Source of the DNA: an uncultured bacterium
Lineage (GTDB): Bacteria; Patescibacteriota; JAHJAL01
Length of the DNA: 64,000 nt
NCBI GenBank assembly: GCA_938004065.1
Contig: CALKWM010000013.1
Span: 75,914-139,913 of the forward strand
Reading direction: 5' to 3'
The notes beneath the pieces were generated by a model. The model saw only the letters and a program-made list of their open reading frames with translations. It was not told where the DNA came from and ran no database searches. The first letter of the stretch is position 1; the number at the start of each line of letters is the position of its first letter. Positions 1 to 64,000 of this stretch are shown piece after piece. Made by a program: the position numbers and the translations under genes.

Positions 1-4
1 GAGC

Positions 5-541
5 GTGTTGCTTGAAAAAATCAATAGCTCAAAACCAAAAATCAAAGTTGAAAAAGGATGGAAGGGTTTGTATAACAATGCTAAAAAAGGATTATTGCGT
101 TTGTTTGGTAGAGGAGAAAAACCGGTGGAGAAAAAAGTAAATCCGTTGGAAAAAGAATTAGCAGAAAAAGAAAATAGTATAAAATTGATGAGAGATTCTG
201 CGCTGGAATCGAAAAACAAACTCGTGCAATTGGAAAAGAAATCGGATGTAAAGAACAAGATTTTATCGGATGTGATAGATAAACAGGTGGAGAAAATATA
301 TAGTGATGTGTTTTCCGCTATTGAAAAATCTGACAAGTATAAAGAAACTAACTACATACCTGAATCCGATCGTGCCAGATTGATGGCGGTTGCTAAAGAA
401 GAAGTAAAAGACACTTTGGAAAGGTGGGAAAAAACTATTTTTGACGAGAAAGTAAAAAAGATGATTCAAGAAAAAATAACCAAATTCAATGAAGAGATAA
501 AAGAGAGAACAAAGATGGCTAAGGATTTAGGGAGTAGATGA
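5..541 (+). CDS. Hypothetical Lys/Glu-rich coiled-coil protein, 5'-truncated at the window edge
   Basis: ORF runs off the window start. Charged, heptad-like composition. No recognisable catalytic motif. Confidence 0.35.
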   Translation: MLLEKINSSKPKIKVEKGWKGLYNNAKKGLLRLFGRGEKPVEKKVNPLEKELAEKENSIKLMRDSALESKNKLVQLEKKSDVKNKILSDVIDKQVEKIYSDVFSAIEKSDKYKETNYIPESDRARLMAVAKEEVKDTLERWEKTIFDEKVKKMIQEKITKFNEEIKERTKMAKDLGSR

Positions 542-595
542 ACGAAAATTCTGTTGTAAGAGCGAAATCATTTTTTACATATAATATCGAGAAAC

Positions 596-1009
596 ATGAA
601 AACAAAAATACAAGATAATATGCAGATTTTGGTATCACAGTTGCGGGAGGATTTGAGCGAGATTGATTGTATGATGGATGACTATTTTGAAGCCGAGGCC
701 AATGAATGCGGGATGAAATGGTTTAGTTTCAATGAGGAAAAAAACCGGGGGAAGGATGAACTGGTGCGAATTAGCGTCTGGAGTTTGGATGCGAATTGTT
801 ATGATGTAGAAGAAATGCTGGCTAGCAAATATGTTTGGCTGGGAGATTTGGTAACCAGGATTGATGAGAAAGGTAATTTGAGATATGTAAATTGCGAAAA
901 TGCCAAAGGGCTGATCGCAGAAGATCTGGTGGAATTGTTTCGAGGGTTTTGCGGAGGCAAAGTGGCTTGTGTGATGCCAAATTGTGTGGAAGTAAAAATA
1001 AATTTATAA
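596..1009 (+). CDS. Hypothetical protein
   Basis: 137-aa ORF with a normal start context. No recognisable motif. Confidence 0.35.
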   Translation: MKTKIQDNMQILVSQLREDLSEIDCMMDDYFEAEANECGMKWFSFNEEKNRGKDELVRISVWSLDANCYDVEEMLASKYVWLGDLVTRIDEKGNLRYVNCENAKGLIAEDLVELFRGFCGGKVACVMPNCVEVKINL

Positions 1010-1042
1010 ATCAATATTTTTGATAATAATTAATACATAAAA

Positions 1043-2959
1043 ATGAGTAAGAATAATTTAGAAAAGCCATCTTTGATAAGTTCCAAATCAATTGTCGACT
1101 GGAAAAAAACAATTCAAGCGACCGCTGTTTTGACCGCATTGTCCAGTATTTTGGGTGCCAAATTTGAAAGTGGAAAGAGTGAGGTAAGTACTCATCCTAC
1201 CGATATACAGTTAGGTGAATTAAGTAAAGTTCATGAAGTTGAGCAAGTTGGTCAGTCGATGTATCCAGAAAATCAGTCTGATAAAATTTTGTCAGAAATC
1301 GGTGTAAAAATTGATTTTGGTCAGGAAAAAGTTCCTGATCGATGGAATGAAACTGCTTCTCGAGTACAGACAAGCAATTTAATTACATTTGAAAGTTGTG
1401 GTTTAAAGGAAAATAATCCTGTCCGTCAAGAAGTGCAAAAATTGATTGATTTAGGTAAAAATTTGGATGGTAGAGAACGTAGTAATTATTTATTGGAGGT
1501 CAAGCAAGAATTTGAAAAAAAATTTATTGACAGCACATCTGATTCAGAGAAAGAAACAATAATGGCCGGATATTTATTGTTTAGAAATGAATTTAATTCA
1601 CTTTTGAAAGCGGGGGAAAAAATTGATGCTTTGTCTGCTGCCAAAAAAGCAGAGATGGTTTCACAAAATATTGATTTGGATGAGTATCTTGATCGTCAAT
1701 ATGAAAGTGATTATAAATTGTATGTCGATGCTACCAAACCGTTAGTAATAAAGGATTCAAACAATAAAGATATAATTGAACTTGAACCGGATACAAATAT
1801 TCATCAGTTGATAGGTAATACAGATATTATTGAACATATAAATAGTTATGGAGGGGTGGAAATTACAAATTTGACAGATTTGAAAGATATTGATCCGGTA
1901 GTATATCAAACTATTACGGAACATAATTTGGATAAACAAACCGAGATTGAAACTCAAAAAATTGCTGAAGAGATAAACAAAATTTTGGTTGAAAATAATT
2001 CCAATGAACTTGATGAAACTGATTTGGAAAATCTTCAATTTCAAGTGCATAAGACATTACAAAAAAGTATTGAATCAGGGAATGTGGAAGAGGTGAAAAT
2101 TCCTTTAAATACAGTTACAGTCACTAATCCGGCTGTAAAAAATGAGATAAATACTTCCAAGTATTCTATTAGATTTCCGCAGTTTGAAGTTGGAAAATAT
2201 GATGTCAATATAGTGGCTGATTTGTTGCATAATTATCAACTGTTCGGGAAGGATATTTATTTGCCTTCAATATCTATGGAAGCGGAAAATAAACTGTCAG
2301 ATGCAGTTTATAAAGATGGGTTTTTGAATGTTAGATTATCGGCAAATCAAAATATTATGGTTGGAAATATTTCAGAAGATATGTTGTGTCAGGGAAATTT
2401 GGTGTATGTCGTATCGCCAGCTGTCGGATCAGAATCCGATATTGCAATGCCTGTAAATAAACCGAGCGAGAAATTTAACCTAAGTGTAATGATACCATTA
2501 ATACCATTGATAATATTGAGACTGAGAAATAAAAAAAATAAATTAGGACAAGAAAGAGACATTAAATACAAAGAATCAGTAAAAAAGAAACCTATTCTGT
2601 CTAAAAAACAAATTTCGCCAGTATTTGAACCAATGAAGGATAAGAAATCAATTCAAATAGAAAAATCAATTATTCCGGAAAATAATTTGTTGGGAAATGA
2701 TGATTCTGTTCTTTCAATAAAAACTGATGGTAACGAAATACCAATACTTTCTCCCACACCTCCAGATTTTAGAGATAAGAGGTATTGGCCAAGAGATGTG
2801 ACAAAATCTTTGCTAAAGAGATCTAAAAAAATTCCACCCAAGAAGACTCTGGGTCAAAAATTAAAAAAACTAAGTGGGTCGGGTAAGGAAGTTGGTTCAC
2901 ATGCAGTGGGTGAATCAGGAGGATATCGATATAAAAGAAAAAAGAGAAGAGTGGCGTAA
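1043..2959 (+). CDS. Large hypothetical protein (638 aa) with a hydrophobic segment near its C-terminus
   Basis: Long ORF. Segment VMIPLIPLIILRLRNKK looks like a membrane anchor followed by a basic tail. No enzyme motifs seen. Confidence 0.45.
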   Translation: MSKNNLEKPSLISSKSIVDWKKTIQATAVLTALSSILGAKFESGKSEVSTHPTDIQLGELSKVHEVEQVGQSMYPENQSDKILSEIGVKIDFGQEKVPDRWNETASRVQTSNLITFESCGLKENNPVRQEVQKLIDLGKNLDGRERSNYLLEVKQEFEKKFIDSTSDSEKETIMAGYLLFRNEFNSLLKAGEKIDALSAAKKAEMVSQNIDLDEYLDRQYESDYKLYVDATKPLVIKDSNNKDIIELEPDTNIHQLIGNTDIIEHINSYGGVEITNLTDLKDIDPVVYQTITEHNLDKQTEIETQKIAEEINKILVENNSNELDETDLENLQFQVHKTLQKSIESGNVEEVKIPLNTVTVTNPAVKNEINTSKYSIRFPQFEVGKYDVNIVADLLHNYQLFGKDIYLPSISMEAENKLSDAVYKDGFLNVRLSANQNIMVGNISEDMLCQGNLVYVVSPAVGSESDIAMPVNKPSEKFNLSVMIPLIPLIILRLRNKKNKLGQERDIKYKESVKKKPILSKKQISPVFEPMKDKKSIQIEKSIIPENNLLGNDDSVLSIKTDGNEIPILSPTPPDFRDKRYWPRDVTKSLLKRSKKIPPKKTLGQKLKKLSGSGKEVGSHAVGESGGYRYKRKKRRVA

Positions 2960-2975
2960 ATTAAATTAAAAAACT

Positions 2976-3269
2976 ATGGAACAATTTATAAATATTTTGA
3001 CTATTGCTTACGGAGTGGGGGGAGTGGTAACTTTGTTTGGTTATATCCCGACGGTTCGTGATTTGTATGTTGGAAAACCAAGTGCCAATTCGACCACTTA
3101 TTTGATTTGGTTTATCACTACTTTTATCGCGACTTTGTATGGTTGGTTTGTATTGAAGGATTGGGTGTATTTATTGGTGGTTGGTTTACAGTTGGTGATG
3201 TGCTTGGTGATTTTGATTTTGAGGATGAGGTTGGCTTTTGTGAAAGGAAATTTTTCGAATGAGAAATAA
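2976..3269 (+). CDS. Small integral membrane protein
   Basis: 97 aa with two or three hydrophobic helices (GVGGVVTLFGYIP..., LLVVGLQLVMCLVILIL). Confidence 0.4.
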   Translation: MEQFINILTIAYGVGGVVTLFGYIPTVRDLYVGKPSANSTTYLIWFITTFIATLYGWFVLKDWVYLLVVGLQLVMCLVILILRMRLAFVKGNFSNEK

Positions 3270-3281
3270 AAATATTAATTA

Positions 3282-3426
3282 ATGAGTAGTGCTAAAAAAA
3301 AGAAATATGGTATGGATCCCCGATCCGCCCGAGGCGGACAAGTTATCGTCCGCCCCCACCCAAGGCGGGCAGGCAAGGCGGATCGATTCGAGGATGACAG
3401 ATAAGAAATTTAACCAGCACTACTTA
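3282..3426. repeat. Repeat family A copy 1: structured GC-hairpin element just after a stop codon
   Basis: Conserved ends are aatgagtagtgctaa on the left and cagcactactta on the right, which are inverted. The conserved core is ggtatggatccccgatcc...cgattcgaggatgacagataag. GC hairpins ccgcccgaggcggac and cgcccccacccaaggcgggc sit inside the core. Further copies lie at 55639-55796 and 63902-64000. Confidence 0.6.
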
Positions 3427-3463
3427 TAAATTAAAATAGTAAATTTATCATTAAAATAAAAAA

Positions 3464-6265
3464 ATGAACAAATTAAACGAAGGGAAAGAAAGTGTTGAAC
3501 AAAAAGAAGAGTTAATTCAAAAAATTAACTTTAATGAAGCTGGTTTTGAGGATTTAAAAAAGGTAAAAAATTTGGAAGTTGGGATAGAAAAACAAAATCT
3601 AGCATTAATTTTGGCAGAAATGAATGAGCGTTTAGGACTGGTTGGTGAAGAGAAAATGAAGTCAAGGGAAGGAGGTTATCATTTGACGATTATTGATCCT
3701 TCGGAAAGTGGTTTTTTGGATATTATGACTGCAAAACAATTTGAAAAATTGAAGCAAATTAGTAACAATATTGCTGATGGCAAAGGAGTAGAAGTGAAAG
3801 GAATCGGAATGATTGATGGAGAAAGTAGTAGTGAGGTGAGGGAAAGTGATAAAAACAAGAAAGTTTGTTTTGTGGTAATTGAATCAGATGAGTTAAATGA
3901 TTTTAGAGAGAGTTTACCGGAAAGGATTGATTCCAAAGGGAAAAAGGTCAAGTTAACAAAGAAGGATTTGCACATTACACTCGGATTTGTAGGTGGAGAT
4001 ATTCATAATTCAAATATGAAAAATGAGGAAACAAAAAAGTATATCCCGATCAGAAAATCAAAAGATGAAAGATTTGATGATGTAGCCAAGATGATAAAAC
4101 TGGAATTTGGAGGGATCGATGGCGATAAGAAAGAGGAGAAAAAATCGGAAACGCCAGTGAAGGTTGAAAAGAAAGTCATGGCGATTAGCGGTCAGGAGAT
4201 GGGATTGATTATGAAAAATTTTCATGAGTTGGGTATAGATAATAGTAAAAGAGGTGAGTTCACTGCTATTTTGAAAAGTGAAGGAATGGCAGGATTGGGT
4301 AAGGCCGGATATGGTAGACAAATTGGTATTATTAAGAAATTGTTGATGGGAAAATGGAATAATATGATAGAAAAAATGGAGAAAAAGATTGATTCAAAGA
4401 AAATAGCAGAGAAATTAAGGAATGCAAGTGAAAAAGTTGTACTGATACCCAAAAAGGGTAATGTTGATGAAAAATATATAATCAAAAGTTTGCCTGATGG
4501 TAAGGGCAAAAAAATTGTGGCGGTAGATTTCAATGTATTTGAAATTGAAAAAAAAGGTGTACCGGTCAAAGTTGGTTTGTCAAATGAAATGGTTGGTTAC
4601 AAAGAAAATTATCAAGGCAGAGAAATTATCAATATCGATCATCATATTCCGATAGATGAGATGAAAAGAATAGTATCAAGCACTAATTTGGCATGCGAAT
4701 ATGTTAAAAATAATGGTATTATTCAGGATGAAGAATATGATGTAGTTGCTCATCATGCTGATGTTGATAGTTTTTTGGCAACTCTTGTGTTGCGGGGAGC
4801 AATACCTCCAGATCAAGGTATTGAAGATACCGCAATAGCGGCTGACCACACTGGTAGAGACAATGCTTTGGCCGATTTTCTCCAGGCCAGCCAGGAAGAA
4901 AAAAAGATAAAAGACGCTAATGGAGAAACGAGTTATCAAAATACTTTTAAATATCTATCCGAAAATTTAGCGAAATTATTGGAAAAGGTAAATATTGATG
5001 ATTTGTCAAAGATGAAAAGTAGAGAATTATTGCAATTATTGAATGATAATGATGAATTGAAAATTGATCCAAAAATGATATTGAATTTGGAAAGCAGGAT
5101 AAAGAAAAGGCAGAAAGTGAAGGAATTGGTGGAAAGATTGGGTCAAAAAGAAGGGTTTAAAGAAGTCAGAGAGGGTAGTGGAGTGTATTATGTTGATGTG
5201 AATCAGGAAATTGACGGGGAGTTGGCTCCGGCGGTTTTTGCTGATAACGGGATAAATGCAAATGTGATTGTGATTTCATATCCAAATAAAGATTTCCCAG
5301 GGAGATTGGCAACCAAAGTGAGGTTGGGGGAATGGGGTATGATCAATAAATTGGATTTGCAAAAAATTGATTTGAATTATTTTGTTCGTGGAATTGATAA
5401 GGAAGGTAATAAACTTGATACTCCTGGTTATGGTGGCAGATGGAATGCCGGATCGGATAAAAGAAATGGCGGAACGTATTTAAATGGATGTGAATATGCT
5501 AGAAATATTGATAATCTAATCAGGGCACAGGAAGATATTGGTTTGTTTTTAAAGAGTTTGTCTGAAGATGAAGACATAAATCAGGATGATAGAAAGAGTA
5601 TTGTTGAGGCGTTTAATTTGATGATAGAATTGCATATCTCTCAGAAAGATCGTCCGGATAAAAAACCTTATATTGTGCATCCGTTGGAAGTGGCAAAAGT
5701 GGTTTGGCAGGATTTTGGGGTTAAAGATAAAGATGTAATTGTAGCTGCTTTGTTGCATGATAGTATTGAAGATCAAGCGGAAAAATTGAGTGAAAAAAAT
5801 GGTGAGCCGGAAAGCGTTGATAAAATACGAAGCGGTTTGAATTATATTGGAAAAAAATTTGGTATGGATGTGGCAAGGTTAGTGGAAGAGTTGTCAAATC
5901 CGGATAGATCAGAAGAGGATATTGAAAAAGAATTATTTGATTTGGGATTTGATGTAAATAATGAAAACTTCGAAAAGGAAAAAAATAAGCTGAAGAATAA
6001 ATATTACTTGGAACATGTAAAAGAAATAATTGAAAAAGATCCCAAATTGTTGATGATCAAATTGGCTGATTTTAGTTTGAACGCTTTGGCATTGGATAAT
6101 GTCCAAGATCCAGTTAGAAAAGCAAAATTATTGGCCAAATATCAGCCGGCAGGAAAGTTGTTTTTGGAAAAAATAAATAGTCCAGATGGGGCTACTGAAA
6201 ATTTAATCGATAAATTTAATTTGGATAAATTGAATTGGTTGCGAAATAAATTGGAATATTTGTAA
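3464..6265 (+). CDS. Large protein (933 aa) with a C-terminal RelA/SpoT-type HD hydrolase domain
   Basis: Segment HPLEVAKVVWQDFGVKDKDVIVAALLHDSIEDQ...FGMDVARLVEEL matches the HD (p)ppGpp-hydrolase motif (HxxxVA...AALLHDxxED). No synthetase motifs are visible. The N-terminal roughly 700 aa are uncharacterised. Confidence 0.55.
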   Translation: MNKLNEGKESVEQKEELIQKINFNEAGFEDLKKVKNLEVGIEKQNLALILAEMNERLGLVGEEKMKSREGGYHLTIIDPSESGFLDIMTAKQFEKLKQISNNIADGKGVEVKGIGMIDGESSSEVRESDKNKKVCFVVIESDELNDFRESLPERIDSKGKKVKLTKKDLHITLGFVGGDIHNSNMKNEETKKYIPIRKSKDERFDDVAKMIKLEFGGIDGDKKEEKKSETPVKVEKKVMAISGQEMGLIMKNFHELGIDNSKRGEFTAILKSEGMAGLGKAGYGRQIGIIKKLLMGKWNNMIEKMEKKIDSKKIAEKLRNASEKVVLIPKKGNVDEKYIIKSLPDGKGKKIVAVDFNVFEIEKKGVPVKVGLSNEMVGYKENYQGREIINIDHHIPIDEMKRIVSSTNLACEYVKNNGIIQDEEYDVVAHHADVDSFLATLVLRGAIPPDQGIEDTAIAADHTGRDNALADFLQASQEEKKIKDANGETSYQNTFKYLSENLAKLLEKVNIDDLSKMKSRELLQLLNDNDELKIDPKMILNLESRIKKRQKVKELVERLGQKEGFKEVREGSGVYYVDVNQEIDGELAPAVFADNGINANVIVISYPNKDFPGRLATKVRLGEWGMINKLDLQKIDLNYFVRGIDKEGNKLDTPGYGGRWNAGSDKRNGGTYLNGCEYARNIDNLIRAQEDIGLFLKSLSEDEDINQDDRKSIVEAFNLMIELHISQKDRPDKKPYIVHPLEVAKVVWQDFGVKDKDVIVAALLHDSIEDQAEKLSEKNGEPESVDKIRSGLNYIGKKFGMDVARLVEELSNPDRSEEDIEKELFDLGFDVNNENFEKEKNKLKNKYYLEHVKEIIEKDPKLLMIKLADFSLNALALDNVQDPVRKAKLLAKYQPAGKLFLEKINSPDGATENLIDKFNLDKLNWLRNKLEYL

Positions 6266-6473
6266 ATTATTTTAATTTATCTGATTAAGATTTTGCCAAA
6301 GCAGGGCAAGAAAATGAAAGACAATTACGGAGAATAGATATAGAAATGGAGAAAAAAAGAAGCTAAGAAAGAATAAAGTTATTTGACTTTTAATCCTAAT
6401 TTAAGTTTAAGTTTGATAGAATAGATATAGTAAATAATATATTATTTACTATATTTTTTAAAGAAAAAAAATT

Positions 6474-8342
6474 ATGTTTAAAAAAATAATTAATTTATGT
6501 TTTGTAGCGATGTTGGCAGTAAATGGATTGGTAGTGGACAATGTGTTGGCTGCTGATTATCAATCAAAATGGCTAGGACAAAGTAGTTATTTGACGTTGT
6601 CTGAGGGACAGGTGGAAACGGTGTGGGTGGAGTTTCAAAATACCGGTAGTGCCAATTGGTATCGTGATGGAGATAACGCTTTGCACCTGGGAACAGCCAA
6701 GGATTTGGATCGAAAGAGTATGTTTTATAAAGAATCGGATTGGCTTTCAATGAATCGAGTCAAAATGAAACAAGAAGTGGTAAAGCCGGGCGAGACAGCC
6801 AGATTTGAGTGGCAAATAGAGGCGCCATATCAATCGGGAGTGTATCATGAATATTTTCGGCCAGTGGCGGAAAATATCACTTGGCTCAATGATCAAAGTG
6901 TGTATTGGGAATGGCGAGTTATTGGCGGAGTCGGATTTGAAGAAATGTGTGCTTCCAAAGATAGCGTAACTCAAACCAATGTTTGTACCATGCCGGAACC
7001 ATGGATGTATGAATCGAGTTGGGCGGGGCAGAGTAGTTATCTGACTATGAATACAGGTGAAGTGAAAGATTTGTGGGTGGAATTTGAAAACAATGGTTTG
7101 GCCAGTTGGGTCCAGTCGGGTGATTTTGCAGTACGGTTGGGGACGGCGAATCCGATTGATCGGGCCAGTAAGTTTTATCACAGTTCTTGGCTTTCCAATA
7201 ATCGAGTGATGATGACGCAGTCGGTGGTGAAAGCGGGTGAAAAAGCGAAATTTAGTTTCAAAGTGCAGGCGCCCACTGTTCCAGGTACGTATTATGAATA
7301 TTTTCGGCCGGTGGTGGAAAATATTTCTTGGTTAAAGGATGAGGGTGTTTTTTGGAAAATTGAAGTTTTGTCGGAGGAATCAAATAAACCGGTTGATCCT
7401 CCAGTAATTAATCCGGATGACAATAACAATTATGATGGCAAAACGGGAGTACCGATAGCCAGCGGAGCGGCAAAGGTTTCTAGTGAGGGTGCTTTTGAGG
7501 TGTACAATGCTTATACCAATAAATTGATCAGTACAGTTGGTGCCGGGACACAAGTGGCGTTGAAATACGAGGACGGGAAATACAAAATATGGGTGGGAAA
7601 TTTGTACTATGAATCGCCCGATTATGTACAATTGCGAGCAAAAAATGGCGCGATATTGCGGGTGGATTCGTACAATGACATAAAATCCTGGAATTCCAGT
7701 TTGAATGACAATTTGTTTCGCGATACGATTGAAATTCGATATTCGGATATGACCAATCAAACTTGGATTATCAATGAATTGTCGATGGAGGATTATGTGG
7801 CGGGAATTGCTGAATCGGGCAATACGTCACCGGCCGAGTATCTCAAAGCAATGGCAATTGCCGGCAGGACGTATGTGACATATCATAAAAATCGCGGTGG
7901 TCGACATCCGGAAAATTTTATCGATTTATACAATAGTGTCAATGGCAATGGTGATGATCAAGTATATCGTGGTTATGGTTTTGAGATAAGAAATCCAAAT
8001 GTGGTGGATGCGGCCAAAAAAACAGTGGGGATGGTGGTAAAATATGATGGTAAAGTAGTAGTAACACCGTATTTTTCCCAGAGTGATGGTCGAACCAGAT
8101 CGTCTTTTGAGGTATGGGGCAGTACCAGTTATCCATGGTGTCAATCAGTTGATGATCCGTACAACAAAGGTAAAGAACTACGGGGACATGGAGTCGGATT
8201 GAGCGCCAGTGGGGCTTTGGCGTATGCTTCGGAAGAAGGAAAAAATTATGACTGGATATTGAAATACTATTATACCGGTATAGAAATTGGAACGATAAAT
8301 TCGGCTAGTGAAAGAGTGAGAGTGGGGATATATAAATTATAA
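6474..8342 (+). CDS. Secreted SpoIID/LytB-domain protein with two tandem roughly 140-aa N-terminal repeat domains
   Basis: Signal peptide MFKKIINLCFVAMLAVNGLVVDNVLAADY. Internal duplication of QSSYLT...EYFRPV...W blocks. The C-terminal region YVAGIAESGNTSPAEYLKAMAIAGRTYV...YFSQSDGRTRS...RGHGVGLSASGA matches the SpoIID/LytB signature. Confidence 0.7.
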   Translation: MFKKIINLCFVAMLAVNGLVVDNVLAADYQSKWLGQSSYLTLSEGQVETVWVEFQNTGSANWYRDGDNALHLGTAKDLDRKSMFYKESDWLSMNRVKMKQEVVKPGETARFEWQIEAPYQSGVYHEYFRPVAENITWLNDQSVYWEWRVIGGVGFEEMCASKDSVTQTNVCTMPEPWMYESSWAGQSSYLTMNTGEVKDLWVEFENNGLASWVQSGDFAVRLGTANPIDRASKFYHSSWLSNNRVMMTQSVVKAGEKAKFSFKVQAPTVPGTYYEYFRPVVENISWLKDEGVFWKIEVLSEESNKPVDPPVINPDDNNNYDGKTGVPIASGAAKVSSEGAFEVYNAYTNKLISTVGAGTQVALKYEDGKYKIWVGNLYYESPDYVQLRAKNGAILRVDSYNDIKSWNSSLNDNLFRDTIEIRYSDMTNQTWIINELSMEDYVAGIAESGNTSPAEYLKAMAIAGRTYVTYHKNRGGRHPENFIDLYNSVNGNGDDQVYRGYGFEIRNPNVVDAAKKTVGMVVKYDGKVVVTPYFSQSDGRTRSSFEVWGSTSYPWCQSVDDPYNKGKELRGHGVGLSASGALAYASEEGKNYDWILKYYYTGIEIGTINSASERVRVGIYKL

Positions 8343-8353
8343 AAAAACATTCC

Positions 8354-8416
8354 AAACTTTCCAAACATTTTCTGCGCCCTAGGCGCATCCGCCTTGGGCG
8401 GAAAACTTTCCAAACA
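8354..8416. repeat. GC-palindrome mini-element (family C) flanked by a 14-bp direct repeat
   Basis: The sequence aaactttccaaaca occurs at 8354-8367 and again at 8403-8416. Between the two copies lie twin hairpins gcgccctaggcgc and ccgccttgggcgg, downstream of the SpoIID-like gene. Confidence 0.5.
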
Positions 8417-8502
8417 AAATGAGTAGAAAGTAGAAAATGATAAATGCTAAATTGTAATATTGCTAAATTATTTGATAATTGATCATTGGAAATTAATTTA
8501 AG

Positions 8503-9081
8503 ATGATTCGTTTGTTTGCTAAAAAACCCGGGAGAAGGAATAGGAAGCCAAAACAGGAGAAATCCAAATGGTTTTCAGGTTTTTTGAAATCGATAAAAAA
8601 GACGAACAAAAGAAAACTTCGGAGCACGGTTAGAAAAGGTACGGTAACAAAGTCGATTAACAGTACCGGTTGGTATCGTGCTTTTTTGAAATCACGTTTG
8701 TTCAATGTTGTTTTGATGATGGTGGTGGCGTATATGGTTTATCTAACCGGTAGGGAGGCATTGATCAATTATTATCAGTCAAAACAAGTGGCCAAAATAG
8801 AGACAGAAAATGCTAAAATAAGACAAAAGAATGACGAACTCAAATATTTGCTTGAATATTATAAAACTGATAGTTATGCTGAATTGGAGGCCAGAAAGTA
8901 TCTGAATATGAAAAAGCGAGACGAGCAGGTGGTGGTTGTGCCGGTAGATGTAAGCGAAACTCAATTTGGGGTGGAGGTTGAACAGGGGATGGAAGTGGTA
9001 AAAAAAGCAAATTATTTGAAGTGGTGGGATTTCGTATTTGCCGATATCAGCCAATTGCCAAGTAGTAGGGAGGGGGAATGA
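8503..9081 (+). CDS. FtsB/DivIC-like septum-formation initiator (basic N-terminus, one TM helix, coiled coil)
   Basis: Basic N-terminal tail and a TM segment (VVLMMVVAYMVYL). The coiled coil ends in the DivIC-like motif ...SYAELEARKYLNMKKRDEQVVVV. Confidence 0.5.
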   Translation: MIRLFAKKPGRRNRKPKQEKSKWFSGFLKSIKKTNKRKLRSTVRKGTVTKSINSTGWYRAFLKSRLFNVVLMMVVAYMVYLTGREALINYYQSKQVAKIETENAKIRQKNDELKYLLEYYKTDSYAELEARKYLNMKKRDEQVVVVPVDVSETQFGVEVEQGMEVVKKANYLKWWDFVFADISQLPSSREGE

Positions 9082-9227
9082 TAGAAAGTATCAAGTTACA
9101 AGTAACCCCCTAAAGGGGACAATCTCTTTGGCTAAAAGCCAAATTAGATTAGCAAGGATCAAGTAAGGTGTTGTTAAAGCGACGACATCAGTAAGACAGT
9201 ATTAAAAAAATTTAGTTAGCAATTTTT

Positions 9228-9314
9228 GGAGAGGTCGCATAGTGGTTGATTGCGCACGCTTGGAAAGCGTGTATGCCCGCAAGGGTATCGAGGGTTCGAA
9301 TCCCTCTCTCTCCG
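9228..9314 (+). tRNA. tRNA-Ser (anticodon GGA), type II with a long variable arm
   Basis: Acceptor GGAGAGG pairs with TCTCTCC. Anticodon stem-loop is cacgc-TTGGAAA-gcgtg. Long variable arm. T-arm is gaggg-ttcgaat-ccctc. Discriminator is G. Confidence 0.85.
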
Positions 9315-9472
9315 TTTCGTCGGAATACGTTCTCGCTGTTTCGCGTAAGCCGGCAGGACCGACTTCCGCTACACTTAACTCGAACGATTCCTCCTCTGTC
9401 CCATAAATTTCTATGCTTCGCTAGTAAATTTATGGGAGCCCTAAAATACACGATTCATTCTTCCTCTTTCTT

Positions 9473-9656
9473 AGAGACTGTTTAATAACTCACCGTATTT
9501 TTATGATATTTATACTTGTCGGTCAAAATTCCCTAATTTTTGCTACAAATTACGAAAAATTTAACGTCATATCTTGATATGACTTATAAATTTTTCATAA
9601 TTTTCGCTTAAAAATTATGGAATTTATGCCTCGACATGAGTTATTAAACAGTCTCT
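9473..9656. repeat. Noncoding element bounded by 20-bp perfect inverted repeats (agagactgtttaataactca) with a roughly 144-bp AT-rich spacer
   Basis: Left arm at 9473-9492 and right arm at 9637-9656 are exact reverse complements. The spacer contains an internal perfect palindrome gtcatatcttgatatgac. Confidence 0.5.
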
Positions 9657-9928
9657 TAAAAAATGTGATTACTGTGCATCTTTTTTGGGAACTCTGGAAG
9701 ACTTCGTATAACTTTTTTTGATAAAAATATTTTTGCTCGCGCCATTTTTTATTTGTAGTGTTTTGAATTGGATTTTCAAAAATTCCTCTTTACAAACAAA
9801 TTTGTTGATGTACAATAGGTTTGTAAGTTTTTTTCGTGTTATATATTCGAGCTAACAATTATGTAGGGTAGATATTTAACAGAAGGTCGAGCTTACGGCT
9901 TTATTTTTTTGTTTTAAAAAATCACACA

Positions 9929-10180
9929 ATGGAAACCAAAGTATTCGTCGGATCTTTGCCTTGGGCAATTGATTCAGACAAATTGCGTGAAATCTTCTCC
10001 GAAGCCGGAGAGGTTACTGAAGCTTCTGTAGTAACTGATCGGGAAACCGGTCGTTCCAGAGGTTTCGGATTTGTAGAATTTACAACTCCGGAAGCAGCAC
10101 AAAACGCAATTAAACTTTTCAACGAAAAAGAAATCGAAGGAAGACAAATTTTCGTAAATATTGCTCGTCCAAAAGAGTAA
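9929..10180 (+). CDS. RRM-type RNA-binding protein
   Basis: RNP-2-like KVFVGSL and RNP-1 RGFGFVEF. 83 aa, a single RRM. Confidence 0.8.
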   Translation: METKVFVGSLPWAIDSDKLREIFSEAGEVTEASVVTDRETGRSRGFGFVEFTTPEAAQNAIKLFNEKEIEGRQIFVNIARPKE

Positions 10181-10339
10181 TCATTTAAGTTTGAAATTAG
10201 TAAAGAAAATCTCTCGTTAGTAAATAACGGGGGATTTTCTTAATAGCAAAAATGAATATTGTTTGATAGTTCAAAAATAATTGATAAAAGATATAATAGA
10301 TGTTGTTAATGAAAAAAATAAATATTTGTAAGTATTTGG

Positions 10340-11020
10340 TTGGGAAAAAGTATGATTTATTTTGATCAAGATTTTATCAATTTTTTCAAAGAGTTAGAAA
10401 ATAACAATTCAAAAATTTGGTTTGATAAAAATAGAAAGAGATATTTTGTCGCTGTGAAAGAGCCAATGGAAAGATTTGTGAATGATTTGATTGAGGCATA
10501 TCGTGTATTTGATACAAAAATTGATATTACTTACAAGCAAGCAATATTCAGGATTAATCGAGATGTGAGGTTTAGTAAAGATAAGAAACCGTATAAGGTT
10601 CATGTGGGGGCAGTGATTTGTAGTGGGGGAAAGAAAAATATGATTGATCCGTGCATGTATGTTGAAATCGATTCTCAGGAAGTCAGGTTATTTAGCGGTT
10701 TGTATATGATTGATAAAGATAGGTTGCAGAAATTGAGAGAATTCATTGCAGCAAATTTGAAAAAATTTAAACGATTACTCGAAGATAAAAATTTTAAGAA
10801 GAAATTTGGTAAGATTTTAGGAGAAAAAAACAAAAGATTGCCAAAAGAACTGCAAGCAGCTGCAGAAAAACAGCCATTGATTTATAATAAAAATTATTAT
10901 TATTTTGTATCATATCCAGTAGATTTTATCTTGAAGAATGGATTGATTGAAAAATTGATTGAAGATTATGAAGTGGCGATAAAGATGAATGAATTTATAA
11001 AGCAAGGAATAGGGAGATAA
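10340..11020 (+). CDS. DUF2461/TIGR02453-family protein
   Basis: The N-terminus FFKELENNNSKIWFDKNRKRYFVAVKEPMERFVNDL matches the conserved DUF2461 start. Confidence 0.5.
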   Translation: MGKSMIYFDQDFINFFKELENNNSKIWFDKNRKRYFVAVKEPMERFVNDLIEAYRVFDTKIDITYKQAIFRINRDVRFSKDKKPYKVHVGAVICSGGKKNMIDPCMYVEIDSQEVRLFSGLYMIDKDRLQKLREFIAANLKKFKRLLEDKNFKKKFGKILGEKNKRLPKELQAAAEKQPLIYNKNYYYFVSYPVDFILKNGLIEKLIEDYEVAIKMNEFIKQGIGR

Positions 11021-11023
11021 TGT

Positions 11024-12325
11024 ATGAAGAAGCGAAGATGGCAGGGACAGATGACGGCTGAATTGTTGAAAAATTATTCAAAAAGAGAGCCGATGTGTCG
11101 GCATTTTTTGACGTGTGGCGGATGTAGTTTTCAGGATTTTGAATACAAGGATCAATTAGAAGTGAAAGCGAAAAAAGTGGGAGAGTTGTTTGATGGGTGT
11201 GGAATCTGTCACACTGAAATCCTGCATTGGCGGGATTCTGCTCCTTCTATTTTTGGAGGAGAATTTAAAGAATGGGGGTATCGGACGAGAATGGATTTAG
11301 TGGTAGGTAAAGCGGGAATTGGTTTGCGAAAAAAAAGACGATTTGATGAAATTGAATTTTTACAGGAGTGTTGGTTGATTGATAATAATGTTTTGCAGTT
11401 TTTAAAAGAAGTCTATCAAAAGGGAATTGAAGTAGGATTGATCCCGTATGATTTGGTGACACATGAGGGAGAATGGCGATACTTGAGTGTACGGATCAAT
11501 GAGAAAAATGAGTTGATGTTAATATTTGTAACGAAGAGGGGGGTGGAAAACAAAATCTCAAAACTCAAAACTCAAATCTCAAAATCACAACTCACAACTC
11601 AAAACTTTTCTGTCAAATCAATTTATCATGTGGTGAATGACGGGTTGGGAGATAGTAATTTTGGGGAGATAAAGAAATACTGGGGGGAAGAGTATTTGCA
11701 GTATTCAATATGCAATATTCAATATGCAATAGGACCAAATACGTTTTTTCAAAACAATATTCCTTTGGTAAATAAACTGGTGGATAAAATAGTGGATAAT
11801 GTGGACGAAGACGATAGAGTGTTAGATTTGTATTGTGGAGTGGGGACTTTGTCGTTACCGGTGGCTAAGAAATGCCGGGAAGTTTTGGGAGTGGAGTTGA
11901 TGGAAGAGAGTATTGGGTTGGCGAGGAAGAACGCTGTTAATAACAATATTGATAATGTGGAGTTTGAGGCGAAAAGTGTTGAAGATATATTTGATGGAAA
12001 CTCAAAATTTAAAGCTCAAAACTCAAAACCACAACTAAAAACTCAAAAACCGAATCTCAATGAATACAATGTATTGATGTTGGATCCGCCGAGGAAGGGA
12101 TTGGAGAAGGTGGCGGGAAAGTTGTTGGAATATGATTTTGATAAAATAGTATATATGTCGTGCAATCCGCTGTCGTTAGTGAAAGATTTGCAGGTTTTGG
12201 TGAGAAAATGGCAGATTGAAGAGGTGTCTTTGTGGGATTTGTATCCGCAGACACCGCATGTGGAAGTTTTGGTGTTGCTAAGAAACAAGAAACAAGAAAC
12301 AAGAAACAAGAAGCAAGTATTATGA
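11024..12325 (+). CDS. 23S rRNA (uracil-5)-methyltransferase, RlmD/RumA family, with in-frame low-complexity insertions
   Basis: Fe-S motif CRHFLTCGGCSFQDF. SAM-binding motif VLDLYCGVGTLSLP. DPPRKG motif. Inserts ISKLKTQISKSQLTTQN and NSKFKAQNSKPQLKTQKPN. The gene ends in an (aaacaag)n tandem repeat. Confidence 0.8.
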   Translation: MKKRRWQGQMTAELLKNYSKREPMCRHFLTCGGCSFQDFEYKDQLEVKAKKVGELFDGCGICHTEILHWRDSAPSIFGGEFKEWGYRTRMDLVVGKAGIGLRKKRRFDEIEFLQECWLIDNNVLQFLKEVYQKGIEVGLIPYDLVTHEGEWRYLSVRINEKNELMLIFVTKRGVENKISKLKTQISKSQLTTQNFSVKSIYHVVNDGLGDSNFGEIKKYWGEEYLQYSICNIQYAIGPNTFFQNNIPLVNKLVDKIVDNVDEDDRVLDLYCGVGTLSLPVAKKCREVLGVELMEESIGLARKNAVNNNIDNVEFEAKSVEDIFDGNSKFKAQNSKPQLKTQKPNLNEYNVLMLDPPRKGLEKVAGKLLEYDFDKIVYMSCNPLSLVKDLQVLVRKWQIEEVSLWDLYPQTPHVEVLVLLRNKKQETRNKKQVL

Positions 12326-12416
12326 ATTGTGAATGGTTGATCTCAAATAGTTTATAATTTTAAAAACTAATTTTTAGGAAAGAGGAAAATACTTTTTATA
12401 TTTAATATTTTTATTT

Positions 12417-13202
12417 ATGCGGGGAAATTCGGACAGATTTTATATCAAAGAGGGGTTGGGGTCGGATTTGTTGTGTATCAAAGACAAGGAATTGATCAGG
12501 CAGTGGCGGAAGGTGATGCGTTTGGGTGAGGGAGATGTGGTGCGGTTGTTTGATGGAAGCGGGTATGAATATCAATATTCAATATGCAATACGCAATATG
12601 CAAATAAAGCGCAATTGAAATTGATTGATAAACAATATTTTGAGGAAAAAGAAAATAAAGTTTTTTTGGGGTTTGGGGTTTTGCATGATCAGGCACGTAT
12701 GGAATGGATGTTGGAAAAGTGTACGGAGTTGGGAGTGGATAGGTTTATTCCTTTAGTTTGTGACAATTCGCAGCTTTATATGAGAAACTCAAAGCTCAAA
12801 ATTCAAAGTTCAAAACCACAACTCAAAACCAGTAAGCTTAAAAAACAGGAGAGGTTGGAGAAAAAGATTGTTGAGGCGTGTGAACAGTGTGGGAGAGTGA
12901 GAGTGCCGGGGATAGAAACAATTTGGTCCATAAATGATATTGATGATGTTGTAGGGGCGGACCCAAGTGTCCGCCCGAGGGTGATAGTATTGGATAAATT
13001 AAAAATTAGAAATGAAAAATTAAAAATTGATATATATAAAAATATTTTGTTATTGGTAGGACCGGAGGGAGGATGGAGTGAGAGGGAATTAAAATATTTT
13101 GCAGAAAATAATTTAGAATTTATGTCGGTGGGTGAAAATGTTTTGCGGGCGGAGACGGCAGCGGTGGCGGGAGTGGTAAGACAAGAAATAAGAAATAAGT
13201 AA
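12417..13202 (+). CDS. rsmE: 16S rRNA (uracil1498-N3)-methyltransferase RsmE with in-frame insertions
   Basis: N-terminal PUA-like region and the C-terminal LVGPEGGWSERE motif. Carries in-frame the same two insert families as the preceding gene, plus a GC-palindrome insert. Confidence 0.75.
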   Translation: MRGNSDRFYIKEGLGSDLLCIKDKELIRQWRKVMRLGEGDVVRLFDGSGYEYQYSICNTQYANKAQLKLIDKQYFEEKENKVFLGFGVLHDQARMEWMLEKCTELGVDRFIPLVCDNSQLYMRNSKLKIQSSKPQLKTSKLKKQERLEKKIVEACEQCGRVRVPGIETIWSINDIDDVVGADPSVRPRVIVLDKLKIRNEKLKIDIYKNILLLVGPEGGWSERELKYFAENNLEFMSVGENVLRAETAAVAGVVRQEIRNK

Positions 13203-13286
13203 TAAGAAATAAGTAATAAGCATTAAGTGTAAAGTAATAAGAAAAACCGTAATTAAAACGGTTTATTTCTTGTGAATAGAATTGAT

Positions 13287-13949
13287 TTATGGCATATACC
13301 AATCAACAGGATCAATGTTGGTGATAGTGTCTCCATCATTGACAGTAACAACTATTTTGTCATGAGAAGGGCAGGAGATATCCAAACCGCAGGGAACAAA
13401 TTCGGTATAGTATGCTTTGTAGTCGGGCGTTATAAAATAACTGAAAACATAGTATTTCCCCGGTGCAACATCGAGTTTGTAACCACGGCCGGCGGTGTAT
13501 TTGGGGTTTGAAATCAAGTCTGATGTGCAGTATTGGTTGGTGGTGTTGCCAACTTCCTCGGCGCAAACTGTTAAATCGGGAATCACCTCGGATGGATAAG
13601 ATAGACTACCTTCGATGGAGCCAACTTGGAGAATAGCTTCTTTGTCTTGGACCTCGTCTGTTGGTTTGTTGGTGGTTTTTTCTTTGGTTGTTTTGTCTTC
13701 CAAATCTTTCAGTTGTTTGTCGATTTTATCCAGCTCGGAATTGAGTTTGTCTTCCAATTGGTTGTTTAAATCCGGTTTTGGTACATTTTTAGCGATATTG
13801 AAAGCGCCATATCCGAGACCGATGACAATAATGATGGAGATTAGGATGATGATGCCACAGCATCCCAAAACCCAGTAAATCCAAGAATTGGATGATTTGG
13901 AGGCACTGCTGGGAATTGTTGATTTTTTGTCAGGGTAGGTATTGTTCAT
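13287..13949 (-). CDS. Membrane-anchored hypothetical protein (N-terminal TM helix, coiled coil, C-terminal globular domain)
   Basis: TM segment IYWVLGCCGIIILISIIIVIGLG. The coiled coil is KLNSELDKIDKQLKDLEDK. Confidence 0.5.
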   Translation of the reverse strand: MNNTYPDKKSTIPSSASKSSNSWIYWVLGCCGIIILISIIIVIGLGYGAFNIAKNVPKPDLNNQLEDKLNSELDKIDKQLKDLEDKTTKEKTTNKPTDEVQDKEAILQVGSIEGSLSYPSEVIPDLTVCAEEVGNTTNQYCTSDLISNPKYTAGRGYKLDVAPGKYYVFSYFITPDYKAYYTEFVPCGLDISCPSHDKIVVTVNDGDTITNIDPVDWYMP

Positions 13950-14207
13950 GTGAGAAAAAATTAATTAAATAAAATTATTTTGTCTGCTTGTTATCTATAT
14001 TGTATCATTGATGTGCGGTAAAGGTTTAGTTAAAGTATTGTTTGTTAATATTTTCTTAATTATTATTTAATCAGTATTTTGGTAGAATAAAAAGGTAAAT
14101 AACAAATATGCTAACTGTAGCTGTTAAACGGTTAGAATAATAATTGAAATATTGTGAATTTTGTGGCGAAAAAAGTTTCTGAAATTATTTAAGTCAAACC
14201 TATCAAG

Positions 14208-14243
14208 TATCAAACGTATCAAACGTATCAAACGTATCAAACT
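14208..14243. repeat. Tandem 9-mer array (gtatcaaac)x4 upstream of dnaG, followed by a (tattgaN) array at 14260-14290
   Basis: Read directly from the sequence. Sits immediately upstream of the dnaG start. Confidence 0.6.
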
Positions 14244-14286
14244 TTTTTATCATATTGTTTATTGAATATTGAGTATTGATTATTGA

Positions 14287-16023
14287 TTGCAAATGAGTGA
14301 GATTGAACAAATCAAAGAGCGAGTGGACCTGGTGGAATTGTCCAAGCAGTATATGACGTTACGCAATGCCGGACGTAATTTTCAAGCATTGTGTCCTTTT
14401 CATCAGGAAAAAACTCCATCACTTATGATATCGCCGGATAAACAAATCTGGCATTGTTTCGGTTGCGGAGAGGGGGGAGATATTTTTACATTGGTGCAAA
14501 AAATTGAAGGTGTGGACTTTTATGAATCACTGAAAATCCTGGCGGAAAAAGCGGGGGTGGAATTGAAAAAAAGTCCCGGTTTTCAAAAATTCAAAAATGA
14601 GACTGACAAATATTATGAAATCAACAAATTGGCGGCTGAATTTTATCATCAAGCGTTAAAAAGGAGTAAATCCGGTGAAATTGCTCGTAATTATGTACAA
14701 AAACGTGGTTTGAAAAATGATATAGTCGATAAATTTAAAATCGGTTATGCGCCTGACATGTGGGACGCTTTGGTGGTTTTTTTACAAAAGCGGGGGTATG
14801 GAAATGCGGATATTATCGGATCCGGTTTGGGTTTTACTTCCCGTAAGGGTAATTTAGTGGATAAATTTCGACAGCGGCTTTTATTTCCCATTTGGGATAA
14901 TCGAAATCGGGTGGTGGCGTTTACCGGCCGGGTTTTGGAAGAGAAAGACAATCCGAAGTATTTGAACACTGCTACTACCAAGATATTTGATAAAGGCAAG
15001 GTATTGTATGCGTTAAATTTGGCTCAGGATAAGATCAGGGAAAAAAAGCAAGTGATAATGTGTGAGGGACAAATGGATGTGATTGCTTGTTTTCAAAATG
15101 GTTTTGAACAGGCAGTTTGCAGTTCGGGGACGGCGGTTACCAAACAACAATTGATACTATTGAAAAGATTGACGGACAATATATTGATAGCTTTTGACAA
15201 TGATCCGGCCGGGCAAAAAGCCGCTTATCGATTGACGCAGATGGCTTTGGAAGTGGGGTTGGTGGTACGGGTGATTGATTTGATGAATTACAAGGATCCG
15301 GATGAAATGATGAAGGCGGATGTTGCCAAGTGGCAGGTGGCAGTATCGGGGGCTGTCAGTTTTGTGGAATATTTTTTGAAAGTATTTGATACTGAAGAAA
15401 AGGGTGTAAAGGATAAAAGTCGATTGGCGGATCAGATTATGCCTTTGTTGTATTATGTGGGAGATGAAGTGGAAAAGGGGCATTATTTGTCCAATTTGGC
15501 GGATGTTTTGGGGGTGGATGAGAAATTTGTACTGGAGAAATATAACAAATATAAACCGGACAAGATATCGGTAAAAGAAGACAATAAATATCAATCACAA
15601 TCGTTGTCGATTGAAGAGAGATTGATTGGATTGATGATTGTTTTTTATAAATATCTTAAAGTAAAGATAAATAACTTGCAGGAAAAAGATTTTTCTGGTA
15701 GAGTAGAGGAAATCGTTTCTTTTGTAAAAGGGTTTGATCAGGATGCTTTGACCCTTGAAGATTTTGCACCGATTTTGGATGAAGAGCGGAAACAATGGTT
15801 GATCAAAGTGATGGTTAGGATTGAATCGGATTATGCTCAGTTGGATGAGGATTTGATTGTTGAAGAATTTCAGATGTTGCTCAACAGATACGAAGAAGTC
15901 ATGCGGGTCAGTTTAAAAGAAGAGTTGGAGAAAAAGATTTTACAGGCGGAAAAGAGTGATGACAAGGAGAAAATTAAACAATATATCCGATCCTTGCAGG
16001 ATTTGATTATTAAAGGTAAATAA
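14287..16023 (+). CDS. dnaG: DNA primase DnaG
   Basis: CHC2 zinc finger CPFHQEKTPS...CFGCGEGGD. Toprim region EGQMDVIAC...AFDNDPAGQKAA. Sits upstream of rpoD in the conserved operon. Confidence 0.85.
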   Translation: MQMSEIEQIKERVDLVELSKQYMTLRNAGRNFQALCPFHQEKTPSLMISPDKQIWHCFGCGEGGDIFTLVQKIEGVDFYESLKILAEKAGVELKKSPGFQKFKNETDKYYEINKLAAEFYHQALKRSKSGEIARNYVQKRGLKNDIVDKFKIGYAPDMWDALVVFLQKRGYGNADIIGSGLGFTSRKGNLVDKFRQRLLFPIWDNRNRVVAFTGRVLEEKDNPKYLNTATTKIFDKGKVLYALNLAQDKIREKKQVIMCEGQMDVIACFQNGFEQAVCSSGTAVTKQQLILLKRLTDNILIAFDNDPAGQKAAYRLTQMALEVGLVVRVIDLMNYKDPDEMMKADVAKWQVAVSGAVSFVEYFLKVFDTEEKGVKDKSRLADQIMPLLYYVGDEVEKGHYLSNLADVLGVDEKFVLEKYNKYKPDKISVKEDNKYQSQSLSIEERLIGLMIVFYKYLKVKINNLQEKDFSGRVEEIVSFVKGFDQDALTLEDFAPILDEERKQWLIKVMVRIESDYAQLDEDLIVEEFQMLLNRYEEVMRVSLKEELEKKILQAEKSDDKEKIKQYIRSLQDLIIKGK

Positions 16024-16125
16024 TTTAGACATCAATCATAAACTTAAATTTCCTTGATACGGGAAGTTTGGTTTGTAAAGTTTGATGTCATATATATTTT
16101 TTTAGATATTTTTTAAGGCATTTTT

Positions 16126-17637
16126 ATGACAAAGCCAAAGCCAAAAAAGGTCAGGAGCGGGGGAAAACAAAAATCAAAGGTGAAGGTAAAAAAAGCAAAA
16201 AAAGTGGTAAAAAATGTCAAAAAAAAGAAAGTTGTCAAACAAAAGCCCAAAAGGGCGTTGCTAAATAAGACCAAAGCGAAACTTAAGTCAGTTAAAAAGA
16301 AAGTACAAGCGAAAAAGCCGGTGGTTAAGAAAAAGAAACAGGTAATAAGGAAACCTGTTAAAAAAGTGACGCAAAAAATTTCCAAGAAAATTAAACCGGT
16401 TAAAAAAATTGTTGCCAAGAAAGCAAAAGTAGTTGAAGTGGTTGAAGCACAAGGTCAAGTCAAGAAAAAAAGTTATAAAGTCAAGAAAAAAGTTGGCTTG
16501 AGTCGGGATGAAATATTGGATAAAATTTCCGAGGAAATTTACAAAGATAAAACCGATGTGGTCAAGGAATTGATCATGAAGGGCAAGGACCAAGGTTTTG
16601 TGACTCAGAGGGAGATTATGCAGACGTTACCGGATCTGGAAATGGATATTGAGATGCTGGATGATTTTTATTCTTTGCTTGGTGATTCCGGTATTGAGAT
16701 GGTGGAGAGTGAGGAGAGCTTGAAAGATGTGGTGGCGCCTACGGAAGATGAAGTCAAAGAAAGTCCGCTTAAATACGAAACTTCCGCCAAAGAGGAGGGG
16801 TTACAGGATGTGTCGCGTGATTCAGTTAGATTGTATTTGCGTGAAATCGGTCGCGTACCTCTTTTGTCCGCTTCGGAAGAAGTGGAGTTGGCAAAAAAAA
16901 TGGAAAAGGGCGACCAGTTGTCAAAACATAGATTGATTGAAGCGAATTTACGATTGGTAGTGAGTATCGCCAAACGATATGTGGGGCGCGGTTTAAGTTT
17001 GCTGGATTTGATACAGGAAGGAAATACGGGTCTTTTGCGAGCGGTAGAAAAATTTGATTATCGCAAAGGTTATAAATTTTCAACTTATGGTACTTGGTGG
17101 ATTCGTCAGGCGATAACGCGGGCGATTGCTGATCAAGCTAGAACCATCAGAATTCCGGTACATATGGTGGAGACGATAAATAAATTAACGAGAGTTCAGC
17201 GTCAGTTGGTACAAGCGTTGGGTCGTGAACCATTGCCGGAAGAAATTGCGGCGGAGATGGACCTGGAAGTGGAGAAAGTCAGATATATTTTGAAAATTTC
17301 GCAAGAGACGGTGTCTCTCGAGGCACCGGTGGGTGAAGAGGAAGATAGTTATTTGGGAGATTTTCTCGAGGACAAGGTAACTTTGTCACCAAAAGATGCC
17401 GCGACTCGTCAGTTGTTGCGTGACCAGTTGATGGAGGTTTTGGAACTTTTGTCACCTCGTGAAAAGAGGATTTTGGAAATGCGTTTCGGATTGAGTGATG
17501 GTACCAATCGGACGCTGGAAGAGGTGGGAAAAGAATTTGGCGTAACTCGTGAACGAATCCGTCAAATTGAAGCGAAAGCGTTGATGCGACTGAGGCGCAA
17601 TCGAGATAGTAGGAGGTTGATGGATTATTTGCGGTAA
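16126..17637 (+). CDS. rpoD: RNA polymerase sigma-70 factor RpoD with a roughly 100-aa Lys-rich N-terminal extension
   Basis: Region 2 [37 protein letters not shown]. Regions 3 and 4 are present. The N-terminus is a KPKPKKV...KKAKVVEV lysine-rich tail. Confidence 0.9.
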
Positions 17638-17782
17638 GTCTCACATTTAAAATTATTAAACTGAAGTTATTTTTTGGAAATAATTTGAAAGTTGATTAAA
17701 TTCAAGTAAAATAGTATTTGTTAGATGGTTATAGTAAGTGAAATTTTTGCCCGTCTGCAATAAAGTTGCTTGGTGGGCGTGG

Positions 17783-17854
17783 TCCGGGGTAGCTCAGCGG
17801 TAGAGCAATTGACTGTTAATCAATGGGTCGTGGGTTCGAGCCCCACCCCCGGAG
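17783..17854 (+). tRNA. tRNA-Asn (anticodon GTT)
   Basis: Acceptor TCCGGGG pairs with CCCCGGA. D-arm is gctc-agcggta-gagc. Anticodon stem-loop is attga-CTGTTAA-tcaat. T-arm is gtggg-ttcgagc-cccac. Discriminator is G. Confidence 0.85.
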
Positions 17855-19435
17855 TATTATGGGATTTCGAGCGTATGCATTGAACAACTGTTCTTTGTTT
17901 ACGCTCTTTTTCATAGGTTCTAACATTCTTTTTATTCTATCAACTTCTTTTTTAGCTGGTATGAGAAAAGAGTAAAAGGAAAGAAGCTCTAAAAAGAGCT
18001 TCTGGTCCTTAAGGATAAAATTCGAGCCAAGAGAAATAAAGATTTCTTTTTTGGTTTCAATATCACCTTCATTAAATCTGATATAAGCATATTCGGCTAT
18101 TCCCAAATGTTTTTCGGCAGTTTCTAACCAGCTATTAAGTCTTTTATCAGAATTTTCGATAACTTCATTGATTCTACTTTTTTCTTTTAGGAGATCTGAT
18201 TTTTTGGTGATATATTCTTCTTCATTTAACTCGTTATTCAGGCGTAGCTCTAACAATCGGTCTAATTTTTTAGTACAATCAGTGTAGGCTTTATGCTGTG
18301 AGGCGATGATCAGGTTACGATCATTCGCTTCTTTTTTATTGTGCTTTTTGAGTTCTCCATAGAGATATTCGTGAAAGTCGGGTGGAATTGTAAATGAAGA
18401 TATAATTTCGTTGATCTGCTTTTCCAATTCTTTTACTTCTATACCTTTTTGATAGCATTTTTGCTTTCTGTGTTTTGTGCAGTGGTAGTAAGTATATTGG
18501 TGAATATTACCGTTTTTTTGTTTCTTGATTTTGGTTTCGGCGGTGATAGAGGCTCCACATTCTCCACACTTGATCAAACCAACATAAGCAAAGACTCTAT
18601 TTTTGGGTCTTGGTTTGCCTTCTCTACCTAAAATGAGTTGGATGCGATCATATTCTTCAATAGAGATAATTGCTTCATGCTTGCCTTTAAACCATTCGCC
18701 ACTATTTTTTGGATATTCAAATTCTCCATAATAAAAAGAACTGGTGAATATTCGGTAAATAGTGCTTCGGGAAAATTCCTTTCCTTGGCGGTTTGTTAAT
18801 TTCCATTTACTAAGGGCTATATGTCTAATTTGTGGGGGAGTGTATTTTCCGGTTAGCATAAGATCAAACATTCTACGGACCAACTCGAAACGGTCCGGAT
18901 CTTTGATAATTTCTTTTTCACCTTTCCGTTTAAAGGGATTGTGCATATAGCCAAGTGGGGCGTAGGTTGGAAGCCAACCACGTTTTGCTTTGGTCCGAAG
19001 ACCTCTTCTGGTATCAGTACTTAGGTCCATGATAAATTGATTGGCTACGCCCAATTCTACAGCCATAACGATAACATTATCAGTGGGATAGTAGCTTTGA
19101 CTATGAGTTTGAATATGTTTGATTATTCCTTGTTGAATCAACCAACTAATTTGACCACCGTCAATGGGGTTACGAGCTAATCGATTTAATTTCCAACATA
19201 ATATGCCCTGAGCTTCACCTTTGTTTATTCTTTGAATCATTTCGTTAAATATTTCTCTTCCTGGTGCTTTGGCTGATTTTGATTCAGAAAGAATTTCTAC
19301 AATGCGTATGTTTTTTTGTTCAGCAATTTTGGTTAATTCCTGAATCTGTGAATCAATTGAAGCCATTTGTCGATCTTCGTTTTCGGTTGATTTGCGAGCA
19401 TAAAGGAAATATTTTAGTCTTTGATCGTTTTTCAT
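17816..19435 (-). CDS. Large serine recombinase (integrase type); its 3' end overlaps the tRNA-Asn 3' end
   Basis: N-terminal resolvase catalytic domain YARKSTENEDRQMASIDSQ. Recombinase domain and a Cys-rich zinc ribbon (CGECGAS...YYHCTKH). 539 aa. Confidence 0.8.
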   Translation of the reverse strand: MKNDQRLKYFLYARKSTENEDRQMASIDSQIQELTKIAEQKNIRIVEILSESKSAKAPGREIFNEMIQRINKGEAQGILCWKLNRLARNPIDGGQISWLIQQGIIKHIQTHSQSYYPTDNVIVMAVELGVANQFIMDLSTDTRRGLRTKAKRGWLPTYAPLGYMHNPFKRKGEKEIIKDPDRFELVRRMFDLMLTGKYTPPQIRHIALSKWKLTNRQGKEFSRSTIYRIFTSSFYYGEFEYPKNSGEWFKGKHEAIISIEEYDRIQLILGREGKPRPKNRVFAYVGLIKCGECGASITAETKIKKQKNGNIHQYTYYHCTKHRKQKCYQKGIEVKELEKQINEIISSFTIPPDFHEYLYGELKKHNKKEANDRNLIIASQHKAYTDCTKKLDRLLELRLNNELNEEEYITKKSDLLKEKSRINEVIENSDKRLNSWLETAEKHLGIAEYAYIRFNEGDIETKKEIFISLGSNFILKDQKLFLELLSFYSFLIPAKKEVDRIKRMLEPMKKSVNKEQLFNAYARNPIILRGWGSNPRPID

Positions 19436-19611
19436 AGTAATAGAGATTAATGGATAAACTAATAGGACGGTTCTGGTTGACCCAACTTACCACTAATGGT
19501 TTGTCGGCAGAACCGCCCTGTTTAGGCGACAAAAATTCATTAGTGTAAAAAATTGTTGGGTCAACACTTATATTATAAAATATTTTAAGGTGCATAAAAA
19601 TCATTTTTTTG

Positions 19612-19947
19612 TCATGGAGGGTTTGTTTCGATCATGCCTTTATATCTTGATTTGTAGTATTTGATTTTAAGGCATTTAATACATCCGATTTTTTTGTTTA
19701 TAGTGTCGATGTAGATTATTCGGATTCTGCGATGGCAATTTGGGCAGGAAAACCAGTATCGTTGGCCATTAAACCTTGTTTTTGATATGGATAATTTAAT
19801 CGTTAAATCTTGAATAGAAACTTTTGATCGTATAAATTCTGATTTGGCAATCTGGTGGTAGTTTTTGATGATATTATCGATGTCAATTTTTTGATAATTC
19901 AAGTTTGTTAGATTTTTTCCTAAATCGTATGGCTTTATTGAATTCAT
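19612..19947 (-). CDS. Small zinc-ribbon protein (CxxC...CxxC), hypothetical
   Basis: FSCPNCHRR...GCIKCLK. Extremely AT-rich gene. Confidence 0.4.
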   Translation of the reverse strand: MNSIKPYDLGKNLTNLNYQKIDIDNIIKNYHQIAKSEFIRSKVSIQDLTIKLSISKTRFNGQRYWFSCPNCHRRIRIIYIDTINKKIGCIKCLKIKYYKSRYKGMIETNPP

Positions 19948-19952
19948 GTTTT

Positions 19953-20549
19953 TTAATTATTGTTAATAAATTCTTGTTTTTCTGATACAAAAGCATTTTT
20001 ACTTTGAATCTTGATATCAATAGATGGTGATTTGATTTGTTGGAGTAGAGATAGGGATGAATTAAATTGTCTATTGGCTCGATCAATTTCTTTACTAATT
20101 AGATAGCAGTATTGAATGCTTAATTTATTTACTGATTCTGAGCTAGAGCATTGACTGAGGATCCTTGAATATTGAATAATTTTTGTGTATGAGAGAGCAA
20201 TATTATTAGCCATGGCTTTTTCAATTGAGGTTGTGCATTGGTATTCTTTTATTATGTCTCGTGCGAATTGTATTGCCATTGGTCGGTATTCTTTTTTATG
20301 ACAAAAAGCTACAGTGTAACCTGTGTCTAAACCGAAGATATTAGAGAAATCATGAAATAATTCATCAATCTGTTTTTTCTTACTTTTTTTGCCAAGGTAA
20401 TGTTTTTTAAGAAGGATACCAATTTGATCTAATAAAACATCTGGATCGTGGTTTGTTTTGATTTTGTCTTTGACGAAATTTTTTATGTCTTCTGTGGTTT
20501 CCAATTGTTCAATTTGTTTTCTTTCAATTGGCTTAAGATTGTTTCGCAT
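19953..20549 (-). CDS. Hypothetical protein of the AT-rich element
   Basis: 198-aa ORF. Tightly packed with neighbours on the same strand. Confidence 0.4.
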   Translation of the reverse strand: MRNNLKPIERKQIEQLETTEDIKNFVKDKIKTNHDPDVLLDQIGILLKKHYLGKKSKKKQIDELFHDFSNIFGLDTGYTVAFCHKKEYRPMAIQFARDIIKEYQCTTSIEKAMANNIALSYTKIIQYSRILSQCSSSESVNKLSIQYCYLISKEIDRANRQFNSSLSLLQQIKSPSIDIKIQSKNAFVSEKQEFINNN

Positions 20550-20599
20550 AGTATTTAATTAATTATTAATAAATAAATAGATTTACCCCACACCCAATC

Positions 20600-21808
20600 T
20601 CACAAGTTAAGATTTGGGAATATTAATATTTTTTGTTGATTGTCTGGACCGTAATCTTGGACGATCAATCCCGCATTTTCCAACATAGGTAAAATTTCTT
20701 GTCTTAGTTTGTATTCAGGTAGAGGGTATTGGTAGGTTTGAAAGAATCTTTTCAAAATCTCTGGTCTACTTATTCCAATTCTTATATCTGGATAGTTTGA
20801 TATTTTTTCTTTATACAGAGGGAGAATAATTTCATTGAAAATACTATAAAGGTAGGGAGAGATATTTAATTCTTGGCTGACCGATATTTTGGACCATAGA
20901 TCATGGGCATAATTAATATCTTCTTCGTTGGCATATATGTTATTACCAACTTTTTTTCTAAACCAGAGATTAAGCAGGCTATAACATTTGACTAATGAAA
21001 TGAATCTTCCAATATCTCTTTGGTCGCGTGGTCTTAGTTTCTTTTTGGAGTCGAAAAATAATTTTTCTATTAAGTCGGGTTGTTCGATAATAATATTTTC
21101 TATTTTGGCTGATTTGATAGCCTCGATCCGATCAATAAGTGTTTGTCTTTCAGGATTATTTTGAATATTATTTTCATAAACTTCTTTGTTTGCTTCTTTG
21201 GTAATTTTAGTTTGTATTGACTCTTTTAATTTGTCTTGATTGGTGTCAGGTGAGAGCATGAGAAATCTTGTACTTTCCTGTTCGTCAATCTTGATACTTG
21301 CGCTACAGAAAATAACTGATGGGTAACCAATAATTATTGCTGTTTTAGTGCGGTGACCTCCTTTTTCTTTACGATCAGTTATCTTATTTATTAGTTCTTT
21401 TTTGTCATGAGAAAGTAATGGCCGGAATTTTTCGAGTAGATAATGATCTGGTTGGTCTAAAAAGATAATTATTTTTCTCGATAGGTTGATAATAGTTGTG
21501 TTGGTTTTTTGGTTGTATTCTCCTTGTTCATGAAAGAATGATGTTGGAGAACATGATCCAAGTATTAGTAAATCTTCTTTAGGGAAATAATTTGAGATTT
21601 CTAAGGGGATGTAACTTTTACCCGCTGATGAGGGGGCATTGAAACTAATATTGAATTGAGAATCATTTGTATATGCCGATAAACAACATAAAAATGTTGC
21701 TAGTTTATTGTGATTGTCTTTTTTGACCGTTAGGTCTAGAATTTTGATTATTTCCTCAGGAGTAATTGGATTGAAATTTTTATTAATAGAAATATTATTT
21801 TCTTTCAT
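20600..21808 (-). CDS. P-loop NTPase, possibly a primase/helicase-like replication protein of a mobile element
   Basis: Walker A motif NAPSSAGKSY and a Walker B-like IIFLDQPD. Sits adjacent to the recombinase. Confidence 0.45.
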   Translation of the reverse strand: MKENNISINKNFNPITPEEIIKILDLTVKKDNHNKLATFLCCLSAYTNDSQFNISFNAPSSAGKSYIPLEISNYFPKEDLLILGSCSPTSFFHEQGEYNQKTNTTIINLSRKIIIFLDQPDHYLLEKFRPLLSHDKKELINKITDRKEKGGHRTKTAIIIGYPSVIFCSASIKIDEQESTRFLMLSPDTNQDKLKESIQTKITKEANKEVYENNIQNNPERQTLIDRIEAIKSAKIENIIIEQPDLIEKLFFDSKKKLRPRDQRDIGRFISLVKCYSLLNLWFRKKVGNNIYANEEDINYAHDLWSKISVSQELNISPYLYSIFNEIILPLYKEKISNYPDIRIGISRPEILKRFFQTYQYPLPEYKLRQEILPMLENAGLIVQDYGPDNQQKILIFPNLNL

Positions 21809-21998
21809 GGTGATTTTGATTAATATATTTGGATAATTTTTTTTCTTCTGATGGAGTTAGGGGCTTGGAATAAACTACATAATACAAATTGAGAAATTTT
21901 TGATATTGGTCATAGGCCTCCTTATCACTTAAATCTTGATTAAAGTGTTTCTTTACCATTTGTTTAAACTTCTCAATTGTTTCTTTGCTGATAATCAT
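21795..21998 (-). CDS. Small hypothetical protein
   Basis: 67-aa ORF overlapping the upstream gene stop, as expected for an operon. Confidence 0.3.
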   Translation of the reverse strand: MIISKETIEKFKQMVKKHFNQDLSDKEAYDQYQKFLNLYYVVYSKPLTPSEEKKLSKYINQNHHERK

Positions 21999-22235
21999 TT
22001 ATGAGTGGTAAATCCTTGTCTTAAGCAGTTTTTGATTATATGCAAATAGAATTGGATCGACCTTGGCTTGGTGACTGAAATATAATTCGATAAGTCTATC
22101 GAGGTTGTCGTCGCGTATGATATAGAAGACGGTTGTGTTATCTTTGTTTTTTTCGGTGCTAGAAATACAGTATCCAGATGAAATAATGAACGAACAAAGA
22201 TTGAGATCTGATGATTTAAAATAGTTATTTTGCAT
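21999..22235 (-). CDS. Small hypothetical protein
   Basis: 78-aa ORF directly abutting the neighbouring gene. Confidence 0.3.
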   Translation of the reverse strand: MQNNYFKSSDLNLCSFIISSGYCISSTEKNKDNTTVFYIIRDDNLDRLIELYFSHQAKVDPILFAYNQKLLKTRIYHS

Positions 22236-22393
22236 AATTGTTTTATTAATAGTAATTTTTTTCCAGTTGCTATTTTTCAGAATAGAGTAAATATGAGATT
22301 CCCTGTATTGGTCCTCGTGAAAATTTGAATAATAAAAAAATATGGTTAGAAAACCATATTTTAAAAAGTTATTAACACCTATTTGAAGGACTG

Positions 22394-23515
22394 TTACTTC
22401 TTGATTATTTCGTATTTAACATAATTTAGGACATATCCATGACCTTTTTTCTTGTTTATCAAATTATGTCTAACATTTAAATATTTTATAAATCTTTTGT
22501 TTATCTTTTTTATGGCTTTGTTTATGGATGATATTCCAGATTTGTATTGAATTTTAGAATTTAATTCTGTACTGGATATTGGGTTTTTATTAAGTAGTAA
22601 AACAATTTTTTTGCAATTATTTTTTATAGGATATATGAATTTGCGGTTGAAAATTTCCTTATATATGCCGTATTTTTTGCTAATATGAATAGTTGTTTTC
22701 CCATTGTTGTCGTTTTGTTCACATATCAAGTTTTGATATGTGTCGTTATTAATAAGTTGGTCAATTATGTGTAAGTGGAGTCTGTGCACATCGGAATATA
22801 TTTCGTCAATATTGTATGAATCAGAATAGTCTATTTTGCCGGATATTAAACATTTTATTTCATTACTCATCAGTTTGTATTCCACATATTGATTGGTTAA
22901 ATATGTTTTATCAATTAATTTTTCTAATTTTTTAGATTCATAAATTATTAGATAAATATTTATGAGATTATTAAGACTAGCCCATAATTTGGTGATGCTT
23001 TCTGTTTCGTAGTTATTTTTTGTTGTTAAATAGTTTCGAAATGTATCTTCGTATTTAAATTTTTTTTCTTGTTTCTTTCTATTGTGTTTTTGATTAAGAA
23101 AAAATTTATTTACCAATTTTGAATATGGTGATTTGCCAATCTTGAATATAATTTCTTTTATGGTTTCGTAATTATATTTGGTGTTAATTATTGAAGGAGT
23201 GAATTCTCTTGCTGGGGGAAATAGTAATTCAGAATATTCGGTATTTGTTGTAATGAAATTGAGACTATTACTATTGTTTGTAATAATTGTTTGAAGCTTC
23301 TTAATTATTTTATTTGTAGTATTATTTATTTTATTCTGTTTGTTGGTTAAATTGTTGTAAGCATTTCGGCTTTCTTTTATTTTTTTGTTAAGTATTTCTT
23401 TGGTTATTGTGTTGTCATTTATAAATTTTATATAGTCTGCAACATTGATGAAGAATATTTTTGGGTCTTGTGAAATTAAATTAAAATTTTGATTAATTGA
23501 ATCGATTAAATTCAT
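22394..23515 (-). CDS. Hypothetical Asn/Lys/Ile-rich protein (373 aa) of the AT-rich element
   Basis: Long ORF in a segment of roughly 25% GC. No motif recognised. Confidence 0.45.
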   Translation of the reverse strand: MNLIDSINQNFNLISQDPKIFFINVADYIKFINDNTITKEILNKKIKESRNAYNNLTNKQNKINNTTNKIIKKLQTIITNNSNSLNFITTNTEYSELLFPPAREFTPSIINTKYNYETIKEIIFKIGKSPYSKLVNKFFLNQKHNRKKQEKKFKYEDTFRNYLTTKNNYETESITKLWASLNNLINIYLIIYESKKLEKLIDKTYLTNQYVEYKLMSNEIKCLISGKIDYSDSYNIDEIYSDVHRLHLHIIDQLINNDTYQNLICEQNDNNGKTTIHISKKYGIYKEIFNRKFIYPIKNNCKKIVLLLNKNPISSTELNSKIQYKSGISSINKAIKKINKRFIKYLNVRHNLINKKKGHGYVLNYVKYEIIKK

Positions 23516-23922
23516 ATAAATTGTAATAGAAATATAATATTTAAACTGTTTTTATGTTAGTTTAATTGTATTATCTTATCAAATAAAGACTGACTAGATT
23601 TGAATTTTGGTGATAAAAAAGATTATCATTAATGTGGTTAGTCATATTACTGAATAGTTAACCGTATAATTTAGAGCCTAAACCTTATAAAGTAATATTT
23701 TTAAGGCATGGCGAAAAAACCTTATGCATAAAGATGGTTCTTCTGACCAGCTTACTTGCATAAGGTCTATATCCGAAAGGGTATAGGGTGATCTCGAAAG
23801 AGAAAGCCGAGTTGTGTTAGAAGAGCCTTTTTTGTATTTTGAAAGAAAATTTATTTAGGATGGACAAAGTAATTATAAATTTGGTGTAATTCTTTATTTA
23901 AATAAATTATTGGGTAATTATT

Positions 23923-24672
23923 ATGGACAAAGAAAAAGAAGGTGAGCAAATAGTTTCGGTCAAATCGTCTAATTTTGGTTGCCTTACTGTTTTTATTTGG
24001 TTCGTAGGATTTATGTGTTTATTTTGGGGGTTAATAATAATTTCGAATTTTTCGATTGTTAATTTTGTTTCTGGTGTTTTGTTGGTAATCGCAGGTTTAA
24101 TTATGTTTCCACCTGTGAGAAATATGATTGAGAAAAAAACAGGAATAAAATTATCCAATGCTTTGTCTTGTGTGTTAGTTTTTATTCTTTTTGTAATAGG
24201 AATTGTGCTTGGTTCTTCATTTAGACAGATAAACAGTAATTTGGATAATAAGTCAGATAATAAACAAGAAACAATCAAGACAATAAATATGGAGAAGTTG
24301 GTCGGTTTTGATTTGCGGAACAAACAACCTATTGGGGATGAGAATATTTATACATATAATCCAGTAAAGAATAATGATTATTCTATTGCTGTTTTAACGA
24401 GTAAAACAGCTAGCAATATTCATGAAGATAGCTATTTATTGGAAAAAAATAGTAAAGATATTAATGGAATAAATGTTGAAGTTGGGTATAAAGATTTTTC
24501 AGAAAAGGATGGTGTAGTACTTACAAGAAAATATGAAGGTCTTGCTTTTGATTTTGAGTATAATAATCGATTTTACTCTGGGGAAGTTTCTAATTTAAAA
24601 GGTGAATCAGTAAAAGAGAAATTGGATGAAATTTTAGTTAATTTTCTGCAATCAGTCCAGGGTAAATCTTAA
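23923..24672 (+). CDS. Membrane protein with N-terminal TM helices and a C-terminal soluble domain
   Basis: Two or three hydrophobic helices in the first roughly 100 aa. Confidence 0.45.
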   Translation: MDKEKEGEQIVSVKSSNFGCLTVFIWFVGFMCLFWGLIIISNFSIVNFVSGVLLVIAGLIMFPPVRNMIEKKTGIKLSNALSCVLVFILFVIGIVLGSSFRQINSNLDNKSDNKQETIKTINMEKLVGFDLRNKQPIGDENIYTYNPVKNNDYSIAVLTSKTASNIHEDSYLLEKNSKDINGINVEVGYKDFSEKDGVVLTRKYEGLAFDFEYNNRFYSGEVSNLKGESVKEKLDEILVNFLQSVQGKS

Positions 24673-24752
24673 TAGTGATCAATTGTTTTTTATTTCGTGA
24701 ATTAAAAGTTTACAATGTAATTGTGGTTGAGTATTACTATTAATATTTATAT

Positions 24753-25574
24753 ATGACTATTCCAAAGAGAGTTTTTGATCGAATGACTAAAATGTTGGCG
24801 AAATATCAACAGGTTTTGAGAATTGCCAAAGATAGGGATGTGAATGAGTCTGATACGGTAATGATTATCAAGGATATTTTGGCTGATGTTTTGGGCTATG
24901 ATAAATATTTAGAAGTAACTAGTGAGTTTGCCATTAGGGGGACGTTTTGTGATGTGGCGGTCAAAATTGATAGCAAGATTGAGTTTTTATTGGAAGCTAA
25001 GGCAATTGGTTTGGAATTAAAAGAGAATCATTTAAGACAAGCTCTTGATTATGGAGCTAATAATGGCGTACAGTGGGTTGTTTTGTCGAATGGGATCGTC
25101 TGGAACATATACAAGATAAAATTTGAAAAACCGATTGGATATGATTTTGTTTGTTCTTTGAATATGTTGGAGCTTGATCCAAAGAGCGAACAAGATATTG
25201 AGAAGCTTTTCATTTTATGCAAAGAGGGAATAGTAAAGGATGCAAGAGAGGAATATTTTGAAAAAAGGCAAAGCGTAAATCGTTTTGTTTTAGGCGAATT
25301 GCTTTTAAGGGAAAATGTTCTTTTTGAGATTAGAAAGCAATTAAGAAAAATGTCTGAAGGAGTGCCGGTTGATATAGATGATATTCAAAAGGTTTTGAAG
25401 AATGAAGTTATTAAGAGGGATGTGCTTGAAGGAGATGAGGCTAAAAAAGCACGGGACAGGATAAATAAGTTTTATCGTAAACAGGCTAAAAAGAATGAAA
25501 AGAAGATTGAGGTTGTAAATAAAGAGAAATTAGATTCTTCTAATGTTTCAATAGATGAAGCTAATATTGGATAA
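24753..25574 (+). CDS. PD-(D/E)xK restriction-endonuclease-like protein (type I HsdR N-terminal-like domain)
   Basis: ESDTVMIIKDILADVLGYD...CDVAVKIDSKIEFLLEAKAIG...QALDYGANNGVQWVVLSNGIVWNIY matches the HsdR_N-type nuclease-fold pattern (D...E-x-K). Confidence 0.6.
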   Translation: MTIPKRVFDRMTKMLAKYQQVLRIAKDRDVNESDTVMIIKDILADVLGYDKYLEVTSEFAIRGTFCDVAVKIDSKIEFLLEAKAIGLELKENHLRQALDYGANNGVQWVVLSNGIVWNIYKIKFEKPIGYDFVCSLNMLELDPKSEQDIEKLFILCKEGIVKDAREEYFEKRQSVNRFVLGELLLRENVLFEIRKQLRKMSEGVPVDIDDIQKVLKNEVIKRDVLEGDEAKKARDRINKFYRKQAKKNEKKIEVVNKEKLDSSNVSIDEANIG

Positions 25575-25604
25575 CTGAGATGATTTATTTATAAATATAA
25601 ATTT

Positions 25605-26624
25605 ATGTATTACGATAAAAAGCCTTATATCTCTTTGCTAAATGAAATTAAAAATGGTGGTGTTGAGGCAATTAAAGATTTAGTTGCAAGAAAAGAGTCA
25701 GAAGGATATTTTCTTGATTTCAAAAGAACATCTATAGGTGATTATAGTAACAAAAAATCACTTGAGGATAGTGATAGAAATAACTATGCAAGATCGATAT
25801 CTGGTTTTGGAAATTCTGAAGGTGGAATAATTATATGGGGAGTAGGAACTGGGAAAGATGAGGATGTGGCTAAAGATTTATTACCAATAAAATCAGTCAG
25901 TAATTTCGTGTCCATATTAAATTCGCAAGTTAGTAGATTGACGGTCCCTCAGCATCCATCTGTTAATAGTTTTACTATAATTGATAATGAGCAAGGGGAA
26001 GATTGTGGTTATGTTGTTACTGAAGTGCCTAAGTATGAAGGATTGCCAATACAAGTTATTTTTGATTATAAGTATTATATGCGAGCGGGAGAATCATTTG
26101 TTCCTATTACTCATTCAGTATTGGCTGGTATGTTTGGACGTAAGCCCGCTCCAAATGTGGGTATAAATTATATTACTAGGGAAGGGGATCCAAAGTTGGA
26201 GGATGGATTTATAAAATTTTCAGTTGGCATACAATTAGTTAATCTTGGGATGGGAATTGCTAGAGATATTTTTCTAAATAATATGATCTTTACTCCAAAA
26301 GGTAATTCAAAGATTGAAAAAGAATATAGTGATAAGAATTTTGTTGGATATGAAGTATTCGGCGTAGGTGATAATTTAATTTCGGTTAATCATTTAAGGT
26401 TGGCTCCAGAGCAAAGAGTTCAACCCTTAACTTTATTTTTTAGTTTAAAAGAACCTTTTGAAAGTGGAATAAATTGGGATTTGCTGGTGGGTGCTGATTC
26501 ACAAATGCCTCACAAAATGGAAATATTTCACACAAAAGAGAAATTAATTGAGATGTGTAATAAATACATATCTGACTCAAATTATCCGTTTAGAGAAAAT
26601 TTTGTAAGAGGAAAAAATGAATAA
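25605..26624 (+). CDS. AlbA_2 (Schlafen-like putative DNA-binding) domain protein
   Basis: ESEGYFLDFKR...ARSISGFGNSEGGIIIWGVGTGKDEDV matches the AlbA_2 core (EFK ... AfaNteGG.liiGV.D). Confidence 0.55.
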   Translation: MYYDKKPYISLLNEIKNGGVEAIKDLVARKESEGYFLDFKRTSIGDYSNKKSLEDSDRNNYARSISGFGNSEGGIIIWGVGTGKDEDVAKDLLPIKSVSNFVSILNSQVSRLTVPQHPSVNSFTIIDNEQGEDCGYVVTEVPKYEGLPIQVIFDYKYYMRAGESFVPITHSVLAGMFGRKPAPNVGINYITREGDPKLEDGFIKFSVGIQLVNLGMGIARDIFLNNMIFTPKGNSKIEKEYSDKNFVGYEVFGVGDNLISVNHLRLAPEQRVQPLTLFFSLKEPFESGINWDLLVGADSQMPHKMEIFHTKEKLIEMCNKYISDSNYPFRENFVRGKNE

Positions 26625-27111
26625 TTTCGATAAACTATCTAGAAGGGCCGAGGAATTAGATAGAATGTCCCAAAGTGGTATTTCTGATAGATTAACTTTG
26701 GAGGAGGCGAGTAATATTGTTAATATTTGGGGAGTTTTTTTAGAGTATTCTGGGGTGATTGGAATACTTTTTTGTAATAATATTCCTGAGTCTTTATTGC
26801 CATATCCTAAACATATTTTGGTTGGAGCAATTAATAAAATGGCTGAATATTATCATGATCAAGGACTAAGCGATAAGGTGGGTGTTTTAGAGTCTACTTT
26901 GATCGGATTGACTGCATACACGAATGATATAGAGGCAGTAAATGAGAGTCTAAAACAATTTCAAAATGAAAAATGGAGGGAGGCATTTATTCCAGGTCTA
27001 AAAAGATTTCAAAGAAATCAAATGGAGAATGGTTATTTGGTTGATAAAAAACTTTGGAAGTTTGGTAAATCTCGATTAGAAGAGATAAATGAATTTTTAG
27101 AATGGGATTAG
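26617..27111 (+). CDS. Hypothetical protein, translationally coupled to the upstream gene
   Basis: Its start overlaps the upstream stop by 8 nt. 164 aa. Confidence 0.45.
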   Translation: MNNFDKLSRRAEELDRMSQSGISDRLTLEEASNIVNIWGVFLEYSGVIGILFCNNIPESLLPYPKHILVGAINKMAEYYHDQGLSDKVGVLESTLIGLTAYTNDIEAVNESLKQFQNEKWREAFIPGLKRFQRNQMENGYLVDKKLWKFGKSRLEEINEFLEWD

Positions 27112-27114
27112 TAG

Positions 27115-27618
27115 ATGACAATTAGAAAAGTTCGGGATTATTTTTTTAAGCTATATATGAAGATTGCTTCAAAAAAAGAAGAGAGAGGATTAAATGAAAA
27201 TAACAGAAACTTAATTGTTGTCTTTGTTTTTATTGTTTTGTTGTTATTTGGTCCGATTGAATCATATGGATTATTTGTGCGAATTATGTATCTAATTTTA
27301 GTTCCTGTGTTTCTTTGGTTGATTTTAAGGTTTTGGGGCGGTAAGTTGCCCTTAGATAAGCAATTAAACAATTATTTAAATCGAGGGATATATGCTTTAA
27401 TTGCTGGCATGTTGATTGTGAGTGCATATATTTCCTTTATAACGAAAAATCATACCGTATGCGACCAACTCGTGCAAACACGAGATGGACAAGAATGTGT
27501 TGGGGATTATGTATTGGTAAATGGTCCAGATGTAGTTGGTGTCGTTATGCAGATAATATTTGCTGGTATATTATTCTGGCTAGCAGTTTCGAAAAGAAAG
27601 GATGGCGAAGATATTTAG
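27115..27618 (+). CDS. Small multi-TM membrane protein
   Basis: Three or four hydrophobic helices. Starts 4 nt after the previous stop. Confidence 0.45.
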   Translation: MTIRKVRDYFFKLYMKIASKKEERGLNENNRNLIVVFVFIVLLLFGPIESYGLFVRIMYLILVPVFLWLILRFWGGKLPLDKQLNNYLNRGIYALIAGMLIVSAYISFITKNHTVCDQLVQTRDGQECVGDYVLVNGPDVVGVVMQIIFAGILFWLAVSKRKDGEDI

Positions 27619-27669
27619 CGAGCAATAATATAGGATGATTGTTAGTGACTACAAAACAGGTTTGATTTT

Positions 27670-28311
27670 GTGAATTTCATTGTGTTTATCAGTAAAATAA
27701 TTTATATGCCAAAGTCTAGAGGAGAATATTCGGAAGATATTGAAAGTCAATATAGAAGACTTGAGAGAGTATATAATAAGTTAACTCAAGATTTTAACAA
27801 AGAAAGTTTATCAAAAAGTTCTCAAGAGATTCTTGATTCTGTGATTGAATTTATGACCGTTTGTTATCACTTGCGTGAATTGATAAAAAAAGACCGAAAG
27901 GTTAACAATGTTATTAAGAATAAGTTGCCATTATTTACAGATGTAGATAATAACATTGACCCTACTGATTCAAAAATTGGTTTATTAATTTGTCGTGATT
28001 TGTGTAACAAGTCTAAACATGGATCATTAGACAAAAAGTGGAGACCAAATGATGAGCATACAAAGATTAATATAACTGGTGGGTCGCTGTTTTCAGTTTC
28101 AGTAGAAGAATTAAAAGCCGCTAATAAAGAAAAAATGACTATTCATCTTAAGGAAGGTGATAGTATTTATATAGGAAATTTTACGGTTTTTTTTCGAGGA
28201 AAAAATTATAATTTACTTGGTGTGGTGGATTCATGTATGCATTTTTGGAAAAAATTTTTTGAAGAAAATAATCTTCTTATGCCGAGATATACATTGCGAA
28301 ATAACTTGTGA
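27670..28311 (+). CDS. Hypothetical protein
   Basis: 213-aa ORF. Its stop codon lies inside box 1 of repeat family B. Confidence 0.45.
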   Translation: MNFIVFISKIIYMPKSRGEYSEDIESQYRRLERVYNKLTQDFNKESLSKSSQEILDSVIEFMTVCYHLRELIKKDRKVNNVIKNKLPLFTDVDNNIDPTDSKIGLLICRDLCNKSKHGSLDKKWRPNDEHTKINITGGSLFSVSVEELKAANKEKMTIHLKEGDSIYIGNFTVFFRGKNYNLLGVVDSCMHFWKKFFEENNLLMPRYTLRNNL

Positions 28312-28412
28312 GTAAGGGAGGGGGGTAACTAAATTGTAATCAGTTAATTGGTTTTAGTTTTGAGTATTGCGCGGAGTTTTTCTTAAAAACACAGTTTATG
28401 ACTGTGTTTTTA
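28306..28412 (+). repeat. Repeat family B copy 1 (box 1 over the stop codon, box 2, then a terminator hairpin)
   Basis: Box 1 is gtgagtaagggaggggggtaactaaattgtaat. Box 2 is ttgcgcggagtttt. The terminator is aaaaacacagtttatgactgtgttttt. Confidence 0.6.
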
Positions 28413-28485
28413 TTAATTAGAATTTAATACTATTATTGTATAATAACGTTTGGAACTTAGATTGTATATTTTCTGTTAATAAAAT

Positions 28486-29244
28486 ATGGCGATGAAAATG
28501 TTTGAAAAAGCGATAAAAAATTTTATTCCTTATATGATAGCTATTCTTGTAGGGATAGTTTTTTGTTACTTGTTAATTAGTCTTGGTGGTAGTTTGTCGA
28601 GTGTATTTATTGAAATCTCTGTTTTTTTGTTAATATTGTTCATCTGTTATGTGATTTTTTTATTTGTAGATGAAAAAGAGAGTAATTATATTATGACTCT
28701 CGAAGAAGGCAGAGATATTGCAAATAATAATTTAGAAAAGGACCAAATTTTGTCTTTATTGTGTAGTTATGGGTCCCAAAGAGTTGGTCAAGATCAGGTT
28801 GTTTGGAATATGTTTGGTGCTTTTTGGGCTACAAATGCATTGTTATTGGTTAGTGTTTTTTCTGCTGATGAAGTATGGGATAAAAAATATGTTTGGTTAG
28901 TTGTGTCATTAATTGGTTTTATGGTCTCGGTGGCTTGGTTTTTAGTTCAGGATAGAATGTTGAATAGAATTGCTAGATATGAAATTTCAATTAAGTTTAT
29001 AGAAAAAACGTTAGTTTTTCCAAAACCATTGAGAACATATTCAAATTCTCCTCTAAGGTCCTTGATTGATGTAAGGGCTAGAAATGTTATGCGTTTGGTT
29101 GTTTTTTTGATCGGTGTGACTTGGTTGATAAAAGCCTTACTTGTATATGTACCTTCAATATTTATTATTGTAATTAAGTTTTTTGTTTGGATTGTTGCAG
29201 TGTTAGTATGGGTTATTGCATATTTGCTAAGTATTTTGTATTAG
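28486..29244 (+). CDS. Polytopic membrane protein, hypothetical
   Basis: Six or more hydrophobic helices. Confidence 0.5.
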   Translation: MAMKMFEKAIKNFIPYMIAILVGIVFCYLLISLGGSLSSVFIEISVFLLILFICYVIFLFVDEKESNYIMTLEEGRDIANNNLEKDQILSLLCSYGSQRVGQDQVVWNMFGAFWATNALLLVSVFSADEVWDKKYVWLVVSLIGFMVSVAWFLVQDRMLNRIARYEISIKFIEKTLVFPKPLRTYSNSPLRSLIDVRARNVMRLVVFLIGVTWLIKALLVYVPSIFIIVIKFFVWIVAVLVWVIAYLLSILY

Positions 29245-29312
29245 TAAAGTGGTTCTAACATCGTGTATTGCGCGGAGTTTTGTTTTGAAAGCACAGTTTA
29301 TGACTGTGTTTT
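29243..29312 (+). repeat. Repeat family B copy 2 (box 2 plus terminator hairpin, box 1 degenerate)
   Basis: Box 2 is gttctaacatcgtgtattgcgcggagtttt. The hairpin is the same aaagcacagtttatgactgtgttttt as in copy 1. Confidence 0.55.
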
Positions 29313-29381
29313 TGTTGTTTTTGTATTGAATTGAGATATATTAGTGATATGATTAACTTACTAGTTGGTTAATATGATTTT

Positions 29382-29969
29382 ATGAAAAATAATAATGCTA
29401 AATCAGGTATAATACAGAACACAAAAGAGTTAATAATAAAGAAGGCTTCCGAATTGTTTGCTGATAGCGGTTATCTTGGTGTTTCTATGGAGGATATTGC
29501 CAAGCAACTTAGTATTACAAAAGCCGCTTTGTATTATCATTTTACTGGAAAGGAAGAGTTGTATTCTTCGGTATTGGATGATGTATATTTATCGATGAAT
29601 AAGAAGATAGAAGCAATAAATTTAAAACAAGATTCAACGAAAATTCTGGAGGATTATATTAAGGTTTATATTGATTTTACGATGAAGGAAAAGACATTAT
29701 TGAAAATTTTGTTGCCTAGGGTGATGATGGAAAATGAGGAAATTAGAAAGAAAATTCTTAGTATTCGTAATTTATTCTTGGAAAAAGTTAAGTTTCACTT
29801 AAAAGAGATTGGTAGACAGAAATATCAAAAAGATAAAAAAATGTTGGAGGATGATTCCTTGATGATTATGTATTTTGTTGAAGGATTGCTGTTTGACAAT
29901 TTGATGATAAATAATAAGATTAATTCTTCTAAAATATCTAAGATAATCGTGGCGAAAATAGCAGATTAA
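29382..29969 (+). CDS. TetR-family transcriptional regulator
   Basis: HTH GVSMEDIAKQLSITKAALYYHF. Confidence 0.75.
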   Translation: MKNNNAKSGIIQNTKELIIKKASELFADSGYLGVSMEDIAKQLSITKAALYYHFTGKEELYSSVLDDVYLSMNKKIEAINLKQDSTKILEDYIKVYIDFTMKEKTLLKILLPRVMMENEEIRKKILSIRNLFLEKVKFHLKEIGRQKYQKDKKMLEDDSLMIMYFVEGLLFDNLMINNKINSSKISKIIVAKIAD

Positions 29970-30631
29970 TTGAAAATTATGTCTTTGAGATGATTGATTG
30001 TTTGCTTTGAATAGATAATAGAAATATGTCCCAGAACATTAATTTGTATGTTTTGGGTATTTTTTAATTGGCTAGAAATACTTGGAACTATCTCATCATA
30101 TTTTGATCTGAGGTTAATAATTTTTGGTCTGAATTTATTTTGTGATAATTTTTTCAGAAATTTGCTATTAAGAACGAGTTGATCGGCGGGAATAAATTGT
30201 TGTGGAGGTAATATATTGGCTAGAGGACTGCCATGAATAGGCGAAGCTATTGTGATAACTTTTTTTATTGTTTTTGGATATTTTTTTTCGTAGTTTAGGG
30301 CAATTATTCCACCTAGACTATGGCCGATTAGAATGATGTTTTTGAGTTGATGTTTTTTGATATATTGATTCAGTTTGTCGGTTGTTTTTTCTATGTCTTC
30401 GATATACCATCCAAGATTGGGTATATGAATATTGTGGTTTGATTTATTGAGTTTTTTGAGAAAAGGATAGTAGAGTGGGTGTTGGGTAAACCAGCCGTGA
30501 AGAAAGATGATATTTTTACGGTTAATTGGAGAGGAAATAATTGTTTCTGGCAAAAATATTTGAAATAAGCCGGAAGGAATATAGAGAAAAATGAGGATTA
30601 TTTCGCTGACAATATTGATGATGGTAAGCAT
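29966..30631 (-). CDS. Alpha/beta hydrolase (lipase/esterase-like)
   Basis: GxSxG nucleophile elbow GHSLGG. An N-terminal TM anchor is present. Confidence 0.65.
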   Translation of the reverse strand: MLTIINIVSEIILIFLYIPSGLFQIFLPETIISSPINRKNIIFLHGWFTQHPLYYPFLKKLNKSNHNIHIPNLGWYIEDIEKTTDKLNQYIKKHQLKNIILIGHSLGGIIALNYEKKYPKTIKKVITIASPIHGSPLANILPPQQFIPADQLVLNSKFLKKLSQNKFRPKIINLRSKYDEIVPSISSQLKNTQNIQINVLGHISIIYSKQTINHLKDIIFN

Positions 30632-30816
30632 ATTGTAATGATTATAAATAATGAAAAGCTCCCTAAAAAATATTCAGGGAGCGTGAATTTATTTTATTTT
30701 TATAATGAACTCGCTAATCAATGTCGTTGATTTACTGAGTCCAAGAAAATATATGTATATATTAGCGGCAAGATATCCTAGCCAATAAAGAATGTTTATA
30801 ATTGCTTTTATTTTTA

Positions 30817-31359
30817 TCATTGTTTTTTCTCCTTTCTGGGAAGTAGCAGGGGTAATCCCAATAGGGAATAACCGAAAGACATGATAATGATCAAAAATTG
30901 AATCGCTGTATTTTGCTGGAGGCTGAATAATCCAATATAGATTATTATCATGTATGGATGTGCCATATGCAGAAATATGCCGCTATAAATGAATGTGGCT
31001 ATGATTGATAGTTTATGATTTTTACTACCTCCGCAAAAATCATAAACTTTTCTGGTTATCGAGTGTGTTACTGGATTCCAGGTGGCCCAGAAGGCCTGAT
31101 AGGCACTAGGGATATCTCTTTTTTTTAGAAATCTATGAATGAGTTTTGTGTTTAGGAATTTCTTATTGCTATTTTTTTCTATTTCTAGAAAATATTCTGA
31201 TAAAAAATTGTTGTTGGTAAAGGTCTTAATAGAAAAAGAAAAGCAGTAGACATAATACGAAAAAGTTAATAGAATTATTTTCTTTAGTTCAACTAACTTC
31301 TTGTATTGTTCTAGGCATATTATTCTTTGTTTTGTAATTGACAGAAAATATGCTTGCAT
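30817..31359 (-). CDS. Hypothetical membrane protein
   Basis: Several hydrophobic helices. 180 aa. Confidence 0.4.
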   Translation of the reverse strand: MQAYFLSITKQRIICLEQYKKLVELKKIILLTFSYYVYCFSFSIKTFTNNNFLSEYFLEIEKNSNKKFLNTKLIHRFLKKRDIPSAYQAFWATWNPVTHSITRKVYDFCGGSKNHKLSIIATFIYSGIFLHMAHPYMIIIYIGLFSLQQNTAIQFLIIIMSFGYSLLGLPLLLPRKEKKQ

Positions 31360-31480
31360 TATTCATCCTCCTTTAACTGTACCCGACTTGGTACTTGATT
31401 TTTTCCATTTTTCTATTACAATTGTATTATACTAACCGAACGGTAAGTAAGTCAAGTATTATTTTTAAATTGATTGTTGT

Positions 31481-32716
31481 GTGATGAAGGAACTAGTAAA
31501 CAATTTGCGAATTTCTCTATTTTTGGCCTATAGGGGAATTGTGCGTGGTAATATTGGAACTATCTTAATGACGATAATGATGATGGTGTTGGCTTTTTTA
31601 AATTTGGTGTTTTTATCATCTATTTTTACTGGAATATCAAAGGCGATAGATAGTCAAGCTATAAATATGATGTATGGCAATATATTAATAAAGCCAGGCA
31701 AGGATGATTTTTATATTAAGGATGTGGCCAATAAGATAAGGTTGATTTCTGGTTTGCCAGGGGTAGTTGGAGCGTCTAGTCATTATGTGGATAGTTTATA
31801 TATAGAATTTGATCCTGAGCAGGATGGTTTGGATGTAAAGTCGGGAAATTGGATAACGAAAGCAGTTAATATAAATGAAGATCGACTAGTATCGAATGTA
31901 TCCGATTATATTGTGGAAGGAAGGTTTTTGGATGAAAATAGTCGTGATGAGATTGTTTTAGGCAGAGACGTTGCTGGCACTCATGGAACGGATAAATATA
32001 ATTCTTCTTTGAAAGGTGTGAAGGTGGGCGATAAAGTTTATGCCACTTTTTCCAATGGAATTCGGAGGGAGTATAGGGTAGTTGGAATATTTATGTCAAA
32101 GTCTTTGTTTGCGGATAGCATGATATATATTTCCAAAAACGAATATCAATCTGCTTATCGTGTGAACGGTGTGGCTAATGAGATTGCGGTGAAATTGGAT
32201 CAGGATAATTTGGAAGAAAAATATATAAAAATTATTAAGTCATTGGGTATTGATGATGTGGATATTAAATCATGGAGAGAAGTTAATGAGTTGGGAGGGG
32301 GTATCACCAATAGTTTTACGATGATTAAAGGTATGCTGTCAGCGATTGGTATGCTAGTGGCCGCAGTAACGATATTTATTATTATTTTTGTGAGTGTGGT
32401 GAATCGGCGGAAACAGATTGGAATCATGAAAGCGATTGGTATGCAGGAAGAAATAATTATTATTTCATATATTTGGCAGTCTTTGTTTTATGCTTTGTGT
32501 GGAGTGGTATTCGGTTTGATTATTATGTACAAAGCAATAATTCCGATATTTGTTACTTATCCGCTTGATTTTCCTGTCGGATATGTGAGTTTGGTGTTAA
32601 GTAATAATGATTTATGGACGGCTAGTATTGGTCTTATAGCATCAGCTTTTATAGGTGGGTTAATTCCGTCATTAATGGGAGTAAAAGAGTCAATTTTAAA
32701 ATTAATTTGGGGCTAA
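31481..32716 (+). CDS. ABC transporter permease, FtsX/MacB-like
   Basis: N-terminal TM helix, a roughly 230-aa extracytoplasmic domain and three C-terminal TM helices. Overlaps the downstream ATPase gene. Confidence 0.65.
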   Translation: MMKELVNNLRISLFLAYRGIVRGNIGTILMTIMMMVLAFLNLVFLSSIFTGISKAIDSQAINMMYGNILIKPGKDDFYIKDVANKIRLISGLPGVVGASSHYVDSLYIEFDPEQDGLDVKSGNWITKAVNINEDRLVSNVSDYIVEGRFLDENSRDEIVLGRDVAGTHGTDKYNSSLKGVKVGDKVYATFSNGIRREYRVVGIFMSKSLFADSMIYISKNEYQSAYRVNGVANEIAVKLDQDNLEEKYIKIIKSLGIDDVDIKSWREVNELGGGITNSFTMIKGMLSAIGMLVAAVTIFIIIFVSVVNRRKQIGIMKAIGMQEEIIIISYIWQSLFYALCGVVFGLIIMYKAIIPIFVTYPLDFPVGYVSLVLSNNDLWTASIGLIASAFIGGLIPSLMGVKESILKLIWG

Positions 32717-33387
32717 TTATGATTAATGTGATTGATTTACATAAAACATATATGGGGAAAGTGCCAACAACGGTTTTAAGGGGAATAAATATCGAAGTTG
32801 GTAAGGGTGAGTTTGTAGCAATTATGGGAAAGAGTGGTTCTGGAAAGTCGACTTTGTTACACCAACTTGGTTTATTTGATGTGCCGACTAAAGGAGAAAT
32901 TTTTTATGATGGCGAGCTGGTATCTGATTTGTCGGAGCGAGAAAAGAATAATTTTCGTTTGCATAAATTGGGTTATGTGTTTCAGGAATATGCCTTATTG
33001 CCGGAGTTGAACGTAATTGAGTCGGTGTATTTGCCATTAAAAATGCAAAGCATTGATCAAGATGATTATATATTACGGTCCAAGGAAGCTTTGGATAAAG
33101 TTGGTTTGGCGCATAGAATGAATCATATGCCTAACGAATTATCCGGTGGGGAACAACAGAGGGTGGCTATTGCCCGAGCGATTGTAGGTAGACCAAAGAT
33201 TTTGTTTGCTGATGAACCTTGTGCCAATCTTGATTCAGAATCTTCTGAAATGGTGGTTGATTTATTTCGAAAATTGAATAAGGAATTGGGACAAACTATT
33301 GTGATGGTGACGCACGAACCTGATGATACCAAAAAGGTTGATAGGGTGATTAGATTAAAGAATGGTGTAGTAACTAATGAAGAATAA
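32707..33387 (+). CDS. ABC transporter ATP-binding protein (MacB/LolD-type)
   Basis: Walker A GKSGSGKST, signature LSGGEQQRVAIARA, Walker B ILFADEP. Confidence 0.85.
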   Translation: MGLIMINVIDLHKTYMGKVPTTVLRGINIEVGKGEFVAIMGKSGSGKSTLLHQLGLFDVPTKGEIFYDGELVSDLSEREKNNFRLHKLGYVFQEYALLPELNVIESVYLPLKMQSIDQDDYILRSKEALDKVGLAHRMNHMPNELSGGEQQRVAIARAIVGRPKILFADEPCANLDSESSEMVVDLFRKLNKELGQTIVMVTHEPDDTKKVDRVIRLKNGVVTNEE

Positions 33388-33614
33388 TACTTATCATTTT
33401 TAGCCTAAGCTCGTACTTGTATGGCTAAAGTTAGTATCTGTGAGTTATATTAGGTGAGTGTGAAGTAATTGGAATGGGAAAGTAGAATGGGAGTTTCTTG
33501 GAAATGTTTGTATTCTGAAATTTGTCGACAAGTATATAATTAAAAGAAGGGGAATGATAATTTTTTATTAAAAGTTGTTAAGATGTTGAGAAAAAGAAGA
33601 AATAATATAAATAA

Positions 33615-33715
33615 CTAGTGAGTGAGGGTGTGGGGTAACTAGATTGTAATTAGTAAAGAGGTTCTAACATCGTGTATTGCGCGGAGTTTTTGAAACGAGG
33701 TCTCGAACCTGTTTT
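33615..33715 (+). repeat. Repeat family B copy 3, upstream of the first DGR target gene
   Basis: Box 1 ctagtgagtgagggtgtggggtaactagattgtaat, then gttctaacatcgtgtattgcgcggagtttt, then a hairpin. Confidence 0.6.
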
Positions 33716-33838
33716 GGTTTGGTTTTTTTGGGTGATTTTTTTAGTATCGCCTGATATTTTTATGATTTAAAAGATTGACATAATTGGTTATTTTGTGCTA
33801 TAATGTAGTGATTGTCAGGATGGATTAATTAAAAAGAA

Positions 33839-35878
33839 ATGAAAAAATACAATCTAATAAAAGGCAGATATTGGGAGCAGAAATCTTTATCTTCGAAGGA
33901 TGATAAGGGTGTAAAAGAATGGCAAAAACCGTTTCAAGAGGCAACCGAGAAAGCGGCGAGGCGAACCGAGAGAGAACAGGGTGAAAAGATCCCGAGAGGC
34001 AATGTGGAGAAGATGATTGGCAATTATCTGGATCGCTGGGAGCGGATTGAAGAACAGCGTGGTGGATTGCTGCGAAGATTTTTGGAGCGAAAATATATCA
34101 TCAAGCCGGAAAATATCACCGATGACTATATCCGTAATGTGCTGCTGGGCAACTATGCTGAACTCAAAGGATACGACCGGGAAAAACTGGCCAATGCGGA
34201 AGTGAAAGCGCAAATTGGCAAAATGTTTGAGCAGGAAACGGGCAAAAATCCCAGTAATTTTTCCATATCCAAAAAAGAAAAAATTGATGAGCAAGAGCGC
34301 ATTGTAGCCGATCAGAAAGCCAGTCTGAACGGGTGGCTGGACTATCTGGGTGGGGAGGAAGCCAAAGAAAATTATCCCCGAGAGTTCCGTTATTGGGCGA
34401 TGGCGGAGGTGGTGAAACTGGGAGCGCAAAACAAGGACAAACTGGATTATACCAAGCGCGATCAATATACGGCTGCACCTTTCCCGGAATTGAATCAACA
34501 GGCGCTGGCCAAGGTGTTTGACGAGGTGAAGAGGAAACTGGAAAAAGAACCGTCGCAAATCGGGCTAAACGAAGAAAAAAAGAGGGAGGAATATGAAAAA
34601 AGATTAAAGGGAATGAATTTCGGCAAGCTTTATGGCTGGATGATTGATTATATCAATTCATTGAAACTGCCAATGGAGCGGCTGCCGATCACCCAGGGAG
34701 AGTGGAAAAAATTTGCCAAAAATTCTGATCCCAAAGAATTGACCAGGACAATTCAGGGATTCAATACCGGCTGGTGTATCGCCGGTGAAGGGACGGCCGG
34801 CAGTTATCTGAAAAATCAGGATATCTGGATATATTATTCGGCCGATCAGGAAGGTCAAAACTCAATCCCGCGGGCGGCGGTGGTGACGGATGGCTCAAAA
34901 GTTTTGGAGGTGCGCGGTATTATCCAGACCAGGGAAGTGAAACAGCATCTGGATGACTATATCGCGCCGGTGGTGGAAAAGAAGCTAAAGGAACTGCCGG
35001 GCGGGGAAGAATGGAAGGCGGGCATGGAAGACATGAAATATCTGGCGGAAATTCATTTCAAGCATATGCAAAAAAAACCATTCGACAAGAGTGATCTGGA
35101 ATTTGTCTATGAGCTGGATCATCCGATCAGGAGTATGGGTTACGGGAAGGATCCGCGCATCGAAGAGATCAGAGAAACCAGGGATCTCGAAGCCGATATA
35201 TTGACGGTATTTGATTGTCAGTCGAATGAGATTGTTCACAGTCCAGAAGAACTTAATCAAAACACCAAAGCATATGTCGGAAAATGGAATGTTGATGTCT
35301 GGCAGAAAGTCAAAGAATATCCCAACATCAAACATCTCTTCGAATCATTTCCGGATAAGAAAATATTCATGCGAAAACTGACCACTGATCCAAATGTTGA
35401 CTCGCCTCAGTCCGCCAAAGAAGCTCTGGAGAGTAAGAATATATATGTAGCTGATTGGGCAAAAGATATTTTAGCTAAAACCAAATTCAACCCGGAAAAA
35501 CGAGAATATGAACTGGTGCGATTTACGGTGGCCGATCTTGGGTTTCCTGACGGCGCAACCACGGCGGAAATAATTGGTACGAAAAATGATAAGGATGATA
35601 ATGGCCAACCCGCTCCTTTTACTAGAGGCCGAATGACTGAGCTAGGTCTCTATCTTTGTCCGGCCGAGGTCGGGCCACATTTACGGTTGCAAAACTCCAG
35701 TCAAGATTGGATGTTGATTGCCATGGAACCCATTATCGGCTCCGGTGGCGCTCCGAGCGTGTTCCGTCTGCACTACGGCGGCGGCCGGCTGGAGCTGGAT
35801 GCGTACTACGCTGGGCCGGACGAGCACTGGCTTTCTGCCTATCTTTGGGTCTTCTCTGCCCGCAAGTTTGATACTTAG
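33839..35878 (+). CDS. DGR target protein 1 (679 aa) with a C-terminal variable repeat in a putative C-type-lectin-fold domain
   Basis: The C-terminal roughly 40 aa are encoded by the VR that matches the TR except at adenines. Paralogue of the next gene. Confidence 0.75.
   Translation: MKKYNLIKGRYWEQKSLSSKDDKGVKEWQKPFQEATEKAARRTEREQGEKIPRGNVEKMIGNYLDRWERIEEQRGGLLRRFLERKYIIKPENITDDYIRNVLLGNYAELKGYDREKLANAEVKAQIGKMFEQETGKNPSNFSISKKEKIDEQERIVADQKASLNGWLDYLGGEEAKENYPREFRYWAMAEVVKLGAQNKDKLDYTKRDQYTAAPFPELNQQALAKVFDEVKRKLEKEPSQIGLNEEKKREEYEKRLKGMNFGKLYGWMIDYINSLKLPMERLPITQGEWKKFAKNSDPKELTRTIQGFNTGWCIAGEGTAGSYLKNQDIWIYYSADQEGQNSIPRAAVVTDGSKVLEVRGIIQTREVKQHLDDYIAPVVEKKLKELPGGEEWKAGMEDMKYLAEIHFKHMQKKPFDKSDLEFVYELDHPIRSMGYGKDPRIEEIRETRDLEADILTVFDCQSNEIVHSPEELNQNTKAYVGKWNVDVWQKVKEYPNIKHLFESFPDKKIFMRKLTTDPNVDSPQSAKEALESKNIYVADWAKDILAKTKFNPEKREYELVRFTVADLGFPDGATTAEIIGTKNDKDDNGQPAPFTRGRMTELGLYLCPAEVGPHLRLQNSSQDWMLIAMEPIIGSGGAPSVFRLHYGGGRLELDAYYAGPDEHWLSAYLWVFSARKFDT
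35735..35865 (+). repeat. DGR variable repeat VR1
   Basis: 131 bp aligned to the TR at 38441-38571. There are 24 mismatches, all at TR adenine positions. The 3' segment tgggtcttctctgcccgcaa is conserved and looks like an IMH (initiation of mutagenic homing) sequence. Confidence 0.85.
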
Positions 35879-35973
35879 ATTCTTAGACTCTTTGCTTTTC
35901 TTTTGACTCTTTGTAGCTTTGACCCTTTGACCCTTTGATTTTTGAATCGCGCATTAATTAAGAAAGAAAAATT

Positions 35974-38118
35974 ATGGAAAACAAAAAACAAAACCAAATG
36001 GAAGAGAGTAGATTTTTGCTCCACAAAGAGCCGGATCTGTATAAAAGTGAACCGGTGGAAAAAGCCGTAGAAAAATACAAGCGTCTCAAGAGAGCCGGAA
36101 TAGAAGTGGAGCCGATGGATATCGGTACCAAGGCAGGACGAGTAAAAGCATATATTGATCGGCTAGAAAAAATATACAATCCTGTGCCAGTCAAGAAAGA
36201 ATCAAATTTTGATCGTCGGGAGAGAAATATTAAACTGCTAAACAAGGTTTGGGAGAAACTGGGCACAAGAGAGAAAATCCTTCAGGAAAATATTACCATT
36301 GGCTTGAATGATATTCCTCAAAGTTACTACAACAACAAGGCCCGCATCATGATCGAACAGGGATACGGGGGTGATCTGGAAAGTGGCGGAGTGGTCAAAG
36401 AAAAATATACCGACAAGAAAGGCATAGAAAGAATTAACTATATTTTTCCGGAAGAGATGCGGGAGAAAGAGCTGGAGATAATCCGCAACAATCAAACCAG
36501 AAGTCTGGACAAGTGGCTGAACTACCTTAATTCTGTTGATGCCATGTATCCGGCTTGGGGCAAGCACTGGGCTTTTACCTCAATCCTCAAACTGGGCAAA
36601 TTCCAGAAAAAAGCGGAGATTGATGAAGAGGGAAATATCTCTAATGAGAGGGCAAAATTCCAAAAGAGAAAAAAAAGTACAGTTAACTCCTATCCACTGC
36701 TTAACCCCCGAGCGTTGGCGGTGACGATCGGAACAATGACCAATTATCTGGAAGAAAAAGCCAAGCCAAAAGAACAAAGAGAGTCAATTAAGAACGAAAG
36801 CAAAAAATTAAATGATGAAGAATTTCAAAAACTAATATCAGCAGAGAATTTTGGTGATATTTACGCTCAATTTCTGCTGGAAATGCCGGAGTATTCGGTA
36901 GAAGGTCTAAAAGGGACTGAAGGAAAGTGGGTCAAGTACGTGCAGATAGATGAATATGATGGCGATGATGTAGTCGATGAGCTAGTGAAAAGTATTGAAG
37001 GATATCCACTGGAATGGTGTACGGCCGATCCGGACACGGCCAGGAGTCAACTCGAGCAGGGAGATTTCTGGGTGTATTATTCTTTTAACGAAGACGGTGA
37101 GCCGGTAATTCCCCGTCTGGCCATTCGGATGGAAGGTCAAAACAAGATTGCCGAACCACCTCGCGGTATCGCACCCGATCAAAATCTGGATCCGTATATC
37201 GGATCGGTGTTGGAGAAGAAGCTACAAGACTTTGGCAGTGAAGGAGAGCTTTACAAAAAAAGAGTGGCCGATATGGAAAGATTGACGACTATTTGGCAGA
37301 AAGCAAAAGATGAGAAAGAAATAACTAAGGAAGAGCTGATATTTCTCTACGAAATCGAGGAGAATATTCAAGGGTTTGGGTATGAGAAAGATCCCCGCAT
37401 CAAAGAGATCAGAGAGACCAGAAACCCGGAAAAAGACATGCCGGTAGTATTTGATTGCCAGCCGGAAGAAATAGCTTACAGTCCAGAAAAACTAAACCCA
37501 AACACCAAAGCCTATGTTGGTAAGTGGAATGTGGAAATTTGGCAGGAGATTAGAAAGTACCCCGGCATCAAACATCTCTTCGAATCATTTCCGGACAAAA
37601 AAATCTTCATGCAAAAACTTACCACTGAGGCAAATATCAACTCACCCGAATCGGCTAAAGAGGCTCTGAAAGACAAAAATATCTATGTTTCTGATTGGGC
37701 GAAAGACATTCTTTCCGAAACCAAATTCAGCCCGGAAAAACGAGAATATGAACTGGTGCGATTTACGGTGGCCGATCTGGGATTTCCACGTGGCGCAACC
37801 ACGGCGGAAATAATTGGTACGAAAAATGATAAGGATGATAATGGCCAACCCGCTCCTTTTACTAGAGGCCGAATGACTGAGCTAGGTCTCTATCTTTGTC
37901 CGGCCGAGGTCGGGCCACATTTACGGTTGCAAAACTCCAGTCAAGATTGGATGTTGATTGCCATGGAACCCATTATCGGCTCCGGTGGCGCTCCGAGCGT
38001 GTTCCGTCTGCACTACGGCGGCGGCCGGCTGGAGCTGGATGCGTACTACGCTGGGCCGGACGAGCACTGGCTTTCTGCCTATCTTTGGGTCTTCTCTGCC
38101 CGCAAGTTTGATACTTAG
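35974..38118 (+). CDS. DGR target protein 2 (714 aa), paralogue of target 1 with an identical C-terminal VR
   Basis: The last roughly 115 aa are nearly identical to target 1. The final roughly 390 nt, VR included, are 100% identical to those of target 1. Confidence 0.75.
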   Translation: MENKKQNQMEESRFLLHKEPDLYKSEPVEKAVEKYKRLKRAGIEVEPMDIGTKAGRVKAYIDRLEKIYNPVPVKKESNFDRRERNIKLLNKVWEKLGTREKILQENITIGLNDIPQSYYNNKARIMIEQGYGGDLESGGVVKEKYTDKKGIERINYIFPEEMREKELEIIRNNQTRSLDKWLNYLNSVDAMYPAWGKHWAFTSILKLGKFQKKAEIDEEGNISNERAKFQKRKKSTVNSYPLLNPRALAVTIGTMTNYLEEKAKPKEQRESIKNESKKLNDEEFQKLISAENFGDIYAQFLLEMPEYSVEGLKGTEGKWVKYVQIDEYDGDDVVDELVKSIEGYPLEWCTADPDTARSQLEQGDFWVYYSFNEDGEPVIPRLAIRMEGQNKIAEPPRGIAPDQNLDPYIGSVLEKKLQDFGSEGELYKKRVADMERLTTIWQKAKDEKEITKEELIFLYEIEENIQGFGYEKDPRIKEIRETRNPEKDMPVVFDCQPEEIAYSPEKLNPNTKAYVGKWNVEIWQEIRKYPGIKHLFESFPDKKIFMQKLTTEANINSPESAKEALKDKNIYVSDWAKDILSETKFSPEKREYELVRFTVADLGFPRGATTAEIIGTKNDKDDNGQPAPFTRGRMTELGLYLCPAEVGPHLRLQNSSQDWMLIAMEPIIGSGGAPSVFRLHYGGGRLELDAYYAGPDEHWLSAYLWVFSARKFDT
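37975..38105 (+). repeat. DGR variable repeat VR2 (identical to VR1)
   Basis: Sequence identical to 35735-35865. Confidence 0.85.
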
Positions 38119-38440
38119 ATTCTTAGACTCTTTGCTTTTCTTTTGACTCTTTGTAGCTTTGACCCTTTGACCCTTTGATTTTTCTTGGGGTATTCTATTA
38201 TATTAAAATCAGATTGATTGTTTCGGACGGCTACGGCTTTCCGAAAATCATTCCGACCGGTGCAAGTTAAGTATGTTATCGGCCAAGGCTGGTAACAGAG
38301 ATTTGTATTTTGTCATTAAAAAAGAACAAACTTGGTGTGGTGTGCTCCGGGTGATTTTTGATCACAAATAATATTCAGTCCAGTCTTTTTTGAGCCAATC
38401 AACCAGACGGACGGTGGCGAGGATGGCACACCATACGAAA

Positions 38441-38571
38441 ATCGACTCCGATGGCAATCCGAACGTGTTCAATCTGAACTACAACGACGACCAGCTGAAG
38501 CTGAATGCGAACAACGCTGAGCCGGACAAGCACTGGAATTCTGACAATCATTGGGTCTTCTCTGCCCGCAA
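38441..38571 (+). repeat. DGR template repeat (TR)
   Basis: Adenine-rich copy of the VR. Every TR-VR difference maps to a TR adenine. The overlapping ORF 38390-38710 is judged non-coding. Confidence 0.85.
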
Positions 38572-38594
38572 TTATGCTCTTTTCCGTGACTTGA

Positions 38595-38915
38595 TCACAA
38601 ATCGCGGTTTTTTCTGGCTGGGTTATCTAGGTTTTTATGCCAGCCGCCCAGCATCCGACCGGCTTCGATTAATTTCTCGGAAATTGCTGTATATTTGCCA
38701 TTGGGAATGATCCTGGCTTCCCAAGCTATTGAAGTCAGGAATTTAAGGACATCGAGAGTTAGGATGCATTTGGTTAGCTGATCTTTTTTCTGATCTTTGG
38801 CGGAATAGTAGGCGGCATGTGTCAATTCCAACAGATCGAGAAATTTATTTTCAATTCTTTGGCCGATAGTAAAACGGGAGGTTTTGGGAATATGGGGAAC
38901 AAGATCAATCCACAA
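38595..38915 (-). CDS. avd: DGR accessory variability determinant (Avd-like four-helix-bundle protein)
   Basis: 106 aa. Resembles the four-helix-bundle / 23S-rRNA-intervening-sequence protein family (TIGQRIENKFLDLLELTHAAYY...) to which Avd belongs. Sits between the TR and the RT. Confidence 0.7.
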   Translation of the reverse strand: MWIDLVPHIPKTSRFTIGQRIENKFLDLLELTHAAYYSAKDQKKDQLTKCILTLDVLKFLTSIAWEARIIPNGKYTAISEKLIEAGRMLGGWHKNLDNPARKNRDL

Positions 38916-38962
38916 CAGATATCCCTCTTTGATCCGAAAGAGGATCGAAGGAAGTTCTTTAC

Positions 38963-38981
38963 GAGAGAGAGAGAGAGAGAG
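38963..38981. repeat. (GA)9 dinucleotide microsatellite between the avd and RT genes
   Basis: gagagagagagagagagag read directly from the sequence. Confidence 0.8.
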
Positions 38982-39034
38982 TAAGAAGGCGGCCGCGATT
39001 TCATAGTTATGAAGATATTATTTCAATAGATAAT

Positions 39035-39988
39035 TTGTTGGAGGCCTGGCGGGAATTTTTACGGGGTAAAAGAAAAAGAAAAGATGTAGCCGAGTTTTCA
39101 TTGAACCTGGCTGACAATATTATTTTACTGCATCGCGAGTTGTCTAACCAAACTTATTGCCATGGATCATATCAATCATTCAGAATTAATGATCCCAAGC
39201 CCAGGCAAATTCACAAAGCCAGTGTTCGTGACCGACTGGTGCATCATGCGGTTTATCGCGTTCTATACTCTTATTTTGACTGCAAATTTATCTTCGACTC
39301 CTATTCCTGTCGGCAAAAGAAAGGCACACATCGAGCTATTAACCGATTTCGAGAATTTGGGCGAAAAGTCTATCGCAACCATACTAAAACAGTTTGGGTA
39401 TTGAAGTGTGATATTAAAAAATTCTTTGCCAGCATTGATCAAGTGATTTTACTGGATATATTGAGAAAATACATTTCAGATGAAAAAGTTATGTGGCTAT
39501 TGGGACAGATTATTGACAGTTATTTTGAAAAAGGAAAGAATTTAGTTGGCCTGCCACTTGGTAATTTGACCAGCCAGTTGCTGGTTAATATTTATATGAA
39601 TGAGTTTGATCAATTTGTAAAAAGAGAACTGCGAGCAAAGTATTATATCCGTTATGCGGATGATTTTGTGGTTTTATCGAAGGATAGAAAATATCTGGAA
39701 AATTTATTGCCGACGATAGAAAGAATTTTGGAAGAGAGATTGAAGCTATCTTTACATCCGGAAAAATTATTTATTAAAACGCTCGCTTCTGGGATTGATT
39801 TCCTGGGATGGGTGCATTTTCCCCATCATCGAGTGCTGCGCACAACTACCAAAAGAAGGATGATGAAGAAATTACGCAGCAAAGAGCCAGAGGCTGGCAT
39901 GCTCGAATCATATCTGGGACTACTATTACATGGCAATACGTGGAAGTTAATGAAAAAATTGGATTGTATGTTGAGAGCGAATGAATAG
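39035..39988 (+). CDS. DGR reverse transcriptase
   Basis: RT motifs include YIRYADDFVVL (YADD). The DGR-specific motif-4 variant is LPLGNLTSQLLVNIY (LGxxxSQ in place of the group II QGxxxSP). Apparent TTG start. The in-frame upstream peptide SYEDIISIDNLLEAWREF suggests an earlier non-ATG start. Confidence 0.85.
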   Translation: MLEAWREFLRGKRKRKDVAEFSLNLADNIILLHRELSNQTYCHGSYQSFRINDPKPRQIHKASVRDRLVHHAVYRVLYSYFDCKFIFDSYSCRQKKGTHRAINRFREFGRKVYRNHTKTVWVLKCDIKKFFASIDQVILLDILRKYISDEKVMWLLGQIIDSYFEKGKNLVGLPLGNLTSQLLVNIYMNEFDQFVKRELRAKYYIRYADDFVVLSKDRKYLENLLPTIERILEERLKLSLHPEKLFIKTLASGIDFLGWVHFPHHRVLRTTTKRRMMKKLRSKEPEAGMLESYLGLLLHGNTWKLMKKLDCMLRANE

Positions 39989-40119
39989 CTAGTGAGCGAG
40001 GGTGTGGGGTAATAGTTGGCTCTCTATAAAACAAGTTCTAACATCGTGTATTGCATCCGCCCAAGGCGGACAGGCTGGAGTTTAGTTTTTGAAAGCACGC
40101 TTTGTAGGCGTGTTTTTGC
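39989..40119 (+). repeat. Repeat family B copy 4, carrying a nested GC palindrome
   Basis: ctagtgagcgagggtgtggggtaatag...gttctaacatcgtgtattgc, then the inserted atccgcccaaggcggacaggct, then ggagttt, then the terminator gcacgctttgtaggcgtgtttttgc. Confidence 0.6.
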
Positions 40120-40231
40120 TATATGGTATAAAGATTTATGGGAATATCAATGATTATTGCAAGAAATTCTGTTTGCATGTCGTAATAGGTAGTGCATACC
40201 TGTGGGGACTCTTTAGATTATTTCTATTTCA

Positions 40232-41005
40232 ATGCTAAAAGATATCAGAAAATTTAATCGGTTTGAGTTGAAATATGTGATTACACTTGATCAGTTGGAG
40301 CGATTGCGAAATATCGTGACCGATTTTGCTGTGCCCGATCAGCGGGGGAATAAAGAGGGTAAATACGTTATTTCCAGTTTGTATTACGACGGTGATGATT
40401 ATCGGTTTTATTGGGAAAAGGTGGAGGGTTTGAAATTCCGGCGCAAATTGCGTATCAGGCATTATGAGACGGATAAAAAATTGGGACCTAATTCAAAGGT
40501 TTTTGTGGAGATCAAGCAGAGAGTGGATCGAGTTACTCAAAAACGACGAGTGGCGATGAAGTACAAAGAAGCGTTGCAGTTGTGTGACGGGCGGGAGATT
40601 CCGGGTGGTTTTGAGAATGATCCGGTGGTGGAGGAGATATATTCGATGCTGCAAATTTATGACCTCAAGCCCAAAGCCATTACCAGTTATTGGCGACAGG
40701 CGTTTGTCGGGCATGATTATGATATGGGTTTAAGGGTGACGTTTGATACTGATTTACGTTACCGGGTGGATGATCTGGATTTGGCGTCGAAGAAGATTGG
40801 TGATTTTTTGATTTCACCGAAGTTGGCGGTGTTGGAGATAAAGGTGAATGAGCGCGTGCCGTATTGGATAACAGAAGTGGTGGCCAGTCAGAATGTTCGA
40901 CTGGTGAGAATCAGTAAATATTGCCAGGTGATTGAGATGGCGGGGTTGGTTCCTAAAAATCAATATTATATAAATTATTTGAATTCATTAGTTAGGAGTA
41001 ATTAG
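40232..41005 (+). CDS. VTC/CYTH-like (polyphosphate-polymerase-domain) protein
   Basis: The N-terminal FELKYVI (ExK) start of a triphosphate-tunnel fold. This is the family that usually pairs with DUF4956 and CotH genes. Confidence 0.5.
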   Translation: MLKDIRKFNRFELKYVITLDQLERLRNIVTDFAVPDQRGNKEGKYVISSLYYDGDDYRFYWEKVEGLKFRRKLRIRHYETDKKLGPNSKVFVEIKQRVDRVTQKRRVAMKYKEALQLCDGREIPGGFENDPVVEEIYSMLQIYDLKPKAITSYWRQAFVGHDYDMGLRVTFDTDLRYRVDDLDLASKKIGDFLISPKLAVLEIKVNERVPYWITEVVASQNVRLVRISKYCQVIEMAGLVPKNQYYINYLNSLVRSN

Positions 41006-41007
41006 TT

Positions 41008-41700
41008 ATGGACCAGTTAATGGAAATCTTAAATTTTCAGGATTTGACCGGGACTTTTTCGGTGACGGATGTTGTTTTGTCACTGGTGTTAAGTTTTGTA
41101 CTCACATCTTTTATCGGTTGGCTGTATCAGAAGACGCATAAGGGAACATCATATACTCAGAGTTATGTGCATACGCTGGTGCTGATGGGAATGGTAGTGA
41201 GTATTATTATGTTGATCGTGGGATCGAATATTGCCCGGGCGTTTTCGCTGGTGGGAGCGCTGTCGATAATTCGTTTTCGTAATGCGGTTAAAGAAACTCG
41301 GGATGTCGGTTTTATCTTTTTTGCGATGGCGATTGGGATGGCAACAGGAACCAAGTTTTATCTGCTGGCGGTGATTGCGACAGTGATTATCAGTCTGGTG
41401 ATATTGCTAATGAATCGATTTGACTGGTTTTCGCGAAGGATGAGTGGCCAGATATTAAAAATTCAGTTAAATAATGATGAAGATTATGAAACTATTTTTA
41501 ATGATGTGTTTGTAAAATATACAGATGTGGCTGAGTTAATCAGTGCTGATTCGGTGCGGTCAGGATTGTTGACGGAATTGGTGTATAACGCGACGTTGAA
41601 AAAGGGAGTAAAAAAACAGGAATTTGTTTCGGAGATTAGGAAGCTAAATGGAAATTTGAAGGTGACATTATTGACCGGATATAATTCAATGGATTTGTAA
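41008..41700 (+). CDS. DUF4956-like membrane protein
   Basis: Four TM helices followed by a soluble C-terminal domain. Conserved neighbour of VTC and CotH genes. Confidence 0.5.
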   Translation: MDQLMEILNFQDLTGTFSVTDVVLSLVLSFVLTSFIGWLYQKTHKGTSYTQSYVHTLVLMGMVVSIIMLIVGSNIARAFSLVGALSIIRFRNAVKETRDVGFIFFAMAIGMATGTKFYLLAVIATVIISLVILLMNRFDWFSRRMSGQILKIQLNNDEDYETIFNDVFVKYTDVAELISADSVRSGLLTELVYNATLKKGVKKQEFVSEIRKLNGNLKVTLLTGYNSMDL

Positions 41701-41701
41701 T

Positions 41702-43333
41702 ATGAATTTGAACTGGCGACGAAATTATTGGATAGTTCTAGCTCTGCTGAGTGTGGTGGGGCTATTGTTGCTAATGGGTGACTATCGGATAATTTCGTAT
41801 AACTGGCTGGTGGAGAAGGAAGATGAGGAGTTGGTTGGCAATAATTATGATAATACTGTGTACTTATTTGATGACTCGCAGGTGCATGATATTGAGATCG
41901 CGATCAGTGATGAGAATTATGATAAGATGATAGCGACATATCAGGAAACGGGCGAGAAGGATTATTTTCCGGCTGATGTGGTAATAGATGGGGTGACGAT
42001 AGAGAATGTCGGGGTGAGGTTAAAAGGGAATATGACCTTGAGAACTGTATTGGGAGAAGGTGGTGGCGAGGCGGAATTTGGTCCCGGTGGAGGAATGGGT
42101 CAGGATGGTCCGTCCGGTGGTTTTGGTGGTAGAGGAGAAAGGCCCGATTTACCTGATGGCATGGAAATGCCGGAAGGTATGAATTTTCCCGGGGGTGGTG
42201 ATGGAGAAGGTGATATGTCTTTACCGGTGGGAATGGGTATGCAGATGGAAATGACGGAAGAGTTACAGGATCGTTTGCCGATGTTGGTGAGGTTTGATGA
42301 ATATGTGGCCGGGCAAACCTATCAGGGTTTGAGCGAGATAGCACTGCGAATTGCGACGGGAGATGATGCTTTTAGTTTGTTGAATGAGCAGGTGGCTTAT
42401 GGAGCGCATAAGGTGGTTGGACAGATAGTGCCGGAGACTGCTTATGTAGCAGTACAAGTTGATGGTCAGGAGCAGTATGTATATGTGGTATCAGAAGTGA
42501 TAAATGAGGAATATGTTGAAAAACATTTTGGGGGTGATGGAGTTTTGTATAAAGCGGACAATTTTGTAGGATTTGATTATCTGGGAGATGATCCGACTTT
42601 GTATGTCGAAAAATATGAGCAGAAGACTATGATAAATGACTATGATCTGAAATATTTGATTGAGTTTTTGAAGTTTGTGGATCAGTCGAGTGATGAGGAG
42701 TTTGAGTCACAGTTGTCTGGCTGGCTGGATATAGATTTGTTGATGCGGATGTTGGCACTGGATGAGTTACTGACCAACAATGATTCATTCGGTGGAATGG
42801 GCAGTAATTATTATTTGTATTATGATCTTGATGAGGAAAAATTTTATTTTTTGAGTTGGGATATGAATCTGGCAATGGGTAATATGGGGGGTGGTGGACA
42901 AGGAATGCCGGGACAGATGGGATTTGATCGGGGTGAATTTGGTGACTTAGGAGAGGGGATGGGTGAAGAAGGTTTATTGCCGGAAGGATTTGAGTCGCCA
43001 GAAGGTTTTAACGGAGCCGAAGGATTTGGACCGGGTGGAAGGCAAGGATCAAACAAACTGAAAGAAAGATTTATGGCCAATGAAAAATATAAGCAGATGT
43101 ATGACGAAGTTTATGAAAGTCTGAAGAAAATGTTATTTGATGGGGGTTATCTGGAAAAACGAGCTGATTATTTGTCAGGAGTGTTTTTGGATTGGAATGA
43201 ATACACTGGATTAATGAATGAAGAAGATTATATCAATGGACTGGAGACGCTGAAGGATTTTATTGCTAATGGTCCCAAAAATGAGAGTTTTGGAGATGGA
43301 GTTGAGGCGGTAGATGAATTTCCAGCAAACTAG
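41702..43333 (+). CDS. CotH-family (atypical kinase-like) protein with Gly/Met/Glu-rich low-complexity inserts
   Basis: CotH core ...GVRLKGN..., ...NYYLYYDLDEEKFYFLSWDMNLAMG.... Two G/M/E/P-rich inserts. N-terminal TM/signal segment. Confidence 0.65.
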   Translation: MNLNWRRNYWIVLALLSVVGLLLLMGDYRIISYNWLVEKEDEELVGNNYDNTVYLFDDSQVHDIEIAISDENYDKMIATYQETGEKDYFPADVVIDGVTIENVGVRLKGNMTLRTVLGEGGGEAEFGPGGGMGQDGPSGGFGGRGERPDLPDGMEMPEGMNFPGGGDGEGDMSLPVGMGMQMEMTEELQDRLPMLVRFDEYVAGQTYQGLSEIALRIATGDDAFSLLNEQVAYGAHKVVGQIVPETAYVAVQVDGQEQYVYVVSEVINEEYVEKHFGGDGVLYKADNFVGFDYLGDDPTLYVEKYEQKTMINDYDLKYLIEFLKFVDQSSDEEFESQLSGWLDIDLLMRMLALDELLTNNDSFGGMGSNYYLYYDLDEEKFYFLSWDMNLAMGNMGGGGQGMPGQMGFDRGEFGDLGEGMGEEGLLPEGFESPEGFNGAEGFGPGGRQGSNKLKERFMANEKYKQMYDEVYESLKKMLFDGGYLEKRADYLSGVFLDWNEYTGLMNEEDYINGLETLKDFIANGPKNESFGDGVEAVDEFPAN

Positions 43334-43405
43334 TGAGGAGGGGTGTGGGGTAACTAGCATGTAACCACTAAAGCGGTTCGAACTAAAGTGTCCACCGAAT
43401 CGGCG
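43329..43405 (+). repeat. Repeat family B copy 5 (box 1 supplies the TAG stop of the CotH gene)
   Basis: aaactagtgaggaggggtgtggggtaactagcatgtaacc, then gcggttcgaac...ccaccgaatcggcgg. Confidence 0.55.
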
Positions 43406-43539
43406 GATGCATGGATTATTTAGATGAGAGGAACCGAGCTTTACTCTCGTAGTTCGCTACTCTCATTGTTCCCCTTTGTTAAGGAATAAAAAAAGACCAA
43501 ATGAATGGTTATTTATGAAAAATCAATGTATCTAGTTGT

Positions 43540-43758
43540 TTATTTTGATTTGCGTAGGTTGAAAATTAACATTATCCAAATGATTATATTGATCGAGCCA
43601 TAAATATATGTTTGTTGATAGCTTCTAGGACCAGCGCAATCTGCACAAAAACTGCAACTTGGAATGCATAGATTAGAAATTATTTGATATGAGTCAAAAC
43701 ATAAGTAAAGAGTAATTATGGCAAGAGCAAGTAGGATGATGGAAAATATGTATTTCAT
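43540..43758 (-). CDS. Small Cys-rich membrane protein, hypothetical
   Basis: 72 aa with an N-terminal TM helix and a CxxxC...C cluster. Confidence 0.3.
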   Translation of the reverse strand: MKYIFSIILLALAIITLYLCFDSYQIISNLCIPSCSFCADCAGPRSYQQTYIYGSINIIIWIMLIFNLRKSK

Positions 43759-43890
43759 TAATACTAGTTTTGTAATTTATTTCTGTATTTTTATTATATG
43801 ATATTTTTAAGAAAAATATTGTTGTGTACTAAATTAACAAATGTGTTATGATTGATTAAGGAAAGATATTTTATTTGATTTTTGTAAAAA

Positions 43891-44373
43891 GTGAGGGAAG
43901 TTATGAATTTTGAAAGTGTAAATTTTGGACCAAAGACCTATCTGGGTATTCGAAAGATATTAACTTTTGAAGAGATGAAAGATGGGAAAAATTATGAGTA
44001 TGCGTTTGGAAAAGTGATGGGGTATTTAGGGGAAAAAGGCATGGTACCGGTAGGTCCGCCGGTTAGCATTTATTTTTCCTGGGATGAAGTGAACCAGAAA
44101 ACGGAAATGGGGATCGGATTTCCTGTTGAAGGTTTGACAGAGGTTGAGGATGGGGAATTGGTGTTAATGCCGATTGAGGAAAGCAAAGCGGTCAAGGTGT
44201 TGCACGTTGGTGATTATATGAAGTTAAAAGATACGCATGATGCGTTGATGAAATATCTACAGGAGAACAATTTGGAATTTGATAAATATGCGATCGAGGA
44301 ATATTTGACGGATGCCAACAGAGAACCGGACGTGTCAAAATGGATGACAAATGTTTACTATACAGTGAAGTGA
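43891..44373 (+). CDS. GyrI-like/effector-binding-domain protein (tentative)
   Basis: 160 aa. The pattern GPKTYLGIR...FEEM...YEYAFGKVMGYL resembles the small-molecule-binding GyrI-like fold. Confidence 0.4.
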   Translation: MREVMNFESVNFGPKTYLGIRKILTFEEMKDGKNYEYAFGKVMGYLGEKGMVPVGPPVSIYFSWDEVNQKTEMGIGFPVEGLTEVEDGELVLMPIEESKAVKVLHVGDYMKLKDTHDALMKYLQENNLEFDKYAIEEYLTDANREPDVSKWMTNVYYTVK

Positions 44374-44555
44374 TTTTTTTAAATATTTGTTAGAGAGTTA
44401 AAAAAAGTCTTGCCGGATCAAGGTGAGACTTTTTTGAAAAATATTTTGTTTTTTACTAAAAATATGAAGAGTGAATTTTTTATAGTATTAGTTTTTATTT
44501 GTTATAGTTAAATTATAGCAATGGTGATTGTATGGATATAATTTAAATTTAATGA

Positions 44556-45146
44556 ATGAATAGATTTTTTAGCAAGAATCGAATTGAGGCATTGACGGAT
44601 GGGATATTTGCGATTGCTATGACGATTTTGGTACTAAATATCGATGTGTCGAAAATTTCCGAGATGGTGTCGCGAGGTGGTTTGGATAGTGCTTTGTGGG
44701 AGATGTTTCCGATTTTTTACAGTTATTTTTTGGGTTTTTTTCTGCTGGCGATTTTGTGGCTTTCTCAAAACAAACAATATTTGCATGTAAAAAAAGTTGA
44801 TGCAAATTATCTTTGGATAAATTTATTAGGATTGATGTTGATTTCGCTGATACCTTTTTCGACATCATTGATAAGTGAGTATGGCGATGAATTGGTAGCG
44901 GCGATTTTTTTTCATGCAAATTTGATGTTGGCGGGATTGGTTTATGCATGGTCGTGGGTTTATATTTCCGGTAAAAAGGAATTACAAGTTGAAAAAATTA
45001 GTCCCAATCTATATAAAAATGCGTTGTATAGAAATCTTTTGTTGCCAGTGGTGGCTATGATAGCGATCGGTTTGGTTTTTTTATCACCGGATTGGAGCTC
45101 GATTATGTATTTGTTGATACCGGTCGCAAAAAGGTATATAAAATAA
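44556..45146 (+). CDS. TMEM175/DUF1211-family membrane protein (putative K+ channel homologue)
   Basis: The N-terminus RIEALTDGIFAIAMTILVLNI matches the conserved DUF1211 start. Confidence 0.6.
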   Translation: MNRFFSKNRIEALTDGIFAIAMTILVLNIDVSKISEMVSRGGLDSALWEMFPIFYSYFLGFFLLAILWLSQNKQYLHVKKVDANYLWINLLGLMLISLIPFSTSLISEYGDELVAAIFFHANLMLAGLVYAWSWVYISGKKELQVEKISPNLYKNALYRNLLLPVVAMIAIGLVFLSPDWSSIMYLLIPVAKRYIK

Positions 45147-45202
45147 AATTTTTTTAATGAGTGAGATGTTTCGTTATGTTTTGGTAAATTAATGAATAAA
45201 TT

Positions 45203-45883
45203 ATGAAAAATTATATATTTGCCGGAGTAGTGGTATTTGGTGTGGCATTGTTCGTTTGGTGGTTTTTAAGTGATTATAATTCAACTGGTATGCCAGATAG
45301 TGAGCCGATGGATATGTCAGTACCGGCACAAGTTATAGATACCAATAGTGGCACATTGACGCGGTCGGATATGATGGATAAAAAAGATGAGCCAATTGAT
45401 CGTTCGGCTGAAAGGGTGACAAAAAAACCATTTGGTATTTTAGTTACACCGGCAACATCCCCGGTGCAACCGGAAAAATTTAGTGGGTATCATACCGGAG
45501 TGGATTTTGAGGTGTTTGAAGATGAAATCAATGAATTTGTAAATGTTAAGGCCATATGTGACGGAAGAGTATTGGCCAAAGAATGGGTGGGAGGATATGG
45601 CGGGGTGGTAGTAACAAGTTGTTTGTTGGATGGGGAACAGGTGACGGTTTTGTACGGTCATTTGAATTTGGAAAGTGAAGGTGTAAATGTTTGGGATCAA
45701 ATTTCGGCCGGTGATGAAGTGGGGACTTTGGGTAGTGCTTTTAGCGAACAAACAGATGGCGAGCGGAAACATTTGCATTTAGGAATTCATCGTGGTGAGA
45801 TGGTGGTTTATACCGGTTATGTTGACCAGGAATCCAAGTTATCCGATTGGATTGATCCTTGCAGGTTATTGTGTGGTGAATAA
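45203..45883 (+). CDS. M23-family (LytM-like) metallopeptidase
   Basis: N-terminal TM helix. HTGVDF (HxxxD) and HLHLGIH (HxH) motifs. Confidence 0.65.
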   Translation: MKNYIFAGVVVFGVALFVWWFLSDYNSTGMPDSEPMDMSVPAQVIDTNSGTLTRSDMMDKKDEPIDRSAERVTKKPFGILVTPATSPVQPEKFSGYHTGVDFEVFEDEINEFVNVKAICDGRVLAKEWVGGYGGVVVTSCLLDGEQVTVLYGHLNLESEGVNVWDQISAGDEVGTLGSAFSEQTDGERKHLHLGIHRGEMVVYTGYVDQESKLSDWIDPCRLLCGE

Positions 45884-46072
45884 ATTTTGAATGATTTTGT
45901 CAGGATTGCGGTGGTTAAAAAGAAGAAAAAAGTATTTAAAAAACGAAATTTGTAATGATGTTTATATATGAAAAATGATAGGCAAAAATGTTTCATAAAA
46001 AAAAGTATTGCAACATATCCCATAATGTGCTACAATTGGTTTGTAATGGGAAATATCCAATAACTAACAATC

Positions 46073-46351
46073 ATGGGCAGACCAAGAAAATTTCGTCGCA
46101 TTCGTTTTCGAGCCAAATCTAATTATTTCAAGCCACAAGGGATACCAATGTGGATGTTGGAAGAAGTGATAATGGAAAAAGATGAAATGGAGGTTGTGAG
46201 ATTGTGTGATTTAAATGGTGATAACATGATTGAAGCGGCTGACAAAATGGGGCTTTCAAAATCGACAGTTCATCGAATTTTGGCTTCCGCTCATGGCAAG
46301 ATTGCCGAAGCATTGATCAAAGGCAAGGCAATCAATATTGGTCGAGAGTGA
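46073..46351 (+). CDS. DUF134/UPF0251-family predicted DNA-binding protein
   Basis: MGRPRKFRRIRF...YFKPQG...LSKSTVHRIL matches the conserved DUF134 N-terminus and HTH. Confidence 0.6.
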   Translation: MGRPRKFRRIRFRAKSNYFKPQGIPMWMLEEVIMEKDEMEVVRLCDLNGDNMIEAADKMGLSKSTVHRILASAHGKIAEALIKGKAINIGRE

Positions 46352-46395
46352 TATTTCCTAAGAATATTTATTAGTAATTATTAAGAGGTGTTATT

Positions 46396-46620
46396 ATGCC
46401 AAATATGGATGGAACCGGACCAAATGGAGCTGGTCCGATGACTGGACGAGGAATGGGTCCGTGTGGACAAGGCAGAGGTATGGGCAGGGGTCGAAGAATG
46501 GGTCGTGGTAGAGGAAATTGCGGTGTGATGCCATATCAGCCGACCAAGGAAGAGTACAAGAAAATGCTAAAGGAAGAGATCGAAGATTTGCAGAATGAAT
46601 TGAAGGAATTGGATAATTAA
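46396..46620 (+). CDS. DUF5320-family Gly/Arg-rich small protein
   Basis: MPNMDGTGPNGAGPMTGRGMGPCGQGRG... followed by a C-terminal coiled coil. This is the usual partner of DUF134 genes. Confidence 0.55.
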   Translation: MPNMDGTGPNGAGPMTGRGMGPCGQGRGMGRGRRMGRGRGNCGVMPYQPTKEEYKKMLKEEIEDLQNELKELDN

Positions 46621-46676
46621 TACAGAAAAAAATGATCGCTTGGAAAGCTATTCAAGCGATCATTTTCTGGTCATAA

Positions 46677-47771
46677 TTGTTAACGTTTAAAAATATTTGC
46701 TTGAAAAGTGAAAAATACATGAAAGAAAAAATTGCAATATGGGCGATAGTGGTCAATGTTGTTTTGGCGGGTTTGAAATTGGGGGTTGGATGGTGGATCG
46801 GGGCCGGTTCGATCATGGCCGATGGCTGGCATTCTCTGACGGATGTTTTTTCATCGTTTGTCGGTTTTGCCGGAATAGAAATTGCCAAGAAACCAAAGGA
46901 TAAAAAATATCCATATGGATATTTTAAATATGAGGTATTGGCGGGATTGATAATAGTGGTTATTTTGTTGATAACTGGCTTGGGAATTATTTATGAAGGT
47001 TGGAACAATATTTTTGAGGGAAAGCAATTGGAAATAAATTATTGGGGATTGGGGGTGATGTTTTTTTCCGCTTCAATTAACGAAATTATGGCTAGATTGA
47101 AAATTTATTATGGAAAGAGGGAAAATTCGGTGGCTTTGATCTCCGATGGTGTTCATAGTCGCGTGGATGTTTATTCTTCACTGATTATTTTTGTCGGTTT
47201 ATTTTTCGTTTCATATTGGCAGTATTTGGATTCATTGTTAACCATTTTGGTAGGTTTATATGTAATTTATGAGTCATATAAATTGACGAGAGAATCTTTG
47301 GGATCGCTGACCGATGCATCAGCGGGAGAAGAAATGAATAAAAAAGTCGAAGCAATTTTAAAGAAGAATAATATTAATTTTTCCGAGATAATTACTCAGA
47401 TAAAAGGACCGGTGGTGTCGGCTAACATAACGATAAAAATTGAAAAGGGTAAAAGTGTGGCGGAGGGGACAAAAGTATCCGATAATTTAAAAAATGTACT
47501 TTTAAAAGAGATTGAAGAATTGGAATATGTGGCGATACAGATTGAAAATCGGGAAGAAACTTTTAATTATTATCAATCAAATGATATTTTTGAAGATAAG
47601 CGGATTATTGGCTGGGAAGGGCGGTGTTTTATGAGTAGAAAAACAAAGGATAAAAATTTTGGATTATGTGAATGTATCCAATGTGGCAATACTATTAAGC
47701 ATTTACCCGGCGCGCCATGTCAAAACAATGTATGTGAAAAATGTGGCGCGACTATGCGTAGAAAACAATAA
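46677..47771 (+). CDS. Cation diffusion facilitator (CDF) metal transporter with a C-terminal Cys-rich zinc-ribbon extension
   Basis: Six TM helices. CDF-like ADGWHSLTDV motif. C-terminal CECIQCGN...CEKCGAT. Confidence 0.65.
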   Translation: MLTFKNICLKSEKYMKEKIAIWAIVVNVVLAGLKLGVGWWIGAGSIMADGWHSLTDVFSSFVGFAGIEIAKKPKDKKYPYGYFKYEVLAGLIIVVILLITGLGIIYEGWNNIFEGKQLEINYWGLGVMFFSASINEIMARLKIYYGKRENSVALISDGVHSRVDVYSSLIIFVGLFFVSYWQYLDSLLTILVGLYVIYESYKLTRESLGSLTDASAGEEMNKKVEAILKKNNINFSEIITQIKGPVVSANITIKIEKGKSVAEGTKVSDNLKNVLLKEIEELEYVAIQIENREETFNYYQSNDIFEDKRIIGWEGRCFMSRKTKDKNFGLCECIQCGNTIKHLPGAPCQNNVCEKCGATMRRKQ

Positions 47772-47850
47772 TTTTTTTTTAAAATTATTGACACCCCTAG
47801 GGGGTGTATGATAGATTTGAGGAAGTTAGTAATATTTTTTAATAATAGCC

Positions 47851-48093
47851 ATGAAAAATAATGAACAAAGGATAAACAATATTATCGGTCAGATGGAAGG
47901 GATAAAAAATATGTTGAGTACAAAACAAGATTGTGCGGCGGTTATCACTCAACTGAAAGCAGTCAAATCCGCACTGTCATCTTTGACGGCCAAGGTGGTT
48001 GGTGAAAATGTAGAAAGTTGCGTGAAAGGATTGGATAAAAAGGGGCGAGAAAAAATCAGCAATTTGATAAATGAATTAAGCAAGATAGAATAA
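47851..48093 (+). CDS. CsoR/RcnR-family metal-sensing transcriptional repressor
   Basis: 80 aa. IIGQMEGIKNML...DCAAVITQLKAVKSAL...ESCV matches the CsoR-like helix bundle with Cys ligands. Confidence 0.55.
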   Translation: MKNNEQRINNIIGQMEGIKNMLSTKQDCAAVITQLKAVKSALSSLTAKVVGENVESCVKGLDKKGREKISNLINELSKIE

Positions 48094-49263
48094 ATGAATA
48101 ATATTGACGATAAGGATATAATGAAAAAACAATATTCGCCATTGTTGTATTTATCGGCTTTGGGTGCGGGTGGTATTGCAGTTATGTTTTTCGCGGTTAT
48201 TAATTATACCTTTGATCATGGTGAGGGGTTGGCCAATGTTTCTCAAGTTTCTTTGGAAAATTTGGATTGGTGGAAGTATTGGGTTTTTTGTGGTTTTGAA
48301 GTAGGAATGGTTGTTTTTTCTTTGATCCATTTGTTTTTATCTTTGTATTTGTTGCCTGGATTGATAAGATTTGTTAGACATGAAAATTTCAAAGATTTTA
48401 TAAACGATCCGTTGAAAAATGCAGCGATAGTGGCGCCTTTAATTTCAATTGTTATGTCAATTAATGTAATGCTGTCGGTGGTGAGATTTTTTGTACCTTA
48501 TCTTTATGACAATTTACAGCAGTTTATGTTACCCGGGCTGTTGGCGTGGGGGTTGTTATATTTGTTGATAATGTTGGTAGAAATCTTGCTTTTGAAAATT
48601 TCTTTTACCAATGGATTTGATATTGGCAAGATAAATTTTGGCTGGTTGTTGCATCCTTTTGTATTGGGCATGTTGACGGTTACCGGGACGGGTATTGCGG
48701 CGATGGCCAAGGATTACGATATAGCCACAATAGCTATGGTATTGACTATTGTTTCAGGGAGCATGGGTTTGTTTTTGTTGTTGGTGAAAACTATTACTTT
48801 GTTTACGAGTCATTTTGCGGCTACCGGTTTGCCGGAAAAACAATTTTTGCCCAGTTTACTAATAGTAATTCCAAATATAACACTCTATGCTATTAGTTTT
48901 TTTCGGTTGGCACATTATTTTGAGAGACATCATGAGGCGCATATTCATACATTTCAACAAGTAGTAGTATTGACGGCTTGGGCGTTTGAAACTTGGTATT
49001 TGATTTTTGGATTGGTTTTGTTGGTTGATTATTTTAAAAAATATTTCCGAAAGGATTTTACGATTTCACAGTGGGGTTTGGTTTGCCCTTTTGTGGCGTA
49101 TGTAGTATTGGGAGCTTTTGTTTATAAAATGATTTTAGGGTATGATTTTGTTTTTGTTTATCTGTTGATATTTTTGTTGATTACTTTGTGGTTGTTTTTT
49201 AATCTATTGGTTAAACAAACTGCTTGCTGGGGTCAGAAAACAAGTTATTTTAATTGTGAGTGA
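48094..49263 (+). CDS. Polytopic membrane protein (around 10 TM helices), hypothetical transporter
   Basis: Hydrophobicity pattern only. Confidence 0.45.
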   Translation: MNNIDDKDIMKKQYSPLLYLSALGAGGIAVMFFAVINYTFDHGEGLANVSQVSLENLDWWKYWVFCGFEVGMVVFSLIHLFLSLYLLPGLIRFVRHENFKDFINDPLKNAAIVAPLISIVMSINVMLSVVRFFVPYLYDNLQQFMLPGLLAWGLLYLLIMLVEILLLKISFTNGFDIGKINFGWLLHPFVLGMLTVTGTGIAAMAKDYDIATIAMVLTIVSGSMGLFLLLVKTITLFTSHFAATGLPEKQFLPSLLIVIPNITLYAISFFRLAHYFERHHEAHIHTFQQVVVLTAWAFETWYLIFGLVLLVDYFKKYFRKDFTISQWGLVCPFVAYVVLGAFVYKMILGYDFVFVYLLIFLLITLWLFFNLLVKQTACWGQKTSYFNCE

Positions 49264-49287
49264 GTATAATTTAATTGGGAGAAGAAA

Positions 49288-49626
49288 ATGTCAAAAGTAA
49301 TGCATTTAACAAATGAAACTTTTGATCAGGAGGTGTTGCAATCCGATATTCCGGTTTTGGTGGATTTTTGGGCGCCCTGGTGTGTCCCATGTCAGATGAT
49401 GGGTCCGGTATTGGATAAATTGGCGGAAAGTGTTGAAGAAAAAGTAAAAATTGCCAAACTGGATGTCGATAATCCTATGCATCAAGCATTGGCGATGAAG
49501 TATCAAATCAGTAGTATTCCCAGTATAAAGATATTTAAAGGTGGGCAAGTGGTCAGAGAATTGGTGGGAGTGATGAGTGAGGAACAATTAAAAGATGAAT
49601 TACGAAATGTTTATAAATATTTGTGA
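49288..49626 (+). CDS. trxA: Thioredoxin
   Basis: WCVPC active site in a 112-aa thioredoxin fold (FWAPWCVPCQMM). Confidence 0.85.
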   Translation: MSKVMHLTNETFDQEVLQSDIPVLVDFWAPWCVPCQMMGPVLDKLAESVEEKVKIAKLDVDNPMHQALAMKYQISSIPSIKIFKGGQVVRELVGVMSEEQLKDELRNVYKYL

Positions 49627-49645
49627 TAAATAATAGGAGGATAAA

Positions 49646-50371
49646 ATGGAAGATGAAATATTTGAAAAAAAAGAAGAAATAATTTCTATGCCTCGGATCG
49701 GAGATTTGGCGCCGTCGTTTAAAGCGATAACAACACAGGGAGAAATAGATTTTCCAAAACAGTACAAGGGTAGTTGGGTGATATTGTTTAGCCATCCGGC
49801 TGATTTTACACCGGTTTGCACCTCGGAGTTTATGACTTTTGCCAGCATGGAAGAAAAATTTTCCCAGGCCAATTGCAAATTGGTTGGTTTGTCGGTGGAT
49901 GGTTTATATAGTCATATCGCTTGGCTTAGAACAATCAAAGAAAAGATTGAGTATAAAGGAATGAAAGATGTGGAAGTAAAATTTCCGTTGATTGAAGATA
50001 TTACTATGGAAGTAGCTAAAAAATATGGTATGATCCAGCCCGGTGAGAGCAATACCAAGGCAGTGAGAGCCGTGTTCTTTATTGACCCAAAAGGGGTTAT
50101 CAGGACGATAATTTATTATCCTTTGAGTTTGGGACGAAATTTTGATGAGTTATATCGAGTTTTGGTGGCATTGCAAGTGGCGGATAAATATAATGTGGCA
50201 TTGCCGGCTGATTGGCGGTTGGGTGATGACGTAATTGTTCCTCCCGCCGGTTCATGTGGGGTGGCTAAAGATCGGATGGAAGGAAAAGATGAAATGACAT
50301 GTCATGATTGGTTTTTTTGTACCAAAAAGATCGATGCCGGTCAAATTGAGAAAGATATTTTAATGAAGTAG
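49646..50371 (+). CDS. 1-Cys (Prx6-type) peroxiredoxin
   Basis: FTPVCTSE peroxidatic cysteine motif. Roughly 240 aa with a C-terminal extension. Confidence 0.8.
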   Translation: MEDEIFEKKEEIISMPRIGDLAPSFKAITTQGEIDFPKQYKGSWVILFSHPADFTPVCTSEFMTFASMEEKFSQANCKLVGLSVDGLYSHIAWLRTIKEKIEYKGMKDVEVKFPLIEDITMEVAKKYGMIQPGESNTKAVRAVFFIDPKGVIRTIIYYPLSLGRNFDELYRVLVALQVADKYNVALPADWRLGDDVIVPPAGSCGVAKDRMEGKDEMTCHDWFFCTKKIDAGQIEKDILMK

Positions 50372-50642
50372 TTGTTAAATAGATAATTCGTAGATAAAAC
50401 AGAGTCATGATTTGGCTCTGTTTTTGTTTAGTGGATGACTGTCTTTACAGTGGAAGGAGTATGATGTTTATGATCCGAGGGTGAGTTTATGGATGCATTT
50501 TTAGGTACAATTTGCTATACTGAAAAAATTTTTGGTAAAAATATTGTTAAAAAAAAGTTATTGTTCGGTAAATTTATTATGTAACTTGATTTGATATAAT
50601 TGGTTTGGTTAGAAAAGTTATTTTTTAAATTAAGGATTATAT

Positions 50643-51695
50643 ATGAAAAGAGTATTTTTTTTGATTTTTTTGTTTTTTGCTTTGCTGATTTTACCGGCTT
50701 GTAGTATGCCAATAGTATTGGAAAATATTTCGACATTTACTGTGATCGGTGATAAAAATCAGATCGAGTATCGGCCATTTAAGCAAGCAAGTTATCAATA
50801 TCTATCTGATGATAGTCAAACATTTGAAAGTTATACCTGGATAAAAACTCATGAAAGTGAAGCAATTTTGGATTTTGGTGATTTTGGTGTCATGTTTATG
50901 GACAAAAATTCAGTAGCGCAAGCAAGAATCTGTGATCAAGGTGTTTACGTTGTTCAGATAGAGGGTAATGGTTATCACGCTGTCAATCCGGTAGCCGAGG
51001 GGAAATATTATAACGTGTTGACTGGCAATGGTCTGCATGTGGTGAAAGGGACCGGTTTTGGGACAGAAGGTACGGATTCCAGTTGGACGGATGAGGGCGA
51101 AGTGATAATTGTAGATGAAATCACGGAGCGACATGAGGAAATGAGCGAGGAAGATGTACCGGATGGCCCGTTGTGGGTATATGGTGGCCGAACCAGTATT
51201 GTGATTCGAAGGCAAATTCCCAGAGAAGCTGGTGGTGCAACCGGTACCAATGTGGGTGCCGGGCAATCAAGAACGAATGGAACCAGTGAATATTTCGATC
51301 CGAATTTGGCGGGTAGTAGTTGGAGGCAGAGAGCGCGTGATCTTTATCGACGATGGCGGGAGTTGGAAGCGCAACGTTATCAGTTGGGAGACGAGGAATT
51401 TCGCCGTCGGCTGATGGGACTGTTGAATTCATATTTGACAACTATTTCTGATGAAGAACTGTATGCTGATGTAACAAATTGCGATGAATTGAGGAAAAAT
51501 TTGCCAAGTGCTTTGTTTGCAATTGGTCAACTCAATGCGTCCGATGATATGCGGGCGGCGGCAGATAAGGTATTTGAAGAATTTGGTGGTTTGGATGGAA
51601 TGGAGAACTTTTTAAATCATGTGTGTGATGATGATGTTATAGACAGTCGGGAGCGGGAGTTTATCAATCAACTAGATGAGTTTTATGGTTTGTAA
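50643..51695 (+). CDS. Secreted lipoprotein-like hypothetical protein
   Basis: Signal peptide with an LILPAC lipobox. Confidence 0.5.
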   Translation: MKRVFFLIFLFFALLILPACSMPIVLENISTFTVIGDKNQIEYRPFKQASYQYLSDDSQTFESYTWIKTHESEAILDFGDFGVMFMDKNSVAQARICDQGVYVVQIEGNGYHAVNPVAEGKYYNVLTGNGLHVVKGTGFGTEGTDSSWTDEGEVIIVDEITERHEEMSEEDVPDGPLWVYGGRTSIVIRRQIPREAGGATGTNVGAGQSRTNGTSEYFDPNLAGSSWRQRARDLYRRWRELEAQRYQLGDEEFRRRLMGLLNSYLTTISDEELYADVTNCDELRKNLPSALFAIGQLNASDDMRAAADKVFEEFGGLDGMENFLNHVCDDDVIDSREREFINQLDEFYGL

Positions 51696-52135
51696 TTTGA
51701 TATATATTTTTTTAGAGAAATTAGTCAATATTTGTGTTTGTTCTGTTCGTTGCATAGAAATTTTGATCTAAAAAAGTAGAGGTATTTGTTGTTTTTTTAG
51801 TGTATTGTTTGGAAAAGTTGTTGGAAATTAAAATATGCAAAGAAAGAAATAATACTAAAAATATGATTTGTGATATAAATTCCGAGCGAAGAATGAAAAA
51901 TTATGAATAAAAAGATAGATTATTTACTTTTTGTGGTATTGGTTATCGGAGTGTTTTGGTTGATATATAGCTTGAGGGTTAGTTGTCCTGAAGTGATAAA
52001 TTTGATGCCATGTGCGTGTATTGATGATTCTTGTAATAACTGTCCAAGCTCGAATGTTCCCTGGTATTGTTATGGAAGAACGGAAATAGTTCGGTAAAGA
52101 TCATTTGGGATTGGAAAAATATTTTTAAAATAATT

Positions 52136-53221
52136 ATGAAAAAAATTGTAGCGGTTATACTGTTTGGTTTTTTTCTCGGTTTGGTATGGCCACAGCCGGT
52201 TTTGGCAGTAATGAAAATAACGGTGTATGGCGATCAAATGGAGTCAAATAGTCCGGGAGTATATAGTAATCATGATATGGAATTTTAAATTGCCTGATGG
52301 GTTGTCTTTGGGGGTTGGCAAGGAGATGGATATTTCACTGGCGGCGGAGTTTGATATGAGCATGATTACTATTGATGATGTAGATCTGATTGCTGATGGA
52401 GTAAATATGGTGTTGGTAACGGGTGATCCTGCGGTGGCCAATGAAGCGAAATTTATCAAGAATGGAAACAATCTTCGTTTTGAGTTTCATGATAACCTCT
52501 TTGTTCCGGATGATCACTCAATGCGATTGATAGTGGGGACAAATGCTTCGGGTGGAACGAATAAGATCAGGAATCCCTTGGTTTCAGGAGTGTATTTTTT
52601 ATATATACAAACATATCAGGCGGATCATGTTGGTTTAAAAAAGGATAATGGTGAGTTGGCATACAATATTGGCGAGGGTACGGTAGTAACGGCGACAGTT
52701 CCTTCAGTCTTGTCATTTGCGGTCGATGGTGTGGCTATGGGTAATGCTTGTTCCAATTCGGGTGGAAATGCTGACGTGACTACAACTGTGGTTAGTATTC
52801 CTTTTGGGGTGTATCTGGGAGCGGGAAAAAAATTGCTTGTCAATCGTTGATAGTAAATACCAATGCGACGAATGGATATATTGTTACGGTGCAACAGAAT
52901 CAAAATCTTACTAGCGGGAGTTTGGATACAATCAATCCGTTTGTGGGTAGTTATCTGGTGCTGATGGTTTGGAGTGGTCCACCGGGATTGGGAGTAGAGT
53001 CGTATTTTGGTTTTACTACTGATGATGTTGATTATGCAAATTTTCAATCGGATAAGTATGGTTCTTTTGCGAGTGACAATCATCCTTATAATGTGGTGGT
53101 GGAGACCGGACCGGTGGTGGGTGAAATCAATTATATTTCTTATCAGTTGGAAGTAACCAATATGCAGGAATCGGGTATTTATAGCAATGATATTACATAT
53201 ATCGCGACGGCGATTTTTTAG
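52136..53221 (+). pseudogene. Secreted protein gene split over three reading frames (candidate frameshifted gene or sequencing indels)
   Basis: Signal peptide MKKIVAVILFGFFLGLVWPQPVLA. The coding signal continues from frame to frame across 52136-52288, 52227-52850 and 52847-53221. The shifts lie at or near the homopolymer tracts tttt/aaa (around 52275) and a7 (around 52835). Confidence 0.45.
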
Positions 53222-53298
53222 GAACGTGTTTTAAATGTGATTTGAAAAAAAATATCGCCATTGTTAAAATTGATGGCGATTATTCATATTAAAAAAAT

Positions 53299-53814
53299 TT
53301 ATTTTTGTTTTCCGTAGGCGTCATAATGTCCGGACTTTATGTCTTGAACAGTAGTTTTGCCTGCGGAGATCGAAATTTGGTAGTTAGCGATGGGATTCTC
53401 GGTCCCATCGTCGTGTCCCGTTTGGCTCATCCATGCCTCGATCATGCCTTCTCCCGGAGGGATATTATAGATAACATATTCCCCCCTGTCATTGGCGGTG
53501 GCAGTGTACAGATTTTCTGTACTATTACTGCCTTGAAAAAGATACAATTTGAGGTAAGCATTGGGGATGACAGCGAATTGGTCGCTGACCAAGCCCCGGA
53601 TTGAGCCAGTTGTTGGAGTTGGTTGAACGGGATTCGGGGTTGTGGTAGGAGAGTCGGAGCATCCGGCAATAATCATTAGCAAGATTAGAAAGAGAATTAT
53701 TTTTTTGCCTAAATTTTTGGAAAAAGATAACATTTTTTTACCTCCATTTTTAAAATTCACATTCATTAATGAACGCGTAGGTTGATGATAGCATGAAAAC
53801 CGTTTAATATTCAA
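53299..53814 (-). CDS. Secreted lipoprotein, hypothetical
   Basis: Signal peptide LILLMIIAGCSDS (lipobox). Confidence 0.5.
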   Translation of the reverse strand: MNIKRFSCYHQPTRSLMNVNFKNGGKKMLSFSKNLGKKIILFLILLMIIAGCSDSPTTTPNPVQPTPTTGSIRGLVSDQFAVIPNAYLKLYLFQGSNSTENLYTATANDRGEYVIYNIPPGEGMIEAWMSQTGHDDGTENPIANYQISISAGKTTVQDIKSGHYDAYGKQK

Positions 53815-53871
53815 TGATCACTTTTAAGGTATAATAAATATATTAAATAATATTTTAAATCGGAGGTATTT

Positions 53872-54270
53872 ATGAAAGGTTTTAATGCAAATATTGAACA
53901 AGAAACTTTAGCCAATGACAATTTTCGGAAAGTTCTGTATACTGGCAAGCATAGTCAATTGGTTTTGATGAGTTTGCTACCCGGGGAGGAGATAGGGATG
54001 GAGATTCATGCTGGCAACGATCAGTTTTTTCGGTTTGAACAGGGGACTGGCAAAGTGTTGATTGATGGTAATGAGTATGAAGTAAAGGATGGATCGGCGA
54101 TCGTGGTGCCGGCGGGGGCGGAGCACAATGTTATCAATGTATCCGAGAATGAAAAGTTGAAATTATATACAATCTATTCTCCGGCTCATCATCAGGATGG
54201 GGTAATCAGATTGACTAGAGATGAAGCATTGGCGGATGAACCGGAATTTGATGGAAAAACAACGGAATAG
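53872..54270 (+). CDS. Cupin-domain protein
   Basis: EIHAGNDQFF...DGSAIVVPAGAEHNVIN metal-binding cupin motifs. Confidence 0.6.
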   Translation: MKGFNANIEQETLANDNFRKVLYTGKHSQLVLMSLLPGEEIGMEIHAGNDQFFRFEQGTGKVLIDGNEYEVKDGSAIVVPAGAEHNVINVSENEKLKLYTIYSPAHHQDGVIRLTRDEALADEPEFDGKTTE

Positions 54271-54474
54271 AGTTCTAAAAAAATTATGTCGAAAAAGATA
54301 TTGATTGATGAATTGGAAAAACGATAGTGTTTGGATGGCCGGAGACCAAAAATAACAACTGTATGTACAGTTGTTATTTTATCTTTGAAAGGTTTTGTTA
54401 TATTGATATTGAGTGTAAATAATATTTAATGATGTTTTCTGGTGGCGAATTAACTATATGTTATGGAGAAATAA

Positions 54475-55113
54475 ATGAATTGGAAAGGTTTATTGGGTAA
54501 GCTTACTGCTCGAGATGTGTTTTTGCTATCTCTGGTGGTAGTTTTGTATGTATTGGTCTCATTTTTTGCCAAAAGTTACGAGAGTTATTTGATGCAATTG
54601 TTTTTGCTACAAAGTTGGGCAGGAGTGATAGTGTATATTATGTTAATTGCAGTTGGATCGGCAACACCAATGAGTACGGTAATTTTTATGCCGATGGCAG
54701 TAGTGATGTGGGGTAGTTGGTGGTCGGCTGTTTATACGATGATAGGATGGTGGTTGGGAGCGGTGGTTGTTTTTATGTTGACCCGAAAATATGGTCGGCC
54801 GTTGGTGGTGAAATTTGTTGACCCGGAGAGATTGGCAAAGTTTGAAGGGTTATTTCCCAGAGTAAATGTTTTTTGGATGATGGTTTATCTTAGAATAATT
54901 TTTCCGGTAGATATTTTGAGTTTCGGGTTGGGATTGGTTGGAGGCATTAAACTATGGCAATATGTTTTGGCGACATTGTTAGGGATAATTCCGCCAGCTT
55001 TGATATTGGCTTTTTTTGCAAAAATTTCAATTTTTTGGCAGATATTGATGGGTATGATATTGATATTTCTGTTGCTGTGGTTTTTTATGAAAAAAAATAA
55101 TAAAAAAATATAG
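54475..55113 (+). CDS. Polytopic membrane protein, hypothetical
   Basis: Five or six TM helices. Confidence 0.4.
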   Translation: MNWKGLLGKLTARDVFLLSLVVVLYVLVSFFAKSYESYLMQLFLLQSWAGVIVYIMLIAVGSATPMSTVIFMPMAVVMWGSWWSAVYTMIGWWLGAVVVFMLTRKYGRPLVVKFVDPERLAKFEGLFPRVNVFWMMVYLRIIFPVDILSFGLGLVGGIKLWQYVLATLLGIIPPALILAFFAKISIFWQILMGMILIFLLLWFFMKKNNKKI

Positions 55114-55195
55114 TTAATCGGTAATGTTGTAAGTATTGGATGTTTGATATGTTATAACAGTTTTTGCAAGAAAAATCCTAGTCAAATCGTAGTAA

Positions 55196-55639
55196 TTGGT
55201 GAAATACCAATTACTATTTTTATTTATGGACAAAAAACTAAAAAACGTGTGGCCGGTATCGCTATTTTTGGTGTTGATTGTGTTGATAAGCGGTTGTGAT
55301 TATGGTCAAGAGATTGTCGAAAATACAAATCAAAATGATTTAAATATTTTGGACAATGGTAACGATCGGGAAGTGGGGGAGATTGATTACCAGTATATCG
55401 ATGAAAAATCCGGGGAGACTATTGAAGATGATGGAGGTGCGGCCCTTGTATCCGAAGTTAAAAAATTGATTGTGGATGGAAATAAATGTATCGGTTGCGG
55501 TAAATGTGCCAGGACGGCATCGGTAAATTTTAGTATGGAAAACGGGACGGCGATGGTGATTTCGCAGGATGGTCTTGACAGTGTTGTAGTTGATGGTGCG
55601 ATCAAAGGATGTCCTGTGCGAGCAATTCAAATTATTTAA
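55196..55639 (+). CDS. Ferredoxin domain protein with a lipoprotein-type signal peptide
   Basis: N-terminal hydrophobic segment with the lipobox LISGC. C-terminal CIGCGKCARTA...CPVRAI single-cluster Fe-S motif. Confidence 0.55.
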   Translation: MVKYQLLFLFMDKKLKNVWPVSLFLVLIVLISGCDYGQEIVENTNQNDLNILDNGNDREVGEIDYQYIDEKSGETIEDDGGAALVSEVKKLIVDGNKCIGCGKCARTASVNFSMENGTAMVISQDGLDSVVVDGAIKGCPVRAIQII

Positions 55640-55796
55640 TGAGTTGTGCTAATTAGAAAAACAAAATATGGATTGGATCCCCGATCCTGCATCCGAGCAT
55701 TCGCCGGACAGGTTCGCCGGACAAGTTATCGAAGCGCCCGCCGATTCGGCGGACTTTCGACTCGAGGATGACAGATAAAAAAATAAACTAGCACAA
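55639..55796. repeat. Repeat family A copy 2
   Basis: aatgagttgtgctaa...ggatccccgatcc...ccgccgattcggcgg...cgactcgaggatgacagataa...ctagcacaa. Confidence 0.6.
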
Positions 55797-55831
55797 ATAA
55801 TTAATTAAAAATTTTTGAAAATTTTTAAATT

Positions 55832-56326
55832 ATGGATTTACATTTAATTTTTGCTAAACTTGCTTGGTTGTTTTTGATTGCAGTAATGTTGATTCGACCG
55901 GTCAATGATGTTTTTTGTTTTGGATTGTGTCGCAGTGGGATGAGATATAGGAAATATCTGGGTATTGCGGCCGGTATTTTTGCCGTGCTCCATGTGATTT
56001 GGTTTATGGTTGAATATGGTTTGGACGTTGGTTTTTTTATCGGTCCGGTATGGGATTTTACAAATTTGTTCGGCTGGGGGATGTTAGCGTTAATTTTTAT
56101 TTTGCCACCCTTGTTGACTTCCAATGTTTGGTCACAAAAAATTTTCCAAAAAAATTGGAAATTGATTCAAAAATTGTCATATTTGGCATTTGTATTTACC
56201 GGTATTCACATTGCATTTATTGTCGATAGATTGTGGGTGGGATTGGTACCGGTAGTTGTATGGTTGATATTTGTAATTGTGGCTAATGTTAAAAAAGATT
56301 GTCAAAAAAACTATTGTAAAAAATAG
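55832..56326 (+). CDS. Membrane protein with conserved His residues in TM helices (possible haem-binding ferric-reductase-like/MsrQ-like protein)
   Basis: Four or five TM helices. His residues in FAVLHVIWF and FTGIHIAFIV. Confidence 0.35.
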   Translation: MDLHLIFAKLAWLFLIAVMLIRPVNDVFCFGLCRSGMRYRKYLGIAAGIFAVLHVIWFMVEYGLDVGFFIGPVWDFTNLFGWGMLALIFILPPLLTSNVWSQKIFQKNWKLIQKLSYLAFVFTGIHIAFIVDRLWVGLVPVVVWLIFVIVANVKKDCQKNYCKK

Positions 56327-56332
56327 ACTTTT

Positions 56333-56944
56333 TTAAAGCCAATCGGTTAAATTGTCAATAATGTTGTTGGTGTATAAATAATAGACCAATCCAACCAGAG
56401 CGGAATGTTTGATGGCTCTGGTGGTAATGCCATAGAGTAAAAAATCTTTGAAATCGATTTTAAGGACTCCAAAAATTATCGGGAAGTATGGTAATGGAGC
56501 AAAACTGATTAATGGCAAAGCATAACGGTCATATTTTTGCATAAAATCAGTAACTTGTTTGAATTTTTTTTTCGTGATGAAAAGCAAAGCGACTTTTTTA
56601 CCGTATTTATAGCCGATATAAAAGGCGATTAAACTACCGATGGTGCTACCCAGTATGATGACCAGTAAAGCAGTGATCATATTGAGACCGATAAGTTGAC
56701 TGATGATAATCAAAATATCAGTTGAAAGCATTTGTGGGATCCCTTCGAGTAGAGCGGCAAATAATCCGAGGCCAAAGTAGCTGTATTGATATAAATATTC
56801 GGTGAAAATATTTAGCAGATTATCATAATAAATATATGAGAAAACGAATACTGCGATGATGGTCAGGATTGCAAATATTCGAAAAAATTTGTTAGTGGTA
56901 AATTTCATAAATTGTGGTTGTATATTATTTATTACGCTAAACAA
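56333..56944 (-). CDS. DedA/TVP38-family membrane protein (tentative)
   Basis: RYALPLISFAPLPYFP...GITTRAIK resembles the DedA C-terminal motifs. Confidence 0.45.
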   Translation of the reverse strand: MFSVINNIQPQFMKFTTNKFFRIFAILTIIAVFVFSYIYYDNLLNIFTEYLYQYSYFGLGLFAALLEGIPQMLSTDILIIISQLIGLNMITALLVIILGSTIGSLIAFYIGYKYGKKVALLFITKKKFKQVTDFMQKYDRYALPLISFAPLPYFPIIFGVLKIDFKDFLLYGITTRAIKHSALVGLVYYLYTNNIIDNLTDWL

Positions 56945-57095
56945 TATATTTTTATTGCAATAGTTTAAATTTATACTTTTGGGAGAAAAAAGTAAAAAAT
57001 GTAAAAGTTATTAAAGCCGAAATAAACCGGTTTGATTTTATGAATTGAAGATAAGTATATATAATGGTAGTTGTAATACTAACCAATAATAAATT

Positions 57096-58841
57096 TTGAT
57101 GAATAAAGATGTGAGGAAAATCTATATCGGTGTGGCATGGCCGTATGTCAATGGTGATCAACACGTGGGTCATCTGGCCGGGTATTTGTTGCCGGCGGAT
57201 ATCATGGCCCGGTATTTCCGGTTGCGGGGGGATGATGTGCTGATGGTTTCCGGTTCCGATTGTTATGGCACTCCGATCACATTGGAGGCCGATAAACTGG
57301 GAATAAGTTACGAAGAAGTAGTAAATAAATATCATCCCAGTGACATAATGATGTTTAAAAAATTTGATTTGAGTTACAATTTGTACACAAAGACGACAAC
57401 CAAAAATCATTCTCAAGTCGTGCAAGAATTGTTTTTGAGGTTATTGGAAAACGGCTTTATCAATATTAAAACACAATTGCAGTATTACTCGGCGATTGAT
57501 GATAAATTTCTACCAGATAGATATGTAGAGGGTATTTGTCCGTATTGCAGTAGTGTCGAGCAGAGAGGTGATCAGTGTGAAAAATGCGGCAAGATGATTG
57601 AGTCCGGGGCTTTGATCGATCCGGTGAGTAAAATTACCGGCCAAAAAGTGGAATTAAAAGAATCAGATCACTACTATCTGGATTTATCGAGGTTGAATGA
57701 CAAAATAGAAAAATTTGTTGATGATCACCAGGGGATTTGGCGGAAATGGGTTTATGCCGAGGCCAAAGGATGGATCAAGGAAGGTTTGCATGAAAGAGCT
57801 ATCACTCGGGATATTGATTGGGGAGTTAAATTGCCGACAGACAAGATATCGGAAGATATGATGTTGACCAATGTTGAAAACAAAAGGTTTTACGTTTGGT
57901 TTGATGCGGTAACCGGGTATTTGTCAGCGGCCAGAGAGTGGTCAAAGACAGATGAGAGAAATGATGATATAATTTTCAATGTTTTTGATGGTCAGGATCG
58001 TGATTGGCGAAACTGGTGGCAAAACAGTGAAGCGAGACATTTTTATTTTCTTGGTCAGGATAATCTGGTTTTTCATACCTTGATGTGGCCGGCACAGTTG
58101 ATGGGAGCGGATGAAAATTTAAATTTACCGTACAATGTAGTAACCAGTAAATTCATGAATTTGGAAGGCAAGAAATTTAGCAAAAGTCGTAATTGGACTA
58201 TTTCTCCCATGGATTTGGCGGCTGAGTTCGGAGTGGATGCGGTTAGATATTATGTGGCCTCGGTGTTGCCGGAAAACAAAGAGGCGGATTTTACCTGGGA
58301 GTCGTTTATTGACGGGGTAAATAACGAACTGATAGCCAATATTGGCAATTTGGTGAATCGAACATTGGCGTTTTATAACAAACATTGGCGGGGAGAGGAG
58401 ATGGAAGTTGGAGAAATCGATTTGCTTGTAAAAAAGGATATTGATGCGACTTTTTTGATAACTGCCGGACATTTGGAAAAAGCCGAAATTAAAGAAGCGT
58501 TGATGGAAATAATGAAATTGGGATTTTTTGGTAACAAATTTTTTAATGATTCCAAGGTTTGGGAAGTAGTGAAAGATGACAAGGAACAGGCGAAAAAGAT
58601 AATGCAAAATTTGTTGCAGATTTTGGTGGCCTTGTCGGTGCTTTTGATACCTTACATTCCCCAAACCGCTTTTAAATTGCGAGAGTATTTAGGTTTGGAA
58701 GAAGTATTGTTTGAAGTGGGAAACAGTCGATGGCAAATGGCATTGAAAAAGGTAAAGGTGGCAGAAAAAATCGAGCCGTTATTTCAAAAAATCGATCGTG
58801 AAGTAGTGTTGGACGCTAAGAAGGAGAAAATTAAACAATGA
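57096..58841 (+). CDS. metG: Methionyl-tRNA synthetase
   Basis: HVGH (HIGH-type) motif. Zinc knuckles CPYCSS...CEKCG. KFSKS (KMSKS) motif. Confidence 0.9.
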   Translation: MMNKDVRKIYIGVAWPYVNGDQHVGHLAGYLLPADIMARYFRLRGDDVLMVSGSDCYGTPITLEADKLGISYEEVVNKYHPSDIMMFKKFDLSYNLYTKTTTKNHSQVVQELFLRLLENGFINIKTQLQYYSAIDDKFLPDRYVEGICPYCSSVEQRGDQCEKCGKMIESGALIDPVSKITGQKVELKESDHYYLDLSRLNDKIEKFVDDHQGIWRKWVYAEAKGWIKEGLHERAITRDIDWGVKLPTDKISEDMMLTNVENKRFYVWFDAVTGYLSAAREWSKTDERNDDIIFNVFDGQDRDWRNWWQNSEARHFYFLGQDNLVFHTLMWPAQLMGADENLNLPYNVVTSKFMNLEGKKFSKSRNWTISPMDLAAEFGVDAVRYYVASVLPENKEADFTWESFIDGVNNELIANIGNLVNRTLAFYNKHWRGEEMEVGEIDLLVKKDIDATFLITAGHLEKAEIKEALMEIMKLGFFGNKFFNDSKVWEVVKDDKEQAKKIMQNLLQILVALSVLLIPYIPQTAFKLREYLGLEEVLFEVGNSRWQMALKKVKVAEKIEPLFQKIDREVVLDAKKEKIKQ

Positions 58842-59422
58842 AACAAGATATACAAAAAATAAGTAGAGAATTGAGTTTTGAAGAAAATATTCGTGATTAC
58901 AGATTGAATTTCCAATCCACTTGGGGATTGTTTAGTCCCAAAAAGATAGATGAAGGTTCCAGATTGTTGCTGGACAAGGTCAAAGTCAATGTTAGTGATC
59001 GGATTTTGGATTTGGGGTGCGGATTTGGGGCGTTAGGTGTGGTTTTGGCCAAGATCGCTTTGGAAGGTAGGGTGGATATGATTGACAAGGATTTTGTGGC
59101 GGTTAGGTATGCCAATAAAAATATAAAATTAAATCATATTGTCAATGCCGAGGCCTATCTATCCAATTTGTTTGATCAAATAGAAGAAAACAAAAAATTT
59201 GATTTGATTGTCTCCAATCTGCCGGCCAAAGTGAGCAAAGAAATGTTTTGGATCATGTTTGATGATATGAAAAGATATCTGGACAAAGATGGACGGGTGT
59301 ATTTGGTGATTATCAGAGGATTGAAAAAGTTTATCAAACGCAGTTTGAAAGAAAACTTTGGCAATTGTAAGCGAGTAGCGTATAACAAAAATTATATTTT
59401 GTATATGGCGAAAAAAGAGTAG
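58838..59422 (+). CDS. Class I SAM-dependent methyltransferase (RsmC/RlmG-like small rRNA methyltransferase)
   Basis: ILDLGCGFGALG (motif I) and DLIVSNLP (NPPY-like motif IV). Overlaps the metG stop. Confidence 0.7.
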   Translation: MKQDIQKISRELSFEENIRDYRLNFQSTWGLFSPKKIDEGSRLLLDKVKVNVSDRILDLGCGFGALGVVLAKIALEGRVDMIDKDFVAVRYANKNIKLNHIVNAEAYLSNLFDQIEENKKFDLIVSNLPAKVSKEMFWIMFDDMKRYLDKDGRVYLVIIRGLKKFIKRSLKENFGNCKRVAYNKNYILYMAKKE

Positions 59423-59486
59423 AATTTTTATTGGGAAAAAACCCGCCTTTGCATGATGCATAAGGCGGGGTAAAGAAGGGGGTCTG

Positions 59487-59795
59487 CTAGAGCAGTTGTT
59501 TGGATTGTAGGTGTTCGTGCTCGAATTTTAGACAGTAGTACGTGAAAGTGATGAGTGCAAGATCATCAACTACGGGAATGAATTCAGGACAAACCGTATA
59601 GAAAATGGTGAAAAAGAACAGGAGTTTGAGCCAGAGCGGGCAGTGTTTCGATCGGATGGTGAGATAAGAATTTTTGAGATCAGCTGGCACGGGGATAATT
59701 TTCTTTAATTTGGCGATTGCTAACAAGCAATTCACCTCCCTTCGATTATTTATTTTTATTAAATTGTATTTTTGTTTTAGATTGGATTTTATCAC
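59487..59795 (-). CDS. DUF1232 (YkvA-like) small membrane protein
   Basis: CPEFIPVVDDLALI motif. Confidence 0.45.
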   Translation of the reverse strand: MIKSNLKQKYNLIKINNRREVNCLLAIAKLKKIIPVPADLKNSYLTIRSKHCPLWLKLLFFFTIFYTVCPEFIPVVDDLALITFTYYCLKFEHEHLQSKQLL

Positions 59796-59930
59796 AAGAA
59801 AAGATTTTTGTCAAGAGATGTAAAAAAAAGTTTGATAATTAAGATCGTCTGTGTTTAAATAGATATTTTATGAGCTTTTTAAGTTGTTTTATGAGATAAT
59901 TGTATCTGGTAATATTATTAATTTAAAAAA

Positions 59931-60143
59931 ATGAAAGTTAATATTAAAAAAGAAGAGTGTATCGGATGTGGTAGTTGTCAGGCAATGAATGAGAAATTGT
60001 TTATGCTTGATGATGATATGAAATCGGAATATATCGGGGATGAAAATGTTTCGATCGATGAAGTTTTGGATGTGGCGAAGGTTTGCCCGGTGTTAGCGAT
60101 TGAGGTGTTTGATGATGAGGGGAAGAGGGTGTATCCGGAATAG
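59931..60143 (+). CDS. Small single-cluster ferredoxin
   Basis: CIGCGSCQAM...CPVLAI. 70 aa. Confidence 0.7.
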   Translation: MKVNIKKEECIGCGSCQAMNEKLFMLDDDMKSEYIGDENVSIDEVLDVAKVCPVLAIEVFDDEGKRVYPE

Positions 60144-60375
60144 AAAAAACTTTTCAAACTTAAAAAGTAGTTAATTGACTAAGTTGTGAAAAAATTTTTT
60201 AGTTTTTATTTCTCCAGGGAGATCTATCCTGAATAAATAAATGTTTAGTCGGACATATTTTGTAGGTTTGTTGTTGTTTTATTGAATTTTTGTTAATTGA
60301 TCTAATCCTTCCGAAATTAAAAACTAAAAAATTTTAAAAAGTAAAACTGATATTTATTTTTTTTAAAAAACTGAT

Positions 60376-61296
60376 ATGAAAAATTTTATTGTTTTGTTTT
60401 TGATGTTGTTTGTATTTTTAATAAGTGGTTGTAACGTTTTGCCGACGGCGGAGGATGGCAAATTGTCGGTAGTAACGACGATTTTTCCATTGTCGGATAT
60501 TGTTTCCAGATTGGGTGGAGACGCGGTGAGTGTAAAGAGTTTGATACCGTCCGGGACTTCGCCGCATTTATACGAACCCTTGCCATCCGATATCCAAACT
60601 TTGAACAATGCTGACTTGGTGGTAATGGTGGGAGCCGGTTTTGATGATTGGATCAAAGAAATGATGAAAAATTCGGGAATTGACGAGGCCAAGATTATGG
60701 ATTTGAGTGATTTTGTCAGTTTGCAAAATTTCCCCGGGGATAGTGCTCAACCGCAAGAAGGAGAGATAGTAATAGATGCCGATTCAGAAAAGGTTGATCC
60801 ACATTATTGGGTTAGTCCAAAACGGGTGTTGGAATTTTTGGACGACCTAAAAGATAGATTGAAAGAAATTGATTCGGATAATTCCGGAGTATATGAGGGG
60901 AGATTTGATAGTTATAACAATGAAATAACGGCACTAGATCAGGAACTAAATGAGAAAATCAGTGGTTTTGGAAAAAAAGATATTGTATTATTGCATGACG
61001 CATTTGGATATTTGGCCCGGGATTATGGTTTAAATATCGTGGCGACCATCGAGCCCGTGACGGGTGGAGAACCAACCGTTTCGGATATAGAAAATGTGGT
61101 GGCAAAGATAAAGGAATTGGATATAAAAGTAATTTTTGCCGAACCGGAGATGTCCAAGAAAATGGCGGAAACGATTGCCGAAGATGCCCAAGTGGTGGTG
61201 GCTGATTTGGATCCGTTGGGTGGGATAGAAGCTCGTTTGACTTATGTGAGCATAGTTAAATACAATTTATTGCAATTGGCCAAGTATCTCAAATAA
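60376..61296 (+). CDS. Metal (Zn/Mn) ABC transporter substrate-binding lipoprotein, ZnuA/TroA family
   Basis: Lipobox LISGC. LHDAFGYLARDYGL motif. An acidic loop. Confidence 0.75.
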   Translation: MKNFIVLFLMLFVFLISGCNVLPTAEDGKLSVVTTIFPLSDIVSRLGGDAVSVKSLIPSGTSPHLYEPLPSDIQTLNNADLVVMVGAGFDDWIKEMMKNSGIDEAKIMDLSDFVSLQNFPGDSAQPQEGEIVIDADSEKVDPHYWVSPKRVLEFLDDLKDRLKEIDSDNSGVYEGRFDSYNNEITALDQELNEKISGFGKKDIVLLHDAFGYLARDYGLNIVATIEPVTGGEPTVSDIENVVAKIKELDIKVIFAEPEMSKKMAETIAEDAQVVVADLDPLGGIEARLTYVSIVKYNLLQLAKYLK

Positions 61297-61302
61297 TTTT
61301 AT

Positions 61303-62004
61303 ATGTCAAAAGAGGTTTTAAGAGTTGAAAATTTGAGCGTTTGTTTTGAGGAAAACTGTGTAGTGGACAGGGTTAGTTTTTGTGTTGAAAAGGGAGATTA
61401 TCTGATGATTTTGGGTCCAAATGGTGCCGGTAAAAGTGTACTGATGAAATCTTTGATTGGAGTATTGCCAAAACGAGGCATTGTAAAGTTTTTTGGGAAA
61501 GATATTGATCAGGTTAGATGCAAGATTGGATATGTTCCACAATATGTAGCGGTAGATCGCAATATTCCACTGACAGTTTCGGAAGTGGTTTCGTTAGGAT
61601 TTTTTGGATCGGTTAGGCACGATGAGATTGATAAGCTATTGAAAATGGTGGGGATGAATGGTGCGGGTAGCAAGTTGTTCGGGACGTTGTCCGGGGGACA
61701 AACTAAGCGAGTTTTAATCGCTCGAGCGTTGGCAGCAAGACCAAGAGTAGTTCTTTTGGATGAGCCGTTTGCCGGAATAGATGTGGTGGGTGAAAAATCG
61801 GTTGTGCAACTTTTGGATGATTTGAGAAAAAAGATGAATTTAACAGTTGTGATTATTTCTCATGATTTTTCGCTGGTTTATAAGTCAGCTACTAAAGTTT
61901 TATGTATTAATAAACAAAGAATTTGTTTTGGTTCTCCAGCCAAGATTAATCAAAAAACCATTGAGAAAACATTTGGCAAAGATTTAAATTTTCATGTGCA
62001 TTAG
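61303..62004 (+). CDS. Metal ABC transporter ATP-binding protein (ZnuC-like)
   Basis: GPNGAGKS, LSGGQTKRVLIARA, LLDEP. Confidence 0.8.
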   Translation: MSKEVLRVENLSVCFEENCVVDRVSFCVEKGDYLMILGPNGAGKSVLMKSLIGVLPKRGIVKFFGKDIDQVRCKIGYVPQYVAVDRNIPLTVSEVVSLGFFGSVRHDEIDKLLKMVGMNGAGSKLFGTLSGGQTKRVLIARALAARPRVVLLDEPFAGIDVVGEKSVVQLLDDLRKKMNLTVVIISHDFSLVYKSATKVLCINKQRICFGSPAKINQKTIEKTFGKDLNFHVH

Positions 62005-62038
62005 TTTGTCGGTAATATTTTTTTAAATTATTATCTAA

Positions 62039-62839
62039 ATGTTGGAAGTTATTTGGCAATATCCATTTTTGCAGCGAGCTTTGATCGCGGCTTTGATAGT
62101 CGGATTGGTTTGTAGCGTGATGGGAGTGTTTGTGGTATTTAACCGAATGGCATTTTTTGCCGATGCGGTAGCGCATAGTGCTTTGGCGGGAATCGCTATC
62201 GGTTTATTGGCCGGTGTATCGACTTTTTGGTCGGCGATGGTGTTTGGGATAGCGGTAGCGTTGGTTTCGATTTATCTTAAATCAAAGGCAAGGTTAAATA
62301 TCGATACGGTGTTGGGACTATTTCTACCTTTTTCGATGGCATTGGGTATATTGTTGCTGGGTTTTCGAGGCAATTATACTCCCGATCTGGTATCGTATTT
62401 GTTTGGCAGTATTTTATCGGTATCATGGTTGGATATTGTGGTTATGATTGTTTTGACTATTGTTGCTTTTTTCTGGTTAAGATTGAATTACAAGAAAATG
62501 TTGGCGATAGTATTTGATCGAGATTTGGCTTATGCATCCGGTATAAAAGTGGAATACACGGAGTATGTGTTTGTGATATTGATGAGTATGATTGTTGTTG
62601 CCAGTATTCAAGTGGTGGGGATTGTATTGGTAGGAGGGTTGATCGTAATTCCGGCAGCGACGGCACGCAATGTGGTAAAAAGTTTTGGTCAGATGATATG
62701 GATGTCTGGTATTTTTGGTATACTGAGTGGATTGTTGGGATTGATTTTGGCATATTATCTGGATATTGCCAGTGGTAGCGCGATTATAATGATAGCGATG
62801 GGATTGTTTATAATTAGTTTTATTTTTAGAAGCAAATAA
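62039..62839 (+). CDS. Metal ABC transporter permease (ZnuB-like)
   Basis: Eight TM helices. ABC-3 family pattern. Confidence 0.75.
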   Translation: MLEVIWQYPFLQRALIAALIVGLVCSVMGVFVVFNRMAFFADAVAHSALAGIAIGLLAGVSTFWSAMVFGIAVALVSIYLKSKARLNIDTVLGLFLPFSMALGILLLGFRGNYTPDLVSYLFGSILSVSWLDIVVMIVLTIVAFFWLRLNYKKMLAIVFDRDLAYASGIKVEYTEYVFVILMSMIVVASIQVVGIVLVGGLIVIPAATARNVVKSFGQMIWMSGIFGILSGLLGLILAYYLDIASGSAIIMIAMGLFIISFIFRSK

Positions 62840-62853
62840 TTGGGAGGAAAAAT

Positions 62854-63873
62854 ATGAAGATTGTATTTGGTGAGATAAAAAAAAGATGTGATGATTTGGA
62901 TTGGGAGGGCAAATATTTGCGCGAAAATTTGGCTGATCATGAATGTGTGTTTGTTGATAGTGTAGTAAATGATTATAAGGGAGATTTGAGTGAATATGAA
63001 GTTTTGTCAACTTTCATACATACTCAAGTAAATGCTGGTTTATTGGACAGGATGCCAAATTTAAAATTGGTAGCAACCAGATCAACCGGTTTTGATCATA
63101 TCGATTTAACGGAATGTGAAAAGAGGGGAATCAAGGTAACAAATGTACCTTCCTATGGTGAAAATACCGTTGCTGAATATGCGTTTGCTTTGTTATTGAC
63201 TTTGGCGCGACAGATTTATAATGCCTATGATAGAACTATAAAAAGTAATTATAGTTTGGAAGGTTTGATTGGATTTGATTTGCAGGGAAAGGTGATGGGT
63301 GTGGTGGGAGGGGGAAAAATAGGTCAGCATACGATAAAAATTGCCAAAGGTTTTGGGATGAGAGTATTGGTGTTTGATGTAACAAAAAACGATGAATTGG
63401 CTCGGGAGCTTGGTTTTGAATATGTGGAATTGGATCGTTTGTATGAATTAAGTGACGTGATAAGTTTACATGTGCCTTTGATACCACCAACCAAACATAT
63501 GATCAATGCGGAGGCATTTGCCAAAATGAAAGATGGGGTGATATTGCTCAATACTTCCAGGGGAGGAGTGGTGAATACCAAAGCTTTGATACAGGCATTG
63601 GAGTCGGGGAAATTGGGTGGAGCCGGTTTGGATGTTTTGGAGGGAGAAGAATGGTTGGCGGATGAATTGGATTTGGTAGATGAAGAGATGGATATTGAGA
63701 AGATTAGAAATGCTTTGGCCAATCATATAATGATGGATAATCCCAAGGTGATAGTAACTTTTCATAATGCGTTCAATACTGTAGAGGGGATAACGAGGAT
63801 ACTGGCGACGACGGTTGCCAATATCGAAGATTATCAAAAAGGAGAGGTGGTGCGGGAGGTGAAAAAGAAATAA
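62854..63873 (+). CDS. D-isomer-specific 2-hydroxyacid dehydrogenase (D-lactate/phosphoglycerate dehydrogenase-like)
   Basis: NAD-binding VGGGKIGQ. Catalytic-domain pattern. Confidence 0.8.
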   Translation: MKIVFGEIKKRCDDLDWEGKYLRENLADHECVFVDSVVNDYKGDLSEYEVLSTFIHTQVNAGLLDRMPNLKLVATRSTGFDHIDLTECEKRGIKVTNVPSYGENTVAEYAFALLLTLARQIYNAYDRTIKSNYSLEGLIGFDLQGKVMGVVGGGKIGQHTIKIAKGFGMRVLVFDVTKNDELARELGFEYVELDRLYELSDVISLHVPLIPPTKHMINAEAFAKMKDGVILLNTSRGGVVNTKALIQALESGKLGGAGLDVLEGEEWLADELDLVDEEMDIEKIRNALANHIMMDNPKVIVTFHNAFNTVEGITRILATTVANIEDYQKGEVVREVKKK

Positions 63874-63901
63874 TGACCAATTACTGATTTAAAAGTAAAT
63901 T

Positions 63902-64000
63902 AATGAGTAGTGCTAATTAATTTTCTTATCTGTCATCCTCGAATCGAAAGCCATTTTAAGGCGTTTCGATATCGGGGATCTATACCATATTTCTTATTTT
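63902..64000. repeat. Repeat family A copy 3 (core inverted relative to copies 1 and 2; truncated by the window end)
   Basis: aatgagtagtgctaa is followed by the reverse complement of the conserved core (cttatctgtcatcctcgaatcg...atcggggatctataccatatttctt). Confidence 0.55.

Follow-up and report, generated by a model that had tools for sequence, protein, structure and literature searches.

Why should two adjacent target genes of a single DGR carry identical VRs, when an active element would be expected to diversify each of them independently? This question is raised by a locus in a 64,000-nucleotide stretch of DNA from an uncultured bacterium of the Patescibacteriota (the window; all coordinates count from its first base).

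The locus is a genuine and complete DGR of the Patescibacteria (CPR) type, in which two tandem targets are accompanied by a template repeat (TR), an Avd gene in reverse orientation and a reverse transcriptase (RT). The first target gene (33839–35878, forward strand) is an open reading frame coding for 679 residues, and is followed on the same strand by its tandem paralogue, an open reading frame of 714 residues (35974–38118). Identity between the two proteins is about 55% across the C-terminal 540–560 residues (140–679 of the first and 155–714 of the second) and their N-termini before residues 140 and 155 do not align, which bears out the original prediction that the upstream parts of the genes are merely paralogous. 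The TR (38438–38571, forward strand) is 134 nucleotides long with 41 adenines, and aligns without gaps to the VR of the first target (VR1; 35732–35865, forward strand), all 26 mismatches falling at TR adenines. The VR of the second target (VR2; 37972–38105, forward strand) is identical to VR1 in the window assembly, and the match of the TR to both confirms that these are two DGR targets, as had been proposed. The VRs end in an invariant G+C-rich stretch, TGGGTCTTCTCTGCCCGCAA (35845–35865, second copy 38085–38105, forward strand), which is common to the TR and marks the start of the IMH; it is followed by GTTTGATAC in the VR and by TTATGCTCT in the TR (IMH versus IMH*). The role of this stretch as an IMH is predicted by analogy with the Bordetella phage model (PMC5758913).

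The Avd accessory protein (106 residues; 38595–38915, reverse strand) is recognised by the Pfam model bAvd (E 8.9e-16; 58.8 bits against a cut-off of 40), and scores 69 bits with the NCBIfam model DivGenRetAVD, just below its cut-off of 80. The RT (316–317 residues; 39035–39988, forward strand) matches the Pfam model RVT_1 (E 3.7e-23) and contains YADD and LGNLTSQ motifs. Its best match among solved structures is 8ub7_A (328 residues; E 8.8e-39), which we take to be the Bordetella phage RT, with group II intron and retron RTs matching at 6e-17 or weaker. A phage origin of the locus was considered and rejected, as there is no match in the phage collection and the window has chromosomal genes including dnaG, rpoD and metG. 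Upstream of the first target, a consensus scan (12/12) identified a sigma-70-type element with consensus boxes (TTGACA, 18 nucleotides, TG-TATAAT; 33775–33804, forward strand), which is predicted from its sequence to function as a promoter.

Much of this recalls the DGRs of CPR/Patescibacteria (clade 2 of Roux et al. 2021): an RT closest to that of the Bordetella phage DGR, an Avd protein, a 134-nucleotide TR that departs from a C-terminal VR at adenines only, a G+C-rich IMH, and a target without recognisable domains, as for other CPR targets (PMC8144416). Target 1 has no Pfam or NCBIfam match, and an AlphaFold2 model of target 2 (pLDDT 84.6) has no fold match in the PDB; a search with target 2 recovered 366 homologues, and target 1 is a member of a large uncharacterised protein family of Patescibacteria (CPR). 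A single-target layout recurs in about 40 related loci, with TRs of 114–143 bp that begin about 410–510 bp downstream of the VR start, leaving about 280–400 bp between VR and TR. The order of target, TR, reverse avd and RT may correspond to architecture B3 of Wu et al. 2018, to which passages of that paper assign 90% of their CPR set. The locus is unlike these systems in its two tandem targets, since only one other tandem pair is found among 80 related loci of the target family; more broadly, passages of Wu et al. (PMC5758913) place two targets inside the cassette in 13% of DGRs, and more than one target in about 15%.

When one target gene is set against the other with a shift of 2240 bp, the longest perfect match measures 392 bp without a single mismatch, extending from 35552 to 35943 in the first copy and from 37792 to 38183 in the second (both forward strand), in each case the end of the target gene and 65 bp beyond its stop codon. 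The identity had earlier been placed at 35555–35945 and 37795–38185, off by at most 3 bp. From 5' to 3' the block comprises 180 bp of coding sequence preceding the VR, the VR itself, the last four sense codons with the stop codon TAG (35866–35878), and 65 bp of 3' untranslated sequence, giving a total of 78 bp beyond the end of TR homology. Nucleotide identity between the targets stays at the random level up to about 35000, reaches about 78% over 35138–35551 and about 85% over 35450–35551, is 100% inside the block, and drops sharply to random at 35944. An identity of 392 bp cannot have originated by chance.

We compared the window assembly (W) with two publicly available assemblies of this near-clonal organism, ERZ724101 NODE_34 (A, locus L001) and GCA_036848155.1 (B, locus L002), which cover 22 kb of the locus and were possibly built from the same reads. 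VR1 equals VR2 in every one of the three, and only two haplotypes occur among them: hapW, the sequence printed in the window, is found in both genes of W and B, exact at all 36 sites at which the haplotypes differ, and hapA in both genes of A. All 36 sites lie within 35641–35844. Across 22,145 bp, the differences between A and B are confined to these 36 sites in copy 1 and the same 36 in copy 2, with none at the 22,073 other positions. W in turn differs from both A and B by two single bases in the background, at 35916 and 37629. The haplotypes thus group W and B against A, and the background groups A and B against W, and the two groupings are discordant.

Among the 36 differences, 24 are at TR-adenine sites; compared with the TR, the window haplotype has 26 of 26 mismatches at adenines and the alternative haplotype 29 of 30. 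Another 11 (35641–35726) lie upstream of the TR homology, in a segment that is not templated by the TR (35641–35731, second copy 37881–37971, forward strand), and 7 of these 11 are at third codon positions. Third-position identity between hapW and hapA in this segment is 0.77, as against 0.74 between the paralogues just upstream, and within the TR-templated VR the third positions are identical between the haplotypes in 44 of 44 cases. This pattern is the signature of two paralogues that have each been rewritten from the same TR, rather than of one lineage diversifying. Neither blastn nor an adenine-tolerant ungapped scan of both strands of the window found a second or longer TR that would cover the 11 upstream differences. 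An ancestral TR of 225 bp is likewise unsupported, the TRs in the related loci being at most 143 bp. A 19-mer common to TR and VR has only 4 chance matches in species-representative genomes, and a 33-mer from the invariant flank has no match in metagenome contigs.

These sites leave little room for the collapse of a hypervariable population, in which the VRs would vary among cells and the assembler would have printed the dominant variant at both copies. The intact appearance of the DGR (RT, Avd, TR and IMH) and the metagenomic nature of the assemblies, with about 16x coverage according to the contig name, would be in keeping with such a population. However, just two discrete haplotypes are seen, one of which recurs at 36 of 36 sites in two assemblies, and the 11 mostly synonymous differences outside the TR-templated region cannot be yielded by DGR activity; we regard this explanation as very unlikely. 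Synchronous mutagenic homing, with one cDNA or two copies of one replacing both VRs together, might be entertained given that the same IMH and 3' repeat array are present in both targets, so that both should be homing-competent. It is rejected because the identity exceeds the TR homology, reaching 180 bp 5' and 78 bp 3' of it, and because both copies carry the changes of the alternative haplotype at 11 sites out of reach of the TR; its probability appears negligible. To our knowledge, no DGR mechanism takes one cDNA to two sites.

We consider it probable that the identity of the VRs reflects an assembly collapse of two different gene ends, one arm of which was printed in both genes, and the equality of VR1 and VR2 is most likely not biological. 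In the genome one target would have the hapW 3' end and the other target the hapA 3' end. Their shared flanks would merge both copies in a short-read de Bruijn graph at k from 33 to about 71–89, leaving one 204-bp bubble with two arms; the upper bound on k would be about 71 where base 35916 differs, as in A and B, and the 5' flank would allow merging up to k = 89. If the bubble was presumably then reduced to one arm, the contig would be threaded twice through that arm and the same VR would appear in both genes. The assignment of one haplotype to each copy is likewise presumed.

Several observations are consistent with such a collapse. When the two copies are represented by hapW and hapA, k-mers are shared only in 35552–35640 and 35845–35943, and exactly one bubble results at k = 33–77. 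A collapse calls for exact flanks that exceed the assembler k on both sides, and these measure 89 bp and 71–99 bp. The 5' flank (35552–35640, second copy 37792–37880, forward strand) does not vary among the six copies found in the three assemblies, with 29 of 29 third codon positions in agreement, and the 3' flank extends from 35845 to 35915 or 35943. A collapse also predicts that alternative sequences should each be printed in all copies at once, which is what distinguishes A from B. Furthermore, a Logan contig built from real reads at k = 31 (SRR6007447_90038, locus L089) matches the window at 100% identity and starts at 38126, the first 31-mer containing the base that separates copy 2 from copy 1. 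This indicates that the graph does branch at the block edge; the break there fits a repeat, and says nothing of mixed bases. To the left of the block the sole Logan contig (L091) comes from another run and represents a strain that lacks the cassette. No near-identical fragments of broken contigs linked to either copy were recovered when the final 179 or the final 76 residues served as protein queries, and the exact target 2 protein of the window is absent from the contig index.

Certain features sit less easily with a collapse. A 204-bp bubble with 18% divergence between its arms is large by the standards of routine bubble removal, and reads of 150 nucleotides could join the paralogue-specific positions 35539–35551 to the first haplotype sites at 35641–35686, so that a careful assembler could have resolved it. 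The difference-free flank of 89 bp is odd beside 90 bp that keep 12% divergence, and calls for the assumption of a further short conversion tract or of a constraint at the DNA level. In addition, the 11 non-TR differences include 8 transitions, every one of them A↔G, as compared with a ratio of 40:25 in the paralogue background (P ~0.02), which hints at an adenine-directed process outside the collapse model.

The main rival of the collapse is bidirectional gene conversion, that is, a real concerted evolution in which the tandem 3' ends convert one another so frequently that every cell has two identical VRs. Between the paralogues, synonymous identity climbs toward the 3' end (0.52, 0.61, 0.56, 0.74, and then 1.00 over 35552–35640), as would be expected from repeated conversion anchored at that end; the flanks are truly identical anyway, and the W base at 35916 in copy 1 is that of copy 2. 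To account for the assemblies, an ancestor heterozygous for hapW and hapA would have undergone conversion one way in the lineage leading to W and B, and the opposite way in that of A. Under gene conversion the state of the tract should follow the genealogy of the genomes, but here two opposite conversions would separate A and B, which are otherwise identical, whereas the assembly explanation requires no biological event at all. Moreover, a homozygous lineage has lost the other haplotype, and the haplotype grouping conflicts with the two background single-base differences. Concerted evolution of the VRs is on these grounds unlikely. It is also rather improbable that conversion between the targets, possibly prompted by nicks that the DGR makes at the shared IMH and repeat array, is rapid enough to hold the VRs in step, with whole cells flipping between two stored haplotypes. 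If true, such a two-state cassette of paired targets would constitute a second layer of variation above mutagenic homing, and near-clonal populations would be fixed for either haplotype.

Assembly collapse is not without precedent in these elements. Passages of Wu et al. 2018 (PMC5758913) suspect assembly error where tandem DGR targets share VR sequences, and describe a Stenotrophomonas DGR with eight tandem targets and five unique VRs as a possible case. The present locus resembles this precedent in having tandem targets printed with identical VRs, exact shared flanks longer than the usual k, and another assembly that prints a different sequence in both copies; it differs in that the collapse is deduced from three assemblies and one k = 31 contig. 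In the only other tandem pair among the 80 related loci of the target family (L081), the VRs differ, with 18 of 25 VR mismatches at codon positions 1–2. Among the options originally raised, collapse is the best supported, but probably as a merger of two paralogous ends and not of a population cloud; duplication or conversion stands for the flanks but not for the VR, and synchronous retrohoming falls away.

If the VRs were indeed collapsed, their identity is a property of the assembly, and the locus is an ordinary two-target DGR with targets independently diversified at 24 adenine sites. It is sound to expect an active DGR to diversify its VRs independently, and this would hold here provided that hapW and hapA represent the two copies. 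Surveys of DGRs in MAGs can then under-count distinct VRs and misjudge activity where the flanks of tandem targets exceed the assembler k, and a comparison of independent assemblies of one population reveals such collapse without reads. Should the identity instead be real in single molecules, it would imply a very rapid concerted evolution of DGR targets, of which we know of no previous description.

The flanks (35552–35640, and 35845–35915 or 35943) must be truly identical in any case. They form a tract of identity that includes synonymous sites amid diverged surroundings, as gene conversion leaves, under either explanation. The exact tract, its abrupt 3' end and the synonymous identity climbing toward it are like those of tandem paralogues under concerted evolution; the likeness fits the flanks only, as the VR would need opposite events in otherwise identical genomes. 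The identity of the flanks is probably due to earlier gene conversion, to a DNA-level requirement of homing (the IMH and the repeat array), or to both. According to passages of PMC5758913, the Bordetella and Legionella elements need a G+C-rich hairpin or cruciform after the IMH, and only 34% of DGRs have one. No G+C-rich hairpin was found after the IMH here (the DNA fold of 35840–35960 has −3.5 kcal/mol, z = 0.36), and the locus differs from other CPR DGRs in having in its place, directly 3' of the VR, an array of CTTWGAnn units with an 8-nucleotide period (35866–35943, second copy 38106–38183, forward strand; Tandem Repeats Finder period 8). These are the short repeats of ctttgac type that had been noticed downstream of the VR, and the CTTWGA pattern occurs 6 times in the array where 0.02 occurrences would be expected. 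Among related loci, at least two strict CTTDGA motifs are present 3' of the VR in 18 of 26; in all, 47 motifs follow the VRs as against 1 after the TRs, and their spacing peaks at 8, 16 and 24.

The locus is a complete DGR, an ordinary CPR DGR with two targets. The target genes are two paralogous ORFs in tandem, 33839-35878 (679 aa) and 35974-38118 (714 aa), and the last 540-560 residues of their products are about 55% identical. The template repeat (TR; 38438-38571, 134 nt with 41 adenines) aligns without gaps to the variable regions (VRs) of both targets, at 35732-35865 and 37972-38105, and all mismatches between the window VR and the TR (26/26) fall at TR adenines. The remaining components are an Avd accessory gene on the opposite strand (38595-38915, 106 aa; Pfam bAvd, E 8.9e-16; NCBIfam DivGenRetAVD, 69 bits) and a reverse transcriptase gene (39035-39988; best solved relative 8ub7_A, E 8.8e-39). 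VR and TR have a G+C-rich 3' end in common and diverge after it, as would be expected for an IMH at the 3' end of the VR and an IMH* at its TR counterpart. The TR is also spanned by a 106-aa ORF (38390-38710) that shares its frame with the C-terminus of the target (…KIDSDGNPNVFNLNYNDDQLKLNANNAEPDKHWNSDNHWVFSAR…). This ORF is the coding frame that the TR has inherited, in which adenines occupy codon positions 1-2, and it is unlikely to be a gene.

When the window is compared with itself at the 2240-bp offset between the copies, the 3' ends of the two targets form one exact 392-bp run (35552-35943 and 37792-38183), and this identical block, as printed in the assembly, is real. The original prediction had located it to within 3 bp and had called the upstream parts of the genes only paralogous, which agrees with their identity, about 78% for 35138-35551 as a whole and about 85% for its last part, 35450-35551, next to the block. 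Ungapped identity between the copies is at random level before about 35000 and falls sharply back to it at 35944.

Two further public assemblies of the same near-clonal organism were recovered: a protein search hit P0001, which is 96% identical to target 2, on NODE_34_length_148598_cov_16 of ENA ERZ724101 (assembly A), and a cluster look-up found contig DAIUKQ010000005.1 of GCA_036848155.1 (assembly B). Over the 22,145 bp of the window covered by all three (25974-48118), the window and B differ at 2 bases, 35916 and 37629. The window and A differ at these two, at 36 sites in copy 1 and at the identical 36 sites, with identical bases, in copy 2; A and B differ at 72 positions only (the 36 sites in each of two copies). 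The two VRs are thus the same within each assembly, yet there are two haplotypes across them, hapW printed in the window and B, and hapA printed in both genes of A. By haplotype the window groups with B against A, whereas by the two background differences A groups with B against the window. These are the sole bases in 22 kb where the window departs from both other assemblies: at 35916 it has in copy 1 the copy-2 base, G, where the others have A, and at 37629 it has G (Glu), where both others and the homologous copy-1 position have T (Asp).

Twenty-five of the 36 sites lie within 35735-35844 and, with the exception of a C>G at 35811, coincide with TR adenines. The other 11, at 35641-35726, are upstream of any TR homology; neither blastn nor a scan tolerating any mismatch at template adenines found another template for this segment on either strand of the window, and TRs in related loci of the family are at most 143 bp. 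Third codon positions account for 7/11 of these non-TR differences, versus 59% for the paralogues upstream, and the haplotypes diverge here by 12%, versus 15% between the paralogues just upstream. Third-position identity is 0.77 between the haplotypes in this segment and 0.74 between the genes in 35438-35551. In the TR-templated VR it is complete (44/44), because a single TR, with its adenines at first and second codon positions, rewrites both haplotypes. On these sequence criteria the 11 non-TR differences look like paralogue divergence. hapW and hapA are then most naturally read as the two gene copies, each mutagenised on its own, and not as one population at successive times. A consensus drawn from a hypervariable population does not account for the two discrete haplotypes, one of which recurs exactly, or for non-TR differences that are mostly synonymous. 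Twenty adenine sites are changed in both haplotypes, and at 11 of them the bases agree, which is not significantly more than the 38% that the substitution spectrum predicts (P = 0.09). The non-TR differences include eight transitions, every one of them A<->G (against 40:25 in the background; P about 0.02), and each of the 11 is compatible with an adenine in a template, possibly a longer TR at another place in the genome.

We consider it fairly probable that the identity of the two VRs, as a biological claim, is an assembly artefact. One gene of the genome would carry hapW and its neighbour hapA, and shared k-mers would then be confined to 35552-35640 (89 bp) and 35845-35943 (99 bp; 71 bp where 35916 differs). 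Comparison of hapW and hapA at k = 33 to 77 found sharing in the two flanks only, so that a de Bruijn graph would contain a single two-arm 204-bp bubble; the copies stay separate only once k reaches about 99 and so exceeds the 89-bp 5' flank. Assemblers of the SPAdes class probably remove such bubbles, and the contig name of A is in SPAdes style. Were the bubble removed and the repeat then resolved by read pairs, one arm would be printed twice, and which one would be arbitrary if both had equal coverage; this fits two assemblies showing one arm and one the other. A k=31 contig built from real reads (Logan SRR6007447_90038), identical to window 38126-47192, starts exactly at the first 31-mer holding 38156, the base at which the two copies differ in A and B, and therefore the real-read graph branches at the block's edge. 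This break fits any two-copy repeat and by itself shows no two haplotypes. Similarly repeated VR sequences are found among tandem targets in Stenotrophomonas, where Wu et al. 2018 reported only five unique VRs in eight genes and suspected assembly error (PMC5758913). Further supporting context is the family's only other sampled tandem pair (L081), whose VRs differ from each other.

Besides collapse, the original prediction had proposed duplication or gene conversion and synchronous homing of one cDNA. Real gene conversion between the target 3' ends explains the identical flanks and the 3'-ward climb in synonymous identity, but for the VR it requires opposite conversions in genomes otherwise identical over 22 kb, and so serves for the flanks only. 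One cDNA homing into both VRs is ruled out, since it could neither make the 180 bp upstream and 78 bp downstream of the TR-homologous region identical nor alter non-templated sites in both copies. Under the collapse reading, the 89-bp flank (35552-35640), the same in all six copies with 29/29 third positions identical beside a 12% divergence in the next 90 bp, calls for an additional assumption, either a short conversion tract of its own or a constraint at the DNA level.

The 78 bp after each VR (35866-35943 and 38106-38183), where ctttgac-type short repeats had been noticed previously, are indeed an array of CTTWGAnn units repeating every 8 nt, a period that puts TAG and TGA in each of the three frames. 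A similar array lies 3' of the VR in 26 related loci (among L009-L086) whose proteins are just 34-47% identical. In the 100 nt after the repeat these loci contain 47 CTTDGA motifs after VRs versus 1 after TRs (background 0.12 per 100 nt), with pairwise spacings peaking at 8, 16 and 24. The array is therefore a conserved IMH-adjacent feature of the lineage; it may partly explain the conservation of the 3' flank and may be a candidate target-recognition element. In many relatives a G+C-rich hairpin comes next; the two window targets lack it. We found no description of the array in the published DGR accounts consulted.

Profile searches placed the targets in no Pfam or NCBIfam family. A protein search gave 366 matches, and the named members are all from Patescibacteria (CPR) lineages except one (P0015), labelled Gammaproteobacteria. 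About 40 of the 80 sampled related loci share the layout in a single-target form, with TRs that measure 114-143 bp and start about 410-510 bp after the VR start; this layout and the domain-less targets agree with published accounts of CPR DGRs (PMC5758913; PMC8144416). The family has no sequence match in PDB, and its AlphaFold2 models, although confident (pLDDT 84.6 for the whole protein and 93.8 for the VR domain), gave no significant Foldseek match in PDB or BFVD; the predicted VR-domain fold has weak C-type lectin matches only. The one other tandem pair in the sampled loci (L081, 5204-9930) is 90% identical; its VR-like ends differ, and the 3' array is present there too. Its VR mismatches are mostly at codon positions 1-2 (18/25), whereas third positions prevail upstream. 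No TR or RT was found in the 17.8 kb covered at that locus, and the pair may be served in trans or be a remnant.

The window is chromosomal (dnaG, rpoD and metG are present) and has no match in a phage collection. An intergenic repeat, AACTAGTGAGnGAGGGTGTGGGGTAA...GTTCTAACATCG, has three copies on the + strand (33607-~33700, 39981-~40075 and 43322-~43400), two of which bracket the DGR cassette. In a 99.7% identical strain (Logan SRR33777081_93775) homology ends within the first copy, at window 33689, and the strain's sequence runs on into an unrelated ORF, putatively ArsR-like by eye; the cassette is therefore absent there in that strain. The + strand GC skew is extreme over the window (1-64000; +0.3 to +0.47, at about 35% G+C), whereas the cassette (34000-40000) has 41-46% G+C and a skew of just 0.12-0.16, a composition which suggests a foreign origin. 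A gene for a large serine recombinase (17816-19435, minus strand) ends within a tRNA gene (17783-17854), and a low-G+C stretch (26-32%, reversed AT skew) follows in the region 18000-32000; together these look like an integrated element adjoining the DGR region. Inside this stretch lies a match to the Rfam LOOT RNA (23675-23808; 70 bits versus a gathering score of 46.4).
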